Source of the DNA: a virus | Strand: one strand, 5' to 3' | Length of the DNA: 43,130 nucleotides | Virus record (IMG/VR): IMGVR_UViG_3300045988_040655 | Span: 1-43,130 of that record | Shown here: one piece after another, positions 1-43,130 of the stretch | Position numbering within the stretch: the stretch's first letter is position 1 | Layout of the letters: every line of letters starts with the position of its first letter | Made by a program: the position numbers and the translations under genes | Notes under the pieces: model-generated | The model's input: the letters and a program-made list of their open reading frames with translations, nothing else | Database searches by the model: none | Told to the model about the DNA's origin: nothing

Positions 1-55
1 GGTATCTTGTGTTGCTCATAAGCCCTCCTCATCCCGATAGCGCTTCAAACGGTCT
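1..55. repeat. Terminal direct repeat copy 1 (identical to 43076-43130)
   Basis: GGTATCTTGTGTTGCTCATAAGCCCTCCTCATCCCGATAGCGCTTCAAACGGTCT occurs at both window ends. This is consistent with the overlap of a circular assembly. Confidence 0.9.
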
Positions 56-360
56 AGCCAGCGTTTGGCCTTGTTGAGCATAATGTCATTCGATATTAGG
101 TGTCTGGTAGTTACTAGCACCGCAAGCATAACATCGGAGCATTCTTCCGTAAGACTGTCATACGAATCGTTTAAAGCTTTTGGCGTCGGGCTGATATTCT
201 CTTCCCATCGCGCAGTTTGGAGCGCTCTTCTGTATTTTAGAGCCGCCTGAGACAGCTCCGCAGCTTCTTCCGCAAGCTGAGTCAGCTGGTTGTCTGTATC
301 TATTCGCTCCTCAATTCCCCATATGAGTTCATACAGCTCGTCAGGAATCACAATTTCCAC
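16..360 (-). CDS. MazG-like nucleotide pyrophosphohydrolase (putative)
   Basis: 114 aa with a GTG start; GGGGG SD about 9 nt upstream. The helical pattern LAEEAAELSQAA...LTEECSDVMLAV...KAKRWLDRLKR resembles all-alpha MazG-type NTP-PPases. Its stop overlaps (ATGA) the start of the RinA-like gene across the junction. Confidence 0.5.
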   Translation of the reverse strand: MEIVIPDELYELIWGIEERIDTDNQLTQLAEEAAELSQAALKYRRALQTARWEENISPTPKALNDSYDSLTEECSDVMLAVLVTTRHLISNDIMLNKAKRWLDRLKRYRDEEGL

Positions 361-625
361 TGTTTCGAACCCCCTTCATCTCCGCGCCACAACACGGGCA
401 GTAATCGCTTGATTCAGAATTAGAGAATGTGATGTTGCAATTACACCTAGTGCAGTGCATATTGCCCTGTTCGTCCTCAATCCACCACCCCCGGTGTCTC
501 CGGGGCTTCTCGTGCCAGTCCGCCGCAACGATGCAGGCTGTCAGGAGGATTCCGATAATCATGCCGCCAACGGCAAATGCAAAGTTAGTCAACCAAATCA
601 GGATCACTCGAATCATCCTCCTCAT
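341..625 (-). CDS. Membrane-anchored zinc-ribbon protein, unknown function
   Basis: TM helix LIWLTNFAFAVGGMIIGILLTACIV is followed by HCTRCNC...YCPCCG. The start is ambiguous (ATG at 625 or 616); the track ORF extending to 706 would overlap the upstream gene heavily. Confidence 0.5.
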   Translation of the reverse strand: MRRMIRVILIWLTNFAFAVGGMIIGILLTACIVAADWHEKPRRHRGWWIEDEQGNMHCTRCNCNITFSNSESSDYCPCCGAEMKGVRNSGNCDS

Positions 626-983
626 CCATCCTTGCCCCGCAGTTTTGACAAAACTTTGTGTTCTTCGTGCCGTAAATAGGAGTGGCATGGCACACAGAGC
701 ACTCAAAAAAATGTACGCATCCTATGTGCCGCAAAATCCACTTGCCGCGCAACATCGGTGCAAGCTCAGTTGCCCCGCTTCCGACCAGCTTATCACTTGT
801 CACGGCAAGCACATCTATCGTCGGCGCAGTCTCAAACAACTCGCTGATATAACCGCAAGCATCGCTCCACCCCTGATTGTAGTCGCTGTAGGTTTCCAGC
901 TGTCCAACCACTTTGTACGGATGCACGTCTTCTGCGCTGATAGCAATGTCGATTGCGGTTGACCGTTCAAGGTATTGGGCCAT
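585..983 (-). CDS. Hypothetical protein with C-terminal zinc ribbon
   Basis: 132 aa; CSVCH...FCQNCG motif and an acidic tail. SD GGAGGTGAAATAAATG; the start abuts the stop of the upstream small ORF. Confidence 0.6.
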   Translation of the reverse strand: MAQYLERSTAIDIAISAEDVHPYKVVGQLETYSDYNQGWSDACGYISELFETAPTIDVLAVTSDKLVGSGATELAPMLRGKWILRHIGCVHFFECSVCHATPIYGTKNTKFCQNCGARMDEEDDSSDPDLVD

Positions 984-1139
984 TTATTTCACCTCCCGTA
1001 ACTGCAAAACTCGTCTTTGCCGGTCGCACGAAGCCCTACTTCTCTTCCGTCCAGCATAACTGCGTTTTTTGCACACATATCGCGCCCATTGAATTATCGG
1101 TACGCATCCGCAAAACGGGCAGGGTTTCAGATCATCCAT
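984..1139 (-). CDS. Small zinc-ribbon protein, Lar-like N-terminus (restriction alleviation family?)
   Basis: 51-aa ORF below the track cutoff, translated by hand as MDDLKPCPFCGCVPIIQ.... SD GGAGGTAAAACATG; the TAA stop directly abuts ATG 983. The C-terminal half is very basic and follows an A6 run, so the frame is uncertain. Confidence 0.4.
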   Translation of the reverse strand: MDDLKPCPFCGCVPIIQWARYVCKKRSYAGRKRSRASCDRQRRVLQLREVK

Positions 1140-1250
1140 GTTTTACCTCCTTCAGTTTCACTTTATAGGGCTGAAAAGTTGAACTCATTCTCTCGCCCTA
1201 TCCGAATACCGCCATTTCTGGTGACGAAATTCAAGTTCAAGTGCAATTCG

Positions 1251-1448
1251 TCATCCATTCGTAAAAAGTCCGGTTGAAAGCTCGCGCTCCAGCTTGTTTA
1301 CGATGATTCGTGCGTGGTCAAACTGGCTTTTAATCCCAACATGCATCGCAAGGGAGCGGTTTCTTTTCTCAACCGAATCCTGCCGCATAATATCAGCCAT
1401 GTACAGGTGCAAAAGCCGCACAAGCTCTTTTTTGTTTTCCAGTGTCAT
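1251..1448 (-). CDS. Hypothetical protein (65 aa)
   Basis: Internal start MTLENKKELV... with SD GGAGGAG 8 nt upstream and an ATGA overlap with the upstream gene. The longer track ORF lacks an RBS. Confidence 0.55.
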   Translation of the reverse strand: MTLENKKELVRLLHLYMADIMRQDSVEKRNRSLAMHVGIKSQFDHARIIVNKLERELSTGLFTNG

Positions 1449-1837
1449 TCTGATAGCTCCTCCACCTTGATAGGCGGTTCGTCGCTCTCGTGGTATGTGT
1501 CCAGCGGGATGTCCTGCCGCATCTCTTTTGCCATCAGCCACTGCCTCAGAATGCGCCACATATCTGACGCAATCGCCTCATCGGTTGGGCGCGGGATAGT
1601 TCCGGTTCTGTCCATCACGATGTTTCCAGCCGCATCAAATGCGTATAGGGCGTATTCTTTCTTCTCACACCGTTTGTCAAGCTCCTCGTCTGTGTGGTTG
1701 TCCCAGTCAAAGCCGCGGAACGCCAGCCGGTCAGCAAGGTCGCGCCACTGTCCAAGCGGGGCGCGGAAGTACTCCTCCAGTGCAACTTTAATGATACGCG
1801 CCTGTTCCGTGGTCATTGTAATTTGTAGTTTGTTCAT
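1445..1837 (-). CDS. Hypothetical protein (130 aa)
   Basis: ORF with GAGG SD 6 nt upstream of the ATG. Tightly packed within the early operon. Confidence 0.65.
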   Translation of the reverse strand: MNKLQITMTTEQARIIKVALEEYFRAPLGQWRDLADRLAFRGFDWDNHTDEELDKRCEKKEYALYAFDAAGNIVMDRTGTIPRPTDEAIASDMWRILRQWLMAKEMRQDIPLDTYHESDEPPIKVEELSE

Positions 1838-1849
1838 GTCATGCCTCTG

Positions 1850-2788
1850 TTACTGTTCATCGGCCGCAAGTTCCAGCAATTCCGGCGCATATCTCCTTGC
1901 GGCCAGCTCGATATATAGGCGCATTTCAGCCGCAAATTCAGGCGTTTCTCCTGTCTCGGCGGCGTGCCGTTCATTATTTTCAAGCCACCATGCGATCGTA
2001 TGCACCTGACAGCCGATGCGCAACTCAGTCGCACTTGCCATGTTGACGTAATATTTAGACGACTGGATTTGGAGCGGCGAGACATCCCACGCATTGCCGG
2101 ACACCCGCGCATTGCCGGACACCTGCGCATTGCCGGACACCAGCGCATCGCCGGACACCTGCGCATTGCCGTACACCCACGCATTGCCGGACACCTGCGC
2201 ATTGCCGTACACCAGCGCATTGCCGGACACCAGCGCATCGCCGGACACCTGCGCATTGCCGTACACCCACGCATCGCCGGACACCCGCGCATTGCCGGAC
2301 ACCTGCGCATTGCCGGACACCTGCGCATTGCCGGACACCTGCGCATCGCCGTACACCCGCGCATTGCCGTACACCCACGCATTGTCGTACACCCGCGCAT
2401 TGCCGGACACCCACGCATTGCCGGACACCCGCGCATTGCCGGACACCTGCGCATTGCCGTACACCCACGCATTGCCGTACACCCGCGCATTGCCGGACAC
2501 CTGCGCATTGCCGGACACCTGCGCATTGCCGGACACCTGCGCATTGCCGGACACCAGCGCATCGCCGGACACCAGCGCATCGCCGGACACCAGCGCATTG
2601 CCGGACACCTGCGCATCGCCGTACACCCACGCATTGCCGGACACGTCTAAATTTTTTTCATTTTCGACCCAGCCGCCCAGGTCTCCCTCGCGGACACCCG
2701 CAAAGCTGATCCGCGCTTTTATCCTGTGGAGTACAGCACCGTCATCTGTGACTAACGTGTCACTCGTAAATTCATACTTGTTATTCAT
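1850..2788 (-). CDS. Hexapeptide-repeat (left-handed beta-helix type) protein, YdcK-like N-terminus
   Basis: 312 aa. The N-terminus (...VREGDLGGWVENEKNLDVSGNAWVYG) resembles E. coli YdcK-type proteins. About 31 uninterrupted V-[SY]-G-[ND]-A-[QRWL] hexapeptides follow, then a ~75-aa C-terminal domain. Confidence 0.8.
   Translation of the reverse strand: MNNKYEFTSDTLVTDDGAVLHRIKARISFAGVREGDLGGWVENEKNLDVSGNAWVYGDAQVSGNALVSGDALVSGDALVSGNAQVSGNAQVSGNAQVSGNARVYGNAWVYGNAQVSGNARVSGNAWVSGNARVYDNAWVYGNARVYGDAQVSGNAQVSGNAQVSGNARVSGDAWVYGNAQVSGDALVSGNALVYGNAQVSGNAWVYGNAQVSGDALVSGNAQVSGNARVSGNAWDVSPLQIQSSKYYVNMASATELRIGCQVHTIAWWLENNERHAAETGETPEFAAEMRLYIELAARRYAPELLELAADEQ
2091..2648. repeat. 31 tandem copies of an 18-bp unit (GCATTGCCGGACACCTGC consensus on + strand)
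   Basis: Counted unit by unit from 2091; the last unit is degenerate. Variation is confined to unit positions 5, 10 and 15-17, apart from one G->T at position 7 in unit 17 (2385). The array is in frame with CDS 1850-2788. Confidence 0.95.
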
Positions 2789-3188
2789 GCTTTACCTCCT
2801 GTATATCTACCTCGACTCTCGGAGTCTCCGAGTAATACTTGATTACCGTACAGCGTACAATTTGTGCATCATCCTTGTACGCGCATCCGTTCAACGCATC
2901 GCAAATGATCTTTGCCACGTTGTCACAGTCCGGCTTTTTGGCTGGGCGGATACGCCCCAGCAGCATTCCCAGCCGCCTCGCCTTGCTGGTGCTTTGAGGA
3001 ATGGGAAACCATGCCATAATAAGCACATTCAGCGCGGTATCGTCCTTAAACCGCTCCCCTCCCGCTTTCGCCCAGCAAGCTCTCACAAGCTCCTCGTAGC
3101 GCCGTGTTTCCTCCGGGGTATAAGTTCCCCTCCTAGTCACTCTAGGCCGCGCCTTGCCCCGTGGAGCGCCCGGAATCGTAATTCTCAT
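2781..3188 (-). CDS. rusA: RusA-family Holliday junction resolvase
   Basis: 135 aa. GKARPR...KKPDCDNVAKIICDALNGCAYKDDAQI is the classical RusA motif (PDxDN...DAL...DD). Confidence 0.9.
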   Translation of the reverse strand: MRITIPGAPRGKARPRVTRRGTYTPEETRRYEELVRACWAKAGGERFKDDTALNVLIMAWFPIPQSTSKARRLGMLLGRIRPAKKPDCDNVAKIICDALNGCAYKDDAQIVRCTVIKYYSETPRVEVDIQEVKHE

Positions 3189-3340
3189 GCCATGCCTCCT
3201 AACTTCATCTGCTCCGGGGTTATTTCCTCAACGGAAACAACCACTGTATCGCCCCAGCGCTCCAGATCCATTGCTATCTGCTCCTTCACTCCGATAGCCT
3301 GCCCGGTAGGTGCATCGACCTCAACTGTGACCCTGAGCAT
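3185..3340 (-). CDS. Small hypothetical protein (51 aa)
   Basis: Start MLRVTVEV... with GAGGG SD. ATGA-type overlap with rusA at the 3' end. The longer track ORF overlaps the upstream gene. Confidence 0.45.
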   Translation of the reverse strand: MLRVTVEVDAPTGQAIGVKEQIAMDLERWGDTVVVSVEEITPEQMKLGGMA

Positions 3341-3701
3341 TTCTTCGTTCCCTCTGGGTTGGCAGGCCGCGCTTGCGCCGCCAATAACCAATCGTCGTAT
3401 GGTTCAGGCCGGTTTCGGCGCTGATCTGGTAGTCCGTCAGCCCCTGTTCCCACATGGCCGTCAGCTGATCGTTGAGCTGTGCCGTCACATTCCACGGCTT
3501 CTTTTCCGGCTCAATGTCGGCTTTCGGCATTGGAGCCGGTAGCCGGTTCTTCTCCTTTGCGCCTCTAAGTGGTTCGTACACCGTGCATTCTTTGCCCGGC
3601 GGGCATGGGCAGCGCTTGTTTGTCGCGCCGATGTAATCACACCACCCTTGCCCAAACCCGTATTTGCACCTACGGCATTTTGCGTTATTTCTCGTCCTCA
3701 T
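3321..3701 (-). CDS. Cys-rich N-terminus / C-terminal HTH DNA-binding protein
   Basis: 126 aa. CRRCKYGFGQGWCDY...CPCPPGKEC is followed by LTDYQISAETGLNHTTIGYWRRKRGLP, an HTH resembling sigma region 4 or terS. Confidence 0.6.
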   Translation of the reverse strand: MRTRNNAKCRRCKYGFGQGWCDYIGATNKRCPCPPGKECTVYEPLRGAKEKNRLPAPMPKADIEPEKKPWNVTAQLNDQLTAMWEQGLTDYQISAETGLNHTTIGYWRRKRGLPTQRERRNAQGHS

Positions 3702-3849
3702 CGATATACCCCCAAGCCGAGTGCCCGCACTTCAGCATCTTCATTTTGGCATTGCCTCCTTATCAATTTTTAGGATTAGTCGATATACTCCCAAACGGCT
3801 CGGCCCTTGCCGGAGTTGCGCCACTGGCCAATACCCTTGAACTGGGCAC

Positions 3850-4191
3850 TTAACTCCAGTGCTCATAGCGTTCCTCCCATCTGAGATATTCGGGGCCGAA
3901 GATCTGTTCCTGCTGACGGTCGATGCGGTCTCGGATGTAGTCGGATTCCGGGTTTTTGCTGATGGCCTGCATATACTCTGGCCAGCGGGCGTTAAACTCC
4001 TCGGAAATCTTTGTGAGTCGTTCCGCTCCGAATCCGTAGCAGTCATTTAGCAGCCCCGCCATAACATCAAGCGTTAGCTGAGTGGCCCACATAGTGATAA
4101 TCCGGTCTCGGGCTTCCCGCCGCTCTTGCAACTCCTGCGCATAGGTCTGTCCCCGCATCTGGCGATGCGTCGAGTGCTTCTTATTCGCCAT
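3850..4191 (-). CDS. Hypothetical protein (113 aa)
   Basis: Start MANKKHS... with SD GGAGGTCGAAAATG. Overlaps the upstream gene by 11 nt. Confidence 0.6.
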   Translation of the reverse strand: MANKKHSTHRQMRGQTYAQELQERREARDRIITMWATQLTLDVMAGLLNDCYGFGAERLTKISEEFNARWPEYMQAISKNPESDYIRDRIDRQQEQIFGPEYLRWEERYEHWS

Positions 4192-4813
4192 TTTCGACCT
4201 CCTGCACATCGATAGTCACCGTGACTCTTTTCCCCGCAAACATATTGGCTAGTATCTTAACCGCGTCGAAATCGAAGCGGTTAAGCTCAATTCGTGCCGA
4301 AATAACGGGAGTATCAGCCAGCTGATCGGTCTGAAGGTATGGCACTTTCTCGATTTGAGCGTCTTCTTCAGCAGCGCATCTGCCACCCAAACTGGATTCT
4401 ACTACCTTCCGAATGGCTTCTGCGGTTCCGGGGTCGATTCTCGCCCCCTGTTTACGCTTGATCTTTTTGGATATTCCCACCCGTTTCGCATGTACGCTCA
4501 GTGTAGTGGGGCTTAACTGCCAGAAATGCTGCCCAAGCGTACTCAAGCTAACCCCAAAGCGCTCCATCCAGTGGTTAAGATAGTCCGCCTGAAAGTCTAC
4601 CGGCAATTTTTTGAAATCCTTGTAGCTGTACACCTTGTCCAAACTGTACACTGCGCACTTCCCGCTCATTTTTTTGAGCTGGGAGGGGGTAAGTGCATCG
4701 CTTGGCAGGGAACACGCTCTTGATCTGCTTCCGCGCTTCACATGAGAAGCACTGTGCGCGATTTGTTTTTTCTCGCGGCAATCGCTCACAAAGGTTCGTT
4801 CATACTCGTTCAT
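4181..4813 (-). CDS. Hypothetical protein, possible DNA-binding (210 aa)
   Basis: Long ORF in the early operon. Central segment FGVSLSTLGQHFWQLSPTTLSVHAKRVGIS is HTH-like. No enzymatic motif recognised. Confidence 0.55.
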   Translation of the reverse strand: MNEYERTFVSDCREKKQIAHSASHVKRGSRSRACSLPSDALTPSQLKKMSGKCAVYSLDKVYSYKDFKKLPVDFQADYLNHWMERFGVSLSTLGQHFWQLSPTTLSVHAKRVGISKKIKRKQGARIDPGTAEAIRKVVESSLGGRCAAEEDAQIEKVPYLQTDQLADTPVISARIELNRFDFDAVKILANMFAGKRVTVTIDVQEVENGE

Positions 4814-5612
4814 CCTGTTTCACCTCTTCTTCCGCGTCCATTTCCGCTAAAGCATTCTGCATCCACTCCGCATTCTGTTTCGCCCTGCTGGGCACACGCG
4901 GAGCTTCGCCGGGTTTTGCCGGGGTGGGAAAGCTGTCCTTGCGTGGAGCGTCTTTCACCTCGTCCTCCCAGCCTTCGGCGCGTAACCACGATGCTGGGTA
5001 AGGCACATACTCCCCGTTCTCCTTCGTCCACTCGTGGGAGGCGGTAAGCAGTTTTAATTTCGCCATTATGGCCGAGACCAGTTCTCCGCTAGGCTTTATC
5101 TGCGCCCACGCCTTCTTGGCGTCGCCTTTTGATTTCTTTTTCGGGTACAAAGCCCAGAACGCTTCAAAATCAGGATCAGGCAGCTCTTGCGTGGTTTTCT
5201 TCCGCCCCCTCTTGGGGGGTATGGGGGGTATACTCTCCGAAGGAGAGTTATTTTTTTCTTTTTCTTTGTTTTTATATGGCATCGTTCGCATTGCGTCTGA
5301 TGCGTCCGCATCCGTTCGCATGCTTTCGCATTCGCTGGCGTCGCGTTTCTTCCATCTGGATTCAGCCGCAGATTTTGCAGATTCTCGCTTCGCGGTGTAT
5401 TTCTCAATCGCTCTGCGTTGGTCTGCGTAGATACTAGGCATGATGTACTTTTCCGGCCCGTCAAAAGCGGTTTCCTGCCCAGTATGGCGAAAAATCATAA
5501 TTGCCTTCGCAATTCTCCCAATCTCCTCATCTGAGTACGCAGCGAGTAGATCCAGGTATTTTGTGGGGAGAATTGCATACTCGTTATCCGCGTATTCGTT
5601 GCTCATAGGCAT
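4800..5612 (-). CDS. Putative replication-associated protein (DUF6291-like N-terminus plus conserved FxxFWxxYPKK...W domain)
   Basis: 270 aa. FEAFWALYPKKKSKGDAKKAWAQIKP...PYPASWLRAEGWEDE resembles domains seen in Firmicute phage and plasmid replication-module proteins. TGATG coupling to ssb. Confidence 0.5.
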   Translation of the reverse strand: MPMSNEYADNEYAILPTKYLDLLAAYSDEEIGRIAKAIMIFRHTGQETAFDGPEKYIMPSIYADQRRAIEKYTAKRESAKSAAESRWKKRDASECESMRTDADASDAMRTMPYKNKEKEKNNSPSESIPPIPPKRGRKKTTQELPDPDFEAFWALYPKKKSKGDAKKAWAQIKPSGELVSAIMAKLKLLTASHEWTKENGEYVPYPASWLRAEGWEDEVKDAPRKDSFPTPAKPGEAPRVPSRAKQNAEWMQNALAEMDAEEEVKQDERV

Positions 5613-6025
5613 CAGAAGGGCAACTCGCCATCATCGTCAACGTCATCAAGCTCAGCAAAATCGTCATGTGCGGGCTGAGTTGCCGGTGCGCTATCGTCAC
5701 GTTTGTTGCTGTCCGCAAAGTATACGCTGTCCGCAATAACCTCCGCAGAGCGGCGTTTGTTGCCGTGCTTATCCGTCCAGTCGCGCATCTGCAAACGGCC
5801 TTCCACGACGGCCTGACGGCCTTTTGTGAAGTACCGGGAAACAAACTCTCCGGTCTGCCGCCAGGCCACTACGTCGATGAAATCCGTCTGGCGTTCGCCG
5901 CTGGACTTGTCCTTGAAATCCCTCTCGACTGCGAGGGAGAAGGACGCAACCGCTGTCCCTGTGTTTGTGTGGCGCAGCTCGGGGTCTTTCGTGAGCCGCC
6001 CCATAAGTACGATGTGATTAAGCAT
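5612..6025 (-). CDS. ssb: Single-stranded DNA-binding protein
   Basis: 137 aa. MLNHIVLMGRLTKDPELRHT...FIDVVAWRQTGEF...GRLQMRDW is an OB fold, with the acidic tail DDDGELPF. Confidence 0.95.
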   Translation of the reverse strand: MLNHIVLMGRLTKDPELRHTNTGTAVASFSLAVERDFKDKSSGERQTDFIDVVAWRQTGEFVSRYFTKGRQAVVEGRLQMRDWTDKHGNKRRSAEVIADSVYFADSNKRDDSAPATQPAHDDFAELDDVDDDGELPF

Positions 6026-6036
6026 CTATATACCTC

Positions 6037-6315
6037 CTACAAATAATTGTGGCCGAACTCCGCGATGAAGTCCTCAATCGACCAGCCATTTTCGGCCATC
6101 GCTTTTACCTGCCCGTACCGCTTGCAGATCAGCATAGTTTCCGGGTCTCGATGCACTGCATGTCTGCCGAAGATATGGCAGGTGTCATGGCAAAGGTAAA
6201 TCACAAGGCCGTAATGCTCGGATTTGCTTCTCAGTGAACCTCCGAATATGTGGTGCCGGTCGAGCCGCTGGTCTGTTCGTCCGCAGAGCCAGCAGCGTTT
6301 TTCTCCTCTTTCCAT
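6037..6315 (-). CDS. Small Cys/His-rich HNH-like protein
   Basis: 92 aa. CWLCG...DRHHIFGG...LCHDTCH...AVH pattern. Weak RBS; overlaps the upstream gene by 85 nt. Confidence 0.5.
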   Translation of the reverse strand: MERGEKRCWLCGRTDQRLDRHHIFGGSLRSKSEHYGLVIYLCHDTCHIFGRHAVHRDPETMLICKRYGQVKAMAENGWSIEDFIAEFGHNYL

Positions 6316-6818
6316 TGCGCTAATAGGCTTCGCACCTCCTCTTCTGGGCGGGTCTCAATGCCAAGTGCCTTGCAGTCCTGCACGCAGTTGTCAATCAGCC
6401 GGGACATCTGCGCCGTGTCAAAATCGGAGCTGCCGTAGTACGCCAAAACCGTCGTACAGCCGGGAATCTTGCTCGCCCTAGTGTCTATACTTCTGCCGTA
6501 GTGATCGGAGCACCACAGCCGACTGAACGCTTCAACGGCGGCACTCATCATGCAGTACGTCTCGTAGTTGCTCATATCTACGATGTGCCGCCGGTAGACC
6601 TCACCGGACGTGACACCCATGTGCTGTGCCAGCTTACCGCATAGCTCCCAGTAATAGGCATTAGCATCCAGACTGCGCTTTTTTGTCTTGCGCTTGACCG
6701 TTACCGTGTACTCCTTGTCCGCCACCAGCTCCCCCAGCGTATCGCCGGGGGACTGGCAAGGGACGCAGACATAGCCGCCGAAATACTTGATGTCGGAGCC
6801 TTTGCAGTTCAGAGTCAT
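6231..6818 (-). CDS. NinB/Orf-like recombination mediator (putative)
   Basis: 195 aa. VTVKRKTKKRSLDANAYYWELCGKLAQ parallels lambda NinB (IQERNRSLDQNRKLWACLGDVS). GSSDFDTAQMSRLIDNCVQDCKALGI parallels its C-terminal helix. Confidence 0.55.
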   Translation of the reverse strand: MTLNCKGSDIKYFGGYVCVPCQSPGDTLGELVADKEYTVTVKRKTKKRSLDANAYYWELCGKLAQHMGVTSGEVYRRHIVDMSNYETYCMMSAAVEAFSRLWCSDHYGRSIDTRASKIPGCTTVLAYYGSSDFDTAQMSRLIDNCVQDCKALGIETRPEEEVRSLLAQWKEEKNAAGSADEQTSGSTGTTYSEVH

Positions 6819-7588
6819 GCGCTTGCCTCCGCATTAGCCGCGAGAGCCTTCTTGGCCTCTGCGGCCTTCTCGGCCTTGAAAGCCTTCATCAGGCAGGAGT
6901 AGCACAAATGCTTGTTGAAGTGCATCCCATTTCGGATGATGGTATCATAGTCATTGTTCCGGGTGGCGGTAATCGTTTCGCCGCATTCTTCGCAGGTAGC
7001 AGGGGGCTTTTGAGCCACATTAGGATCAGGCTCTTTCGGTTCTGCGGCGGGCTTCCCTTCCGCACTCGTTGAGGATGGTTCGCGCGTATCGCTAAAATCA
7101 TCAGATTCGGATTCGGAATACACGCCAGAGTAGGCCAGCTTGGATGTTTTCAGGACGACGCGATCAAACATCCGTTTCAGGGCCATCGCATACGGATAAG
7201 CATTTTTACCGTTGACCCGGCTGAACTCACCCACTTCATAGACTCCCTGCTCGTTGCAGTTGTAGGTGTAAACAAGGGACTCGCCCCAGCCATCCTTGTC
7301 AAGCTCTACGCACTGTGGCCGGAACCGCTTCTCCTCCGGGAGACTATCGTTGATCTTGAGACAGCCGTTATGGGAAATGATAAGGCCGGTATAGCCCATT
7401 TTTCCGCTTTTGGTCTCGTTCATCAGAATCCAGAAATCGCCGTCTGTCAGGCCATATTTACCGCTTTCGATCATCTCAATGGCCTTGTCCCGCGCTTCGA
7501 TGTATTTAGGGCTTCGCCATACCGGGATCTTCTTCTTTTGCTTGGCGCTGTATTCTTCTGCGTGTTCGCCGAAATTATGATTGCTCAC
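6815..7588 (-). CDS. Hypothetical recombination-module protein with C-terminal zinc ribbon
   Basis: 257 aa. Sits in the recombinase position (upstream of NinB-like and ssb). CEECG...CYSC motif. No confident match to the RecT, Erf or Sak families from sequence alone. Confidence 0.55.
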   Translation of the reverse strand: MSNHNFGEHAEEYSAKQKKKIPVWRSPKYIEARDKAIEMIESGKYGLTDGDFWILMNETKSGKMGYTGLIISHNGCLKINDSLPEEKRFRPQCVELDKDGWGESLVYTYNCNEQGVYEVGEFSRVNGKNAYPYAMALKRMFDRVVLKTSKLAYSGVYSESESDDFSDTREPSSTSAEGKPAAEPKEPDPNVAQKPPATCEECGETITATRNNDYDTIIRNGMHFNKHLCYSCLMKAFKAEKAAEAKKALAANAEASA

Positions 7589-7770
7589 TCCGCCTCATCC
7601 TCCTTTACCTTGCAGATCAGCGCTCCATAGCTGTTGGCGCCGTCGCAGTACCAGCAGTCGGACTGCGGCTTATACAGCCATGTTCCGCGCTTGTCAAACG
7701 GCTCGTGGCCGTTCAGCGGGGTAACGGTCATCGTGCCCCGAAATATCTTATAGCCATCACAGGTCAGCAT
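7585..7770 (-). CDS. Hypothetical protein (61 aa)
   Basis: ORF with ATGA overlap to the downstream gene. Confidence 0.5.
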   Translation of the reverse strand: MLTCDGYKIFRGTMTVTPLNGHEPFDKRGTWLYKPQSDCWYCDGANSYGALICKVKEDEAE

Positions 7771-8039
7771 GCTTTCACCTTCTTTTCAAATAGAGCCGTC
7801 AGGCTCTTATATGTGCAGTTCCCGCACAGACCGTCGGCGTTGATTTCGTTAGGTGCAAACCATCCGCTGCAATCCTCACACTGTTCCGCCTGTTCAAAGT
7901 CCGTGGACTCGCACCGGGGGCAGCAGCTCCACAGTTCGCAGTGTTCCCCAAACTCGTCAGCTACCCACTCACGGGTAAACCCCGGTTCATCAAACACGTC
8001 GAAGCAGTTCGGGCAATAATAATATTGTTCCACTTGCAT
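7764..8039 (-). CDS. Cys-rich zinc-ribbon protein (91 aa)
   Basis: Several Cys pairs: CPNC, CCPRC, CEDC, CGNC. SD AAGGAGAGAATG. Confidence 0.6.
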   Translation of the reverse strand: MQVEQYYYCPNCFDVFDEPGFTREWVADEFGEHCELWSCCPRCESTDFEQAEQCEDCSGWFAPNEINADGLCGNCTYKSLTALFEKKVKAC

Positions 8040-8127
8040 TCTCTCCTTGCTTGCGCTATACTAGAGGTATCCTGTATATACCTCTTGCCGCTCATGGTGT
8101 TCGCGCACTGTGGGCGGCACTTATTTT

Positions 8128-8328
8128 TTACAGCTGGGCCGTCTCCCGCATATTCCGCCAGAACAGCTGGTGACGGGCGATTTTCTCAGCCTCGGCACGT
8201 TTCCGTGCCTCCCGCGCAAGACGCGCTCTGCGCCGTCTGTACGCTCTCACCGCCATTGCGCCGACTACATCGACCAGTGCAAAGCCGGTCGCGCCCAGAG
8301 CCAGCAGATAGACCGTAGTGCTTGCCAT
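8128..8328 (-). CDS. Small membrane protein with Arg-rich tail (66 aa)
   Basis: TM helix TVYLLALGATGFALVDVVGAMAV followed by RAYRRRRARLAREARKRAE. SD GGGAGGAGGG. Confidence 0.5.
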   Translation of the reverse strand: MASTTVYLLALGATGFALVDVVGAMAVRAYRRRRARLAREARKRAEAEKIARHQLFWRNMRETAQL

Positions 8329-8329
8329 G

Positions 8330-8563
8330 TTATCCCTCCTCCCTGTCTAGATAGTAAGTTGCGTACCGGCACGGATGCCCGCTGCGGGTCTTGCCCTCAG
8401 TCATCTCCGTCAGGATGGTGTAGCCTTCCGTCCGGAGATCGTGGATGCGACCGCTCAACCGGGTACACCCGAAAAGCTCTATCGCTTCCATGCTGGTGAT
8501 TTTGCCGTTGCGCTTGAGATAGTCCAATACCTGCGCCCGCTGGGCGGTGGTGTTCTCAGTCAT
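8330..8563 (-). CDS. Winged-helix/HTH protein (HTH_39-like)
   Basis: 77 aa from the internal ATG, with GGAGG SD 6 nt upstream. RAQVLDYLKRNGKITSMEAIELFGCTRLSGRIHDLRTEGYTI. Confidence 0.65.
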   Translation of the reverse strand: MTENTTAQRAQVLDYLKRNGKITSMEAIELFGCTRLSGRIHDLRTEGYTILTEMTEGKTRSGHPCRYATYYLDREEG

Positions 8564-8573
8564 CTTGCACCTC

Positions 8574-8777
8574 CTATTCAGATCGTTCCTCAATCCACTC
8601 TTCCAACTGGCGGCTGAAAATCTGATACACGGTTCCGCCACGCGGGCCGGTGAAGCCGACGCCAAACGGATAAACACCGCTTTTCAGCCCTGCGCCAAGC
8701 GTCTCTTTGGAGGTTTTCAGCCCCGCCAACTGAAGCCTGTAAACCGCTTCTGCCAGCGTTAATGTTACGATTTTCAT
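8574..8777 (-). CDS. Excisionase-like (HTH_17-type) DNA-binding protein
   Basis: 67 aa. LTLAEAVYRL...GGTVYQIFSRQLEEWI resembles the MerR/Xis-type small HTH. Confidence 0.5.
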   Translation of the reverse strand: MKIVTLTLAEAVYRLQLAGLKTSKETLGAGLKSGVYPFGVGFTGPRGGTVYQIFSRQLEEWIEERSE

Positions 8778-8874
8778 TTCTGCTCCTCCTTGTCACGGCG
8801 CGTCCACGTTACCGAGTGGAAGCGTTTCCCTTTTCTCCAGAGATGGTGGAGATGTGGAGACCGTGACTTTTAGG

Positions 8875-8903
8875 TTGTCCCCAGATGCCGAATAGGGTAT
8901 AAT
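8875..8903 (+). promoter_or_regulatory. Sigma-A-type promoter for 8926-9354
   Basis: TTGTCC (8875-8880), 17 nt spacer, TATAAT (8898-8903). GGGGGT SD, then ATG at 8926. Confidence 0.55.
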
Positions 8904-8925
8904 CGAGCAAAGGGGGTGATTTCAT

Positions 8926-9354
8926 ATGAGTATTCTTCATGATCTGCTCACTTTAATACTTGGAATTATTGTCTTATCCTCTCCGCTCGTTACCATCTGG
9001 CTGAATAACCGTCACGCCGTCAGGATGAAAGAGCTGGAGCATCATCAGGACTTGTACAAAACCAAGTATCTGCATGAGCGCGAGATGATCGAGAGCTATC
9101 TGAACGCCGTTGCATCCCGCGTTGCTCATCCGTCTCAGGTGTCAAACGAGGAATACAACCGGGCATATCTCAGCATCCTGTTCTTGCTCCCGGATGACCT
9201 GCGCAGCTCCCTTGTTACGATAAACAAGGAGCTGGAGCAGAAGGAAACCGACGAAGCAAAAGCTCAGCTGGTCACTACAGCGGGTCAGCTCCGTGCTTAC
9301 CTGAACGCTCTGACGTTCACCGAACCAGCAGGTAAATCCCGTAAAACAGGATAA
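8926..9354 (+). CDS. N-terminally membrane-anchored helical protein, unknown function (moron; candidate exclusion factor)
   Basis: 142 aa. TM helix LLTLILGIIVLSSPLVTIWL followed by helical charged sequence. Has its own promoter and is antisense to the early operon. Confidence 0.6.
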   Translation: MSILHDLLTLILGIIVLSSPLVTIWLNNRHAVRMKELEHHQDLYKTKYLHEREMIESYLNAVASRVAHPSQVSNEEYNRAYLSILFLLPDDLRSSLVTINKELEQKETDEAKAQLVTTAGQLRAYLNALTFTEPAGKSRKTG

Positions 9355-9481
9355 CCGCCACATCCAATCCGGCGAAGATACGCCAGTATTTCGAGCACTG
9401 CGTATACGTCCAGAAGATGATTGCGAACTCTGCGAGTAAGCACATGAACGAATAAAGAGCCACCTTAACGATAATATTCAC
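9317..9481 (-). CDS. Small two-TM membrane protein (54 aa, GTG start)
   Basis: GTG at 9481 with SD GAGGAGGGG; lies just after the Cro-like stop. Hydrophobic sequence VALYSFMCLLAEFAIIFW...LDVAVILFYGIYLLV. Confidence 0.45.
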   Translation of the reverse strand: MNIIVKVALYSFMCLLAEFAIIFWTYTQCSKYWRIFAGLDVAVILFYGIYLLVR

Positions 9482-9482
9482 T

Positions 9483-9677
9483 TTACCCCTCCTCTCTGAA
9501 CAACGCTTCCACCGGTGTTCCAAGCGCCTTTGCGATGCGGATTGCTACGTCCACTCGCGGCTTTTTCTGGCCTTTCTCCCAGTACAGATATGCTCTGTCG
9601 GAGACGCCAACTTCACTTGCGACTTGTGCTTGTGTCTTGCCGGACTTCTCACGAGCCGCTTTCATTGCCACATTCAC
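9483..9677 (-). CDS. Cro/XRE-family HTH regulator (first gene of the leftward early operon)
   Basis: 64 aa. KTQAQVASEVGVSDRAYLYWEKGQKKPRVDVAIRIAKALG is a canonical XRE HTH. Confidence 0.85.
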   Translation of the reverse strand: MNVAMKAAREKSGKTQAQVASEVGVSDRAYLYWEKGQKKPRVDVAIRIAKALGTPVEALFREEG

Positions 9678-9700
9678 TTGCTCCTCTCCTTCTAGCCTAA

Positions 9701-9757
9701 CATGAACTTTAGTTCATGTCGTGCCATTATACTAGCACGCACTTTAGTTCATGTCAA
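9701..9757. promoter_or_regulatory. Switch 1: divergent overlapping promoters plus operator repeats
   Basis: 18-bp palindrome CATGAAC-TTTA-GTTCATG (9701-9718). 15-bp direct repeat ACTTTAGTTCATGTC at 9706-9720 and 9741-9755. Minus strand: TTGACA (9757-9752), 17 nt, TAGTAT (9734-9729), or 20 nt to TATAAT (9731-9726). Plus strand: TATACT (9728-9733). Confidence 0.6.
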
Positions 9758-9790
9758 GTGGCTTTCCAAATTTCCTTTGGAGGTTTCGCC

Positions 9791-10006
9791 ATGACATTCC
9801 CCGAACGCATTATTCAGCTGAAAACTGACCGTAATCTGCTTCAAAAGGACATTGCCGCCGCTATTGGTCTATCTCTCCGCGCCTATCAGTATTACGAGAA
9901 GGGGCAGAAAGAACCGACGCTTTCAGCTCTGGTTCGGCTGGCTGATTTTTTTGAGGTCAGCCTTGATTACCTCGTCGGTCGTTCAGACGACCCCCAGATG
10001 CGATAA
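9791..10006 (+). CDS. XRE-family HTH regulator (71 aa; candidate repressor of switch 1)
   Basis: Start MTFPERII... with GGAGG SD. LLQKDIAAAIGLSLRAYQYYEKGQKEPTLSALVRLADFFEVSLDYLVGRSD. No peptidase S24 domain. Confidence 0.85.
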   Translation: MTFPERIIQLKTDRNLLQKDIAAAIGLSLRAYQYYEKGQKEPTLSALVRLADFFEVSLDYLVGRSDDPQMR

Positions 10007-10010
10007 CGTA

Positions 10011-10232
10011 TCACACACAGCAAGGTCTCTGCGCGAACAGGGAACTGGTTTCCGGCTTGGGCGTCACCACAATATCGAACTTCATCGCATAGACGGTCGC
10101 GCCATCCATCGCGTAACCGCTCATAACCTTCTCCGCCACTTCGTGGAAGCTGTCGCCCTCCACCATGCCCTGTGTCACGCTCCGCAGGCCGGTGTGGTTG
10201 TCACAGTGGTCGATCGTTACCTGATACTTCAT
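10011..10232 (-). CDS. Hypothetical protein (73 aa)
   Basis: ORF downstream of, and co-oriented with, the HTH gene 10260-10481. No motif recognised. Confidence 0.5.
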   Translation of the reverse strand: MKYQVTIDHCDNHTGLRSVTQGMVEGDSFHEVAEKVMSGYAMDGATVYAMKFDIVVTPKPETSSLFAQRPCCV

Positions 10233-10259
10233 TTGTTTTTACCTCCTTCTGAGTCTGCG

Positions 10260-10481
10260 TCATTCATCGTCAGCGCCTTCATCCGGTAAATCCAGAATGT
10301 CTTTGATTGCGGACTTTACCCTTGCCGCAGGCCTTTGACCGTTCAGAATCTTCGCCATATAACTACTGTCCACGAAAAGCCCGGTGGTATTCTTCACTTC
10401 GGAACACAGCCACTCTTGCGTTCGTCCCATCGTCATCAGCTTAGTCTTTACGGCAATTCCAAAACTTGTGGGTTTTCGCAA
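10260..10481 (-). CDS. XRE-like HTH protein (73 aa, TTG start; Cro-like arm of switch 2)
   Basis: TTG at 10481 with SD GGAGGTG 6 nt upstream. KLMTMGRTQEWLCSEV...SSYMAKILNGQRP is HTH-like. The longer track ORF lacks an RBS. Confidence 0.55.
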   Translation of the reverse strand: MRKPTSFGIAVKTKLMTMGRTQEWLCSEVKNTTGLFVDSSYMAKILNGQRPAARVKSAIKDILDLPDEGADDE

Positions 10482-10500
10482 ATTTTCACCTCCGTTCAGA

Positions 10501-10529
10501 TTGACAGATACAGGATTATGTACTATTAT
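10501..10529 (+). promoter_or_regulatory. Sigma-A-type promoter (rightward, toward 10654)
   Basis: TTGACA (10501-10506), 17 nt, TATTAT (10524-10529). Confidence 0.6.
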
Positions 10530-10542
10530 GAATGTAAAAGCT

Positions 10543-10619
10543 ATACAGAATCCCGTTTGCAAGTATGATTATATACGGAATTCTGTATGTAGTCAATAAA
10601 AAAATACGGAACTCTGTAT
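10543..10619. promoter_or_regulatory. Three operator-like 16-bp near-palindromes (ATACGGAAyTCTGTAT family)
   Basis: 10543-10558 ATACAGAATCCCGTTT (inverted orientation); 10573-10588 ATACGGAATTCTGTAT; 10604-10619 ATACGGAACTCTGTAT. Start-to-start spacing is 30 and 31 bp. Confidence 0.6.
10568..10596 (-). promoter_or_regulatory. Sigma-A-type promoter (leftward, toward 10481)
   Basis: On the minus strand: TTGACT (10596-10591), 17 nt, TATAAT (10573-10568). The spacer coincides with the middle operator. Faces the rightward promoter at 10501-10529. Confidence 0.65.
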
Positions 10620-10653
10620 TTTCGGCAATATAGCTAAAAAGAGGTGTCCACAT

Positions 10654-10998
10654 ATGGGTAATATGTATGAGTCTATTGTCAGTCTTTGTGCGAAGAAGGG
10701 AATGTCAGTTTCCGATCTGTGCGCCGCCGCAGATATTAGACGTAGCACAATGACCGAACTGAAGATGGGCCGAACAAAGTCTCTGGGGGCCAAAAATCTC
10801 ACTAAGGTTGCGGACTGTTTGGGTGTTTCCATTGAGGAAATTCTAAGTGAAAAAGAAAAGACCACTGCCAAAACGGATAGCGGTCATAGCCCTATTTCAG
10901 AAAATATTGCAAGTTTTATTGATGCGCTCCCTGCCGACCAGCAGGAAATTGCATGGAATATGGTTAGCTCTGTCTTTGGAGAGAAAGCGGCTGATTGA
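10654..10998 (+). CDS. XRE-family HTH repressor-like protein (114 aa)
   Basis: GAGGTG SD. MSVSDLCAAADIRRSTMTELKMGRTKSLGAKNLTKVADCLGVSIEEIL. The C-terminal tail SGHSPISENIASFIDALPADQQE...GEKAAD is shared with the next gene. Confidence 0.8.
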   Translation: MGNMYESIVSLCAKKGMSVSDLCAAADIRRSTMTELKMGRTKSLGAKNLTKVADCLGVSIEEILSEKEKTTAKTDSGHSPISENIASFIDALPADQQEIAWNMVSSVFGEKAAD

Positions 10999-11007
10999 GG
11001 TTCCATT

Positions 11008-11598
11008 ATGAGCGAATCCTACAGTAACATTAAGCAACCATGCGCCTTGTATGGAACAATCCACGCTTTATGTGCGCAAAAGGGCATTGCCGATTCTCGG
11101 ATGTGCGCTGACATTGGAATAAGCCGCGGAATTATGAGCGATTTGAAAACAGGGCGAAAATCCGGTGTGAGTGCAAAGACACTCAATAAGATTGCAGGTT
11201 ATTTCGGCGTATCAATGAGCTATCTGTTAGGCACGGAAACGGCCTTTGCGTCTGATGGTAAATCTGCGGATTTGGTTGAAGGGATTCGGCATTTGTGCAA
11301 ACAGAACGGATTATCGCTGACCAAGTTAGAAGCAGTCCTCGGATTTGGGAACGGCACAATCGGGCGGTGGAAAACCGCTAGCCCAACCTACGACAAGCTC
11401 GCGGCTGTTGCGGATTATTTTGACGTTTCTGTCGAATATTTAACAGCGGGAAAAGAGAAAGCCGCCACCTCGGAAGGTAGCGGCCATAGCTCCATATCGG
11501 AAGAAATCGCAAATATTATAGACGCTCTCCCCGACAGCACTCAGGAACAGGCATTGCGCTTGATTCGTTACATCTACGGAGAGAAAGAAGCTGATTGA
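11008..11598 (+). CDS. Tandem-HTH XRE-family regulator (196 aa), paralog of 10654-10998
   Basis: Two XRE HTH units (residues ~15-75 and ~90-145). Same C-terminal tail: SGHSSISEEIANIIDALPDSTQE...GEKEAD. Confidence 0.85.
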   Translation: MSESYSNIKQPCALYGTIHALCAQKGIADSRMCADIGISRGIMSDLKTGRKSGVSAKTLNKIAGYFGVSMSYLLGTETAFASDGKSADLVEGIRHLCKQNGLSLTKLEAVLGFGNGTIGRWKTASPTYDKLAAVADYFDVSVEYLTAGKEKAATSEGSGHSSISEEIANIIDALPDSTQEQALRLIRYIYGEKEAD

Positions 11599-11677
11599 TA
11601 AGCGTCTCTCGTTTCTCATCATCTGCGCAGATTGCGTCCAGCATCGTGAGCATCTCTTCTCGGTCTCGTTCGTTCAT
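11516..11677 (-). CDS. Small protein (53 aa); candidate SOS-controlled factor
   Basis: ATG 11677 with SD GGAGGG 7 nt upstream and a near-consensus promoter 11713-11741 just upstream. The 3' 83 nt overlap the convergent gene 11008-11598. No homology recognised. Confidence 0.45.
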   Translation of the reverse strand: MNERDREEMLTMLDAICADDEKRETLINQLLSLRRCNESSAMPVPECCRGERL

Positions 11678-11712
11678 GTACTTTCCCTCCATATGTTTGA
11701 TTTGGTAATCCA

Positions 11713-11741
11713 ATAATAGAACGTTTGTTCTACATAGTCAA
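11713..11741 (-). promoter_or_regulatory. Sigma-A-type promoter (leftward) with a GAAC-N4-GTTC palindrome in its spacer
   Basis: On the minus strand: TTGACT (11741-11736), 17 nt, TATTAT (11718-11713). The spacer contains TAGAACAAACGTTCTA. Confidence 0.6.
11717..11732. promoter_or_regulatory. Perfect 16-bp palindrome TAGAAC-GTTT-GTTCTA (Cheo/LexA-box-like)
   Basis: Matches the Gram-positive SOS-box core GAAC-N4-GTTC. Sits between and inside two back-to-back promoters. Confidence 0.5.
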
Positions 11742-11750
11742 TGATAAAAT
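11742..11750 (+). promoter_or_regulatory. Extended -10 promoter element for the TM2 gene
   Basis: TGaTAAAAT (TG 11742-11743, TAAAAT 11745-11750). The -35 region would overlap the palindrome. GAGAGGA SD and GTG at 11781. Confidence 0.5.
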
Positions 11751-11780
11751 GTCATTTATTTCTCGAGAGGATGTGACGTT

Positions 11781-12080
11781 GTGGCTAATTACACTACATC
11801 AACAAGCGACAAATTGAAAAAGGCGGCGATTAAACGCCTTTTTATCGGCGGAATAGGTTTGCACCTGTTCTATGTAGGTAGAATCAAGCACGGCCTATAT
11901 CGCCTGATTGCGGGTCTTATTTGCTGGATTGCAATTATCGGCGGCATCGTTGACAGCGAAATGCGTTTGCCCGGCATCTTGGGTGGACTTTTCTTCCTCA
12001 TTCTTATCAATGTACCCGACTTTATCAAGCTGATTTTGGGTTCGTTCAGGGACAACGTTGGAAATCCGCTTCGAGATTAA
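11781..12080 (+). CDS. TM2 domain-containing membrane protein
   Basis: 99 aa, GTG start. FIGGIGLHLFYVGRIKHGLYRLIAGLICWIAIIGG matches the TM2 signature (GxxGxHxFYxG...G). Confidence 0.75.
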   Translation: MANYTTSTSDKLKKAAIKRLFIGGIGLHLFYVGRIKHGLYRLIAGLICWIAIIGGIVDSEMRLPGILGGLFFLILINVPDFIKLILGSFRDNVGNPLRD

Positions 12081-12256
12081 GTGACCCCTTCTCTATCGTC
12101 ACCGATAAAGTGACCATCTTTCAACTGCGGCACAACGTAGTGCCAGAACAGCCGAGCATCCTGCTCAGATATGCGACCTATATCGTCCGTTCCAAACATT
12201 GCGACAAGGGCGTCTGCATATTCGGGATGTTCGGCTATTTTTATCCTGTAATTCAT
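12077..12256 (-). CDS. Hypothetical protein (59 aa)
   Basis: ATG 12256 with SD AAGGAGG 8 nt upstream. Its stop overlaps the TM2 gene stop (TTAA). Confidence 0.5.
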   Translation of the reverse strand: MNYRIKIAEHPEYADALVAMFGTDDIGRISEQDARLFWHYVVPQLKDGHFIGDDREGVT

Positions 12257-12277
12257 CTCCTGCACCTCCTTTTCGGT

Positions 12278-12306
12278 ATCATACCCGAAACGACTTTTCC
12301 TTTTAA
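12278..12306 (-). promoter_or_regulatory. Possible promoter for 12077-12256
   Basis: On the minus strand: TTAAAA (12306-12301), 17 nt, TATGAT (12283-12278). The imperfect inverted repeat TTCGGTATCATACCCGAA overlaps the -10. Confidence 0.3.
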
Positions 12307-12359
12307 TGGATAACGTGCGGGAGATTAGGTTAATTTACACGCAGAAAAGGAGTGAAATT

Positions 12360-12962
12360 ATGAGAACAAGGGACGAATTGCGGGATGGCTGCGCAAATTT
12401 ATTGCGTAAATTGCGACTAGAGACAAGTTACAGTAAATCGAAAATGGCGGAGACCGTCGGAATTGACCTCCGCACATGGGAAAAGTATGAGAGCGGACAA
12501 GCGTCCCCGCGTGTAGATGAGTTTATCGCATGGTTCGACCTGTTCCACGCAGACGCGCTCCGCTATGTGTTGGATTACCTTTACCCGGACATTTACGACG
12601 GGCTAATAAATGACAGCCGGATGGGCGACCTGCGGAAAGCTGCAATGCACTACATATCTAATGTAGCATCTGACCATGCAATCAAGAAATTTGACTTTCT
12701 GGTATTCGGCGAACATGGATCAAACATCGAAGCCCAGACAGAGGAATTTACGATGCTCGACCACCTGCCACTCACGATGCGGCTTGCGGTTGCGTCCCTG
12801 ATTGACATCCTATACCAGACGGCGGAGGCAAACAACCTGCTGGTCTGCACCGACTGCGTTATGCCCATAGTTGATGTATTTCACGACGGCCTGAAAAAGG
12901 GACGTGAAGCCGTAATGGACGGGAAGCAAAGCTATACCACGTCCTCGGTGAGGAAAATATGA
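12360..12962 (+). CDS. HTH (XRE-like) regulator with ~130-aa C-terminal domain of unknown function
   Basis: 200 aa from ATG 12360 (SD AAAGGAG). MAETVGIDLRTWEKYESGQASP. ATGA coupling to the integrase. No S24 motif seen. Confidence 0.7.
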   Translation: MRTRDELRDGCANLLRKLRLETSYSKSKMAETVGIDLRTWEKYESGQASPRVDEFIAWFDLFHADALRYVLDYLYPDIYDGLINDSRMGDLRKAAMHYISNVASDHAIKKFDFLVFGEHGSNIEAQTEEFTMLDHLPLTMRLAVASLIDILYQTAEANNLLVCTDCVMPIVDVFHDGLKKGREAVMDGKQSYTTSSVRKI

Positions 12963-14077
12963 GCACCTGTATCAAATGCAAAGCCGCCTTGCCGGAATGG
13001 GCTGTTTACTGCCCTATGTGCGGCAAAAAGCAGGTGGCCGAAAAGCGTAAGACGCTCAAACGTGCAAACGGAACCGGCTCCGTCTACAAGCTCTCAGGGC
13101 GGCGCACAAGGCCGTGGGTGGCCGCAAAGGGCAAGGTCATCATCGGATACTATGAGCGCAAGACGGACGCTCTGGAAGCTCTGGATAAGCTGGCAGGGCA
13201 TACGGTGGCAGAACGGTACAATTTTACGTTCGCTCAGGTGTATGATGCTTGGAGCAAGGAGCATTTTCGCTCCGTGGGTGATGCGGCAAAAGTCAGCTAT
13301 GGCGCGGTCTATAAAAAGTTTGAGCCTTTGTATGACCGGAAGTTTCGGGATTTGCGTACTGCCGATTTTCAGGCAGTCATAGATGCGCATGCAAATCAAT
13401 CCGCCGCCACGCTCGGCAACTGCAAGTTGCTGGCATCTCAGATGAGCAAGTGGGCTATTCGTGAAGAGATCGCAACGACAAACTTTGCCGCATTTATCCG
13501 ATTGCCGAAAAAGGAAACAAAGGAAAAGGAAATATTTACGCCAGAGGACATAGCTGCCTTGACCGCCGATGACAGTGACACCGCACGGGTAATACTTATG
13601 CTGATCTATACCGGTATGCGCGTAGGCGAACTTTTCAAGTTGTCTGTCGAGGATTATCATGGTGCTTACGCTATCGGCGGTGAGAAAACAAAAGCGGGCA
13701 AAAACAGGGTTATCCCGATCCGCCCGGAAGGGCAACAGTATTTTGAGTATTTTGCAAGCATAGCAAATGGCGAAAGGCTCCTGTCTGGGTATGCGGCAAA
13801 AAATACGCAGCAGTTCCGCGTGGCGTATTTTTACCCGCTGTTGGACAAGCTAGGGATCAAGCGCAAGACCCCACATTCCACCCGGCACACATACGCCAGC
13901 TGGGCGCTGCAAAACGGTATCGCTCCCGAAAATTTGCAAAAAATCTTGGGGCATGCAAAGTTTGCCACGACAGCGGAAATTTACTATCACAGCGACGCTG
14001 ACACTCTTGTGTCAGCTGTGCTTAATGCTAGTAACCGTGTTAGTAACCTAAAACAGACAGACGCAGATGAAAACTGA
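12959..14077 (+). CDS. int: Tyrosine integrase with N-terminal zinc ribbon and AP2-like arm-binding domain
   Basis: 372 aa. CIKC...CPMCG; GSVYKL...RPWVA; catalytic residues in TGMRVGEL, HSTRHTYAS and LGHAKFATTAEIYYH (R...HxxR...H...Y). Confidence 0.95.
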   Translation: MSTCIKCKAALPEWAVYCPMCGKKQVAEKRKTLKRANGTGSVYKLSGRRTRPWVAAKGKVIIGYYERKTDALEALDKLAGHTVAERYNFTFAQVYDAWSKEHFRSVGDAAKVSYGAVYKKFEPLYDRKFRDLRTADFQAVIDAHANQSAATLGNCKLLASQMSKWAIREEIATTNFAAFIRLPKKETKEKEIFTPEDIAALTADDSDTARVILMLIYTGMRVGELFKLSVEDYHGAYAIGGEKTKAGKNRVIPIRPEGQQYFEYFASIANGERLLSGYAAKNTQQFRVAYFYPLLDKLGIKRKTPHSTRHTYASWALQNGIAPENLQKILGHAKFATTAEIYYHSDADTLVSAVLNASNRVSNLKQTDADEN

Positions 14078-14279
14078 TAACACCCGGATAATTGCTGATA
14101 AATCAGTGCTTATCCGGGTGCATCAGTTTTGAGCAAAAATGTTAATATTAAGATAGTTTTAATATGTTGCGGCGTCGCAAAAATTATGCAACTCAAAAAA
14201 TCTAGCATTTCCAGTGGTTTCATCGATCTCACTTGCGGCAATTTTGCGGATTTGTTAGTAACGCGCTAGCAACCGTGTT
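14027..14279. other. Candidate attP region
   Basis: Non-coding AT-rich stretch between int and the convergent cassette. G[CT]TAG[TC]AAC motifs at 14027-14035, 14039-14047, 14254-14262 and 14265-14273. The 15-mer GCTAGTAACCGTGTT (14027-14041) recurs 14/15 at 14265-14279. TTGCGG occurs three times. Confidence 0.45.
14081..14120. terminator. Bidirectional intrinsic terminator between int and the cassette
   Basis: Perfect 11-bp stem CACCCGGATAA/TTATCCGGGTG (14081-14091 / 14110-14120) with an inner CTGAT/ATCAG (5 bp) stem. CAGTTTT follows on both strands. Confidence 0.7.
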
Positions 14280-14608
14280 TAAATAGCGCTGATTTTCCGC
14301 ATCACGCTGTCATATGTGCGCTGGTTTACGACCTTGAGCGTGTCCATCAGCTCGTCCATAATATCCCACGCTTTTTGCTGGTCTTTGTTCGACACCATGC
14401 GCAAAAAATCGCTGTCGCCAGTAATGCCAGCAGAGACAGCCGCCGGGGCGGCAGAATAAGATCGTTCGTAGGCTAGTGGTTTTTTTGCGTCGCCTTCCAT
14501 CCTGTCGCGGATGATGTACAGGTCTGCCAGCTTTGCATAATTAGGGTAGCTGGATTCAACGTATTCGAGCCGGGCAATTTCGGCGTTGATCTCTTTGGCA
14601 TCCAGCAT
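14279..14608 (-). CDS. Cassette gene H: hypothetical protein (109 aa)
   Basis: SD AAGGGGGAG. Helical protein (EINAEIARLEYVESSYPNYAKLADLY...DELMDTLKVVNQRTYDSVMRKI). No function recognised. Confidence 0.6.
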   Translation of the reverse strand: MLDAKEINAEIARLEYVESSYPNYAKLADLYIIRDRMEGDAKKPLAYERSYSAAPAAVSAGITGDSDFLRMVSNKDQQKAWDIMDELMDTLKVVNQRTYDSVMRKISAI

Positions 14609-14623
14609 ATTTACTCCCCCTTA

Positions 14624-15016
14624 TTATGCACGATCGAGCTGATCTTTGCAACGCCGAATTGCGTCTTTCATTTCGGCGGTGTCCGCCTGCTCCATCATCT
14701 CGTCCAGCTGGTCGATCATATGGGACTTTGCATCGTCCCGGCTGTATCTGCCCCTGCTGTAATGACCGCGAACGTAGTGCGTACCGCGTCTGGCGTAGCT
14801 GTTGCCGCGCCGGTACATATCGCGGTCATCGTCCCAATCACCGCTGTAACCGTCCAGCTCTTCAAACATCTCAATCTTATAGATATTTTTGATGGAGCTG
14901 GTAATATCGCGGATAGCGTCCAGCGTTTCAGCGGACGCGCCACGGCTCCGCATATCCTTTTTGATGTCCTCCAGCTCGTCGCAGAGCATTTTCATCAGGT
15001 CGTCATAGTTCGCCAT
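14624..15016 (-). CDS. Cassette gene G: hypothetical protein with central Arg/Tyr/Gly-rich segment (130 aa)
   Basis: SD AAAGGAGGAAAAACATG. Acidic helices flank YRRGNSYARRGTHYVRGHYSRGRYSRDD. Confidence 0.6.
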   Translation of the reverse strand: MANYDDLMKMLCDELEDIKKDMRSRGASAETLDAIRDITSSIKNIYKIEMFEELDGYSGDWDDDRDMYRRGNSYARRGTHYVRGHYSRGRYSRDDAKSHMIDQLDEMMEQADTAEMKDAIRRCKDQLDRA

Positions 15017-15029
15017 GTTTTTCCTCCTT

Positions 15030-15452
15030 TCAGCTTACGCGCTCGACAATCAGATTGCTGTTGGCAAAGCTGACGGCCTGAGTGCTGGTGTTTTCGGCGG
15101 CAACGGTTACACAGCAACCACGCGGGACTTCCACGAAAGCCGCCACATAGATGTTCCAGTAATTTTCCACAGCGGCAGGAGTCACGGTAGCGGTTGCGCT
15201 GGACAGCGGTTCTCCGTTGATCGACAGCGCGGCAGTGATAGCTTCAGCTGTACCCCCGGTGGGAACGGCGATATTCGCGCCGAAGGAGACCTTGAATCGT
15301 GCTTTGCACTGGTTGGTCAGTCCACGCAGCGTAACGATGCCGGCACCCTCACGATGCACGATGCAGGGCTTGCCCGCAACGGCGGTTTCGGTCAGGGGCA
15401 CATTCTGCCCGGCAGCAACAGACGTAATCTTGGAGTTTGTGTATTCAGCCAT
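15030..15452 (-). CDS. Cassette gene F: C1q/TNF-like (BclA C-terminal-domain-like) beta-sandwich protein (putative)
   Basis: 140 aa from ATG 15452 (SD AAAGGA 8 nt upstream). All-beta pattern with INGEPL in the middle and a ...NSNLIVERVS end, as in the BclA CTD (...IQVNGVPV...SASIIIEKVA). No collagen repeats. Confidence 0.5.
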   Translation of the reverse strand: MAEYTNSKITSVAAGQNVPLTETAVAGKPCIVHREGAGIVTLRGLTNQCKARFKVSFGANIAVPTGGTAEAITAALSINGEPLSSATATVTPAAVENYWNIYVAAFVEVPRGCCVTVAAENTSTQAVSFANSNLIVERVS

Positions 15453-15467
15453 TTTCTCAGTCCTTTC

Positions 15468-15497
15468 AAAAAAACGGCGGGGCATATCACCCCGCCG
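15468..15497 (-). terminator. Intrinsic terminator inside the cassette (between genes E and F)
   Basis: 8-bp GC stem CGGCGGGG/CCCCGCCG (15475-15482 / 15490-15497), 7-nt loop. On the minus strand T7 (15474-15468) follows and runs into the SD of gene F. Confidence 0.75.
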
Positions 15498-15563
15498 CAA
15501 AATCTCAGTATCAACACGGGGTTGACCATCCGAGTGATCCTCGGAAGCTGATGTGTTTAGTTG

Positions 15564-16316
15564 TCAGCAGGAGGCGCAGCACCCCAGAGCCGCGTTACTA
15601 GCCCACGGGTTGCAGGACTGGTACGCAGGGATGGGGGTAGGTCTCAGTGTGGTGACCAGATAGTTGTTCTGCGCCGCCTGAGACGCAGCCAGCTGGGCGG
15701 CGAAGAGCTGCTGATTCTGCTCGGCAATCTTCGCGTCCTTCTGGGCAATCTCCTGAGCGGTCAGGCGCTGTTCGATACCCCGGAAACCGGCGTTCATGCT
15801 GTCAATGATGTCGCGGGTGGTATTCTGCACGGTGTTGCGGGTATCACAAGCCTGAGTGGCCATGTCATACCGCACCTGAGCGATTGCCGCCCGGTTCTCG
15901 CAGCAGCACTCCTGCGCCTGCATCTGCATCTGGGACAGCTGCTGCATCAATGCAGCCTGCTGGTTTGCGCGGGACAGTTCAGCGGACATAAAGCCATTGC
16001 TCATGCTCTGCTGGACGCCGTTGACCAACTGCGCCTGCTGGTAAAAACCGTCGCACAGGCCGTTGTTCACTACGTCGATTTTGCGCTCAATATTGGCAAA
16101 GTCAGAGGTGAGAATGTAGCCATCGACAGCGCCAGAACCATTGCCGCCGAAGCCACTATTGCCCCAGTTCCCGCCCCAACCGCAGAATACGAACAAGAAC
16201 AGGATAATGATCCACCATGCACCGTCTCCGCCCCAGCCGAAGCCATTACCATTGCCAGTGTTGGCAGGCTGAACCGGCATTGTCATCACAGTGCCGCTAT
16301 CGGAATTAAGACTCAT
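15564..16316 (-). CDS. Cassette gene E: Gly/Trp-rich single-TM protein with Q-rich helical region and Cys clusters
   Basis: 250 aa, SD GAGAGGAG 7 nt upstream. GNGNGFGWGGDGAWWIIILFLFVFCGWGGNWGNSGFGGNG; LCDGFY; MQAQECCCENR; C-terminal SCNPW...GCCASC. 10 Cys by my count. Confidence 0.65.
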   Translation of the reverse strand: MSLNSDSGTVMTMPVQPANTGNGNGFGWGGDGAWWIIILFLFVFCGWGGNWGNSGFGGNGSGAVDGYILTSDFANIERKIDVVNNGLCDGFYQQAQLVNGVQQSMSNGFMSAELSRANQQAALMQQLSQMQMQAQECCCENRAAIAQVRYDMATQACDTRNTVQNTTRDIIDSMNAGFRGIEQRLTAQEIAQKDAKIAEQNQQLFAAQLAASQAAQNNYLVTTLRPTPIPAYQSCNPWASNAALGCCASC

Positions 16317-16364
16317 TGAAAGACTCCTCTCATTTAATTTTATTTGTAATTTGCGGCCACAAAT

Positions 16365-16547
16365 TTACATCAAATTCTGAAACATTTTCGCCATTTGCTG
16401 AAGCTGGTTCAGCTGTTGCTGGCTCATCTTGCCGGACTGGAGCAGCTTTTCCACCTCGGCCTTTGGGTCGCCCTGAAACGACTGCTTGAACTGCTGAAAC
16501 TGGTTCATCATCTGCTGAAACTGCATCATCGGGTTTCCGTTAAACAT
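16365..16547 (-). CDS. Cassette gene D: 60-aa Gln/Met-rich protein
   Basis: GGAGG SD 9 nt upstream. The start overlaps the stop of gene C by 8 nt. 16 Q and 9 M of 60 residues by my count. Confidence 0.55.
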   Translation of the reverse strand: MFNGNPMMQFQQMMNQFQQFKQSFQGDPKAEVEKLLQSGKMSQQQLNQLQQMAKMFQNLM

Positions 16548-16968
16548 CTGGCTCTGCCTCCTTTGCCCTTCTTGCGGGCTTTTGCTCCAATTTGTTCACT
16601 TTTTGGACAAGCCCGTCAAACTCGTCCCGGGTAATGTATTCCGGTGTAACCTGTGGAGCTGTCGGTTCGTCATCGTCCGTGTAAGACATGGTTTTCATCG
16701 GGTAAGGAGATCCGTTCATGTCGCGGCTCTTCCAGAAAAATTTATGCCCAGCTCTCCACCAAAGGAGGACGGATGCACCGGCAGCGACAAGATAGCCTGT
16801 TGCCTCGTTCTCACTGCCGACCTCGACCACATTGATTTGCTGCGTAGGTTGTGCCATATTCTGCTGCTGTGCAGGCTGCGCCATCGCGGTGTTAGGCTGA
16901 TTCATCATCGGCTGGAACTGCATCTGCGGATAATAGGGGTTTCCGTACATATAGGGGTTATAGGCCAT
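16540..16968 (-). CDS. Cassette gene C: protein with uncharged Q/N/P/M/Y-rich N-terminus and a globular C-terminal part
   Basis: 142 aa from ATG 16968 (TGATG coupling to gene B). The first 44 residues contain no D/E/K/R. They are followed by INVVEVGSENEATGYLVAAGASVLLWWRAGHKFFWKSRD. Confidence 0.6.
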   Translation of the reverse strand: MAYNPYMYGNPYYPQMQFQPMMNQPNTAMAQPAQQQNMAQPTQQINVVEVGSENEATGYLVAAGASVLLWWRAGHKFFWKSRDMNGSPYPMKTMSYTDDDEPTAPQVTPEYITRDEFDGLVQKVNKLEQKPARRAKEAEPDV

Positions 16969-17348
16969 CACTGCTCATTCCTTTCCCAGTAATACAATGG
17001 GACTTCGCCGCTGGAATCCCAGCTGTCCCATAAATCGCCCTCTGACACGCAGACAACGTGGCCAGACAGCGCGAGGATATATGTCCCGCATGGGTGCTCT
17101 GCGGCAAAATCAGCCACGGTGTAGCAGTCCGGGCAGGTGTCCGGGATTATGTGCCGCGCCCAGCCCTGCTGCCGGAGATACGCGCCCCAGACGGCGTTCG
17201 CACTGGGTAAGTCGCCCATCAAGTAGCCTTGCAGGGCAAGGGCGGTATATATCTCTTCCCAACTGCGTTCAAGCCCTTTTGTTAGAGCCCTTACAGTGCA
17301 ATCGCCCACGTTCTTCCCGGTTGGGTTTGGATTATAAGGCCGGAACAC
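16968..17348 (-). CDS. Cassette gene B: putative papain/NlpC-P60-like Cys-His hydrolase
   Basis: 126 aa from GTG 17348 (SD GAGGG 8 nt upstream). YNPNPTGKNVGDCTVRAL (candidate Cys) ... LSGHVVCVSEGDLWDSWDS (candidate His/Asp). The longer track ORF overlaps gene A. Confidence 0.5.
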   Translation of the reverse strand: MFRPYNPNPTGKNVGDCTVRALTKGLERSWEEIYTALALQGYLMGDLPSANAVWGAYLRQQGWARHIIPDTCPDCYTVADFAAEHPCGTYILALSGHVVCVSEGDLWDSWDSSGEVPLYYWERNEQ

Positions 17349-17481
17349 GGTTCCTGCCCTCAATCTCTGTGATGTATTTCTCAAGGGCGTTATCATCGCC
17401 CTGCAACTTATACCATTCGATGATCTCTGCCGCTTCCCATACAGGGACACCGGCGCGAATCAGCCGTTCAAACGCTTTCAT
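17332..17481 (-). CDS. Cassette gene A: small protein (49 aa)
   Basis: ATG 17481 with SD AAGGAG 8 nt upstream. MKAFERLIRAGVPVWEAAEIIEWYKLQGDD.... The longer track ORF would run through a terminator hairpin. Confidence 0.45.
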   Translation of the reverse strand: MKAFERLIRAGVPVWEAAEIIEWYKLQGDDNALEKYITEIEGRNRVPAL

Positions 17482-17555
17482 AGGACTACTCCTTTCCCTC
17501 TCATTATCCGGCATTTCAGGGGAGCGTTTCGGCGGAAAAGCGGATGAAAAACGGC

Positions 17556-17585
17556 AAAAAAATAACCCCCTCGATTTCGAGGGGG
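17556..17585 (-). terminator. Intrinsic terminator T2 upstream of the cassette
   Basis: 8-bp stem CCCCCTCG/CGAGGGGG (17566-17573 / 17578-17585), 4-nt loop. On the minus strand TTATTTTTTT follows. Confidence 0.75.
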
Positions 17586-17653
17586 AAAAAAATAAACCCG
17601 CCAAATCCGTTTTTATCGGATTCAGCGGTTAAAGTGTAATTTGCCAATATTGG

Positions 17654-17698
17654 AAAAAAATAAAAAAATAAAGGGCGGCAAGCCGAAGCTCACCGCCC
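17654..17698 (-). terminator. Intrinsic terminator T1 at the end of the late operon
   Basis: Minus-strand RNA GGGCGGUGAGC-UUCG-GCUUGCCGCCC (11-bp stem including 2 G-U pairs, UUCG tetraloop; 17673-17698), followed by UUUAUUUUUUUAUUUUUUU. Confidence 0.85.
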
Positions 17699-17710
17699 AA
17701 AAGGAGGAAA

Positions 17711-18013
17711 CTAAATTAAATTGGTTAAGATAGGCATTGCGTCATCGATTTTCGCCCGGATGGTGCGTTCTGAATAGCCGACCCAATCGGCAATCGTGGC
17801 ATAATCCTGATGTTTGCAAAAGCGCCTGTGCAAGATGTCCTTTGTGACGTCATCTAGGTTCGCGGACTCAATCAGCTCTGCGAGGTCATAAGACCGTGCA
17901 ATCCGTTTCAGGCGGCGCTTTACGTCCGCCGGATTCGGGTCAAGTTCGTTCAGCGCGTCCAGCAGGATGCGGATGATTTTAAGCCGGGTTTCGGCCAGAA
18001 TAGCGTCGGTCAT
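17711..18013 (-). CDS. Sigma-70 region-4-like / DUF1492-like small transcription regulator
   Basis: 100 aa. DILHRRFCKHQDYATIADWVGYSERTIRAKIDDAM is a region-4-type HTH. ATGA-type overlap with the endolysin. Confidence 0.55.
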   Translation of the reverse strand: MTDAILAETRLKIIRILLDALNELDPNPADVKRRLKRIARSYDLAELIESANLDDVTKDILHRRFCKHQDYATIADWVGYSERTIRAKIDDAMPILTNLI

Positions 18014-18909
18014 GCGTTAAGCCAGCGCTGAAGCGCTTTTGCGGACTCTGCGCCAAACACGCCGTCAACGGAACAAGGGAACCCCTCGCCGCACAGGAAG
18101 GACTGCAACGCCTTTGCGGTACCTTTGCCCAGCAGACCATCAGCAGACGTGCCAACGGCGGACTGCATTGCGGCCACAAACTGAGACTTGCCGCCAGTCC
18201 AGCCGCAAGCGGAATTGCAAATTGCAGGCCAGTACTTTTTGCAAGATGCGGACTGGCCGGAAATATAGCCGTCAGCCGCAGTGCCAAGAAGCTGCTGAAA
18301 CGCCTTGATGGTGCCTTTCCCGATTTGTCCGTCTACGGTCAGTTTGCCGGGCGTAGGAGCAGCGGAAGGCGTAGGCGTCGCACCTGCTTTGGAGCCGTTG
18401 GACAACACCATGACGGTGTGACTACCCGGCTTAACGAGGATGTCGCCCCGCTTGAGATAGGCGTCGCCGGTCAGGTATTTGCTGTCCGTCAGCACCTCAA
18501 ATGCGCCGGTCGCGCGGAACTTGTCCACCATCGTGCTGGTGGTGGGTGCATTGCCGCTGTACTCCAGTGCGGAGACACCGCCAGCGAGGGCACAAACCGT
18601 CATAAATGCAGAACAGTCCGTCTCGCATTTGGTGTTGATAATGGCCAGATTGTAGCCGCACCGCTTTGCGTAGTAATGCAGGGTGTTGCGCTGGCTCTGA
18701 TCGTAGCCGATTTTATTGTTTGCACAGCCCTGTTCGCAGGCTTTTGCCATGCGCTCCGCCACACTGGCAGACTTGGGTCGCAGGCAGTATCGCCAGCCCT
18801 TGTTGTACCAGCTGCGGGTGCATACTTCGCGCCCGGTCTGGTCACCGGTTCTGCCGCCGGAAGCCTTGCCGCGCTCGTCAATGGATGCGTGTCCGATGGT
18901 TACGCTCAT
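18010..18909 (-). CDS. Endolysin: N-terminal Cys-His (NlpC/P60- or CHAP-like) hydrolase plus C-terminal peptidoglycan-binding repeats
   Basis: 299 aa. GHASIDERGK...ETDCSAFM...GDILVKPGSHTVMV. An Ala/Pro/Thr linker is followed by three DG.(I/L)GKGT.KA(F/L)Q..L-type repeats. Confidence 0.8.
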   Translation of the reverse strand: MSVTIGHASIDERGKASGGRTGDQTGREVCTRSWYNKGWRYCLRPKSASVAERMAKACEQGCANNKIGYDQSQRNTLHYYAKRCGYNLAIINTKCETDCSAFMTVCALAGGVSALEYSGNAPTTSTMVDKFRATGAFEVLTDSKYLTGDAYLKRGDILVKPGSHTVMVLSNGSKAGATPTPSAAPTPGKLTVDGQIGKGTIKAFQQLLGTAADGYISGQSASCKKYWPAICNSACGWTGGKSQFVAAMQSAVGTSADGLLGKGTAKALQSFLCGEGFPCSVDGVFGAESAKALQRWLNA

Positions 18910-18921
18910 ATGATTACCTCC

Positions 18922-19137
18922 TCACTTGATTTTGGGCAGCTTGTCCACCTGGATTTTCACATTGCCGACGATACCGGCGAAATACCCGTCCGGGAACTTG
19001 ATGGTCGGCACCGTCACGCTGATTTTCGGCAGCGTCGGCAGCTTGGGCGGCTTGAGGGTGGGCGTGACGGCGGATGCACTGCCGATCAGACAGGCCGCAA
19101 GGGCGGCGGTGACGATAAGGTATTTGAGCTTTTTCAT
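18922..19137 (-). CDS. Small secreted protein / putative lipoprotein (71 aa)
   Basis: Signal peptide MKKLKYLIVTAALAAC with lipobox L-A-A-C. The mature part is Pro/Lys/Thr-rich (PTLKPPKLPTLPK). Confidence 0.6.
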   Translation of the reverse strand: MKKLKYLIVTAALAACLIGSASAVTPTLKPPKLPTLPKISVTVPTIKFPDGYFAGIVGNVKIQVDKLPKIK

Positions 19138-19361
19138 GCGGTTTCCTCCTCTTCTTCTGCTGGCGCGGATGCGGCGTCCAGCGCGTCGTAATATGCCTGT
19201 GCCAACGTCTCGATCTCGGCGATGTCGGTGTCGTCCAGCAGGCCATTGTCCAAATGGGTATACGCCTTATCCAGCCAATAGGCCACGTCGCGCCCGCCAG
19301 AAATCTCCCGCTTGATGGAGCGCAGGGCCAGGTCGTGTCGGGCTTTGGATTTAATTGCCAT
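19134..19361 (-). CDS. Hypothetical acidic protein (75 aa)
   Basis: ORF with ATGA overlap to the downstream gene and an EEEEE tail. Could be a fibre accessory protein; this rests on position only. Confidence 0.5.
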   Translation of the reverse strand: MAIKSKARHDLALRSIKREISGGRDVAYWLDKAYTHLDNGLLDDTDIAEIETLAQAYYDALDAASAPAEEEEETA

Positions 19362-19371
19362 AAGTGCCTCC

Positions 19372-21291
19372 TTATGTGGTAGTCATGGACGCAATGGCGT
19401 CCTCAAGATTCTTGACGACGAGATTTAAGTCCCGCTGGTAGTCCAGCTTGATGCCAGCGCCATCGCTGGCCTGCACCACAGTGTCAGGGCCGTAAGCGGT
19501 GAGGGCTTTGTATGCGGCAATCTCGGCAGGGGTGAGCGGAGTTTCGATGGGGGTTGAGAGCGTCGCATTTTGTTCGGCAAGCGGTTTTGTGTCGTCGAGA
19601 GCCGCCTTATCAATCCTCTGCACCATAACCTCTCGCGCAAAATCAACCTCATCGCACACCCACTGCTGGCCGCTCTGGTCAGTGTAGTTGCCGCCAGAGT
19701 TGACAGGGATGCCGGGTAAGCCGTTGGGAGTGGGGAGCGTGAGGATCTGTTCGCGGTAGGGTTCATAGTCTGGAGATGAAGCGTCCCATGTTAGGCAAAT
19801 GTTTTTGCTGGCTATGTCTAGCACATAATATCGGAACTTTATTGCGGTCGCCTTTAACGATCTATGTACTTCAGTTACACCCTCGTCAATAGCAAACCAC
19901 ATTTCTTCGTTGTTTTCGCCGATAAACAACAGGTTTCCGCCTCGAGAAACAATACCGCCCTTGAACACTAAATATATCGTTGTGTTTTTCTCGACGAAAC
20001 ATTCGACGTCAACACCTAGTTCAAGGTTAGGTGGCATCCGATTCTTCCCCGTCACCTTCACCTCCACGCTTCCCCCGTCACCGGCGCTCACGATAGGCAC
20101 AGGTGCATCTGGTGACGGCGTCCCGTCCTGCGTACTCTTGCCGTACACGGTCAGGCCGCACAGCGGGGCGGAATATGCGTCATTACAGCTGACCTGGTTG
20201 CCAGTATCACTGCCGACAAGGATATTCTGTCTGGCTCGCAGTTCGTCCACGGATGACTTTAGCGCAGGCAGCTGTTTTTCGCGCTCCGCTTCTGCTTTCA
20301 CTCGGGAGGATTCGGCTTCTACACGTCCCTCCTCTGCCGTCTGCCGCTCCTGCTCGGCGTTTGCACGCTCGGATTCAGCGTCTTTTCTGGCCGTCTCGGA
20401 GGTCACACGGGTACTCTCTGCCTTGACACGGGACTGCTCTGCGTCAGCGCGTTTGGATTCTGCGTCAGCTCTGGCTGTTTCGGCCTCTTGCCGCTTGGAC
20501 TCGGCAGTCTGGCGAGCGGTCTCATCGGTAACGCGCTGGGTTTCGTGATCCCTTCGTAACCTTTCGTAATCTGCGCGTTCCTCTTCCGACTTTACGCGAG
20601 CGGCTTCTGCGGTTGCCCGGTCGGTTTCGGCACTTTCGCGGGCTGTTTCCACTCTCGCACGGGACGTCTCCGCGCTCTGACGGTCATCCTCGGCGGCAAT
20701 ACGGACGCTTTCGGCGGCTTGCCTCTCCTTTTCAGCGGCGGCGCGGTCGGCCTCTGCATCAACTCTGGCGGTCTCCGCCTCAACGCGGGCAGACTCCGCC
20801 GCCGCCCGGTCGGCTTCGGCGGTTTCTCGCCCAGACTCCGCCTCCAGCACCTTGTCCATGTCCGCACGGACTCCATCGGCGGTCTTGACCGCACCATTCG
20901 CGGCAGACAAGATCTGCTGTACCAGATCAGGCGTTGGCGCGTCGCTGGTTGTGCCGTCTGTGCCAGCCTGCGCAATCACCGTGTAAGAGATATTACAGGA
21001 TGCAATCTGCACACCGTCCGCCATACCTGCGATCACAAGCGCACCACGGCCAGCAGACGCAGTTGCCTCCGGGGGCACGTCCGACAGTCCGTCTGACGGC
21101 ACAAGCACACGCACCGGCTCCGCCGCTTTGGGCGGATGATACACCGCTACAATGTCAAGCCCGTCCCACCCGGCACCGGCGACAACGGCAATCTGCTCCA
21201 TGCCATAGCTCTCGACTGTGCCAAGCTGGATCTGGGCGGGCATAGGCGCGTACCGATCCAGGTGTATCTTGTGGACGATCTTGTCCGGCAT
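19372..21291 (-). CDS. Tail fibre / host-recognition protein with long heptad coiled coil
   Basis: 639 aa. N-terminal domain, then 27 uninterrupted xExxRxx heptads (aa 151-339), then a ~300-aa C-terminal domain (YGKSTQDGTPSPDAPVPI...). Confidence 0.65.
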   Translation of the reverse strand: MPDKIVHKIHLDRYAPMPAQIQLGTVESYGMEQIAVVAGAGWDGLDIVAVYHPPKAAEPVRVLVPSDGLSDVPPEATASAGRGALVIAGMADGVQIASCNISYTVIAQAGTDGTTSDAPTPDLVQQILSAANGAVKTADGVRADMDKVLEAESGRETAEADRAAAESARVEAETARVDAEADRAAAEKERQAAESVRIAAEDDRQSAETSRARVETARESAETDRATAEAARVKSEEERADYERLRRDHETQRVTDETARQTAESKRQEAETARADAESKRADAEQSRVKAESTRVTSETARKDAESERANAEQERQTAEEGRVEAESSRVKAEAEREKQLPALKSSVDELRARQNILVGSDTGNQVSCNDAYSAPLCGLTVYGKSTQDGTPSPDAPVPIVSAGDGGSVEVKVTGKNRMPPNLELGVDVECFVEKNTTIYLVFKGGIVSRGGNLLFIGENNEEMWFAIDEGVTEVHRSLKATAIKFRYYVLDIASKNICLTWDASSPDYEPYREQILTLPTPNGLPGIPVNSGGNYTDQSGQQWVCDEVDFAREVMVQRIDKAALDDTKPLAEQNATLSTPIETPLTPAEIAAYKALTAYGPDTVVQASDGAGIKLDYQRDLNLVVKNLEDAIASMTTT

Positions 21292-21294
21292 GTC

Positions 21295-21495
21295 TTACAC
21301 CTCCACCTCCGGCAGGCCAGCCACGCTGGTCAGCAGACTCAGCACGCCCGCCAGCACCGACGCACTGACCACGGCTACCCAGTTTACATCTCCCAGCACC
21401 GCGCTGGTGCCGATGGTGGCCACGGCGGTCTGGGCGATGGTTTTCACCGCGCGGATTCCCGCAGCCTTGACCCACGTTTTCCAGTTCTCTTTCAT
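21295..21495 (-). CDS. Holin (LL-H-like, putative)
   Basis: 66 aa. Two hydrophobic segments: [18 protein letters not shown] and [25 protein letters not shown]. Confidence 0.6.
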
Positions 21496-21818
21496 CTGTG
21501 TTCCTCCTTTTCGAGATCAAGCGCTTTCACCCGCTCATACAACTCCGTGCCGGTTCCGTTTCCGCCGAGCGCATGATACGCCTTGTAGATGTATTCGATG
21601 TTCTTTAGCGCCGTCAGGTCAATTTGTCCCGCATCAATGTGTCTGCTGCACTCCGTGTAGAGCCTGTCGTGCAGGATGGCAAGCAGGCCGTCCTTGATCG
21701 CCTCATCTTCGGCCTGCCGGGCTTTCAGCCTTTTGGCAATCTTGCGGTACGCTCCGCCAAGAGCAGCGATCACAGCGCCGAACACGGCTTCAATCCAATA
21801 CCTTTTTATCCATTCCAT
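21492..21818 (-). CDS. Membrane-anchored protein associated with the holin (108 aa)
   Basis: ATG 21818 with SD AAGGAGAG. TM helix [18 protein letters not shown] followed by [20 protein letters not shown]. The longer track ORF lacks an RBS. Confidence 0.55.
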
Positions 21819-21828
21819 CGTCTCTCCT

Positions 21829-23574
21829 TTACTTCCACCTTCCCAGCACCAGCACCGACACGGTAAGCGCATCTGCGCCGCCGAAACTGCCGGATGGGTT
21901 ATGCACAAAGACGCGGGCGCTCTGGTTATCGCTCTGCGGGACAACCTTCACATTCCAGCCAAGCGCAGCACCGGCATTGCTTCCGACACTCTCCAAAGTT
22001 CCGAAGGCCGCCACGCCAGCCTGTAGGGCGAACGGATAGCTCACCCATTTTCCCAGCACGGATGCGGCGGAATACTCTGCTGTCACGTTGCACCACATCA
22101 TGGCAAGGCCGGACGCACACTTGACGTATGACCATTCCCCATAGGTTCCGTTCTCGGTCATAATGTCCCCGATCTGATTGTCGCCCAGAGTCACCTTCCC
22201 GCGAAACTTGGTGTCATATCCCACATCAAACACGTTTTCCAGCTCCGCCGTCTTTCCGAGGGATAACCCATCCCTCGACGCATAAAGGTCAAGGATCACC
22301 TTTGCAGACAGGACGGATACAGTCCTGCGGTCGCTGGTAAAGTAGTCCGCAACGACCAGCCGGAAATCATACTGATAGTCGTTGGAGAACACAGTGTCCG
22401 GAACTACGGATGTTTCTTTGCTGTATGCAGGGTCTGTCAACAGAGTTGTCCACTCCGTCTCCGTGCTCCGTTTGTACTCGATCGTTACCGCATGGGTGTT
22501 TTTTCGGTCGACTTCCGAGATCGCATAGCTGTATTCAACGAGCACATAATCGGAGTCCTCCTGATAGACGCCGCTTTTTGTGGCGCGGTTGACCGCAAAG
22601 GCTTTGATCGTCGGCCTCTGATACCCATCGACGTATACCGTGACTTCCGTGCTCGCCGTTCTGCCTCTGGTGTCCGTTACGCTCACATAGACCGGCACGA
22701 CGCCATAAGTCGTGATCGTATTGGTCGTTATGGACTGCCCGGAATATTTCACCTCACCTACTGATGTGACGTAGTCCCAGATTTTGCTGCCATAAGCGCC
22801 AGACGCAGTGATCTTTACATTCAGCCGCGATTTGTTCTGCACATATACGCCGAATTGCTTTGCGATAACGGCCTCCGCCTCCGAAAAGGCAACGTCTGAA
22901 ATGCTGGGAACCATATCGTCCGGGACAGACAGCGTAATTGGAAAATCCTGAGTTGCGATCACGTTACCCCCGGAATAGGTGATGAGCTGGAGCTTTCCCG
23001 TGCCGGATACCGCGTTGGGAATTTGCTCTGCAAGCGATTCAGGCGGGTACCACTCGTACCAGCCGGATGGTTTATCATCCAGAACCCACTCGCTGGCGGA
23101 ACCGAAGGTGTAGACAACGCGGTGCCGGAAGGCGTCGGACTCCGCCGAAATATGCAGCACCACCTTTGAGCCGATCGTGCCGCCGTCAATGGTCATCGCG
23201 CTGCCGCGCGGAATGGTGTCCAGCGTCTGGGTTGCAGACACACTGCCCGTGATTTTGCCGGAGATACTGCCGCTCAGACTGAGCACCATAGAGCCATCCG
23301 AATTGTGCGCAACGGTAGTCGTGCCGGACAGCAGGCTTGTTGCCCCGCCCGGAGACACCCGCACCTGCCCGCTGCCGCTGTAAGCGTTTCCGCCGATGTT
23401 GGCGGCATAGGAGCAGCTGCCCCATGTGTCCGACGTGGAGGAGCCGGACTTGCGGACTCTCAGCCACCAGCTGACCGTAGTCGTGTTATTCTCGACGGAC
23501 TGACTGTCCACCCGAGTCTCCAGCTCGATTGTAATGTACTGGTTGCTGGACGTCTGATTTGAGTAGATCGCCAT
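21829..23574 (-). CDS. Minor structural / baseplate protein (DUF859-like siphovirus protein)
   Basis: 581 aa from ATG 23574 (SD AGGGGA 8 nt upstream). N-terminus IYSNQTSSNQYITIELETRVDSQSVENNTTTVSWWLRV is typical of the DUF859 family. Confidence 0.7.
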   Translation of the reverse strand: MAIYSNQTSSNQYITIELETRVDSQSVENNTTTVSWWLRVRKSGSSTSDTWGSCSYAANIGGNAYSGSGQVRVSPGGATSLLSGTTTVAHNSDGSMVLSLSGSISGKITGSVSATQTLDTIPRGSAMTIDGGTIGSKVVLHISAESDAFRHRVVYTFGSASEWVLDDKPSGWYEWYPPESLAEQIPNAVSGTGKLQLITYSGGNVIATQDFPITLSVPDDMVPSISDVAFSEAEAVIAKQFGVYVQNKSRLNVKITASGAYGSKIWDYVTSVGEVKYSGQSITTNTITTYGVVPVYVSVTDTRGRTASTEVTVYVDGYQRPTIKAFAVNRATKSGVYQEDSDYVLVEYSYAISEVDRKNTHAVTIEYKRSTETEWTTLLTDPAYSKETSVVPDTVFSNDYQYDFRLVVADYFTSDRRTVSVLSAKVILDLYASRDGLSLGKTAELENVFDVGYDTKFRGKVTLGDNQIGDIMTENGTYGEWSYVKCASGLAMMWCNVTAEYSAASVLGKWVSYPFALQAGVAAFGTLESVGSNAGAALGWNVKVVPQSDNQSARVFVHNPSGSFGGADALTVSVLVLGRWK

Positions 23575-23575
23575 G

Positions 23576-24229
23576 TCAGGCATCCCCTACGGCGTACCAT
23601 TTATAGGTCGCATTCGAGATCGGCTTATAGCTTGTCGAGGAGGCAAGCACTGTAATAGTTCCGCCAGATACCTTCAAAACATTCGTGTCGCTCATATAAA
23701 CATTTTGGATGTATGATGAGTAGGATGAGCACCCGATCCCGCGTCCAGTTATACCGCCCTCTACGTCAACAAATGCACATACCAACCCCGCAGCATGTAG
23801 CTTGTTTGCTGTGTCGTAAACCATAAACGCTGAGATGCTTGATATGCCTGTCTCAATCACCACCTCGGTTTCCGCCCCGGTAAAGCTGCCGGTTTTTATG
23901 GTACTGCCGGAACCGCCGCTGCCCGCATACGTTCCTGCTACCCCGAAGATAGACACACCCCTCTTGATGTTTCCGGCGCTCAAATTCCCGTCGCCTTTGA
24001 TGGTCTGAGCGCCGGTGAGATACTGGTTCGCGGCGATCGTCTGGTTCGCCGTGCCGGGCGTGATGGTTTCCGCCGCTTTACGCGGCACATCTGCGCCGAC
24101 ATAAGAGGGCAGCTCTTTCTCGATCTCCGCAATGGCGGAGGCATTCGCGCTTGCGCCGGATTCCAGATTGTTCAGCGCGTCCGCCGTGATCGTATCGCCG
24201 GTGCTCCACGTTTTCTTTGTGTAACTCAC
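23576..24229 (-). CDS. Tail fibre / receptor-binding-type protein
   Basis: 217 aa, GTG start with SD AAGGAGG. N-terminus KKTWSTGDTITADALNNLE is a common phage fibre N-terminal motif. Confidence 0.65.
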   Translation of the reverse strand: MSYTKKTWSTGDTITADALNNLESGASANASAIAEIEKELPSYVGADVPRKAAETITPGTANQTIAANQYLTGAQTIKGDGNLSAGNIKRGVSIFGVAGTYAGSGGSGSTIKTGSFTGAETEVVIETGISSISAFMVYDTANKLHAAGLVCAFVDVEGGITGRGIGCSSYSSYIQNVYMSDTNVLKVSGGTITVLASSTSYKPISNATYKWYAVGDA

Positions 24230-26073
24230 TTCATGGCCTCCTTTACGGCGGTGATTTTGCTGTCTGTGCTGGCGTTGCTCTCCTCGATCGCGTTCAGGCG
24301 GGCTGCGGTGAGGCGGTCTCCGCTGTCAAGTTCAGCGCTTCCGACAACGGCTTCGCCGACGACGTTGGAGGTGTTTTCTGCCTCTTCGTGTACGCGGATC
24401 AGGCTCAGGTTTCCAGACCTGCGGGGGACGAACGCAAAACTACCGATGCGGAGACTTTCTGTGATATACGCATACCGGATGTATAAGCGATTGCTCGCAC
24501 CGCTAATGTACGCTACTTCTTCCCCGTCAGACCGAAAACTGATTTTCCCGCCCATATACACGGTTTGGAGTGTGCTGTCCGGGCTTCCAATCGTCAGCTG
24601 GCCTGTGCCGTTGTCATAGTACATTCCGCCGAAATTAAAGTTGCCGTTGTCCATATCAATCCATGTCGAGCCGCTCTGAGATTGCAGGATTCCCGTTTTT
24701 ACAAAGTCGGCGGAAACAGCTCCGTCCATTGTAAGCGCAACCTCGTATTCGCGGTCTGGATTGTCTGCTCCTGTGCAGTTGTTTGAATAGCCGAATCCAC
24801 CCATATTCCAGCGCCAGATTTTAACGGCCTTCTCAGGGTCTGTGCTGTCCATGATAAGGACTTCATTCCGTTCGCCTGTTTCTTTGCGAATTAGAATATT
24901 GCCGCCCATAGCCTGATTTAGGAGCTGTGTAGAGTTATTTGCAGCCTCTGCCAGTTTTTTCGCTGCGTCTGCTGCCGCTTTGATTGCCGAAACCGCTTTG
25001 TCGGATTGTGAATAACGACGCGACGCATCATCCAATCCCTCAGCTTCAATGCTTTGCGTTCCACGGAAAGTCCACGTCATGGATGTAATCAGGCTCACCG
25101 GGTCGCCGTCGAGTGCCGCCGTGTTTGTCAGCGTAATGTAATCTCCGGGCATTAAAGCAGGATCGCCGAACAGCGTACAGCTCATCGGGGTAAATCCAGC
25201 CTGCTTCACTTCTGCCAAGATCGCGTCCAGCACAGACTGAATCGCGTCCGTGCCAACGCCCTTTAAGAATGGGTTTTCATTCAATTCCAGCGTCTGCCCG
25301 GATATTCCTGCGGCATAGTCGGTATTGTCGATAGACATAGTTACCTTCGTTGTCTTGGAGAAGGTATCATTTACTGTCGTAGTACCGGATCGTTCGCCGG
25401 GGAAAATCGTCCTGACTGAATCGCTGTGGAGATGCACCAGCTCGAAGATACCCTCCCGGTTAATCCGGCCAAAACATCCTAAGAGCTGACACGCCCACAT
25501 AAGACAGTCTCTCAGCGTTTCTACTTCGCTGTCTGCCGGCAGGCTAAATTCCGTTTCGCAATTTGGAAATTCGTAGTAATTTCCCAAGTTGGAACTGATG
25601 CCAGCCTTTGAACAAAGGGAGCGGATAATCATATCCAACGTTCCGCTGGTGATCGCGTCTCCTATATCGACGTCCATCTGCACAAAAGAATCGAGTGCTG
25701 TCAGGCGCACATAGCCTGAACAGCGCTCGATGTCTTTCACGTAGAAAATGCCCAGCGGCACCCATTCCCACTCATCCTCGGTCGATGCAGCACCCGTAGC
25801 AATGCCGTATGTAACAGTTACTCTTGCGCCTTCGAGGCTGTACGGGTTTTCAATGTCTGTAATCAGCCCCATTTCCAGCTGTGCCGCCGTGGCACCGCCA
25901 ACGCCGAATCCGTCACCGATTTGAGCCGTATAGATCAGACTGCCGGAAACGATATTCTGATTGCTGACAGAAATCTGTGTTCCATCGTTAAGCGTAATCT
26001 GACCGCTAATTGCCTGACCGTACCGGACATTCGCCGATATAGCCGTTTTGTAAGAGTCGGAAACTGCGTACAA
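24226..26073 (-). CDS. Tail-associated (Tal / prophage tail endopeptidase-like) protein
   Basis: 615 aa, TTG start with GAGG SD. Position is downstream of the TMP and Dit-like genes. N-terminus SDSYKTAISANVRY...ITLNDGT is typical of siphovirus Tal proteins. Confidence 0.7.
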   Translation of the reverse strand: MYAVSDSYKTAISANVRYGQAISGQITLNDGTQISVSNQNIVSGSLIYTAQIGDGFGVGGATAAQLEMGLITDIENPYSLEGARVTVTYGIATGAASTEDEWEWVPLGIFYVKDIERCSGYVRLTALDSFVQMDVDIGDAITSGTLDMIIRSLCSKAGISSNLGNYYEFPNCETEFSLPADSEVETLRDCLMWACQLLGCFGRINREGIFELVHLHSDSVRTIFPGERSGTTTVNDTFSKTTKVTMSIDNTDYAAGISGQTLELNENPFLKGVGTDAIQSVLDAILAEVKQAGFTPMSCTLFGDPALMPGDYITLTNTAALDGDPVSLITSMTWTFRGTQSIEAEGLDDASRRYSQSDKAVSAIKAAADAAKKLAEAANNSTQLLNQAMGGNILIRKETGERNEVLIMDSTDPEKAVKIWRWNMGGFGYSNNCTGADNPDREYEVALTMDGAVSADFVKTGILQSQSGSTWIDMDNGNFNFGGMYYDNGTGQLTIGSPDSTLQTVYMGGKISFRSDGEEVAYISGASNRLYIRYAYITESLRIGSFAFVPRRSGNLSLIRVHEEAENTSNVVGEAVVGSAELDSGDRLTAARLNAIEESNASTDSKITAVKEAMK

Positions 26074-26082
26074 ATTACCACC

Positions 26083-26454
26083 TCACAGCTCAACAAAATT
26101 GCAAGACAGCTCGCAGATCGCAGAGCTAGGGTCGCTTGCGTCAATGTAATTCACGATAGAACCGTTTCTGTCACCCGCGTACATAGTTCTGGTTACGAAA
26201 GCGCAGGTGGTCAAGTCAAAAAATTCAACCGTGAACGATGCGGGAGAAATGGCACTCACAACAGAAGATAATTCAGCCATCGTGAGATGCCATTTCAATT
26301 CGATCTTGTACACACCTTCCCGCACCCGGTCGCGGAACATGACTCCATCTTCGCCTCGCCCGGTTGCGCTTCCGTCCAAGTCGGAGCGTGAAATGGTGTA
26401 CCCGTCCGCCAGTGGGGTCGGAAGCGCCGTTCCATTTACTTTAATCAAGGTCAT
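26083..26454 (-). CDS. Distal tail protein-like (short)
   Basis: 123 aa. ATGA overlap with the TMP gene. Assigned by position between TMP and Tal. Confidence 0.5.
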   Translation of the reverse strand: MTLIKVNGTALPTPLADGYTISRSDLDGSATGRGEDGVMFRDRVREGVYKIELKWHLTMAELSSVVSAISPASFTVEFFDLTTCAFVTRTMYAGDRNGSIVNYIDASDPSSAICELSCNFVEL

Positions 26455-29400
26455 GCGTAAGATTTCACCATCCCGTTCGTCCGAATCGCCTTCTGCTTCT
26501 GCCGCTTCTCCACTCTGGCCGCGATCTGGTCGCTATCGAGGTAAATGTAAATATCCCCGGAACCGCCGTTTTCGGCCATCGCCTGTTTGAATGCCTGTAC
26601 CATCGTAGACAAAGGAGTCTCGATGTTCGTTCCGTTTCTCTGGTCACCCAGCACGGCAAGGAATTCTTTGTTCGGCGGGATGACTGCGCCCTGCGCGAGA
26701 CGGGGAATCTGCGGAACAGAAATGGTCGGTAGCCAGCTGAACGGTTTCAGTCCGGCAATGCTGACGCGCTTGATGGAACGCAGGGCAGAATTAAGTCCGT
26801 TAAACGGGACAGCAATAACCCGGTTGATTCCAGAGATAAGCCCGTTCACAACGGTTTTTAGTCCGCTCAGGATGCCTTCTTTAATGCCGTCAAACACTGC
26901 GCCGCCAGTGGAGAAAACGTCCTTTACAGCCTGCCACGCGGCAGAGAACTTACCTTCAAACCAGCCGGACACATTGGCAAATACGTTCTTGATGCTTGTC
27001 CACAGGCCCTGAAACGTCTGAATAATAGCGTCAATTTTATCCTTAACGCCTTGCAGCAGACCTTCGGAAATGTAGTTGCCGATGGTTTTCATCTCTTTGG
27101 AGGGAGACGCAATTCCGAACGCTTTCTTAATGCCGTTCCAAATTGGAAGGAAGATGTTATTCTTGATCCAAGAGCCAATGCTTTTCAATACGTCAAGGAT
27201 GCCATCAAGCAGTCCTTTGATAGTAAATTGCCCGTCCTCATAGGCCACCTCATGCCACCAGTTCACAACGGATTCCCATGCATCTTCAATAAGCCCCCAC
27301 AAAAACGCAACCGCCGCGCCAAAGGCCGCGCCGATAGCCGTAAAGCAGGAAACTGCAACCCCAGACCAGTCCACGTTTTCTAGGAACGTAGCAATCTGGT
27401 GGCCGAGCGCTTGCCAATCGATTGAAGCGATTGTATCTGTAATGGAATCGAAAAATCCTTTTGCAATATTTCCTGCCGCTTCTGCAAGCTCCGGCATATC
27501 AAGATTGAGCAAAAAGCCCGCCAGTGTCTCAATCGCAATCTTAAACTTTGCCCATAAGAGCTGGCCAAGCGCCGTCCACTCTACAGCCGAAATCGCGTTA
27601 TTAAACATGGTCGCAAGGCTTGCGCCCAAATTCATGAAATCGAAGCTATAGATCAGGTTTGACAGAAACGCCAGTGCCAAATTGAATCCGGCACCCAGCG
27701 CCGTTCCGATGGTCGCCCAGTCGATCTGATTCACAAAATCGTTGAACGCAAAGGCGACTTCCTGTCCAAGCTGAACGACCTTATCGTAAACTCCGGGGAA
27801 GGTGAACATTTCCGCCACGTTGGCCGCGAAGTCGTTGATCCACCCGGCGAGGGATGTGAGGGCGTTTTTCAACGCCGGAATACCGTCATTCAGCAGTTTG
27901 TCCAAGAATGCGGAGAACGCCGCGCCCCACGAATCGAAGTTCAGCGGTTCGATTTTCTCAGTGGTGAACATATCGCCGACACCTCCGCCTCCTCCGCCGC
28001 CACCACCTCCACCGCCGGAGCTGCCGGACGGCGCGTCCAACTTATTGATCTCATCAAATCCAGCCAGTGTTTTCGACGCCTCCTGTGCCGCGTCTGCCGC
28101 ACTTCCTGCCGCGCTGGCCGTGTTGTTCAGGCTTGCGGCGTAGTCCTGCTGGACAGACGTTGCCTTGACGAAGGATGTTTTGCCCGTCAGAGCCGCCGTG
28201 AGCCTCGCTACTGCCGTTGCCGCAGAGGATAGCATATTGATGAAGGTCGTAAGAATGGGGGCTACAACGGACAGAATAGGCGCAAATGCTGTCGCAAGGC
28301 TGTTTTTCAGCTGCGTCAATGCGGACATAACCATTGAAATATCCGAATTGGTCTGCCCGGAGAACTGCGCCAGATTCTTGAATCCATCAACAAGAGCTGA
28401 CTTCAATTTGCGCACCAGCATATAAAGGGAACGGATGCTGAGTGCATATTTCAGGATCGTAAAAATGCCGGATGCAAAGCCACCGTTTGCCTTCTTGGAA
28501 CTGTCACCCAAGCCGAACAGATGCTTTGCGGCGTTTTTCAGCGACTTGCCGAGGGAACTGAGCCCCTTCTTGACAGCACTGCCAACCATACTTTTCAGGG
28601 CGGAACCGGCTTTCAGTGCAAGACTGCCGATGCCCTTTAACCCGGCCTGCAAACCCTTCAGCGGCAACTTGGCCAGTCCCTTTAAGCCATCTTTAAGCTT
28701 ATCTGCAAAAGATGTTTTCTGGCTGTCATTCCACTCCGCAACAGCGCTTTCCATGCGCTGATACTCAGCGGTAGTCTGCCGGACGGCCTCCGTATGCTTG
28801 AGCTGTGCCTGCTGGCAATCTCGAATTTTCTGGAGGATATAGTCCTGCTCTTGTGCGAGGCGCTCTGAGCGCTCTTGCTGTGCCGGGGTCAGCTCCCCGT
28901 TCTTCTCCTGTGCTTTTGCAATTCTGGACTGAGCAGCCTTGTTGTTTTTCAGCAAACGCTTCCAGTCCGCTTCCTCCGCCGTGGAGGCTTGGAGCTTGAT
29001 TTCCTCGCTTTCGGCCTTCTTCTTGAGCTTTTCAATCGATTTCTCCGCCGCCTCGATGTCAACATCAACGGGGAGTTCGATTTCACCGGCTTTGACACCG
29101 TTCTTCTGCAAATCAGCCAGCTGCTTTTTTGCGTATGCCAGCTTTGTTGCCAGCTCATTTGGTACAGCAGGTTTCGCACCCTGTGCCGCTCTGGACGATG
29201 CTATTTCTTGAGAGAGCTTTCCATATTCAGCCACAGTGGCTTTGATTGCCGCAGTGTATTTGCGTTCCGCAGCCTCTGCCGCGCGTATCTGCGTCTGAAT
29301 TGCTACCCACTGGCTTCCCAGATAAACAAGCTGTTTCCGCTCTTCCGGTGTAATAGTGCCCTTTGCCTTTATCGCGTTGGACTTCGCTTCATTTTCAGCA

Positions 29401-29546
29401 AGCACCTTTTTCAGCTCTTCTTTGTTGCCGATAGCCACATCCAAGCTGATTTTCGTCCGGCCGATTTTCTTTTGCAGCTTGAGCAGTTCTTTTTCTGCGT
29501 CATCAATGTCGAGATTTACAGGAATATCAAATCCTTCGTCTGCCAT
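26451..29546 (-). CDS. Tape measure protein
   Basis: 1031 aa. Coiled-coil N-terminus, hydrophobic Gly/Ala-rich central helices and a G11 tract. Canonical position after the chaperone genes. Confidence 0.92.
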   Translation of the reverse strand: MADEGFDIPVNLDIDDAEKELLKLQKKIGRTKISLDVAIGNKEELKKVLAENEAKSNAIKAKGTITPEERKQLVYLGSQWVAIQTQIRAAEAAERKYTAAIKATVAEYGKLSQEIASSRAAQGAKPAVPNELATKLAYAKKQLADLQKNGVKAGEIELPVDVDIEAAEKSIEKLKKKAESEEIKLQASTAEEADWKRLLKNNKAAQSRIAKAQEKNGELTPAQQERSERLAQEQDYILQKIRDCQQAQLKHTEAVRQTTAEYQRMESAVAEWNDSQKTSFADKLKDGLKGLAKLPLKGLQAGLKGIGSLALKAGSALKSMVGSAVKKGLSSLGKSLKNAAKHLFGLGDSSKKANGGFASGIFTILKYALSIRSLYMLVRKLKSALVDGFKNLAQFSGQTNSDISMVMSALTQLKNSLATAFAPILSVVAPILTTFINMLSSAATAVARLTAALTGKTSFVKATSVQQDYAASLNNTASAAGSAADAAQEASKTLAGFDEINKLDAPSGSSGGGGGGGGGGGGVGDMFTTEKIEPLNFDSWGAAFSAFLDKLLNDGIPALKNALTSLAGWINDFAANVAEMFTFPGVYDKVVQLGQEVAFAFNDFVNQIDWATIGTALGAGFNLALAFLSNLIYSFDFMNLGASLATMFNNAISAVEWTALGQLLWAKFKIAIETLAGFLLNLDMPELAEAAGNIAKGFFDSITDTIASIDWQALGHQIATFLENVDWSGVAVSCFTAIGAAFGAAVAFLWGLIEDAWESVVNWWHEVAYEDGQFTIKGLLDGILDVLKSIGSWIKNNIFLPIWNGIKKAFGIASPSKEMKTIGNYISEGLLQGVKDKIDAIIQTFQGLWTSIKNVFANVSGWFEGKFSAAWQAVKDVFSTGGAVFDGIKEGILSGLKTVVNGLISGINRVIAVPFNGLNSALRSIKRVSIAGLKPFSWLPTISVPQIPRLAQGAVIPPNKEFLAVLGDQRNGTNIETPLSTMVQAFKQAMAENGGSGDIYIYLDSDQIAARVEKRQKQKAIRTNGMVKSYA

Positions 29547-30128
29547 TTACTTCACCTCCCCCGTCCATGCGCTCAGAAGGTCGCGTTCTGCGTCTGAATA
29601 ATGCGTTTTTATGTCGATAATGTCCCTGTTCCTGTTGTAAAATTCCCGGTCGCTTTTATCTAGCGCTTTCCCTCTGGCTTTCAAATCCCGGATGCGAACA
29701 ACTTGGGCGAAAAAGCACTCTCCGATTTCGGTGTAAGCAGACAGAAATGTCCACCAGTGAAGTCCGCCGGTATTTGTTTCATCGTCATACGGGATTGCTC
29801 TGATTTCCTTGCCGAGAATGCGGTTGACCGGAGCGACGATATAGGGAAAATCCTGCTCCCAGTCCAGCAACTTTGGGGATTTTTTCTTCTGCGTATCGTC
29901 CTCATTCCCGCCGTTGATAAACTTGAAGCACTCTACAGCGGCGGTGTTGTAATCAGTCAGCAGGTCGAAATCAACATAAAAAATTTGGAGCGCGGCAAGA
30001 ATACGTTCCCACTGCTCCAAATCCGGGTCATTCAGCGCCTCGAAAATGTCCAGAACTACCCGGAAGTCATATCGAATTGCATAATCAACGCCGTCGATTT
30101 CTACAGATGTAGGTAAGCCGTAGTTCAT
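29547..30128 (-). CDS. Gp15-family tail assembly protein
   Basis: 193 aa. LPTSVEIDGVDYAIRYDFRVVLDIFEALNDPDL resembles the bacteriophage Gp15 family. Has its own AGGAG SD. Confidence 0.65.
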   Translation of the reverse strand: MNYGLPTSVEIDGVDYAIRYDFRVVLDIFEALNDPDLEQWERILAALQIFYVDFDLLTDYNTAAVECFKFINGGNEDDTQKKKSPKLLDWEQDFPYIVAPVNRILGKEIRAIPYDDETNTGGLHWWTFLSAYTEIGECFFAQVVRIRDLKARGKALDKSDREFYNRNRDIIDIKTHYSDAERDLLSAWTGEVK

Positions 30129-30143
30129 GCTGCGCTCCTATCA

Positions 30144-30569
30144 TTACTTCTTCTTGCGATACTTGGCCGTGTACTTCTCAATGCGCTTACTGGTGAGCTT
30201 CGGTTCGTTGTCAAACGCACCGTTGATAACATCGACCAGTGCAATCAGCAGGTTTGCCCAGACAGGCAGGCCGTTTGCGTAAGCATACACATTCAGGTCT
30301 CCGAACACGTCAGCGCAGATCGGATGATCAAACAGAGTGTCCATCAGCTCGCGCATCTCCGAATCGCACTTTCGGGCGAACTCATACACGTTAGAACCAT
30401 CAACATTCTGCACGCCAGCGGTGTACTTCTCCTGAAGCTCATCCAGCTTGTCGAACACATTGGAGATGTGCTCCACGAAGAAACTGTCCGTCGGGTTGAA
30501 CGTGACCTCGCACTTGCCATTCAGCGTGTAGGTTACAAGGCCAGTATCAAAGCTCAGAAGTTCAGCCAT
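30144..30569 (-). CDS. Tail assembly chaperone
   Basis: 141 aa; lies between the major tail and Gp15/TMP genes; basic KYRKKK end. Confidence 0.6.
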   Translation of the reverse strand: MAELLSFDTGLVTYTLNGKCEVTFNPTDSFFVEHISNVFDKLDELQEKYTAGVQNVDGSNVYEFARKCDSEMRELMDTLFDHPICADVFGDLNVYAYANGLPVWANLLIALVDVINGAFDNEPKLTSKRIEKYTAKYRKKK

Positions 30570-30571
30570 TC

Positions 30572-31102
30572 TTAATCGCCGCCTTCCGCAGTAAAGGTCA
30601 CGCCGGTAGAGGTAACAGCCGCAGTGCCCACCGTGCGAGTACCGCCGTAGGTCACGTCAATGGGCATTTCCATGTTGCCGCCGCCCTCACCGCCGAGGCC
30701 AGTAGGCTTGACCGCACAGGCAGAGTAGCGCTCCGCCCAAGAATTGGCCTCAGAAGTGCCAGCGTATCTATGGACAATGAGCATGTCCATGTTCGCCAGC
30801 GCCTGCGCGTTCTGGTCTTTCACGCCGAGATTCCACACCTTCACAATAGCGGAATCGCCAGAATCCAGATTGCAGGGGTCGAAAGACTGCGTGATCGTGG
30901 GCTTTTTCAGGTTGGTATAGGTATTTCCCAGAACGTCCTGAATCGTCTCCTCACCCCAGTCCATCTCAGCAGAGCTTTCCTCAACACGCTTGCCCAGCGG
31001 AGACCAAGTAGGCTTGCCGGATTCGCCGGTGTTGAGGTAAGCGATCATCAGTTCGCGGGCGATAGTCTGACCCGCAGTGGTGTTAAAAGTAACATCTGCC
31101 AT
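30572..31102 (-). CDS. Major tail protein
   Basis: 176 aa. Assigned by position and composition (Thr/Gly-rich beta protein: MADVTFNTTAGQ...). Confidence 0.7.
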   Translation of the reverse strand: MADVTFNTTAGQTIARELMIAYLNTGESGKPTWSPLGKRVEESSAEMDWGEETIQDVLGNTYTNLKKPTITQSFDPCNLDSGDSAIVKVWNLGVKDQNAQALANMDMLIVHRYAGTSEANSWAERYSACAVKPTGLGGEGGGNMEMPIDVTYGGTRTVGTAAVTSTGVTFTAEGGD

Positions 31103-31569
31103 TACACATTCACCTCATATGTCAGTTTCATCAAAATTTGGTAGTCCTCATACCCGTCTGCGTATTCCGCAAACTTGGATGCGAGCGCGGTCTGCTCGAC
31201 CTTGATAGCCCGCATCCCATCTGCCAGTTCGGGGAGATGGTTTGTCGCCCACTCACCAAACTGATTCAGCAGCTCATCGGCGCTCAGGCGCTTGTCATTG
31301 CTGTTCCCGGGCTTAATGCGGTAAATGACCTTGAACTGATACTCTGCCCGGTAGCCGCTCAAAATATAGCGTCTGGTGATGTATGTCCCCTGAATGGTAG
31401 AAATCGCCATAGCCGTCTCATCGCCGGAGCTGACATTCAGGAACTCATAGTTAATGACCACAACGGGCTTGTCTGGAAACGTGTTCGCCCATGTGGTCAT
31501 ATAGCGGGAAATCGCATCGACCTCAGACTGAGAGACAATGCCCTTGATTTTAGTCAAGTTTTCGACCAC
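31102..31569 (-). CDS. Tail terminator / tail completion-type protein
   Basis: 155 aa. ATG overlaps the major tail gene boundary. Assigned by position in the connector block. Confidence 0.5.
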   Translation of the reverse strand: MVENLTKIKGIVSQSEVDAISRYMTTWANTFPDKPVVVINYEFLNVSSGDETAMAISTIQGTYITRRYILSGYRAEYQFKVIYRIKPGNSNDKRLSADELLNQFGEWATNHLPELADGMRAIKVEQTALASKFAEYADGYEDYQILMKLTYEVNV

Positions 31570-32071
31570 CTCCGTGAGCGATACTGCGTCGCGCCGTTTT
31601 CTTCCATTCCTCCTGATTCATTGCCTTGCTGGCCCTGAACCAGAATGCCTGCGCGTCTCCGTGAACTGCCGTCTTAAAAACAAGGTCTTTATCCGTCACA
31701 ACTTTCGTTGAGCCTGCCGGTGCAAACGGGCTTTCGGTTTCAGGATCTACCATGACCTTTCCGTAATACAGAAATCTCGCATATGGGCCGGGGTAGATGA
31801 CCTTACTGCCGGAAACCATCGTTTGGCTATCAAAAGCCCCTGTGTCCGCTGGTACAAACGGCCTTGTGTCCTCGCAAATTTTCTTTGCAACGGTGTTTTC
31901 TGCCTTGATGCAGCTTTGCTTGAAAATAGACTTCTGCACTGCGAGATCAGCATGATGTTCCGTCACGTTGAAAATTCTCTGCGCCGTCGCACTCAGCCTG
32001 TCCAGCGAACTCAGACCCTTGTCTGGCCTCAAGTTGACCTCAATAACGATCGACCCGCCAATTTCGCCCAT
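31550..32071 (-). CDS. Head-tail joining protein (HK97 gp10-like / 'minor capsid' family)
   Basis: 173 aa. GPYARFLYYGK motif; position in the connector block. Confidence 0.5.
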   Translation of the reverse strand: MGEIGGSIVIEVNLRPDKGLSSLDRLSATAQRIFNVTEHHADLAVQKSIFKQSCIKAENTVAKKICEDTRPFVPADTGAFDSQTMVSGSKVIYPGPYARFLYYGKVMVDPETESPFAPAGSTKVVTDKDLVFKTAVHGDAQAFWFRASKAMNQEEWKKTARRSIAHGGGRKLD

Positions 32072-32523
32072 TACGCGCCACCTACTTCCAGATGCGCCAT
32101 AGCGTCGCCGAAATCCAGCAGGTCTATTTTTGTCACGTTATACACGTCGTCATACATCGCCTTGATAGTCTGCACAGACAGGTCATAATGGACGTGTTCA
32201 CCCTTCACAAAGAAACAGTTCCCGGTATTGGAAAGCGTCCACAGGGCGCTCTTATCGGCTGTACGCCACCACTCCACGGAGCCGGTATACTTTTGCGCAA
32301 TTCCCGTTTTGCCGTCTCTCGCGTCAACTGAGAGCGGAATATAGAGGTTTACGGCATCCGCTCCCTCCAATCCGCTCTCGTTGACGTTTTTTGCCTTGCT
32401 GGCAACCAGAAGAACACCTTTGAGCACCGTGATATAGTGCCTTTCCACATCCTTCATGGTAGTCAAGTCGGTTTCATGGAGCGTGACGTAAACAGTCACA
32501 ATGTGGGGGAACAATGACCACAC
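32071..32523 (-). CDS. Head closure / head-tail adaptor-type protein
   Basis: 150 aa. Assigned by position in the connector block. Confidence 0.5.
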   Translation of the reverse strand: MWSLFPHIVTVYVTLHETDLTTMKDVERHYITVLKGVLLVASKAKNVNESGLEGADAVNLYIPLSVDARDGKTGIAQKYTGSVEWWRTADKSALWTLSNTGNCFFVKGEHVHYDLSVQTIKAMYDDVYNVTKIDLLDFGDAMAHLEVGGA

Positions 32524-32927
32524 CTCCTGCCGCGGCAGAGAAGCCCAGTCGGCGCAAGATACTGATATGCTGTGTCAGCTAATGCAGACATAGCCGCAGT
32601 TCTCGCATTCCCGGCCCCGACTGCGCTCTCCCCACCACTCCGATAGGATTTTGTCCATGACCCGACGGTCTGACTCTGAACCTCGCTTCCATCGCTGGAA
32701 GTAAGCGTTTTGAGGGCGAGGCGTTCAGCTGCTTCCACCGCCATATACTGCTCCGCAATGGCGCAGCACGCTTTTCCAATTCGCTCGTCATCGGTTCCCT
32801 GCGCTCGACCGAAGGTAAGATAGTCGATATAATCGCTTGCCCTCGTGGCTAATCTGGTGAAATCTTCTGCTTCGATCACACTGCCGTCATATTCCGTCAG
32901 GTAAAAGTCGTAGTCTGCATAAATCAT
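32496..32927 (-). CDS. Head-tail connector (gp6/gp15-like DNA-packaging adaptor)
   Basis: 143 aa from ATG 32927. IYADYDFYLTEYDGSVIEAEDFTRLATRASDYIDYLT resembles the Phage_connect_1 family. Confidence 0.6.
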   Translation of the reverse strand: MIYADYDFYLTEYDGSVIEAEDFTRLATRASDYIDYLTFGRAQGTDDERIGKACCAIAEQYMAVEAAERLALKTLTSSDGSEVQSQTVGSWTKSYRSGGESAVGAGNARTAAMSALADTAYQYLAPTGLLCRGRRCGHCSPTL

Positions 32928-33034
32928 CAAACCGCCCCTTTGACCGCCGACAAAATGTCAGCCTTCTTCATAGAACCGCTGACCCCGGAAACTCCGGCGG
33001 ATTCCGCATAATCCAGAAGCTGCGCTTTTGTCAT
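32927..33034 (-). CDS. Small HeH/Rho-N-like domain protein (35 aa)
   Basis: Hand-translated MTKAQLLDYAESAGVSGVSGSMKKADILSAVKGAV. TGATG coupling to the next gene. Weak SD. Confidence 0.45.
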   Translation of the reverse strand: MTKAQLLDYAESAGVSGVSGSMKKADILSAVKGAV

Positions 33035-33075
33035 GCGATCCAAAGAGTCCGGGGCGGCTGCATTCAGCGGTTCAG

Positions 33076-34017
33076 TTAACCCCCCGCAGGCTGATAGACG
33101 GCAAACGGGAAGCGCTTGGTGCCGTCAGGATTGACCGCATTGACGGGGTTCAGAATGTTCCAACCAAGCCGAATGACCATACGGATTGCCTTCATGTCGT
33201 TCTGCATCAGGTTATAAATGACCTTGCCGTCTGCGTCAGACACTACGCCGGAGGTAAACACGTCAAAGGTCACGTCCTGCCGAATGGCATAGACTGCCTG
33301 AGACCAGTCACCAGTGACCATCAGCGCCTGAGTGGCGTCAAATGCACCGTTGCGGGGGAACTCCATGCCCATACCGGCCAGCGTGTACTGCGCGCCCTGA
33401 TGCAGGTTCTCCATGAACAGGGGACGGTCGTTCTTATCCTTCAGTCCGCGCAGCTTTGCCCGCATGGAGATAGCGGAGACAATGCTTTCGGGGAAGTAGC
33501 CGTCCTCCTCAACCTTTGCGATCAGGCCGTCTACACCGAACACGTCAGTCACAATGTCGGTAGTCGCCGCAACGTTGTTTTGTGCAGTCACAGCGGCAGG
33601 AACAATGCCCGCTCTCCACGCGGTCGGCTTGTTCGTGCCAAAGAAAATGGCTGCGTCAATGACCTTGCCAGCAGCCTCGACCAGACGAGGCTTCATCTGC
33701 GCGAAAATGTCATAGTCAGCGTCAGCGGCCACGTTATCGGGCACCGCCACGATAGCGGCGATTTCCTCAGCCACGATCTTATCCTTAGACCACTTCATGT
33801 TGGTGGTCATTTTCAGACCGGCATCGCCATCAACGAAGCCAGCCATAGGGTAGCTGTCCATGATGGGGTATTCGCGGACGTTCGTGCCCATATTGGGCAG
33901 GCGATTCATCAGTTTCAGAGCGGTGGAGGATTCCACAACCGCCTGAATGATCTCGTTGCTCTCCTCCGGCTTAATGAGAGGGGATGCGTTTTCTCTGGTA
34001 ACGGAAACAGTAGCCAT
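33076..34017 (-). CDS. Major capsid protein (HK97 fold)
   Basis: 313 aa. Typical HK97-type pattern and position after the scaffold gene. Confidence 0.9.
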   Translation of the reverse strand: MATVSVTRENASPLIKPEESNEIIQAVVESSTALKLMNRLPNMGTNVREYPIMDSYPMAGFVDGDAGLKMTTNMKWSKDKIVAEEIAAIVAVPDNVAADADYDIFAQMKPRLVEAAGKVIDAAIFFGTNKPTAWRAGIVPAAVTAQNNVAATTDIVTDVFGVDGLIAKVEEDGYFPESIVSAISMRAKLRGLKDKNDRPLFMENLHQGAQYTLAGMGMEFPRNGAFDATQALMVTGDWSQAVYAIRQDVTFDVFTSGVVSDADGKVIYNLMQNDMKAIRMVIRLGWNILNPVNAVNPDGTKRFPFAVYQPAGG

Positions 34018-34038
34018 ATAACTCTCCTTTTCTGCGGC

Positions 34039-34551
34039 TTATCTGCCGCGCAGTTCTCGGTTGATACGCTCGCTGAGCGTCATGGTCGCCGGGTTTCCGC
34101 CGATGGGGGCGGTAAAACTTACGTTCGGCTTTCCCTGGTGGCTAGACAGGATGGTATCGACGGCCTGCTCGAAGGTGGTATTGTCATTCACCATCTTCGC
34201 TGCCTTGAACACCACAAACTCCGCCTCCTCACCGGAAATGCCTTTCTTCATGACGTACATCTCGCGCTTCAGTTGGTCTCGTTCGCCCTCTGCGGCACTC
34301 AGCTGTCCGGAAAGCGTGTCTCGCTCTCCTTTCAGCGTGTCGTATCGCTCCTGCTCGGACTGCTGGCTGTCTTTCCATGCGTGGTACGCCGCCAGCTCCT
34401 CTGCACTGGGCATTCCCTTCGTCGCTTTAGCTGTCGCTTTTGCCTTTTCTCTGGCAACCAGTGCGTCAACCTCAGCCTGAGTGAAGGTCACCTCACCGCC
34501 TGCTCCCGGCGTGGGTTCCTGAGTTTCAGGATTCGTGATAGGTTCTGCCAT
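34039..34551 (-). CDS. Capsid scaffolding protein
   Basis: 170 aa from ATG 34551 (GGAGG SD 10 nt upstream). Helical, charged, coiled-coil sequence immediately upstream of the capsid gene. Confidence 0.7.
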   Translation of the reverse strand: MAEPITNPETQEPTPGAGGEVTFTQAEVDALVAREKAKATAKATKGMPSAEELAAYHAWKDSQQSEQERYDTLKGERDTLSGQLSAAEGERDQLKREMYVMKKGISGEEAEFVVFKAAKMVNDNTTFEQAVDTILSSHQGKPNVSFTAPIGGNPATMTLSERINRELRGR

Positions 34552-34615
34552 AATTTTCAAACCTCCGTTTATTCATCACTCCGTCGAGTGCCGTTTAACG
34601 CCCGTCGGCATATAC

Positions 34616-34644
34616 AAAAAGAGCTAGTCCGGATGGACTAACTC
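34616..34644 (-). terminator. Intrinsic terminator-like hairpin within the late operon
   Basis: Stem GAGCTAGTCC/GGACTAACTC (one mismatch; 34621-34644). On the minus strand TTTTTGT follows. Confidence 0.6.
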
Positions 34645-34672
34645 TTGATGCTTAGGTGTTAGATTTGGGCAT

Positions 34673-34706
34673 AAAAAAACCACGGTGTATCAAACATCGT
34701 GGTTTT
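34673..34706. terminator. Intrinsic terminator-like hairpin within the late operon (bidirectional shape)
   Basis: Stem CCACGGTG/CATCGTGG (34680-34702), flanked by A7 (34673-34679) and T4 (34703-34706). On the minus strand T7 follows the stem. Confidence 0.65.
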
Positions 34707-34733
34707 CGTTTATTTTATATGTAGCTGTTATTT

Positions 34734-35915
34734 TTAGCCGTTTTGCACCCGTGTGCGCTCGTTCTGTTCAGGCAGCCCGGCAACTCTGGAAAATTTCTTG
34801 TATTTCCGGGTCAGCCGCCGAATACGAATATTAGCTGCATCGGCATCCTCTTTCAGACCGGCTGATTTATATGCTGACCGCTCCCGCTTCATTCTGCGAA
34901 GCGTTCTTTCTATCTGCCGCTGCTTCTGGGTGGCTTCATAGCCGTCATATTCCCGGCCTTCAAACGTAATTTTCCGATTTTCGCCCTTCATCGCGGCCAA
35001 CTCATCCTGCGTATATGTCGGTTCAGACACGCCCTCAACATAAGCATGGAAGGAATGGCGGCAATTCCAGCCACCCAAGCCTTCACCAGACCCATATCCG
35101 GTATGTCGGATGAAGTCCGGGTAGTCGCCGGTCGAATATCTGGGCTTCTGAACCCACCGATAGACCTTGCCCTGCCACATTTCGTGGTTTTCCGGCTCAA
35201 AGCCTTTGTTTCGCGCCCCGATATGGGCGGAAACTTCCACAAGGTCTGTGTAAAGACTGTCCATTGCGGATTCTGCGAATTTCAAGCACAGCTGATTTAC
35301 CCCAGTCAAAACAGCGCGTCTCACTGCCACATCGACCTGTTCCACCTTGCCGCTTTCATAGCTGACAGTCTTAATGCCGCTTTTTGCAAGGCTCCTGACT
35401 GCCGCTTTCACGGCCTGTTCATAGCTCACCGTGCCGGACTGCACTTGAATGACCGCGTTATCCAGCGCCCACTGGTACGCTTTTGCCGGTTTCAGCATAG
35501 TGCGTCCAGAATCAACCAGAAAGCCCATAGAGCCGGTAATGTTGCGGTATTCGCCCAATGTCTGCTCCCGGATTGCACGGGTCACAGAACCCTCCAGAAT
35601 CGGTCTGATTTGTTTTGAGATGGTTTTAGAACCCAACTCCGCGTAAAATCGTGTATTTTCTGTCTCTACACTGTCCATTATGGCGGATATTTTAGCCTCT
35701 CCGGCTTTCGTGGTCTTTCGGATAGCGGCCTGAATATCTTTCATGCTGACATTGCGCATCTTATTCAAGTCCTGCACGGTTATTGCGGAAAGATACTTGG
35801 CCGCTTCCAGGTTGGAACACACACCGTCAAGGACTAAATCCTCGACCTGTCGGAACAGTTCAGCGACTTCTTCCGGTAGTACGTCGAGGACTTCCGGCGT
35901 GAATGGGTACTTCAT
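34734..35915 (-). CDS. Head morphogenesis / minor capsid protein (SPP1 gp7-like)
   Basis: 393 aa. GGWNCRHSFHAYVEG motif and position after the portal gene. Confidence 0.8.
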   Translation of the reverse strand: MKYPFTPEVLDVLPEEVAELFRQVEDLVLDGVCSNLEAAKYLSAITVQDLNKMRNVSMKDIQAAIRKTTKAGEAKISAIMDSVETENTRFYAELGSKTISKQIRPILEGSVTRAIREQTLGEYRNITGSMGFLVDSGRTMLKPAKAYQWALDNAVIQVQSGTVSYEQAVKAAVRSLAKSGIKTVSYESGKVEQVDVAVRRAVLTGVNQLCLKFAESAMDSLYTDLVEVSAHIGARNKGFEPENHEMWQGKVYRWVQKPRYSTGDYPDFIRHTGYGSGEGLGGWNCRHSFHAYVEGVSEPTYTQDELAAMKGENRKITFEGREYDGYEATQKQRQIERTLRRMKRERSAYKSAGLKEDADAANIRIRRLTRKYKKFSRVAGLPEQNERTRVQNG

Positions 35916-37336
35916 TCAATTTCCGTCTCCTCCTCGTCGGTCATATCTTCCATCTTGGGAAGATTTTTCTTGGCTTCCTCGTCGGATTCGCTCATCCACT
36001 TCGCTCGGAATTCCCAGTCATTCATGATGTCAGAGGTCAGCAGCTGAACATCGCGGGTAAATTCGGCATTTTTATCCTCAATGATGGAATCATCGAAGTC
36101 AATTTTGATTTTTACCTCTGGATTCAGGCTCTGCCCCATGCCGATATTGCCCATTCTGAGGATGATGCGGCACAGTTCGGTTAAAACCTGATCCAAAATG
36201 ATCTCATGCTTCTTGATCGACCGAAACAACGTAGAGTTCTCCGAAATGACCTGCGTCGCAGTGGTCATGTCCGGCGCGTCGAACTTGTAATATGCCTCGC
36301 CAAACCCGCATTTGCTGGCCAAAATGTTCAACTGGTCTTGCAAGCCGACATTCAGCTGCTCACTTCTCAGCTCCGGTGCAACGGCCTGCACCGGCTGTCC
36401 CTGCTGCGTATCCTCCGGCAGCAGATAGAACCGTCTGTCATCGTCCGCAACCGTAGGAGTTCCATTTTCCCAATCTGTGGCCGACATTTTTACCAGAAGG
36501 TACATGGGGCCATTCTCGAACTCGTTTACATAGCAGTCGTAAGCGCAGTCAACGCCCCTCAGAACGTCAATGGCGTTCGCAAAAACCGAAACGCCCACCG
36601 GCAGCGTATAATCCACGTTATTCGCAATATTTGGCCGGTCGATGACGAACTGCCGCTTGTCACTGCCCGTGTTAACAACTGACGGGATGTTTTCAAAGCC
36701 CCTGACGGCTCCCATATCGACGTCAGACAGGATTTCATTGTCATAGCGATAAAGTCTATTCTCGATAACGTAAAGCCCGTCCTGCCCCTTGTGATGGATT
36801 TGGAGGTACAGATATTTGCTGCCGTCCACAAAGAATTCACTGGCAAAGGCGCATTCGGAGATATACCCGTTCTGCCAAGTCAGCGGGAAGATATTTTCGA
36901 TGGTCACATAGTCGATTGCGATACCAGCTGCCGCGCCCGGAGAAATGTTGCCCAGACTATCTACCACCTGACCGGTCACACGCGGGACGTATGCAGTCGT
37001 TCCAAATGCACATTTCAGCTCCTGCATTTCCGACATCTTTACCAGAAAGTTATTCTCGGCAAGGATTTTGTCAATGAACATCTGCTCTGCCGCGCCGTCG
37101 GCCACAATCTTGACTTTTTCGTTCATCAGGAGGTTTGCCCAGTCCTCGCAGACCTTCTTCCCCATGCCCATACTGGCCCGTTCGCAGTTCACGAATTTCT
37201 TCCCGTTGTACCGCTTGTATGTGTGGAAGTTTTTTACTTTGCCGACGTACCAGGCTTTCCAGTCTGCTACTTTGTCGTAAAATTCCTCCGGAATTGTTTC
37301 GTAGCCAAGTTCCCGGAGCTTTGCAACAACGGTCAT
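35912..37336 (-). CDS. Portal protein (SPP1 gp6-like)
   Basis: 474 aa. ATGA overlaps on both sides. Acidic C-terminus; position after terL. Confidence 0.9.
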   Translation of the reverse strand: MTVVAKLRELGYETIPEEFYDKVADWKAWYVGKVKNFHTYKRYNGKKFVNCERASMGMGKKVCEDWANLLMNEKVKIVADGAAEQMFIDKILAENNFLVKMSEMQELKCAFGTTAYVPRVTGQVVDSLGNISPGAAAGIAIDYVTIENIFPLTWQNGYISECAFASEFFVDGSKYLYLQIHHKGQDGLYVIENRLYRYDNEILSDVDMGAVRGFENIPSVVNTGSDKRQFVIDRPNIANNVDYTLPVGVSVFANAIDVLRGVDCAYDCYVNEFENGPMYLLVKMSATDWENGTPTVADDDRRFYLLPEDTQQGQPVQAVAPELRSEQLNVGLQDQLNILASKCGFGEAYYKFDAPDMTTATQVISENSTLFRSIKKHEIILDQVLTELCRIILRMGNIGMGQSLNPEVKIKIDFDDSIIEDKNAEFTRDVQLLTSDIMNDWEFRAKWMSESDEEAKKNLPKMEDMTDEEETEIE

Positions 37337-38571
37337 GCGGTCACTCCCATTCTGCGGAACACGCGCTCCAAAGCGTATCTGGTTGCGTCGATCAGATGGT
37401 TGTTCGCGTCAGGATAGCCGCTGACGATCTCATCATCTTTATTCCGCTCGTACTCGTAATTTACAAACTCGTTCATGGCGTTCGGCGTTCTGCGCTGGTC
37501 GATGACGATCTTCCGCTTTTGCAGCCACTTCATGCCGTAGTCGATACTGCCGGGGCCTTTTATTGCAGCCTGCGCGGGAAGGCCGCAGGCGCGGAAGTCC
37601 GCGACGCTCTTAGGCTCTGCACTGTCGCAGGTGATATAGGCGTCCTTATATCCCCTGTCCAAAATCATCTTCGCGCTGTCCTCGTTGGGAAGCTTATTCT
37701 GGTAGATTTCATCGATCAGGTAGATAGTCTCTCGCGCCCGATCATAATGAAGGCGGATAAAAGCAAACGGATCAGGAAACCATCCCCAGTCGCAACCCAT
37801 GTAAATTCGGTCGAACTGGCTGACTTCCTCATCCGTGATTTCTCTGAGTTCCAGATTTTCAAAGACGTTACTGCCGCAGCCGACGGGAACTCCCAGATAT
37901 TCATGCTCATACGCTTTTTCATCCGTGTCCTTCAAGTGGTCGGCCTCTGCCAAAAACTGCTCACCAAGCCACTCAGGCGGCGCTTCCAGGTATGTACTCT
38001 TATGGCACAGTCTTTCAGGCCGCTCCTCCAAACTATCCCGATTCGCCCAGTTGTCCCGGCTCAGGGGTGGGTTATAGGATTCAAAATTCCAGAACTTCTG
38101 ACCGCCACGCATTGTGGACTGCAAGATGTTACGAATCTCACTCCTGCCGCTGAACTGGTCTTTCTCCTCGAAGTGCGTCACGGCGATATAGCCGAACGGC
38201 ACTTTGATGGACTTAATTTTCATAGGGTCGTCCGCGCCACGGAACATGATCTTCTGCCCTGTCGGTTTGAACACCAGCTCCATAGGGTTGACCCTTGCTT
38301 TCCACAAATGCGCCATGCCCAGCTCGCCGATCGCCCACACATACTGCGCATATACGCTGTCTCTCAACGTATTTGCCACTTTTCGCATGACCAGCGCATG
38401 CGTATTCGGATTCTGCATCAGAATGATGGGGACGATAATGGACACAAACGAGGATTTCAACGAGCCACGCCCGCCGCTGAAATCGTAGTGGGTGTGTTCA
38501 TGACGCAGAATGTCGCCGACTACCCCGTAAAAGGCAGGCCCGACCTTCTCAGAAATTTTAATTTCAGACAT
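37333..38571 (-). CDS. terL: Terminase large subunit (PBSX/XtmB-like)
   Basis: 412 aa. Walker A-like FSGGRGSLKS; nuclease part DWGWFPDPFAF...NHLIDATRYAL. Confidence 0.95.
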   Translation of the reverse strand: MSEIKISEKVGPAFYGVVGDILRHEHTHYDFSGGRGSLKSSFVSIIVPIILMQNPNTHALVMRKVANTLRDSVYAQYVWAIGELGMAHLWKARVNPMELVFKPTGQKIMFRGADDPMKIKSIKVPFGYIAVTHFEEKDQFSGRSEIRNILQSTMRGGQKFWNFESYNPPLSRDNWANRDSLEERPERLCHKSTYLEAPPEWLGEQFLAEADHLKDTDEKAYEHEYLGVPVGCGSNVFENLELREITDEEVSQFDRIYMGCDWGWFPDPFAFIRLHYDRARETIYLIDEIYQNKLPNEDSAKMILDRGYKDAYITCDSAEPKSVADFRACGLPAQAAIKGPGSIDYGMKWLQKRKIVIDQRRTPNAMNEFVNYEYERNKDDEIVSGYPDANNHLIDATRYALERVFRRMGVTA

Positions 38572-39007
38572 CGATCACAATCTCCACCTTGTCGTCTGCG
38601 TTACCTACGCTTTCCGTCGGATTGTCTCTCCAATGCTCAGGATCACGATTCTTCAGGATGAAGCACTGGGCACCAAGCAGCGGCGCAATGTACCGCTTAT
38701 GCCGCGTGGTATGCGTTCTTACCACAACGTCGTTGACCGCCCACTCTTCATGCGTCTCTTCTGTGACCCACTGCCCTTTTGCGTTCGTGAACAACGCATT
38801 CTCTACCTCGTTGATCGCAAGGTCGGGGTTCGTATGAAGAGCTTCGTCAAATTCAGGGAACTTCTTGCACCAGAACGCAAACCGGCTCACATCTACCTTT
38901 ATCGTCTCTGCAATGTCTCTCTGGCTCATGCCCTTCCGCCGCCAGCCCTTGATGAGGTTCAATCCCTCTTCGGTGATCCAGTAATCGTATTTGGAACCAT
39001 TCGGCAT
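38564..39007 (-). CDS. terS: Terminase small subunit
   Basis: 147 aa. N-terminal HTH (GMSQRDIAETIKVDVSRFAFWCKKFPEFDEAL); overlaps terL; SD AAAGGAG. Confidence 0.85.
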   Translation of the reverse strand: MPNGSKYDYWITEEGLNLIKGWRRKGMSQRDIAETIKVDVSRFAFWCKKFPEFDEALHTNPDLAINEVENALFTNAKGQWVTEETHEEWAVNDVVVRTHTTRHKRYIAPLLGAQCFILKNRDPEHWRDNPTESVGNADDKVEIVIDV

Positions 39008-39009
39008 TA

Positions 39010-39588
39010 GATCAACTCCTTTGCTGAAATTTTGAAAAAAAATATTTGGAGGTTACACGCCGCCGCCCTCGGGCCGCTCAGGGGGGTAGGGGGTGCGCTA
39101 TGCGCTGCGCGTGTGTGGCGCTGTTGCGTGGGCGCTGCCGTGTCCGTGCTGGTGCCCGCTGCGCCGGTCTGCCGGTGCGTGGTATCGGTTATTGCGAAAC
39201 CGCTGTCGGGTACCCACCCCCCTTTTTCCGGTGTTGTGTGTGGGAGCGGCGTATATTGTCAACTTGTGTTGTGGTTGTCCTGTTGTCGTGCTGTGTCCCT
39301 GTTGCCTGTGGTGCTGTGCACATATCGGTTGCGCTGGTATATCCATGCGGACGGGCGTTATATGCTGGGCGTGTCCTTTATGGCTATTGCGCTATGCTGT
39401 ATCCATTGGCCGGGGCTATGTGCCCCTTGTGCCCGTATATATACCACTGCGCCCATTTTGCCCGCTATGGCTATATTGTCCGCTATGCGCCGTATATCCC
39501 GCCTATATGCGTATACATAGCACAAGCGCCCGCGTTGGATCGTGTCCAGCGTAAGCGCCTGTGTTACGTTATGCGGTTGTTTGGCCGG
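39010..39588. other. Adenine-depleted (G+T-rich on + strand) non-coding region with CGCTATG-type motif repeats; candidate pac/late-promoter region
   Basis: My count is 53 A in 39061-39540 (11%) and no A at all in 39101-39183 (83 nt). GCTATG recurs at about 39097, 39391, 39415, 39464, 39483 and 39625. All three + frames are open, but the products are Cys/Arg-rich nonsense. Confidence 0.6.
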
Positions 39589-39807
39589 TCATGTGTCCGG
39601 CTGTGTGTCCTGCTGTGTGTCCGTGCTATGTGTGCGGATATACTCCCGCGCCGCTGCCAATAGTACCGCGTTGCGGGTTGTCCCGTTGGCTTTGGCTGCG
39701 TCCGTCAATTGCGCGGCTAAGTCCTTGCGCATCTTAACTCCCACGGTTGTCATGTGCTGCGCGTCCCATTTTGCATTAGCGCGCTTTTGTGCTTCCGTCC
39801 TTGCCAT
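39589..39807 (-). CDS. Ribbon-helix-helix (CopG/Arc-like) DNA-binding protein
   Basis: 72 aa from ATG 39807 (SD GGAGGTG 7 nt upstream). TTVGVKMRKDLAAQLTDAAKANGTTRNAVLLAAAREYI shows a beta-alpha-alpha pattern. Confidence 0.6.
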   Translation of the reverse strand: MARTEAQKRANAKWDAQHMTTVGVKMRKDLAAQLTDAAKANGTTRNAVLLAAAREYIRTHSTDTQQDTQPDT

Positions 39808-39825
39808 CCTATCACCTCCCACCAC

Positions 39826-39854
39826 AGTATAACATATGTATATGCGGTTGCCTA
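39826..39854 (-). promoter_or_regulatory. Possible promoter of the RHH gene
   Basis: On the minus strand: TAGGCA (39854-39849), 17 nt, TGtTATACT (extended -10; TATACT at 39831-39826). The spacer contains the 11-mer ATATGCGGTTG. Confidence 0.4.
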
Positions 39855-39918
39855 GTGTACGCCTTGCATAAATTTCACGGTGCAACATTGTACAGATTGG
39901 CAATTGCATATGCGGTTG
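39840..39918. repeat. 11-bp direct repeat ATATGCGGTTG (39840-39850 and 39908-39918); candidate RHH operator pair
   Basis: Identical 11-mers 68 bp apart, each overlapping one of the two divergent promoter cores. TTGCATA also occurs twice (at about 39863 and 39904). Confidence 0.5.
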
Positions 39919-39928
39919 AACCGTGTTA

Positions 39929-39937
39929 TGCTATAGT
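39929..39937 (+). promoter_or_regulatory. Extended -10 promoter element for the plus-strand operon
   Basis: TGcTATAGT (39929-39937). No good -35. Confidence 0.4.
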
Positions 39938-39986
39938 CACGCTAAGGGACAGGGCGACAGCCCCAGACACTGAAAGGATGGTAACA

Positions 39987-40157
39987 ATGACCTATTACGC
40001 AGTAATCGAGCATGACAACGGCATCCGCGAACAGCGCGGATTCTCCGACTGGACAGCGTCCAGCCGGGACGAAGCGGAACAGATCGCGGCCGCCGAAGTC
40101 ACCAGCATGCGGGCCGCCGGCATCGTCGTGTACTCCGTGCACGTCGGCGCGTATTAA
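39987..40157 (+). CDS. Hypothetical protein (56 aa)
   Basis: ATG 39987 with AAGGA SD 8 nt upstream. The longer track ORF has no RBS. Confidence 0.5.
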   Translation: MTYYAVIEHDNGIREQRGFSDWTASSRDEAEQIAAAEVTSMRAAGIVVYSVHVGAY

Positions 40158-40174
40158 TGGGAGGTGCGCGGCGT

Positions 40175-40582
40175 ATGGCTAACTACGATTATCACTACGA
40201 GATGCGGCAGGACGTGCGGAACGCCATCGATGAGGGCTATAGCCTGGACGAGTGGCGCGGCCGTCGGGACGAGCTGGAATCGCAGCTTAATGATGATCTT
40301 TGGATTGACGATAGTGTTACCGGCAACGCCTCCGGGTCTTACTACTGCAACAGGTACAAGGCAATGGAGGCCGTAACCGACAACATGGAGCTGCTGCAAG
40401 AGGCGGCGGACGAGTTCGGCGCGGACTATGACGACATTGGCTGTAAATTTCTTAATGGCGACTGGGAAGCGTTCGACGTCACAATTAGATGCTATCTGCT
40501 ATCCTCCATCATCTCCGAAGTTCTGGACGACATGGAAGCAGACGGAGAACTTGACGAGCTGGAGGACGAGGACGCCGTATAA
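40175..40582 (+). CDS. Strongly acidic protein (135 aa); candidate DNA mimic / anti-restriction-type factor
   Basis: ATG 40175 with GGGAGGTG SD. My count is 38 D/E versus 9 K/R. C-terminal run DDMEADGELDELEDEDAV. Confidence 0.6.
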   Translation: MANYDYHYEMRQDVRNAIDEGYSLDEWRGRRDELESQLNDDLWIDDSVTGNASGSYYCNRYKAMEAVTDNMELLQEAADEFGADYDDIGCKFLNGDWEAFDVTIRCYLLSSIISEVLDDMEADGELDELEDEDAV

Positions 40583-40676
40583 AACCCGCCGGACACTTTA
40601 GCAGGGCTGCACCGGTCAAAGCAACCCCGCCCCATGTAAGCATCAACCAAAAATTTTTTTGAGAAAGGGACTAATT

Positions 40677-40964
40677 ATGGCAAAAGCCAATACTCACGGC
40701 TTGAAAATGCACGGCTTGAAAGCCGCGGCCGGTGAAACGAAAGACGTATACCCGTATACCGGGCACTATGTCCAAATCAGCTACGACACGGACACCGGCG
40801 ACAACTATGCACACTGGCACGCCGATGTTAACAGCTGGGTACACTATGACAACCCGGCGATCTTTACCGCCGTCCGTGCTATGACCCACATGACCATGCA
40901 GCAGATCGCCGACGCAATCGCGGAGGCTGTAGCGGATCGGGCGGCTTTGGCCGCCCGGGCTTAA
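40677..40964 (+). CDS. Hypothetical protein (95 aa)
   Basis: ATG 40677 with AAGGG SD 7 nt upstream. His/Tyr/Asp-rich core followed by an Ala-rich helix. Confidence 0.55.
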   Translation: MAKANTHGLKMHGLKAAAGETKDVYPYTGHYVQISYDTDTGDNYAHWHADVNSWVHYDNPAIFTAVRAMTHMTMQQIADAIAEAVADRAALAARA

Positions 40965-40994
40965 CCCCATCATTATTATCAGGAGGAAACGAAC

Positions 40995-41534
40995 ATGAAA
41001 AAGTATACAGGACGATACACGACCAAAACCCGCGCCGCGCTGAAAAAGTATCCGATTTATTGCCAGATCAGCGGCGAAGATAGCGCAGAAGGAAATATCT
41101 ATGTCTGCAACGGGTATTTCCTTTGGCGCATGAACCGCCTTGAATATAGCGCAGTTGTGCAGCCCGTCACCTGCTGCGAACCGGGAAACTGGGTCATTGA
41201 CAGCAATGGCAAGCGGGACGCCGTGCGCGACCTTGCAAAGCTCTTCGCGGATAATGTCGCCGCCCTGGCGGACGCAGAGCCGATGCAATGCGCCCCGCTG
41301 GAACTCCAATTCTGCGCGAAGGAAAACGCAGGGTGCTACTATTCCAGCAGCGGCGAATTCGTAGCGTTTTATAACACCAAATACCTTGAGCCGCTAGTAA
41401 TTCGCGTGCTTCGCGCCCTTTCCCCTACATCCGCCGCCGCGGCTTACTGGGACGGCGAACCCTACGCGGTTGTTATGCCCATCCGCGAGACGGGCAAGGC
41501 GGTTGACGCTATCAAGGCATACTTTGCCAACTGA
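40995..41534 (+). CDS. Hypothetical protein (179 aa)
   Basis: SD CAGGAGGAAACGAACATG. No motif recognised. Confidence 0.65.
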   Translation: MKKYTGRYTTKTRAALKKYPIYCQISGEDSAEGNIYVCNGYFLWRMNRLEYSAVVQPVTCCEPGNWVIDSNGKRDAVRDLAKLFADNVAALADAEPMQCAPLELQFCAKENAGCYYSSSGEFVAFYNTKYLEPLVIRVLRALSPTSAAAAYWDGEPYAVVMPIRETGKAVDAIKAYFAN

Positions 41535-41739
41535 CCCGCAAGGCCGACGCATAACGCGCCGCCGGTGCAAGCCCGGCCGCCCTGCAAAGGGTGGGCGCTC
41601 ATGGGTACAGAACAGACACACAAGCCCGGCGAGATAATGACGCGCACCCATCGCGCAACAGGGCATCCACGCCGCCGGGGACGTGGTACAAGTCCGCCGG
41701 GGTGATTGTGCGCACCCCGCAAAACAGACAGCACACGCG

Positions 41740-41770
41740 CCCGGACGCATCCGGGACGGGAAAATTTTTT
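41740..41770 (+). terminator. Possible weak terminator
   Basis: Stem CCCGGA/TCCGGG (41740-41755), but the T6 run (41765-41770) lies 9 nt away, which is atypical. Confidence 0.3.
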
Positions 41771-41781
41771 GGAAGGGCAGA

Positions 41782-41810
41782 TTGAATCCGCCTATCCCCT
41801 GCGCTATAAT
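41782..41810 (+). promoter_or_regulatory. Near-consensus sigma-A promoter
   Basis: TTGAAT (41782-41787), 17 nt, TATAAT (41805-41810). GGAGGT SD and ATG 41825 follow. Confidence 0.75.
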
Positions 41811-41824
41811 GGAGGTACAGGAAA

Positions 41825-42004
41825 ATGCGAGAATATGAAAAACATGACCTTGCGGAAATCGCTATGCATATTGCGGCGGCTTCCGGGTGCGGCGCGGAGT
41901 CTCTGGACGTGCTGGACGCGCTATACTGGCTGGACGCAGCCGCACAAAACGAATATAACCCGGAGTTTTTCCGGGTTATGCTCAACGTCCTAGCTCACGT
42001 CTGA
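41825..42004 (+). CDS. Hypothetical protein (59 aa, below the track cutoff)
   Basis: Hand-translated MREYEKHDLAEIAMHIAAASGCGAESLDVLDALYWLDAAAQNEYNPEFFRVMLNVLAHV. SD GGAGGTACAGGAAAATG. Confidence 0.5.
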   Translation: MREYEKHDLAEIAMHIAAASGCGAESLDVLDALYWLDAAAQNEYNPEFFRVMLNVLAHV

Positions 42005-42015
42005 GGGGGGATATT

Positions 42016-42327
42016 ATGCGTGTATCAGCATACCAGCGCCCGAAAACCCCGAAGCGCCCACCCACTCCGCTTGAGCGAAAGCTTGCGACCTATTACGACC
42101 TATTCAAGAATTTCACAGGCCCGGAGAAAATCGTGGACGATTTCGCCGAATACTGGGGAAAGTCTGGTGCGAAGATCGTAGACGCTTATGACAACGTTTT
42201 CCTTGCGTGGTTCCCTTCGCAAGATATAGCCGTTGAGCTATATTACACCTGCAAACGGCATTCGTGGGGTAATACTTACCCCGTAACGGATGTGATCCAA
42301 TGCCCCGACTATTACACGGACAACTAA
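42016..42327 (+). CDS. Hypothetical protein (103 aa)
   Basis: SD GAGGGGGG 7 nt upstream. Followed by a strong terminator. Confidence 0.6.
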   Translation: MRVSAYQRPKTPKRPPTPLERKLATYYDLFKNFTGPEKIVDDFAEYWGKSGAKIVDAYDNVFLAWFPSQDIAVELYYTCKRHSWGNTYPVTDVIQCPDYYTDN

Positions 42328-42330
42328 CCC

Positions 42331-42358
42331 GCCGGGCGGCATTGCCGCCCGGCTTTTT
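42331..42358 (+). terminator. Intrinsic terminator
   Basis: Perfect 10-bp GC stem GCCGGGCGGC/GCCGCCCGGC, 3-nt loop, then TTTTT. Confidence 0.9.
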
Positions 42359-42429
42359 CTGCGTCTATGGGGGAGAAAGGAAATTTTAGGAGGTAAAGCA
42401 CGAATCAGAAAAGTGCGGGCCTGTTCAAA

Positions 42430-42477
42430 AAAATTTTTGAGCAGGGGAGATTGTTTTGCCTTTTTCTCAAAAATTTT
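42430..42477. repeat. 12-bp inverted repeat AAAATTTTTGAG / CTCAAAAATTTT in an A/T-tract-rich intergenic region
   Basis: Arms at 42430-42441 and 42466-42477 with a 24-nt spacer. Neighbouring related motifs include CTCAAGAAAAATCCGAGGG. Confidence 0.5.
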
Positions 42478-42616
42478 CCCAAAAGGGGGATTCTCAAGAA
42501 AAATCCGAGGGCAGACAAACAAATCAGATCGACGCAGAAAAATTGAGTTAGTGCATTGCAAGCCCCGCCCCTACTGCCCGTAACGCAATGCTTAATCCCA
42601 CCCGGTCAAGACCGGT

Positions 42617-42646
42617 AACCAAAAGCGGCACCCTTCTGGTGCCGCT
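42617..42646 (-). terminator. Intrinsic terminator ending the early operon (bidirectional shape)
   Basis: 9-bp stem AGCGGCACC/GGTGCCGCT (42624-42646), 5-nt loop. On the minus strand TTTTGGTT follows; on the plus strand TTCTT follows. Confidence 0.75.
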
Positions 42647-42695
42647 TTCTTCATCATACATTTTAGCACAGAAAAACGGCTTTAAACGGCCATTT

Positions 42696-43094
42696 TTATT
42701 CAACGACGCCCAAATTATAACCTACGTCCATGATAAACTTCCGACACCAGCGGCGGGCAGTACGCTCTGAAACATTGCATTTCTGCGCCGCACCGTAAAT
42801 GGTATATCTCTGGTGCTTCTGCCAGAACAGGAGGGTAATAAGCCGGATAACATCTGCGCTCCCTGCCGTTTTGATGGCGTCATACACGGCTTTGTACTCC
42901 CTGTATTCCGGCCTTGTCATGGCTCGGATTGTGGTCTGCTCAACCGTTCTGTTCGCCCTATGCCCTCCCACCTGCTCGGTGTAGCCGGGCGTTATATTCT
43001 GCTGAAGCGCTTCTTGGTGCTGGCGGCACCGCTCAGGGTACAGCCGTATTACCGCACGAACATATCCCCACCACAGGTATCTTGTGTTGCTCAT
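42696..43094 (-). CDS. RinA/ArpU-type late-gene transcriptional activator (putative)
   Basis: 132 aa. N-terminal ...IRLYPERCRQHQEAL and C-terminal HTH YGAAQKCNVSERTARRWCRKFIMDVGYNLG, as in RinA-family regulators. It is the last gene of the early operon. Confidence 0.65.
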   Translation of the reverse strand: MSNTRYLWWGYVRAVIRLYPERCRQHQEALQQNITPGYTEQVGGHRANRTVEQTTIRAMTRPEYREYKAVYDAIKTAGSADVIRLITLLFWQKHQRYTIYGAAQKCNVSERTARRWCRKFIMDVGYNLGVVE

Positions 43095-43130
43095 AAGCCC
43101 TCCTCATCCCGATAGCGCTTCAAACGGTCT
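43076..43130. repeat. Terminal direct repeat copy 2 (identical to 1-55)
   Basis: Exact 55-nt identity with the window start. Confidence 0.9.

Follow-up and report, generated by a model that had tools for sequence, protein, structure and literature searches.

To our knowledge, most prophages of gut Clostridia have repressors without a self-cleavage domain, and the route by which DNA damage induces them is rarely known. The closest described arrangement to the locus presented here is AimX-AimC of the phi106-family Bacillus phages, which have helical small ORFs of 29-80 aa (bioRxiv 10.1101/2025.11.23.689978). The 29-aa ORF aimX of phi106 lies a short way past a LexA site and overlaps the end of aimC by 30 bp, and it is the AimX protein, not an antisense RNA, that stops AimC oligomerisation (bioRxiv 10.1101/2025.11.23.689978). 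Sar of SPbeta/phi3T is a LexA-controlled small antirepressor (bioRxiv 10.1101/2025.11.27.690993). For Tum of coliphage 186, the Gifsy antirepressors (PMC3121763), N15 AntC and SPC32H Ant, LexA represses an antirepressor gene whose product inactivates a non-cleavable repressor. In GIL01, LexA with a co-repressor (LexA/gp7 control) is the lysogeny repressor of the lytic promoters (PMC4551915). Phages of Bacillus, E. coli and Salmonella are already known to have similar SOS switches, and the principle is established.

The locus lies in a window of 43,130 nucleotides (the whole stretch of viral DNA that was analysed, IMG/VR record IMGVR_UViG_3300045988_040655), which is a temperate siphovirus-like phage genome with lytic genes on the minus strand. 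The lysogeny block at 9.5-14.1 kb contains seven XRE-type (HTH) regulator candidates, and the Pfam search found a Peptidase_S24 or LexA-like self-cleavage domain in 0/7 of the HTH proteins at 9.4-13 kb. Phage operators occur in repeated copies at 9.7 and 10.55 kb, and a face-to-face lytic promoter is located at about 10.57 kb. There was no Ant/KilAC/BRO-type protein among the scanned window ORFs, no match when the lysogeny region was compared with GenBank phages by megablast, and nothing relevant in an Rfam scan of 9.0-14.5 kb. The nearest relative of the integrase among GTDB genomes, with 61% identity, is found in an uncultured Ruminiclostridium MAG, where the small-ORF cassette described below is absent.

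Because none of the seven XRE-type candidates carries a LexA-like cleavage domain, an SOS-controlled antirepressor is the likeliest role for the 53-aa product of this cassette. The best reading, which we hold with moderate confidence, is that of a small antirepressor, induced by the SOS response, whose targets are the adjacent tandem XRE repressors. Any of the seven HTH proteins may be the master repressor, and proteins of 114 and 196 aa are most likely the targets. With Sar-SroF, the locus would share a small antirepressor of a Firmicutes phage, an SOS box of the GAAC-N4-GTTC type in the promoter and a repressor that is not RecA-cleavable; it differs in that SroF, a monomeric repressor, has an integrase fold and Sar is a DNA mimic, whereas the candidate targets here are XRE HTH proteins, and Sar has no sequence similarity to the window protein. 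The first-pass annotation had likened the arrangement to Tum and the Gifsy phages. The logic is indeed shared, but there is no sequence relationship and the likeness is one of analogy only: Tum, the Gifsy antirepressors, AntC and SPC32H Ant are larger unrelated proteins under the proteobacterial LexA box CTGT-N8-ACAG, and their gene arrangement is not convergent-overlapping. GIL01 is also a Firmicutes phage using host LexA at GAAC-type boxes of a phage promoter, but in the window the control by LexA would be limited to one small accessory gene of a phage that has repressors of its own.

The palindrome, the promoters and the ORFs were all found where the first-pass annotation had placed them. 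A sigma-A-type leftward promoter (TTGACT-17-TATTAT; 10/12 in the consensus scan) occupies 11713-11741 on the minus strand, with its -35 element TTGACT at 11741-11736, its -10 element TATTAT at 11718-11713 and a 17-nt spacer. Pattern scans placed a predicted LexA operator of the Cheo-box type, TAGAAC-GTTT-GTTCTA (TAGAACGTTTGTTCTA), at 11717-11732, with no strand assigned. Its core half-sites are GAAC at 11719-11722 and GTTC at 11727-11730, and the 12-bp core box GAACGTTTGTTC at 11719-11730 is an exact match to the palindrome GAAC-N4-GTT[CT]. This is the LexA consensus reported for Clostridium and Bacillus (PMC4234289), and the box fits it, the motif of the host being assumed from its class. Numbered from the -10 end, the core box fills positions 1-12 of the leftward promoter spacer and is located within the core promoter.

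It had been claimed that such sites are enriched in the window, with about 0.7 perfect sites expected. Our exhaustive scan for GAACNNNNGTTC gives the identical expectation of 0.70 and two sites, at 9704 and 11719. At least two exact core sites are reached in 19/100 shuffles, so the core-site count alone is not above chance; the one-mismatch core scan of the window gave 23 sites against 16.2 expected. The near-perfect core site is the one at 9739 (GCACTTTAGTTC). In the relative L001 the sites at 9704 and 9739 both read GCAC-yTTA-GTTC, and in L034 another sequence stands in their place, next to a different HTH pair; they are a pair of allele-specific phage operators. We therefore dropped the enrichment as evidence, since 19% of shuffles reach two sites and the two other sites that had been counted are phage-specific. 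Many additional exact sites in coding regions had been named as an observation that would speak against the operator, and the exhaustive scan found no exact core site within the coding regions of the window. For the extended 16-bp palindrome with at most one mismatch, the result is 1 match against 0.03 expected, and 3/100 shuffles reach one match; its occurrence by chance is unlikely. A second copy of the 16-bp motif is absent from the window, in contrast to the repeated operators at 9.7 and 10.55 kb.

The support for the palindrome being non-random is comparative and does not come from the within-window count. Five related cassettes (the window, L001, L029, L034 and L035), fetched through a 5'UTR anchor and not through the box, were compared. 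The half-sites GAAC and GTTC are invariant in 5/5, while the 4-nt spacer of the box varies (GTTT, ATTA, ATTT, ATTT and TTTT). The GTCAA of the leftward -35 element and the -10 hexamer are likewise invariant in these five, and the 4 nt adjoining the -35 element vary. As for the anchor itself, a search of IMG/VR with a 20-nt 5'UTR pattern also returned five chance matches in an unrelated gene (L037-L041), which were rejected. The identical frame of -10, box and -35 was found in 19 IMG/VR stretches, about 13 of them distinct, with unrelated flanks and 11 different spacers; the two controls with permuted half-sites gave 0 matches each. A chance palindrome in an A/T-rich promoter, without a regulatory role, would account for two core matches against 0.70 expected, which is within chance. 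It is nevertheless an extremely improbable explanation, given the 0.03 expected occurrences of the 16-bp palindrome, the conservation of the half-sites around a variable spacer, and the 19 recurrences of the design against none in either control.

The same comparison bears on whether the palindrome is an operator of one of the phage's own HTH proteins instead of LexA, the promoter then being within an internal circuit of the phage. The region is rich in HTH regulators, the other Cheo-like palindrome at 9704 proved to be a phage operator, and the distant small-ORF relatives L031 and L044 have the imperfect box GAAC-ATAT-GTAC, with GTAC in place of GTTC. On the other hand, the HTH genes adjoining the recurrent box promoters are unrelated to one another, which implies a host factor rather than a phage repressor, and the half-sites and the frame stay identical beside these unrelated proteins in about 13 unrelated viral contigs, with no match in the permuted controls. 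The arms of the box also do not co-vary with the repressor allele, as the window and L001 have different repressor tails and identical half-sites, and the motif lacks the second copy that the operators at 9.7 and 10.55 kb have. We regard control by a phage protein as distinctly unlikely. The earlier proposal of a LexA operator in the leftward promoter is thus retained as a prediction from comparative conservation and recurrence, and the palindrome probably has the behaviour of a LexA operator of the Firmicutes type, set within the core of this promoter, a reading that these data support.

Downstream of the promoter lies the small ORF of 53 aa (MNERDREEMLTMLDAICADDEKRETLINQLLSL...; 11516-11677, minus strand), with its ATG at 11677 and its stop ending at 11516. 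A Shine-Dalgarno sequence, GGAGGG, is located at 11690-11685, 7 nt upstream of the ATG. Over codons 27-53 the ORF shares 83 nt (11516-11598) with the 3' end of the convergent 196-aa repressor gene. When the window was compared with L029 and L030, pN/pS was 0.16-0.19 for codons 6-33 and 0.8-1.7 for codons 27-53; outside the overlap the values are 0.16-0.29, and inside it they are about 1 or higher. Synonymous changes are many in the non-overlapping codons. The small ORF is a real gene under protein-level purifying selection. The last 20 codons, overlapping the repressor gene, appear to be unconstrained, and the functional core of the protein is probably residues 1 to about 33 of the 53. The claim of a small protein with a good Shine-Dalgarno sequence is thus borne out by the presence of both signals and by a pN/pS of about 0.2 over the first 33 or so codons; as regards its length, the product is a real protein, but only about 33 of its 53 residues are under selection.

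The leftward transcript ends at an intrinsic terminator predicted by the terminator scan at 11450-11485 on the minus strand, which sits within the linker-coding part of the 196-aa repressor gene. It has an 11-bp G+C-rich stem with a tetraloop followed by UUCUCUUUUC, and its RNA fold has -24.1 kcal/mol (z = -2.2). The stem is kept, with differing loops, in L029, L030 and L042, and L001 has an equivalent hairpin at 3678-3653. As far as this internal terminator, the transcript would cover the last ~150 nt of the repressor gene in antisense, and it might act as RNA or through convergent transcription to lower expression of the repressor operon after DNA damage, with the ORF incidental or secondary. 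The overlap is kept in several relatives, and an antisense role was what was first proposed for aimX. However, the non-overlapping codons are under clear purifying selection with many synonymous changes, the ORF has a good Shine-Dalgarno sequence and a confidently predicted fold, and the terminator keeps the antisense overlap within the 3' part of the gene. In phi106, recoding of the overlap had no effect and a stop codon abolished function. An action through RNA or through transcription itself is therefore unlikely in our judgement.

The AlphaFold2 model of the small protein consists of helices at residues 3-18 and 20-40 and then a disordered tail, with a block-mean pLDDT of 93-97 over residues 1-30, and an acidic two-helix hairpin is confidently predicted. 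Its homologues are P0001-3 and P0007-9. Word-indexed protein searches gave only 3 relatives for the small ORF and only 3 for the 114-aa repressor, and a tblastn-type search of IMG/VR with the small ORF found none. The small protein has no match in Pfam, PHROGs, NCBIfam or PADLOC, including their known antirepressor families and Pfam SinI, and none in the PDB by Foldseek (0 matches) or by sequence search.

The proposed targets are encoded on the plus strand. The 196-aa XRE-family repressor candidate (11008-11598; Pfam HTH_26, HTH_3 and Phage_CI_repr, no Peptidase_S24) has two HTH domains and the C-terminal tail ISEEIANIIDALPDSTQEQALRLIRYIYGEKEAD, and it matches transcriptional regulator and repressor families of PHROGs. 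Its gene and the small ORF converge and overlap. The 114-aa candidate (10654-10998; Pfam HTH_26) is a paralogue whose tail is of the same kind. The AlphaFold2 model of this paralogue, which was built from a 5-sequence alignment and has a mean pLDDT of 74, shows a five-helix HTH domain at 4-69, a disordered linker at 69-80 and C-terminal helices at 83-90 and 94-108. Foldseek matches of this model are XRE regulators including SinR, DdrO and ClgR, with E values of 3e-3 or weaker, and PDB searches with the repressor returned only generic XRE HTH matches.

A possible link between the small protein and the repressor tails was seen in a profile-profile comparison (hhalign: probability 65%, E 6e-5, 28 columns); reversed profiles score about half, and the real score is reached by 2/200 column shuffles. 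An exhaustive HMMER search of 1.84 billion proteins matched only small-ORF relatives and some repetitive proteins, with no repressor tails among them, so homology by this route was rejected and the weak profile-profile signal is what is left. Together with the similar predicted secondary structure, it gives a weak indication that the small protein may mimic the tails. SinI-SinR of Bacillus subtilis (PDB 1B0N) offers a parallel, in that an XRE repressor could form a heterodimer with a small helical protein through its two-helix C-terminal domain, and the 114-aa protein has a SinR-like predicted architecture. The parallel differs in three respects: the small protein has no Pfam SinI match, its similarity to the tails is weak, profile-profile and unseen by HMMER, and SinI is not LexA-controlled.

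The first-pass annotation had the one box serving two back-to-back promoters. This stands for the leftward promoter and only in part for the rightward one. The candidate extended -10 of the latter, TGATAAAAT at 11742-11750 on the plus strand, is kept in 4/5 cassettes (the window, L029, L034 and L035) and replaced by TAGTGTTGT in L001, and the consensus scan found no recognisable -35 element for it. The position of the motif is that expected for an A/T-rich UP element belonging to the leftward promoter, and the sequence upstream of another leftward promoter, at 10590-10605, is similar to it. The case for a rightward TM2 promoter is weaker than that for the leftward one, and TGATAAAAT could be an UP element instead. 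The gene in question (11781-12080, plus strand, GTG start) encodes a TM2-like two-pass membrane protein of 99 aa, which scores 24.1 bits (E 4e-5) against Pfam TM2 (PF05154), below the gathering cut-off of 27.9 bits. Relatives were found in 9 viral contigs with 38-93% identity. In the distant relatives L002-L005 the TM2 gene comes directly after a repressor-like gene, with no divergent promoter. A Zn-ribbon+TM2 protein occurs at the same position by a LexA-box promoter in the unrelated L011 and L021, and that of L011 scores 73 bits against the TM2 model. The literature on TM2 proteins in prophages gave nothing useful. The TM2 gene is a neighbour of the cassette, and its control by the box is a candidate. 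The other gene beside the small ORF encodes a 218-aa HTH protein, and a 62-aa ORF (12265-12077) is all that lies upstream of the small ORF on its own strand. The TM2, 62-aa and small ORFs gave nothing against PADLOC and NCBIfam.

The contexts of the small-ORF family are also varied. In L042 there is no LexA box and the small ORF comes after a 58-aa ORF; in L045 there is again no LexA box, and the small ORF precedes a Cro-like gene, behind phage-type repeats. As the box is imperfect or absent in the distant relatives, SOS control is not fixed in this family. In L044 the small ORF is not beside a tailed repressor on the short contig available. It is convergent on and overlapping a tailed XRE repressor in the window, L001, L029, L030, L031, L034 and L042, and at five unrelated loci (L013, L014, L016, L015 and L011) LexA-box promoters drive helical ORFs of 38-71 aa that are convergent on XRE repressors.

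The box could be a true LexA operator while the small protein serves a different purpose in the SOS response or early lytic growth, for example in controlling excision, in taking over the host or in inhibiting division or defence, or while the SOS target is the rightward transcript of the TM2, 218-aa HTH and integrase genes. The small protein has no homology to any known antirepressor, its family occurs in varied promoter contexts (in L045 as the first gene of a Cro-like operon), TM2 genes recur beside such promoters, and the terminator scan predicted no plus-strand terminator between the TM2 and integrase genes. These points are to be set against the persistent pairing and overlap of the ORF with non-cleavable XRE repressors, the fit of its size, helicity and gene arrangement to AimX and SinI, and the lack of conservation of the rightward promoter in L001. 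Such roles seem rather unlikely to us.

The sequence anatomy, the conservation of operator and promoter, the recurrence of the design and the selection on the ORF are observed; LexA binding, SOS inducibility, antirepressor function and the tail as target are what we infer. In a lysogen, host LexA would sit between the -35 and -10 elements at 11713-11741 and keep the strong leftward promoter shut. DNA damage would lead to RecA-stimulated cleavage of LexA and free the promoter, and a transcript of about 250 nt would be made, stopping at the terminator within the repressor gene. Its translation would give the small acidic two-helix protein with a functional core of about 33 aa, which is most likely an antirepressor of the 114-aa and 196-aa tandem XRE repressors. 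The protein may bind the two-helix C-terminal tails and block oligomerisation and operator binding, and inactivation of the repressors would release the face-to-face lytic promoter. Most likely, then, the gene for a tiny helical protein, pointing into the repressor genes, is the switch by which DNA damage activates the prophage.

When compared with AimX-AimC, the proposed switch is alike in having a small helical ORF just past a LexA site, convergent with a short XRE repressor gene and in some cases overlapping its 3' end; in a repressor without a cleavage domain; and in a Cro-like gene divergent from the repressor gene. The AimC repressor is made up of an HTH, a flexible linker and a C-terminal helical oligomerisation domain, and the AlphaFold2 model suggests that the repressor here may be built likewise. 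As to inputs, the window has no AimR/AimP pair upstream, with no receptor-sized (~380-aa) ORF and no family match, and LexA appears to be its only recognisable input. The two systems have no detectable sequence similarity, and the hosts of the window phage are probably Clostridia-type bacteria, different from the Bacillus hosts of phi106. The window also has two tandem repressor paralogues, one of them with two HTH domains, an overlap of 83 nt and a terminator inside the linker-coding region of the repressor, and function here is predicted.

More speculatively, phages of gut and rumen Clostridia might carry widespread, unannotated SOS-gated 'micro-antirepressors', a generalisation that we put forward tentatively and consider doubtful as yet. 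These would be two-helix peptides of 30-50 aa that evolved from, or imitate, the C-terminal tail by which their cognate non-cleavable XRE repressors oligomerise, and they would be encoded antisense over the repressor 3' end, with a terminator in the linker codons, and the tail, antirepressor and terminator would be exchanged as one mosaic unit. A second input is possible in the window: the divergent 218-aa HTH protein may control the unit of the 62-aa ORF and the small ORF, because those two ORFs are contiguous in L042, and the result would be a two-signal switch comparable to the transcription-factor and small-ORF modules of Vibrio phages.

Gene callers normally miss ORFs of such small size. 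The signature of the design consists of a -35 hexamer, a TAGAAC-N4-GTTCTA box and a -10 element, a downstream two-helix ORF of 30-70 aa, and, facing this ORF, the gene of an XRE repressor. Being recognisable, this signature would let one predict from metagenomic phage genomes directly whether a phage is inducible and by which gene. As the principle is already established, the practical value is moderate. For the biology of these phages, the finding is predicted to extend the recently described AimX/Sar type of small antirepressor beyond Bacillus and beyond the arbitrium phages.

The palindrome TAGAACGTTTGTTCTA (11717-11732) lies inside a minus-strand promoter whose -35 (TTGACT, 11741-11736) and -10 (TATTAT, 11718-11713) are 17 nt apart and agree with the consensus at 10 of the 12 positions in a consensus scan; its 12-bp core, GAAC-N4-GTTC, fills the spacer positions adjoining the -10. 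The Shine-Dalgarno sequence GGAGGG (11690-11685, minus strand) is located 22 nt downstream of the -10, and 7 nt past it the ATG at 11677 opens a leftward ORF of 53 codons that ends at 11516. The first-pass annotation had placed the palindrome, the leftward promoter, the small ORF, a rightward promoter element and a TM2 ORF, all at the correct coordinates.

It had also proposed that such sites (Cheo boxes) are enriched in the promoters of the lysogeny region, which the exhaustive pattern scan suggested there as a check does not bear out. Two exact GAAC-N4-GTTC sites (9704 and 11719) were found in the window against 0.70 expected, but at least two also occurred in 19 of 100 dinucleotide shuffles, and 23 sites against 16.2 expected were counted when one mismatch was allowed. 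Therefore the number of boxes is within chance and provides no evidence. The 16-bp extended palindrome, with at most one mismatch, matched once in the window against 0.03 expected. The perfect site at 9704 and the near-perfect one at 9739 (GCAC...GTTC) together belong to a 24-nt direct repeat, CTArCAyGmACTTTAGTTCATGTC, with operator-like copies CTAACATGAACTTTAGTTCATGTC and CTAGCACGCACTTTAGTTCATGTC at 9697-9755. One copy stands on either side of the -10 of TTGACA-17-TAGTAT, a minus-strand promoter (9757-9729) in the interval separating two divergent HTH genes (9483-9677, minus; 9791-10006, plus), an arrangement that looks like a second immunity switch. In L001, a 93% identical viral relative, both copies read GCAC-yTTA-GTTC with one half-site base changed, and in L034, another viral stretch, this position is taken by another repeated sequence, beside a different HTH pair. 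As an allele-specific repeat that differs in one relative and is replaced in another, 9704 and 9739 were rejected as LexA sites; judged from these alignments, they are putative phage-specific operators resembling the Cheo box by coincidence. The site at 11719 is then the sole LexA candidate left.

The case for this site comes from comparison. Relatives of the cassette were collected through the TM2 protein (L001) and the small protein (L029, L030 and L031), and L034 and L035 through a 30-nt pattern taken from the 5'UTR, outside the box. In the window, L001, L029, L034 and L035, the GAAC and GTTC half-sites, the -10 hexamer and the GTCAA of the -35 are all invariant, while the box spacer reads GTTT, ATTA, ATTT, ATTT and TTTT, respectively, and the four bases separating the box from the -35 vary. 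A composite pattern of -10, box and -35, ATAATAGAAC-N4-GTTCTA-N4-GTCAA, matched 19 IMG/VR stretches, about 13 of them distinct, with unrelated flanks and 11 different box spacers; permuted half-sites (GCAA/TTGC and ACAG/CTGT) in the same frame and base composition had no IMG/VR match each. Since the HTH genes near the matching promoters are mutually unrelated, the shared recognition element must be for a host protein. In Bacillus and Clostridium species, LexA has GAAC-N4-GTT[CT] as its operator (PMC4234289). The nearest integrase, 61% identical, is from an uncultured Ruminiclostridium MAG, and the consensus is assumed to apply to the host as well. We regard the box at 11719 as a predicted LexA operator with considerable confidence. 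One of the matching promoters, in L017 (about 2237-2300) on a 182-kb viral contig, has a second GAAC-N4-GTTC box (GAACATTCGTTC) about 20 nt past its -35, a tandem SOS-box arrangement.

The leftward ORF was already described as a small protein gene with a good Shine-Dalgarno sequence, and selection at the protein level on codons 6-33 agrees with this. Its homologues P0001-P0003 are 96, 77 and 63% identical to it and keep LLTMLDAICADDEKRELLINQLLSL, with divergence setting in after residue 33. By Nei-Gojobori counts of the window against L029 or L030, pN/pS is 0.16-0.19 for codons 6-33, where synonymous divergence exceeds 0.5, and 0.23-0.29 for codons 1-26, which lie outside the neighboring repressor gene; for codons 27-53, which overlap that gene, it is 0.8-1.7. 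These substitution patterns indicate a gene of which the first ~33 codons alone appear to matter. AlphaFold2 predicts helices at residues 3-18 and 20-40 and a disordered C-terminus (block-mean pLDDT 93-97 for residues 1-30). This family is uncommon and carries no annotation: when 1.84 billion representative proteins were searched exhaustively with HMMER, just three or four further small relatives came up, e.g. MNQQEREELLTMLDSICADEEK..., and Pfam, PHROGs, NCBIfam and PADLOC gave no match for the protein. Downstream, a minus-strand terminator hairpin (11485-11460) has an 11-bp stem with 7 G-C pairs followed by UUCUCUUUUC and folds at -24.1 kcal/mol (z = -2.2). It sits in the codons of the repressor's flexible linker, KAAT-SE-GSGH, and, as it terminates inside the repressor gene, the leftward unit is predicted to be a discrete transcript of ~250 nt. 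L029, L030 and L042 retain the stem but not the loop sequence, so that their linker residues differ; L001 has another small ORF and another repressor tail, yet a comparable hairpin lies within its linker codons.

The first-pass annotation had one box silencing two back-to-back promoters. The leftward promoter is conserved, but the rightward one is less certain: TGATAAAAT (11742-11750, plus strand) reads as an extended -10, no -35 is recognizable for it, and it is missing from L001. It may instead serve the leftward promoter as an UP element, because the leftward promoter at 10590-10605 has a similar sequence upstream of it. The 99-aa ORF that follows (GTG start, 11781-12080, plus) matches Pfam TM2 weakly (E 4e-5; 24.1 bits, below the cut-off of 27.9). 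More distant TM2 genes directly follow a repressor-like gene (L002-L005), and a Zn-ribbon+TM2 gene lies opposite a LexA-box promoter at two unrelated loci, L011 and L021. Bidirectional promoters also occur: in L028 (3823-3856), TTGACA-TAATAGAACATATGTTC-TATTAT is identical on both strands, so that two divergent promoters overlapping along their full length would share a single LexA box, and L010 (1095-1130) is nearly symmetric. Given the L011 and L021 placements and the bidirectional promoters, operator sharing seems plausible. TM2-domain membrane proteins recur in phage lysogeny modules, on which a literature search found nothing.

The window represents the genome of a temperate tailed phage. 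Its structural and lysis genes occupy ~38.6 to 14.3 kb on the minus strand (TerL, 37333-38571; portal, 35912-37336; tape measure, 26451-29546; tail protein, 21829-23583; endolysin-like gene, 18010-18909), and the early genes NinB/Orf, SSB, replication initiator and RusA lie below 8.7 kb, also on the minus strand. The integrase (12959-14077) is on the plus strand; the non-coding gap between its stop and the last late gene (14078-14278) is presumably attP. With this and no tRNA gene found anywhere in the window, it looks like a free or circularized phage form and not an integrated prophage. The stretch between these blocks is densely regulatory and contains seven XRE-type regulator candidates, six with a Pfam HTH match and the seventh, Cro-like, assigned by PHROGs repressor family only. 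A Pfam Peptidase_S24 cleavage domain was found in none of the seven. Two candidates on the lysogeny strand, of 114 aa (10654-10998) and 196 aa (11008-11598, two HTH domains), are tandem paralogues with a common C-terminal tail, SGHSxISExIAxxIDALPxxxQE...GEKxAD. AlphaFold2 models the former as a five-helix HTH domain joined by a disordered linker to two C-terminal helices, and Foldseek matched this model generically to XRE proteins including SinR, DdrO and ClgR. Both genes diverge from the Cro-like gene (probable TTG start near 10481) through face-to-face promoters at ~10.50-10.60 kb, TTGACA-17-TATTAT (10501-10529, plus) and TTGACT-17-TATAAT (10596-10568, minus), both strong, whose transcripts would overlap by ~25 nt. 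Operator-like 16-bp copies occur there ~30 bp apart (ATACAGAATCCCGT.. at 10543, ATACGGAATTCTGTAT at 10573 and ATACGGAACTCTGTAT at 10604), and 10500-10620 is likely the main switch of the 114/196-aa repressors versus the Cro-like protein. Oriented in the lytic direction, the small ORF is convergent with the 196-aa gene and overlaps the last 83 nt of it. In L031 (3247-3441), the second repressor gene is an in-frame 64-aa form with the tail only and neither HTH domain, which could conceivably act as a dominant negative.

SOS control is inconstant among wider relatives of the small ORF. L031 and L044 retain the promoter geometry with GAAC-ATAT-GTAC as the box, L045 has the small ORF upstream of a Cro-like gene behind phage-type repeats, and the L030 promoter was lost where the sequence joins a host oxidoreductase gene. 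In L042, the small ORF has no box of its own and directly follows, after 3 nt, a 58-aa ORF homologous to window 12265-12077. This conserved 58-62-aa ORF (MNYRIKIAEHPEYADALV...) is divergent from a 218-aa HTH gene that lies ahead of the integrase gene (window 12077-12962; L042 1194-2239), and in the window it is separated from the small ORF by the TM2 gene and the LexA-box promoter. Gene order thus points to an ancestral operon in which the 218-aa regulator controlled the 62-aa and small ORFs, and which may later have been split by opposite-strand "moron" insertions of TM2 and/or a Zn-ribbon gene.

When compared to known systems, the earlier likening to 186 Tum and the Gifsy phages, where an antirepressor that disables a non-cleavable repressor is itself under LexA repression (PMC3121763), holds for the regulatory logic but not for sequence or architecture. 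In the Firmicutes phages SPbeta and phi3T, Sar of the Sar-SroF system is a LexA-controlled small antirepressor (bioRxiv 10.1101/2025.11.27.690993). The closest known match is the phi106 family, in which a LexA site immediately precedes the 29-aa AimX ORF, and this ORF overlaps by 30 bp the end of convergent aimC. The aimC product is a short XRE repressor that oligomerizes through a helical C-terminal domain; AimX, acting as a protein and not as an antisense RNA, binds this domain and stops oligomerization, which the authors liken to SinI-SinR (bioRxiv 10.1101/2025.11.23.689978). The window module shares this anatomy, but it is from Clostridia-type phages, has no AimR/AimP, carries two repressor paralogues and represents a new sequence family.

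The only SOS-type operator in the window would gate a helical small-protein gene physically interlocked with repressor genes, and this gene is real and probably functional. We propose an antirepressor for the following reasons. No repressor appears self-cleaving, and the ORFs scanned in the window included no antirepressor of the Ant/KilAC/BRO type. The layout is repeated: in the unrelated L013, L014, L016, L015 and L011, a LexA-box promoter drives a 38-71-aa helical ORF facing an XRE repressor with a helical tail, overlapping its gene in L014. Finally, hhalign aligned the small-ORF and repressor-tail profiles (probability 65%, E 6e-5), pairing EEMLTMLDAI-CADDEKRETLINQLL with SEEIANIIDALPDSTQEQALRLIRYI; reversed controls gave half the score, 2 of 200 column shuffles reached the real one, and an exhaustive HMMER protein search gave no link between the two. 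The small protein is most likely an antirepressor. LexA cleavage would switch it on, and it may then attach to the repressor tails and keep them from oligomerizing, a complete pathway towards which we lean only slightly.

Follow-up and report, generated by a model that had tools for sequence, protein, structure and literature searches.

In phages that infect Gram-positive bacteria, small HTH proteins of the RinA, ArpU and DUF1492 families activate the late operons (PMC3753634). The window analysed here, a gut-Clostridia phage sequence of 43,130 nucleotides (IMG/VR record IMGVR_UViG_3300045988_040655), also contains a small HTH gene at the end of its late operon, and the product of this gene is presumed to activate the cassette that follows it. 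An initial annotation of the sequence had described this cassette as eight coupled ORFs on the minus strand (17481 to 14279), and these ORFs were confirmed together with the features attributed to them. The whole unit nevertheless exceeds that outline: in its best reading it comprises the HTH gene, a terminator block, a putative activator-dependent promoter and g(1)2–g8. Judged from sequence comparisons, the cassette is a real, widespread and strictly ordered gene set that corresponds to no described system.

Layout and transcription signals

The elements of the locus, in the direction of cassette transcription, are as follows:

18010–18909, minus strand: endolysin gene (Pfam ELLD PF25309 at 4e-66, plus PG_binding_1 and PG_binding_3)
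17711–18013, minus strand: HTH gene, 100 aa, sigma-70-region-4/LuxR-GerE type, presumed cassette activator
17556–17698, minus strand: three tandem terminator-like hairpins, each followed by a U-run
17482–17555, minus strand: putative activator-dependent promoter and leader, from the sequence
17332–17481, minus strand: g1, 49-aa helical protein, optional cassette member
16968–17348, minus strand: g2, 126-aa minimal papain-like Cys-His-Asp protein (predicted)
16540–16971, minus strand: g3, uncharged P/Q/Y/M-rich N-terminus, small beta domain, C-terminal helix
16365–16547, minus strand: g4, 60-aa Q/M-rich helical peptide
15564–16316, minus strand: g5, 250 aa, Gly/Trp-flanked hydrophobic segment, CCC motif, Cys/Gly tail
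15463–15566, minus strand: three-hairpin RNA element in the g5–g6 gap, predicted from covariation and a covariance model
15030–15452, minus strand: g6, 140-aa stand-alone TNF/C1q-type beta-sandwich of the BclA-CTD/BxpB kind (predicted)
14624–15016, minus strand: g7, helical ends and a Y/S/R/G-rich disordered centre
14279–14608, minus strand: g8, helical ends and a variable linker
14078–14278, no strand: attP region, between the convergent integrase gene and g8
12959–14077, plus strand: integrase gene (phrog_1 match at 4e-48)

The cassette genes overlap or are separated by 13–15 nt, except at g4/g5 (48 nt) and g5/g6 (111 nt). The cassette lies at the prophage end, reading outward, and adjoins attP. 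The placement of attP next to g8 in the initial annotation was correct: four copies of TGYTAGTAACC (arm-type repeats), arranged as two pairs at 14026–14048 and 14253–14274, flank the gap, which also contains a 19-nt inverted repeat (14081–14120).

The endolysin gene is the final enzymatic gene of the late operon, and its TGA is overlapped by the ATG of the HTH gene (ATGA at 18013–18010). The window HTH protein matches Sigma70_r4 at E=0.004, under the Pfam cut-off. In 79 of 82 loci the cassette strand carries an HTH-only gene of the sigma-r4/GerE type at most 3 kb 5′ of g2 (the cassette loci are mutually related, so that counts of loci do not represent independent events). Ten HTH sequence types could be distinguished, seven of which match Sigma70_r4 or Sigma70_r4_2 (best 2e-9) and five GerE (3e-10). 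The gene also accompanies the cassette in Acutalibacter muris prophages, Dulem virus 35, Bajarodcaudo virus 5 and locus L100, and in other loci it is found 3′ of holin or BhlA/XhlA-like genes. HTH gene and cassette travel as one unit. The sigma-region-4-like gene, first taken as merely the end of the late operon, probably belongs functionally with the cassette. Its overlap with the endolysin stop codon, or its position after holin genes, points to late lytic expression; transcription of the HTH gene from an internal promoter, or from one that works in lysogens, may be conceivable.

Both hairpins initially named as terminators upstream of the cassette are real (17698–17673, with a UUCG loop, and 17585–17566), but a third one lies between them (17628–17598); folded together, the three give z = -4.8 relative to shuffles. 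Terminator-like hairpins occur 5′ of g2 in 72 of 79 loci, often two or three in tandem, in the g5/g6 gap in 65 of 86 and 3′ of g8 in 58 of 76, and insulation of the cassette by terminators appears to be conserved. As had been noted before, no two-hexamer sigma-70-type promoter was found upstream of g1 in the window sequence, but a good -10 element, GATAAT, is present at 17508–17503, with 22 nt between it and the start of g1. Since it lacks a -35, expression would require more than a plain sigma-A promoter. The suggestion of an alternative sigma factor came close, in that the -10 without a -35 is found together with a conserved adjacent sigma-region-4/GerE-type HTH gene.

The leader carries short CCGC-type repeats at 17544–17522 and the ribosome-binding site GGAAAGGAG. 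In the window the repeats are weak and spaced by 8–9 nt, compared with 11 nt in relatives, where 11-nt periodic direct repeats stand 5′ of TACAAT, TATAAT or CATACT elements, likewise without a -35. Chains of 5-mers with the 11-nt period were found in 50 of 61 distinct upstream regions versus 20% of shuffles, and chains of at least three repeats in 8 of 61 versus 0 of 1220. The repeat word appears to differ between HTH types, as judged by eye among related loci. Gene position and repeat words together suggest a link between the HTH protein and the promoter. The -10 elements resemble the sigma-A type, not sigma-E/K (CATA---TA or CATACA-T).

The hairpin in the g5–g6 gap, previously read as a terminator splitting the set 5+3, is real (15498–15474, followed by seven U) but forms hp3 of a three-hairpin RNA, together with hp1 (15545–15529) and hp2 (15525–15511). 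In the alignment 94% of cells are paired, versus 36–62% in slid controls; 9 of the 21 pairs are changed on both sides, and hp1 alone shows 17 distinct arm pairs of 5–8 bp. With the covariance model the window gives one match (80.5 bits), and Dulem virus 35, although absent from the training set, is recovered at E=2e-5. No Rfam family match was found, and the element is absent from distant cassettes. The covariation indicates that the gap holds a conserved three-hairpin RNA.

Predicted cassette proteins

The most conserved member is g6, which matches phrog_20016 at 4e-58. Its AF2 model (pLDDT 77) gave as best Foldseek matches 9h38 (F-BclA), 1wck (BclA), 2z5w, 8d02 (BxpB) and 9h3d (ExsF), with TNF ligands and TNF-like lectins ranked after these exosporium proteins; the match is modest (E about 1e-4, TM 0.66, 13–17% identity). 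Pfam BclA_C aligns over the full length at E=0.003, under the cut-off (17.9 vs 38 bits), and no collagen repeats were found. The family includes at least 8,000 protein clusters; among its 600 clusters at 50% identity, nearly all of the best 150 are ~140 aa or shorter. These models support g6 being a stand-alone TNF/C1q-type beta-sandwich, nearest BclA-CTD, F-BclA and BxpB/ExsF, in line with the C1q/BclA-CTD-like fold proposed at the outset.

The mechanical ORF of g2 begins at 17450 and has 160 aa, but its homologues and phrog_3754 (match at 1e-26) begin at about residue 35, and the start was placed at GTG 17348 (126 aa). C17, H97 and D108 are invariant in the alignment, and in the AF2 model (pLDDT 94.5) the Cys is at a helix N-terminus and the His and Asp are on strands. 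A minimal papain-like Cys-His-Asp protein is thereby supported, which agrees with the earlier description as Cys-His hydrolase-like. The PDB yielded only weak papain-like matches (Josephin-2, USP, Tae4), and BFVD 21 phage proteins (E<1e-3), including one that bears the name C39 peptidase.

In g3 the first 49 residues (not 44, as first stated) are uncharged and rich in Q/N/P/M/Y; the beta domain has ~55 aa, and the protein matches phrog_21718 at 6e-14. g4 matches phrog_22984 at 4.5e-15 and is 61–100% identical in 79 loci. The alignment of g5, which matches phrog_16490 at 3e-46 and belongs to a family of at least 7,932 clusters at 90% identity, shows a conserved N-terminus, a Q-rich helical region with the invariant CCC and the Cys/Gly tail; its proposed YjcZ-like character found no match in NCBIfam or Pfam. 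No relative of g3 or g5 was found in the PDB or Pfam, profile and PDB searches returned neither family nor PDB relative for g7 and g8, and the g5 and g6 families have no Pfam, NCBIfam, PADLOC or PDB assignment. g1 has BLAST relatives in 3 loci only, and collinear g1-like ORFs with the motif RLxAxG..E.A.D...Y occupy the equivalent position in other cassette types. None of the cassette products has a signal peptide.

Conservation and genomic context

The order g2–g8 is kept in ~100 phage and prophage loci of Oscillospiraceae/Clostridia (68–82 of the first 82 loci, 13 genome loci and 8 distant loci), and synteny holds down to ~30–45% protein identity in the distant loci. The ORFs are therefore genuine genes and did not arise by chance; the eight-gene set first described stands as a conserved collinear core, g2–g8, whereas g1 is an optional, divergent member. 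The cassette occurs in >590 IMG/VR contigs, many of which end ~1–1.5 kb past g6, in keeping with attP at this end; one window tail protein has only three relatives there. Surrounding lysins, integrases, capsid and tail genes vary among the loci: the window's lysin family is common to only 3 of 82 viral loci, and an integrase match of any kind was seen in 11 of 82. Searches of Pfam, PHROGs, NCBIfam and PADLOC revealed no resemblance to families of virion, lysis, replication or defence proteins, and with the synteny they agree with the initial picture of a linked, insulated cassette.

Dulem virus 35 carries the HTH gene and cassette among its head genes, between minor-capsid and scaffold genes. 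Its cassette proteins are 28–59% identical to those of the window (33–51% over longer alignments), its tail proteins only 26–41%, and BLAST found no similarity between the portal and major capsid proteins of the two. Retention of the cassette despite BLAST-unrelated portal and capsid suggests that it is not virion-bound. Where tail fibres could be detected, they are 34–78% identical across loci in which g6 is 81–86% identical. In three loci (L096, L100 and L103) the cassette immediately precedes early genes (ERF, G39P-like, DnaC-like and PDDEXK), and in L101 an ArdC-like gene; no integrase was found within 4–7 kb in these partial contigs. The head-gene and early-gene locations suggest that the cassette is not tied to lysogeny. 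Nor is it sporadic, and the classical moron at a lysis–attP site, as originally proposed, fits these arrangements poorly.

Possible functions

Our best explanation, which is tentative and may be correct but is far from assured, is a very-late lytic operon, driven by an activator, that builds a host-directed protein assembly. By its gene arrangement the late (lysis) transcript yields the HTH protein last, and the tandem hairpins would block late read-through into the cassette. The HTH protein would then bind the periodic repeats in the -35 region and recruit sigma-A RNA polymerase to the -10-only promoter; such binding is suggested by HTH gene and repeats being conserved together and by the apparent change of the repeats with HTH type. 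Seven or eight proteins that lack signal peptides would thereupon be made in a very-late burst, with the g5–g6 RNA of the window's sublineage possibly setting the g2–g5 to g6–g8 ratio through attenuation or mRNA-end shaping. The products (g2, a papain-like Cys-His-Asp enzyme; g3 and g4, Q/P/Y-rich and Q-rich proteins; g5, Cys-rich and helical, with a hydrophobic anchor between Gly/Trp flanks; g6, a protein under strong constraint with a BclA/BxpB-type trimer fold; and the helical, partly disordered g7 and g8) would most likely form a membrane-associated complex directed at the host in the infected cell. The action of the complex would fall at the time of lysis or later, either on the envelope or as material that the burst sets free. 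It would not be part of the virion, nor a conversion factor expressed by lysogens. Against this, the protein types (BclA/BxpB-like fold, Cys-rich, Q/P/Y-rich and S/R/Y-rich low complexity, no signal peptides) fit a spore coat or exosporium no less well than they fit a lytic function, and the window cassette is at a prophage end, the classical moron site. We know of no lytic-cycle role that would require such a gene set.

Lysogenic conversion of the spore surface, the module suggested initially, is possible but unlikely. Here the genes would be expressed in the mother cell of a sporulating lysogen, where no signal peptides would be needed, and the products would be added to coat or exosporium layers or take their place. 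In these layers g6 would form a BxpB/BclA-CTD-like trimer, the Cys-rich g5 a lattice or an anchor, and g3, g4 and g7 a low-complexity matrix; g2 would be the enzyme for processing or cross-linking, and the GerE-type HTH protein would act as GerE does for late coat genes. The ranking of exosporium proteins ahead of TNF ligands and lectins, the stand-alone form of g6, the GerE matches of half of the HTH types, the Oscillospiraceae/Clostridia hosts and the outward-reading, terminator-flanked position beside attP all agree with this. However, the g6 match is modest and TNF-like folds are common outside spores, BclA_C is under the cut-off and collagen repeats are absent, and no other member matched a coat or exosporium family. 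Furthermore, the cassette is also found in a head-gene cluster and by early genes without a nearby integrase, and expression in lysogens or during sporulation is weakened by sigma-A-like -10 elements and by coupling of the HTH gene to endolysin and holin genes, which are silent in lysogens. Because the moron and lysogenic-expression claims are thus unsupported or weakened, a spore-surface module is not the best-supported reading.

It is decidedly unlikely that the cassette is an accessory lysis set in which further envelope disruptors for these hosts work beside holin and endolysin, g2 serving as a second peptidase of the cell wall and g5 as membrane effector. The cassette is constantly beside holin, BhlA/XhlA-like or endolysin genes, the XhlA-like gene of Dulem virus 35 stays next to it although the endolysin gene is far away, and g2 has a papain-like triad. 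But g2 showed no similarity to CHAP, NlpC/P60 or C39_2 lysins and lacks a wall-binding domain, g5 matches none of the holin families, a spanin equivalent is superfluous in monoderm hosts, and g3, g4, g6, g7 and g8 would be left unexplained. This lysis role overlaps the very-late operon explanation, in which the assembly might have just such an activity.

A membrane-based superinfection-exclusion or anti-phage system of the prophage, with g5 as membrane component and g6 as a receptor- or phage-binding trimer, seems very improbable. Its prophage-end site, separate transcription unit, membrane-anchored protein and TNF-like binding fold are typical of prophage accessory loci, but no PADLOC match was found, and defence or exclusion loci are usually patchy and fast-turning, whereas the cassette is syntenic across deep divergence with g6 its most conserved member. 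Seven co-ordered genes with low-complexity proteins are also unlike known exclusion systems, and the coupling of regulator and lysis genes argues against expression in lysogens. Least credible of all are ordinary virion or assembly proteins (head fibres, decoration, tail accessories) encoded past the lysis genes by chance: late expression, the TNF-like knobs of phage fibres (the phi812 central spike is rank 49 for g6 in Foldseek) and the head-gene location in Dulem virus 35 would fit, but the cassette shows no co-variation with structural modules (Dulem virus 35, tail fibres), has its own regulator and terminators, found no structural annotation in PHROGs and includes a membrane-anchored, Cys-rich protein unexpected in a tailed virion.

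For the small HTH gene of the cassette, the RinA, ArpU and DUF1492 late-operon activators provide a precedent (PMC3753634). In its predicted structure, g6 has a fold similar to that of the anthrax spore hair protein and, like BxpB/ExsF, it is a stand-alone domain.

Layout of the cassette region

The window is the genome of a temperate, siphovirus-like phage, in which eight coupled minus-strand ORFs (g1 to g8, together referred to as the cassette) are located between the lysis region and the integrase gene, as follows:

Upstream of the endolysin (-): tail proteins and fibre (phrog_372, phrog_6616)
19134-19361 (-): 75-aa ORF, acidic; no PHROG match
18922-19137 (-): 71-aa ORF with an N-terminal hydrophobic segment, a lipobox-like LAAC and a Pro/Lys-rich tail; no PHROG match
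18909->18010 (-): ELLD-type endolysin (Pfam, 4e-66)
18013->17711 (-): HTH gene (100 aa), between endolysin and cassette; its ATG overlaps the endolysin TGA
17481->14279 (-): cassette, g1 to g8
14253-14274 and 14026-14048: arm-type integrase-site-like repeats TGYTAGTAACC, four copies in two pairs, flanking the 200-nt gap between g8 and the integrase gene
12959-14077 (+): integrase (phrog_1 at 4e-48), convergent with the cassette

The initial annotation had located the cassette between lysis genes and attP, and this placement is right, the endolysin and HTH genes lying on one side and the integrase gene and arm-type repeats on the other. The two TGYTAGTAACC pairs are 215 nt apart, one within the 3′ end of the integrase gene and the other adjoining the g8 stop. 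A 19-nt inverted repeat at 14081-14120 lies just past the integrase stop; the Rfam 'mir-35' match there is at chance level. All eight ORFs were found as originally described, apart from details. That is, g2 starts at GTG 17348 and encodes 126 aa; the uncharged N-terminus of g3 is present, but is 49 rather than 44 residues long; and the two tandem terminators named upstream of the cassette are real, but there are three (17698-17673, 17628-17598 and 17585-17566). On the minus strand of the window, four sites combine a GC-rich hairpin with an immediate U-run. These predicted intrinsic terminators are stable relative to shuffled sequences, and their positions are kept in relatives.

No recognisable holin was found next to the endolysin; related loci carry ordinary holins and BhlA/XhlA-like genes where the window has the 71-aa and 75-aa ORFs. 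The integrase N-terminus (12959-13030, +) contains a zinc-ribbon-like CxxC...CxxC motif (CIKCKAALPEWAVYCPMCGKK), and the fibre protein (19372-21291, -) includes ~200 residues of Ala/Glu/Arg-rich repeats (AE.DR.AAE.AR.EAE...). The C-terminal motif of the fibre, TPNGLPGIPV..GGNYTD..GQQW.CDE, is 71% identical to that of a 497-aa protein which Dulem virus 35, another cassette-bearing phage, encodes between its portal and minor-capsid genes.

Linkage and position of the cassette in other phages

Searching IMG/VR with g6 returned more than 590 relatives/contigs, and 80 IMG/VR loci were kept, which together with two GenBank phages make up a set of 82 loci. The order g2-g3-g4-g5-g6-g7-g8 is kept in this set wherever the contig permits, with g6 present in all 82 loci, g5 and g8 in 75 each, g3 in 73, g2 in 72, g4 in 70 and g7 in 68. 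The same gene order was observed in 13 genome-assembly loci, nearly all from Oscillospiraceae, Oscillibacter or other Clostridia (one of the 13 was binned as Collinsella), and also in prophages of two Acutalibacter muris assemblies; in an A. muris MAG the cassette is located at the prophage boundary. When a g6 relative 40% identical to that of the window (P0293) was used as the starting point, eight more loci were recovered from other metagenomes. Their order is unchanged, while their proteins are ~26-61% identical to the closest cassette proteins in the query set (29-39% for g5 and 41-48% for g6). A search from the single distant g6 relative P0379 gave no matches, and a presence/absence test anchored on a tail gene was uninformative, as only three IMG/VR relatives of that tail protein were found. 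The order and linkage of the cassette genes in the 82, the 13 and the eight distant loci therefore decisively refute the idea that they are unlinked singletons. The eight-gene set proposed initially is thus linked from g2 to g8, but g1 was detected by BLAST in 3 loci only. Small collinear ORFs resembling g1, with the motif RLxAxG..E.A.D...Y, fill the same slot in several other cassette types.

The cassette had also been assigned to a moron locus. Its own terminators on both sides, its -10 element and the adjoining attP agree with this assignment, but its distribution is not sporadic as a moron would require: the cassette is collinear down to ~30-45% identity, and it is found at other genome positions and beside early genes as well. 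Only 3 of the 82 loci have the lysin family of the window, and 11 have an integrase match of any type. The head-gene region of Dulem virus 35 holds g2, genes for an XhlA-like protein, for a small TM protein and for a 47-aa HTH protein, and g3-g7; this block is flanked by the minor capsid protein 2 gene on one side and by the scaffold and major capsid genes on the other, with the endolysin and integrase genes 15 kb away. The portal and major capsid proteins of this phage have no BLAST similarity to those of the window, and the cassette proteins of the two phages are 28-59% identical (33-51% over longer alignments). Same-strand early genes (ERF, G39P-like, DnaC/IstB-like, PDDEXK) directly follow the cassette in loci L096, L100 and L103, and an ArdC-like gene follows it in L101. 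No integrase was found within 4-7 kb of the cassette in these four loci; in L099 a serine recombinase is present instead. What stays the same from phage to phage is the HTH gene, usually accompanied by lysis-type membrane genes; attP does not, nor does any of the virion modules.

Several loci contain additional or replaced genes. In Dulem virus 33 (L001), which otherwise has the arrangement of the window, the homologues of g4 and g5 are separated by an opposite-strand insertion, a gene annotated as 'endonuclease' (7741-8292), indicating that the operon tolerates insertion at this junction. Two distant cassette-bearing phages encode a small membrane protein directly upstream of the HTH gene (L100 5303-5611 and L104 4385-4666). 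Its TM segment is followed by a common WLY.(W/F)(N/Q).YDY motif, its tail is Gly/Asn/Asp/Tyr-rich, and it may be a further accessory member of the cassette. In one large group (L009, L010, L014, L033 and similar loci) ~1 kb separates the HTH gene from g2. Here a gene on the opposite strand, together with an AT-rich divergent promoter region of its own, has been inserted between the HTH gene and the cassette promoter. In Bajarodcaudo virus 5 the g6 position is occupied by an unrelated 139-aa beta-rich protein (L105 6734-7153), for which no Pfam or PDB relative was found, and a 332-aa Asn/Ser/Gly-rich protein replaces g7/g8. The 139-aa protein carries an N-terminal GCGGC Cys cluster that echoes the Cys/Gly tail of g5 of the same phage, so that neighbouring members may interact through their Cys clusters.

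Together with its private regulator, the cassette travels as a single fixed operon among phages with unrelated capsids, tails, lysins and integrases, which argues for strong and general selection on it in phages of the Oscillospiraceae, gut bacteria that form a major, poorly cultured group. At 90% identity the families comprise at least 7,932 (g5), at least 8,000 (g6) and 6,774 (g2) clusters. Of the phage proteins without annotation in gut metagenomes, they rank with the most abundant, and PHROGs lists several of them as functionless.

Regulator, promoter and intergenic RNA

A gene for an HTH-type protein of 47-100 aa is present on the same strand, at most 3 kb upstream of g2, in 79 of the 82 loci; in loci other than the window it comes after holin or BhlA/XhlA-like genes. 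The proteins fall into at least eight sequence types. When ten types were searched, seven matched Sigma70_r4 or Sigma70_r4_2 (best 2.4e-9) and five matched Pfam GerE/LuxR (best 3e-10). The HTH protein of the window is a weak member of Sigma70_r4 (E=0.004; 17.0 bits versus a cut-off of 24.1), whereas that of Bajarodcaudo virus 5 scores above the cut-off (26.7 bits). Matches to ArpU (E=0.054) and DUF1492 (E=0.013) were weak. A complete sigma factor was not matched, since the proteins are short and align with region 4 only, not with region 2.

One to three terminator-like hairpins follow the HTH gene in 72 of 79 loci, and directly past them is a good -10 element (TACAAT, TATAAT or CATACT in relatives, GATAAT in the window). 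This HTH-terminator-promoter design is retained in Dulem virus 35. No -35 was found in the cassette promoter. The -10 elements look sigma-A-like; sporulation-sigma promoters were considered and rejected, as judged by eye the elements are nearer to TATAAT-like hexamers than to the sigma-E/-K/-F/-G consensus. In relatives, direct repeats with a spacing of exactly 11 nt lie upstream of the -10. Chains of exact 5-mers at this spacing were detected in 50 of 61 distinct upstream regions compared with 20% of shuffles, and chains of three or four copies in eight of the 61 regions compared with none of 1220 shuffles. The repeated word, judged by eye, varies with the HTH type (GGCAC, GGCG/GTCGC, TGATGCACA), while TGACC and GGCAG chains belong to loci that lack a typed HTH protein or have one of a further type. 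The upstream repeats of the window itself are weak. We infer from these sequence patterns that the HTH gene and the repeats are a candidate private activator-operator pair.

The g5-g6 spacer (100 nt) is conserved as three hairpins among 48 distinct sequences. In these, 94% of the pair cells hold standard pairs, compared with 36-62% when the partners are slid; nine of 21 pairs are changed on both sides, and covariation scores 0.32, the slid controls giving 0.04-0.18. Hairpin 1 occurs as 17 distinct arm pairs of 5-8 bp, and the loop of hairpin 2 is kept as CCCGU/CCCAU. The segments of hairpins 2 and 3, when considered for antiterminator pairing, are both nearly invariant. Hairpin 3 is the GC-rich stem that had been regarded as a third terminator splitting the cassette 5+3; the hairpin is real, but it is part of a three-hairpin RNA and not a lone terminator. 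A covariance model gave a single match in the window (15463-15566, 80.5 bits) and also detected the element in Dulem virus 35, which was absent from the training set. Rfam gave no match in 15463-15566 at E<=5. The element is absent from distant cassettes, where the g5-g6 gap is 10-20 nt, and hairpin 3 has no U-run in L011, L021 and L104. Judging from its sequence distribution, the three-hairpin RNA is therefore probably a lineage-specific regulatory add-on, either an attenuator or an mRNA-end structure, and not a defining part of the cassette. Four loci (L018, L084, L092 and L093) have an extra ORF of ~70 aa (e.g. MGTVNELKTDFVNHLATLELPKMSLVELGAYADLLRK...) after the element and before g6.

Cassette proteins, possible roles and known systems

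No significant match was obtained for any of the eight proteins in Pfam, NCBIfam and PADLOC scans, and five of them are in PHROGs without function. Pfam scans of the g3 and g5 families, member by member, revealed no consistent match, and profile searches against PDB sequences (g2, g3, g5, g6, g7 and g8) gave nothing below E=0.02, the few matches being noise. No signal peptides were recognised on reading the eight sequences. For g6 (140 aa) the AlphaFold (AF2) model is an all-beta sandwich of 11 strands (pLDDT 77). As proposed from the sequence, this model superposes by Foldseek on BclA-CTD (TNF-like jelly roll): the F-BclA tip-fibrillum CTD ranks first (9h38; E=1.3e-4, TM 0.67), followed by BclA-CTD (1wck/2z5w; 2.7e-4 and TM 0.66 for 1wck), BxpB (8d02; 1e-3) and ExsF (9h3d), all at 12-17% identity, and then by TNF-family ligands, C1q and TNF-like lectins. 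Pfam BclA_C (PF18573) aligns over positions 7-128 of 128 (E=0.003), but at 17.9 bits is below its gathering cut-off of 38, and nine diverse g6 homologues have no BclA_C match at E<=0.1. There are no GXY repeats in g6, which has four invariant Cys, including a CC pair. The best 150 of 600 representatives of the family (50%-identity clusters) are ~72-196 aa long, nearly all ~140 aa or shorter, and none of these 150 has a collagen stalk. P0250, a 3,261-aa, 16-fold 'relative', was rejected as spurious; it is an FN3-repeat protein, and its match is therefore a beta-sandwich or compositional artefact. Going by the model, g6 is predicted to have a BclA-CTD/BxpB-like fold, and we do not place it in the BclA family.

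The g2 model is very confident (pLDDT 94.5). C17, H97 and D108, invariant in 17 and in 58 sequences, respectively open helix 17-26, open strand 97-102 and lie on strand 105-108, so that the modelled order and topology are those of papain; the suggestion of a Cys-His hydrolase-like protein has in this way gained a predicted triad. Matches to the PDB were papain-like and weak (Josephin-2 best at E=0.16, USP, Tae4; none at E<0.1), and no Pfam or NCBIfam peptidase model matched. BFVD gave 21 good matches, almost all to uncharacterised phage proteins from many host groups, one being named C39 peptidase; one database calls a homologue 'putative papain-like endopeptidase'. A C39_2/CHAP-type lysin was rejected for g2, with a probability of 11% in an hhalign alignment to a phage C39_2 lysin and no CHAP/NlpC match in the PDB fold search. 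In g5, a conserved N-terminus is followed by a 15-residue hydrophobic segment with Gly/Trp/Asn flanks, a helical, Q-rich region in which a CCC is invariant, and finally a Cys/Gly tail. The likeness to YjcZ noted earlier is compositional only (no match at E<=1 in NCBIfam, none in Pfam). The remaining proteins g3, g4, g7 and g8 consist of short folded or helical pieces and P/Q/Y/M-, Q- or Y/S/R/G-rich low complexity.

The arrangement of the lysis genes, the HTH gene and the cassette argues for late lytic firing. Our preferred reading, held tentatively, is that the cassette is a self-contained, late-lytic operon fired by an activator coupled to the lysis genes, with products that act on the host or are released at lysis. 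The initial idea of spore-surface conversion is unlikely, and we keep it alive in view of the exosporium-type fold, the Cys-rich and low-complexity proteins without export signals and the GerE-type regulator. LuxR-type HTH domains are ubiquitous, so the family match to GerE says nothing on sporulation, and a literature search for prophages with exosporium/BclA proteins in Oscillospiraceae found nothing relevant. An accessory role in lysis, which overlaps the late-lytic reading, is less likely still. One version of it, with g5 as i-spanin and the 71-aa lipobox protein as o-spanin, was dropped because the Oscillospiraceae/Clostridia hosts are monoderm. Exclusion or defence appears improbable, PADLOC-DB having given noise only (PD-T4-6 at E=0.03 for g5, PDC-M10B at E=0.0025 for the HTH protein). 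A virion role is the least probable, and capsid decoration by g6 was rejected as the capsid and portal of a cassette-bearing phage are unrelated to those of the window.

A bolder extension of the late-lytic reading, which we regard as a long shot, is that phages of gut Clostridia possess a portable 'very-late' programme. In it, the cassette operon would be fired by an activator of the sigma-region-4 type, produced along with the lysis genes, and would build an exosporium-like, Cys-/Gln-rich proteinaceous layer or matrix in the dying cell that would protect, aggregate or target the released progeny, or host spores carrying the phage. This layer would consist of a BxpB/BclA-type trimer borne by a Cys-rich scaffold anchored in the membrane, together with Q-rich substrates and a papain- or transglutaminase-like enzyme. 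If true, it might be to bacterial viruses what the very-late occlusion programme is to baculoviruses. Should the cassette product prove to be a spore-surface or post-lysis structure, it would represent a new way for phages to shape gut persistence and transmission. A list of 'hypothetical proteins' in any case becomes a defined, testable system, with a candidate activator-operator pair, a covarying RNA, a predicted enzyme with a named catalytic triad and an exosporium-type fold.

No description of the cassette, the regulator pairing or the RNA element was found in the searches made, and no known system matched. There are precedents for the regulatory logic, but none for the payload. The jelly roll predicted for g6 is of the TNF/C1q type and of the same size as in BclA-CTD, F-BclA, BxpB and ExsF (1wck, 9h38, 8d02, 9h3d), and g6 resembles BxpB/ExsF in being a stand-alone domain without a collagen stalk. 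It differs from BclA-type proteins in lacking collagen-like repeats and an N-terminal exosporium-targeting motif, in its four invariant Cys and in being phage-encoded within a fixed seven-gene operon. Like papain-like peptidases (C39-like, Josephin/USP, Tae4-type), g2 has an invariant Cys-His-Asp with the Cys opening a helix, but its 126 aa are near a minimal core and its closest folds are uncharacterised phage proteins from many host phyla.

Regarding the regulator, the RinA, ArpU and DUF1492 families are late-operon activators of Gram-positive phages (PMC3753634). Both they and the cassette HTH proteins are small phage HTH proteins, those of the cassette apparently also related to sigma region 4, and the latter would likewise switch on a terminator-bounded operon. 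Their genes are upstream of terS and drive the packaging-to-lysis operon, whereas the HTH gene, as a candidate activator at the end of the late operon, would drive a further downstream operon. In Bacillus subtilis, late spore-coat genes are regulated by GerE, a 74-aa, HTH-only protein of the LuxR family; it acts at sites close to the -35 region of promoters whose products are low-complexity proteins prone to assembly. The cassette HTH proteins are likewise HTH-only and of similar size, with five of the ten types matching Pfam GerE; GerE, however, works with sigma-K promoters in the mother cell, whereas the cassette -10 elements look sigma-A-like. Shiga toxin genes are under Q antitermination, and colicin operons have an internal terminator before the lysis gene. 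By analogy, the cassette would make late products without signal peptides under a dedicated phage regulator, with an internal terminator tuning the gene ratio, and these products would be freed by lysis. No toxin or bacteriocin resembles the cassette in sequence or structure, and the cassette differs further from those systems in that it lies after the lysis genes and not before them, and in that its regulator would be an HTH activator rather than an antiterminator.
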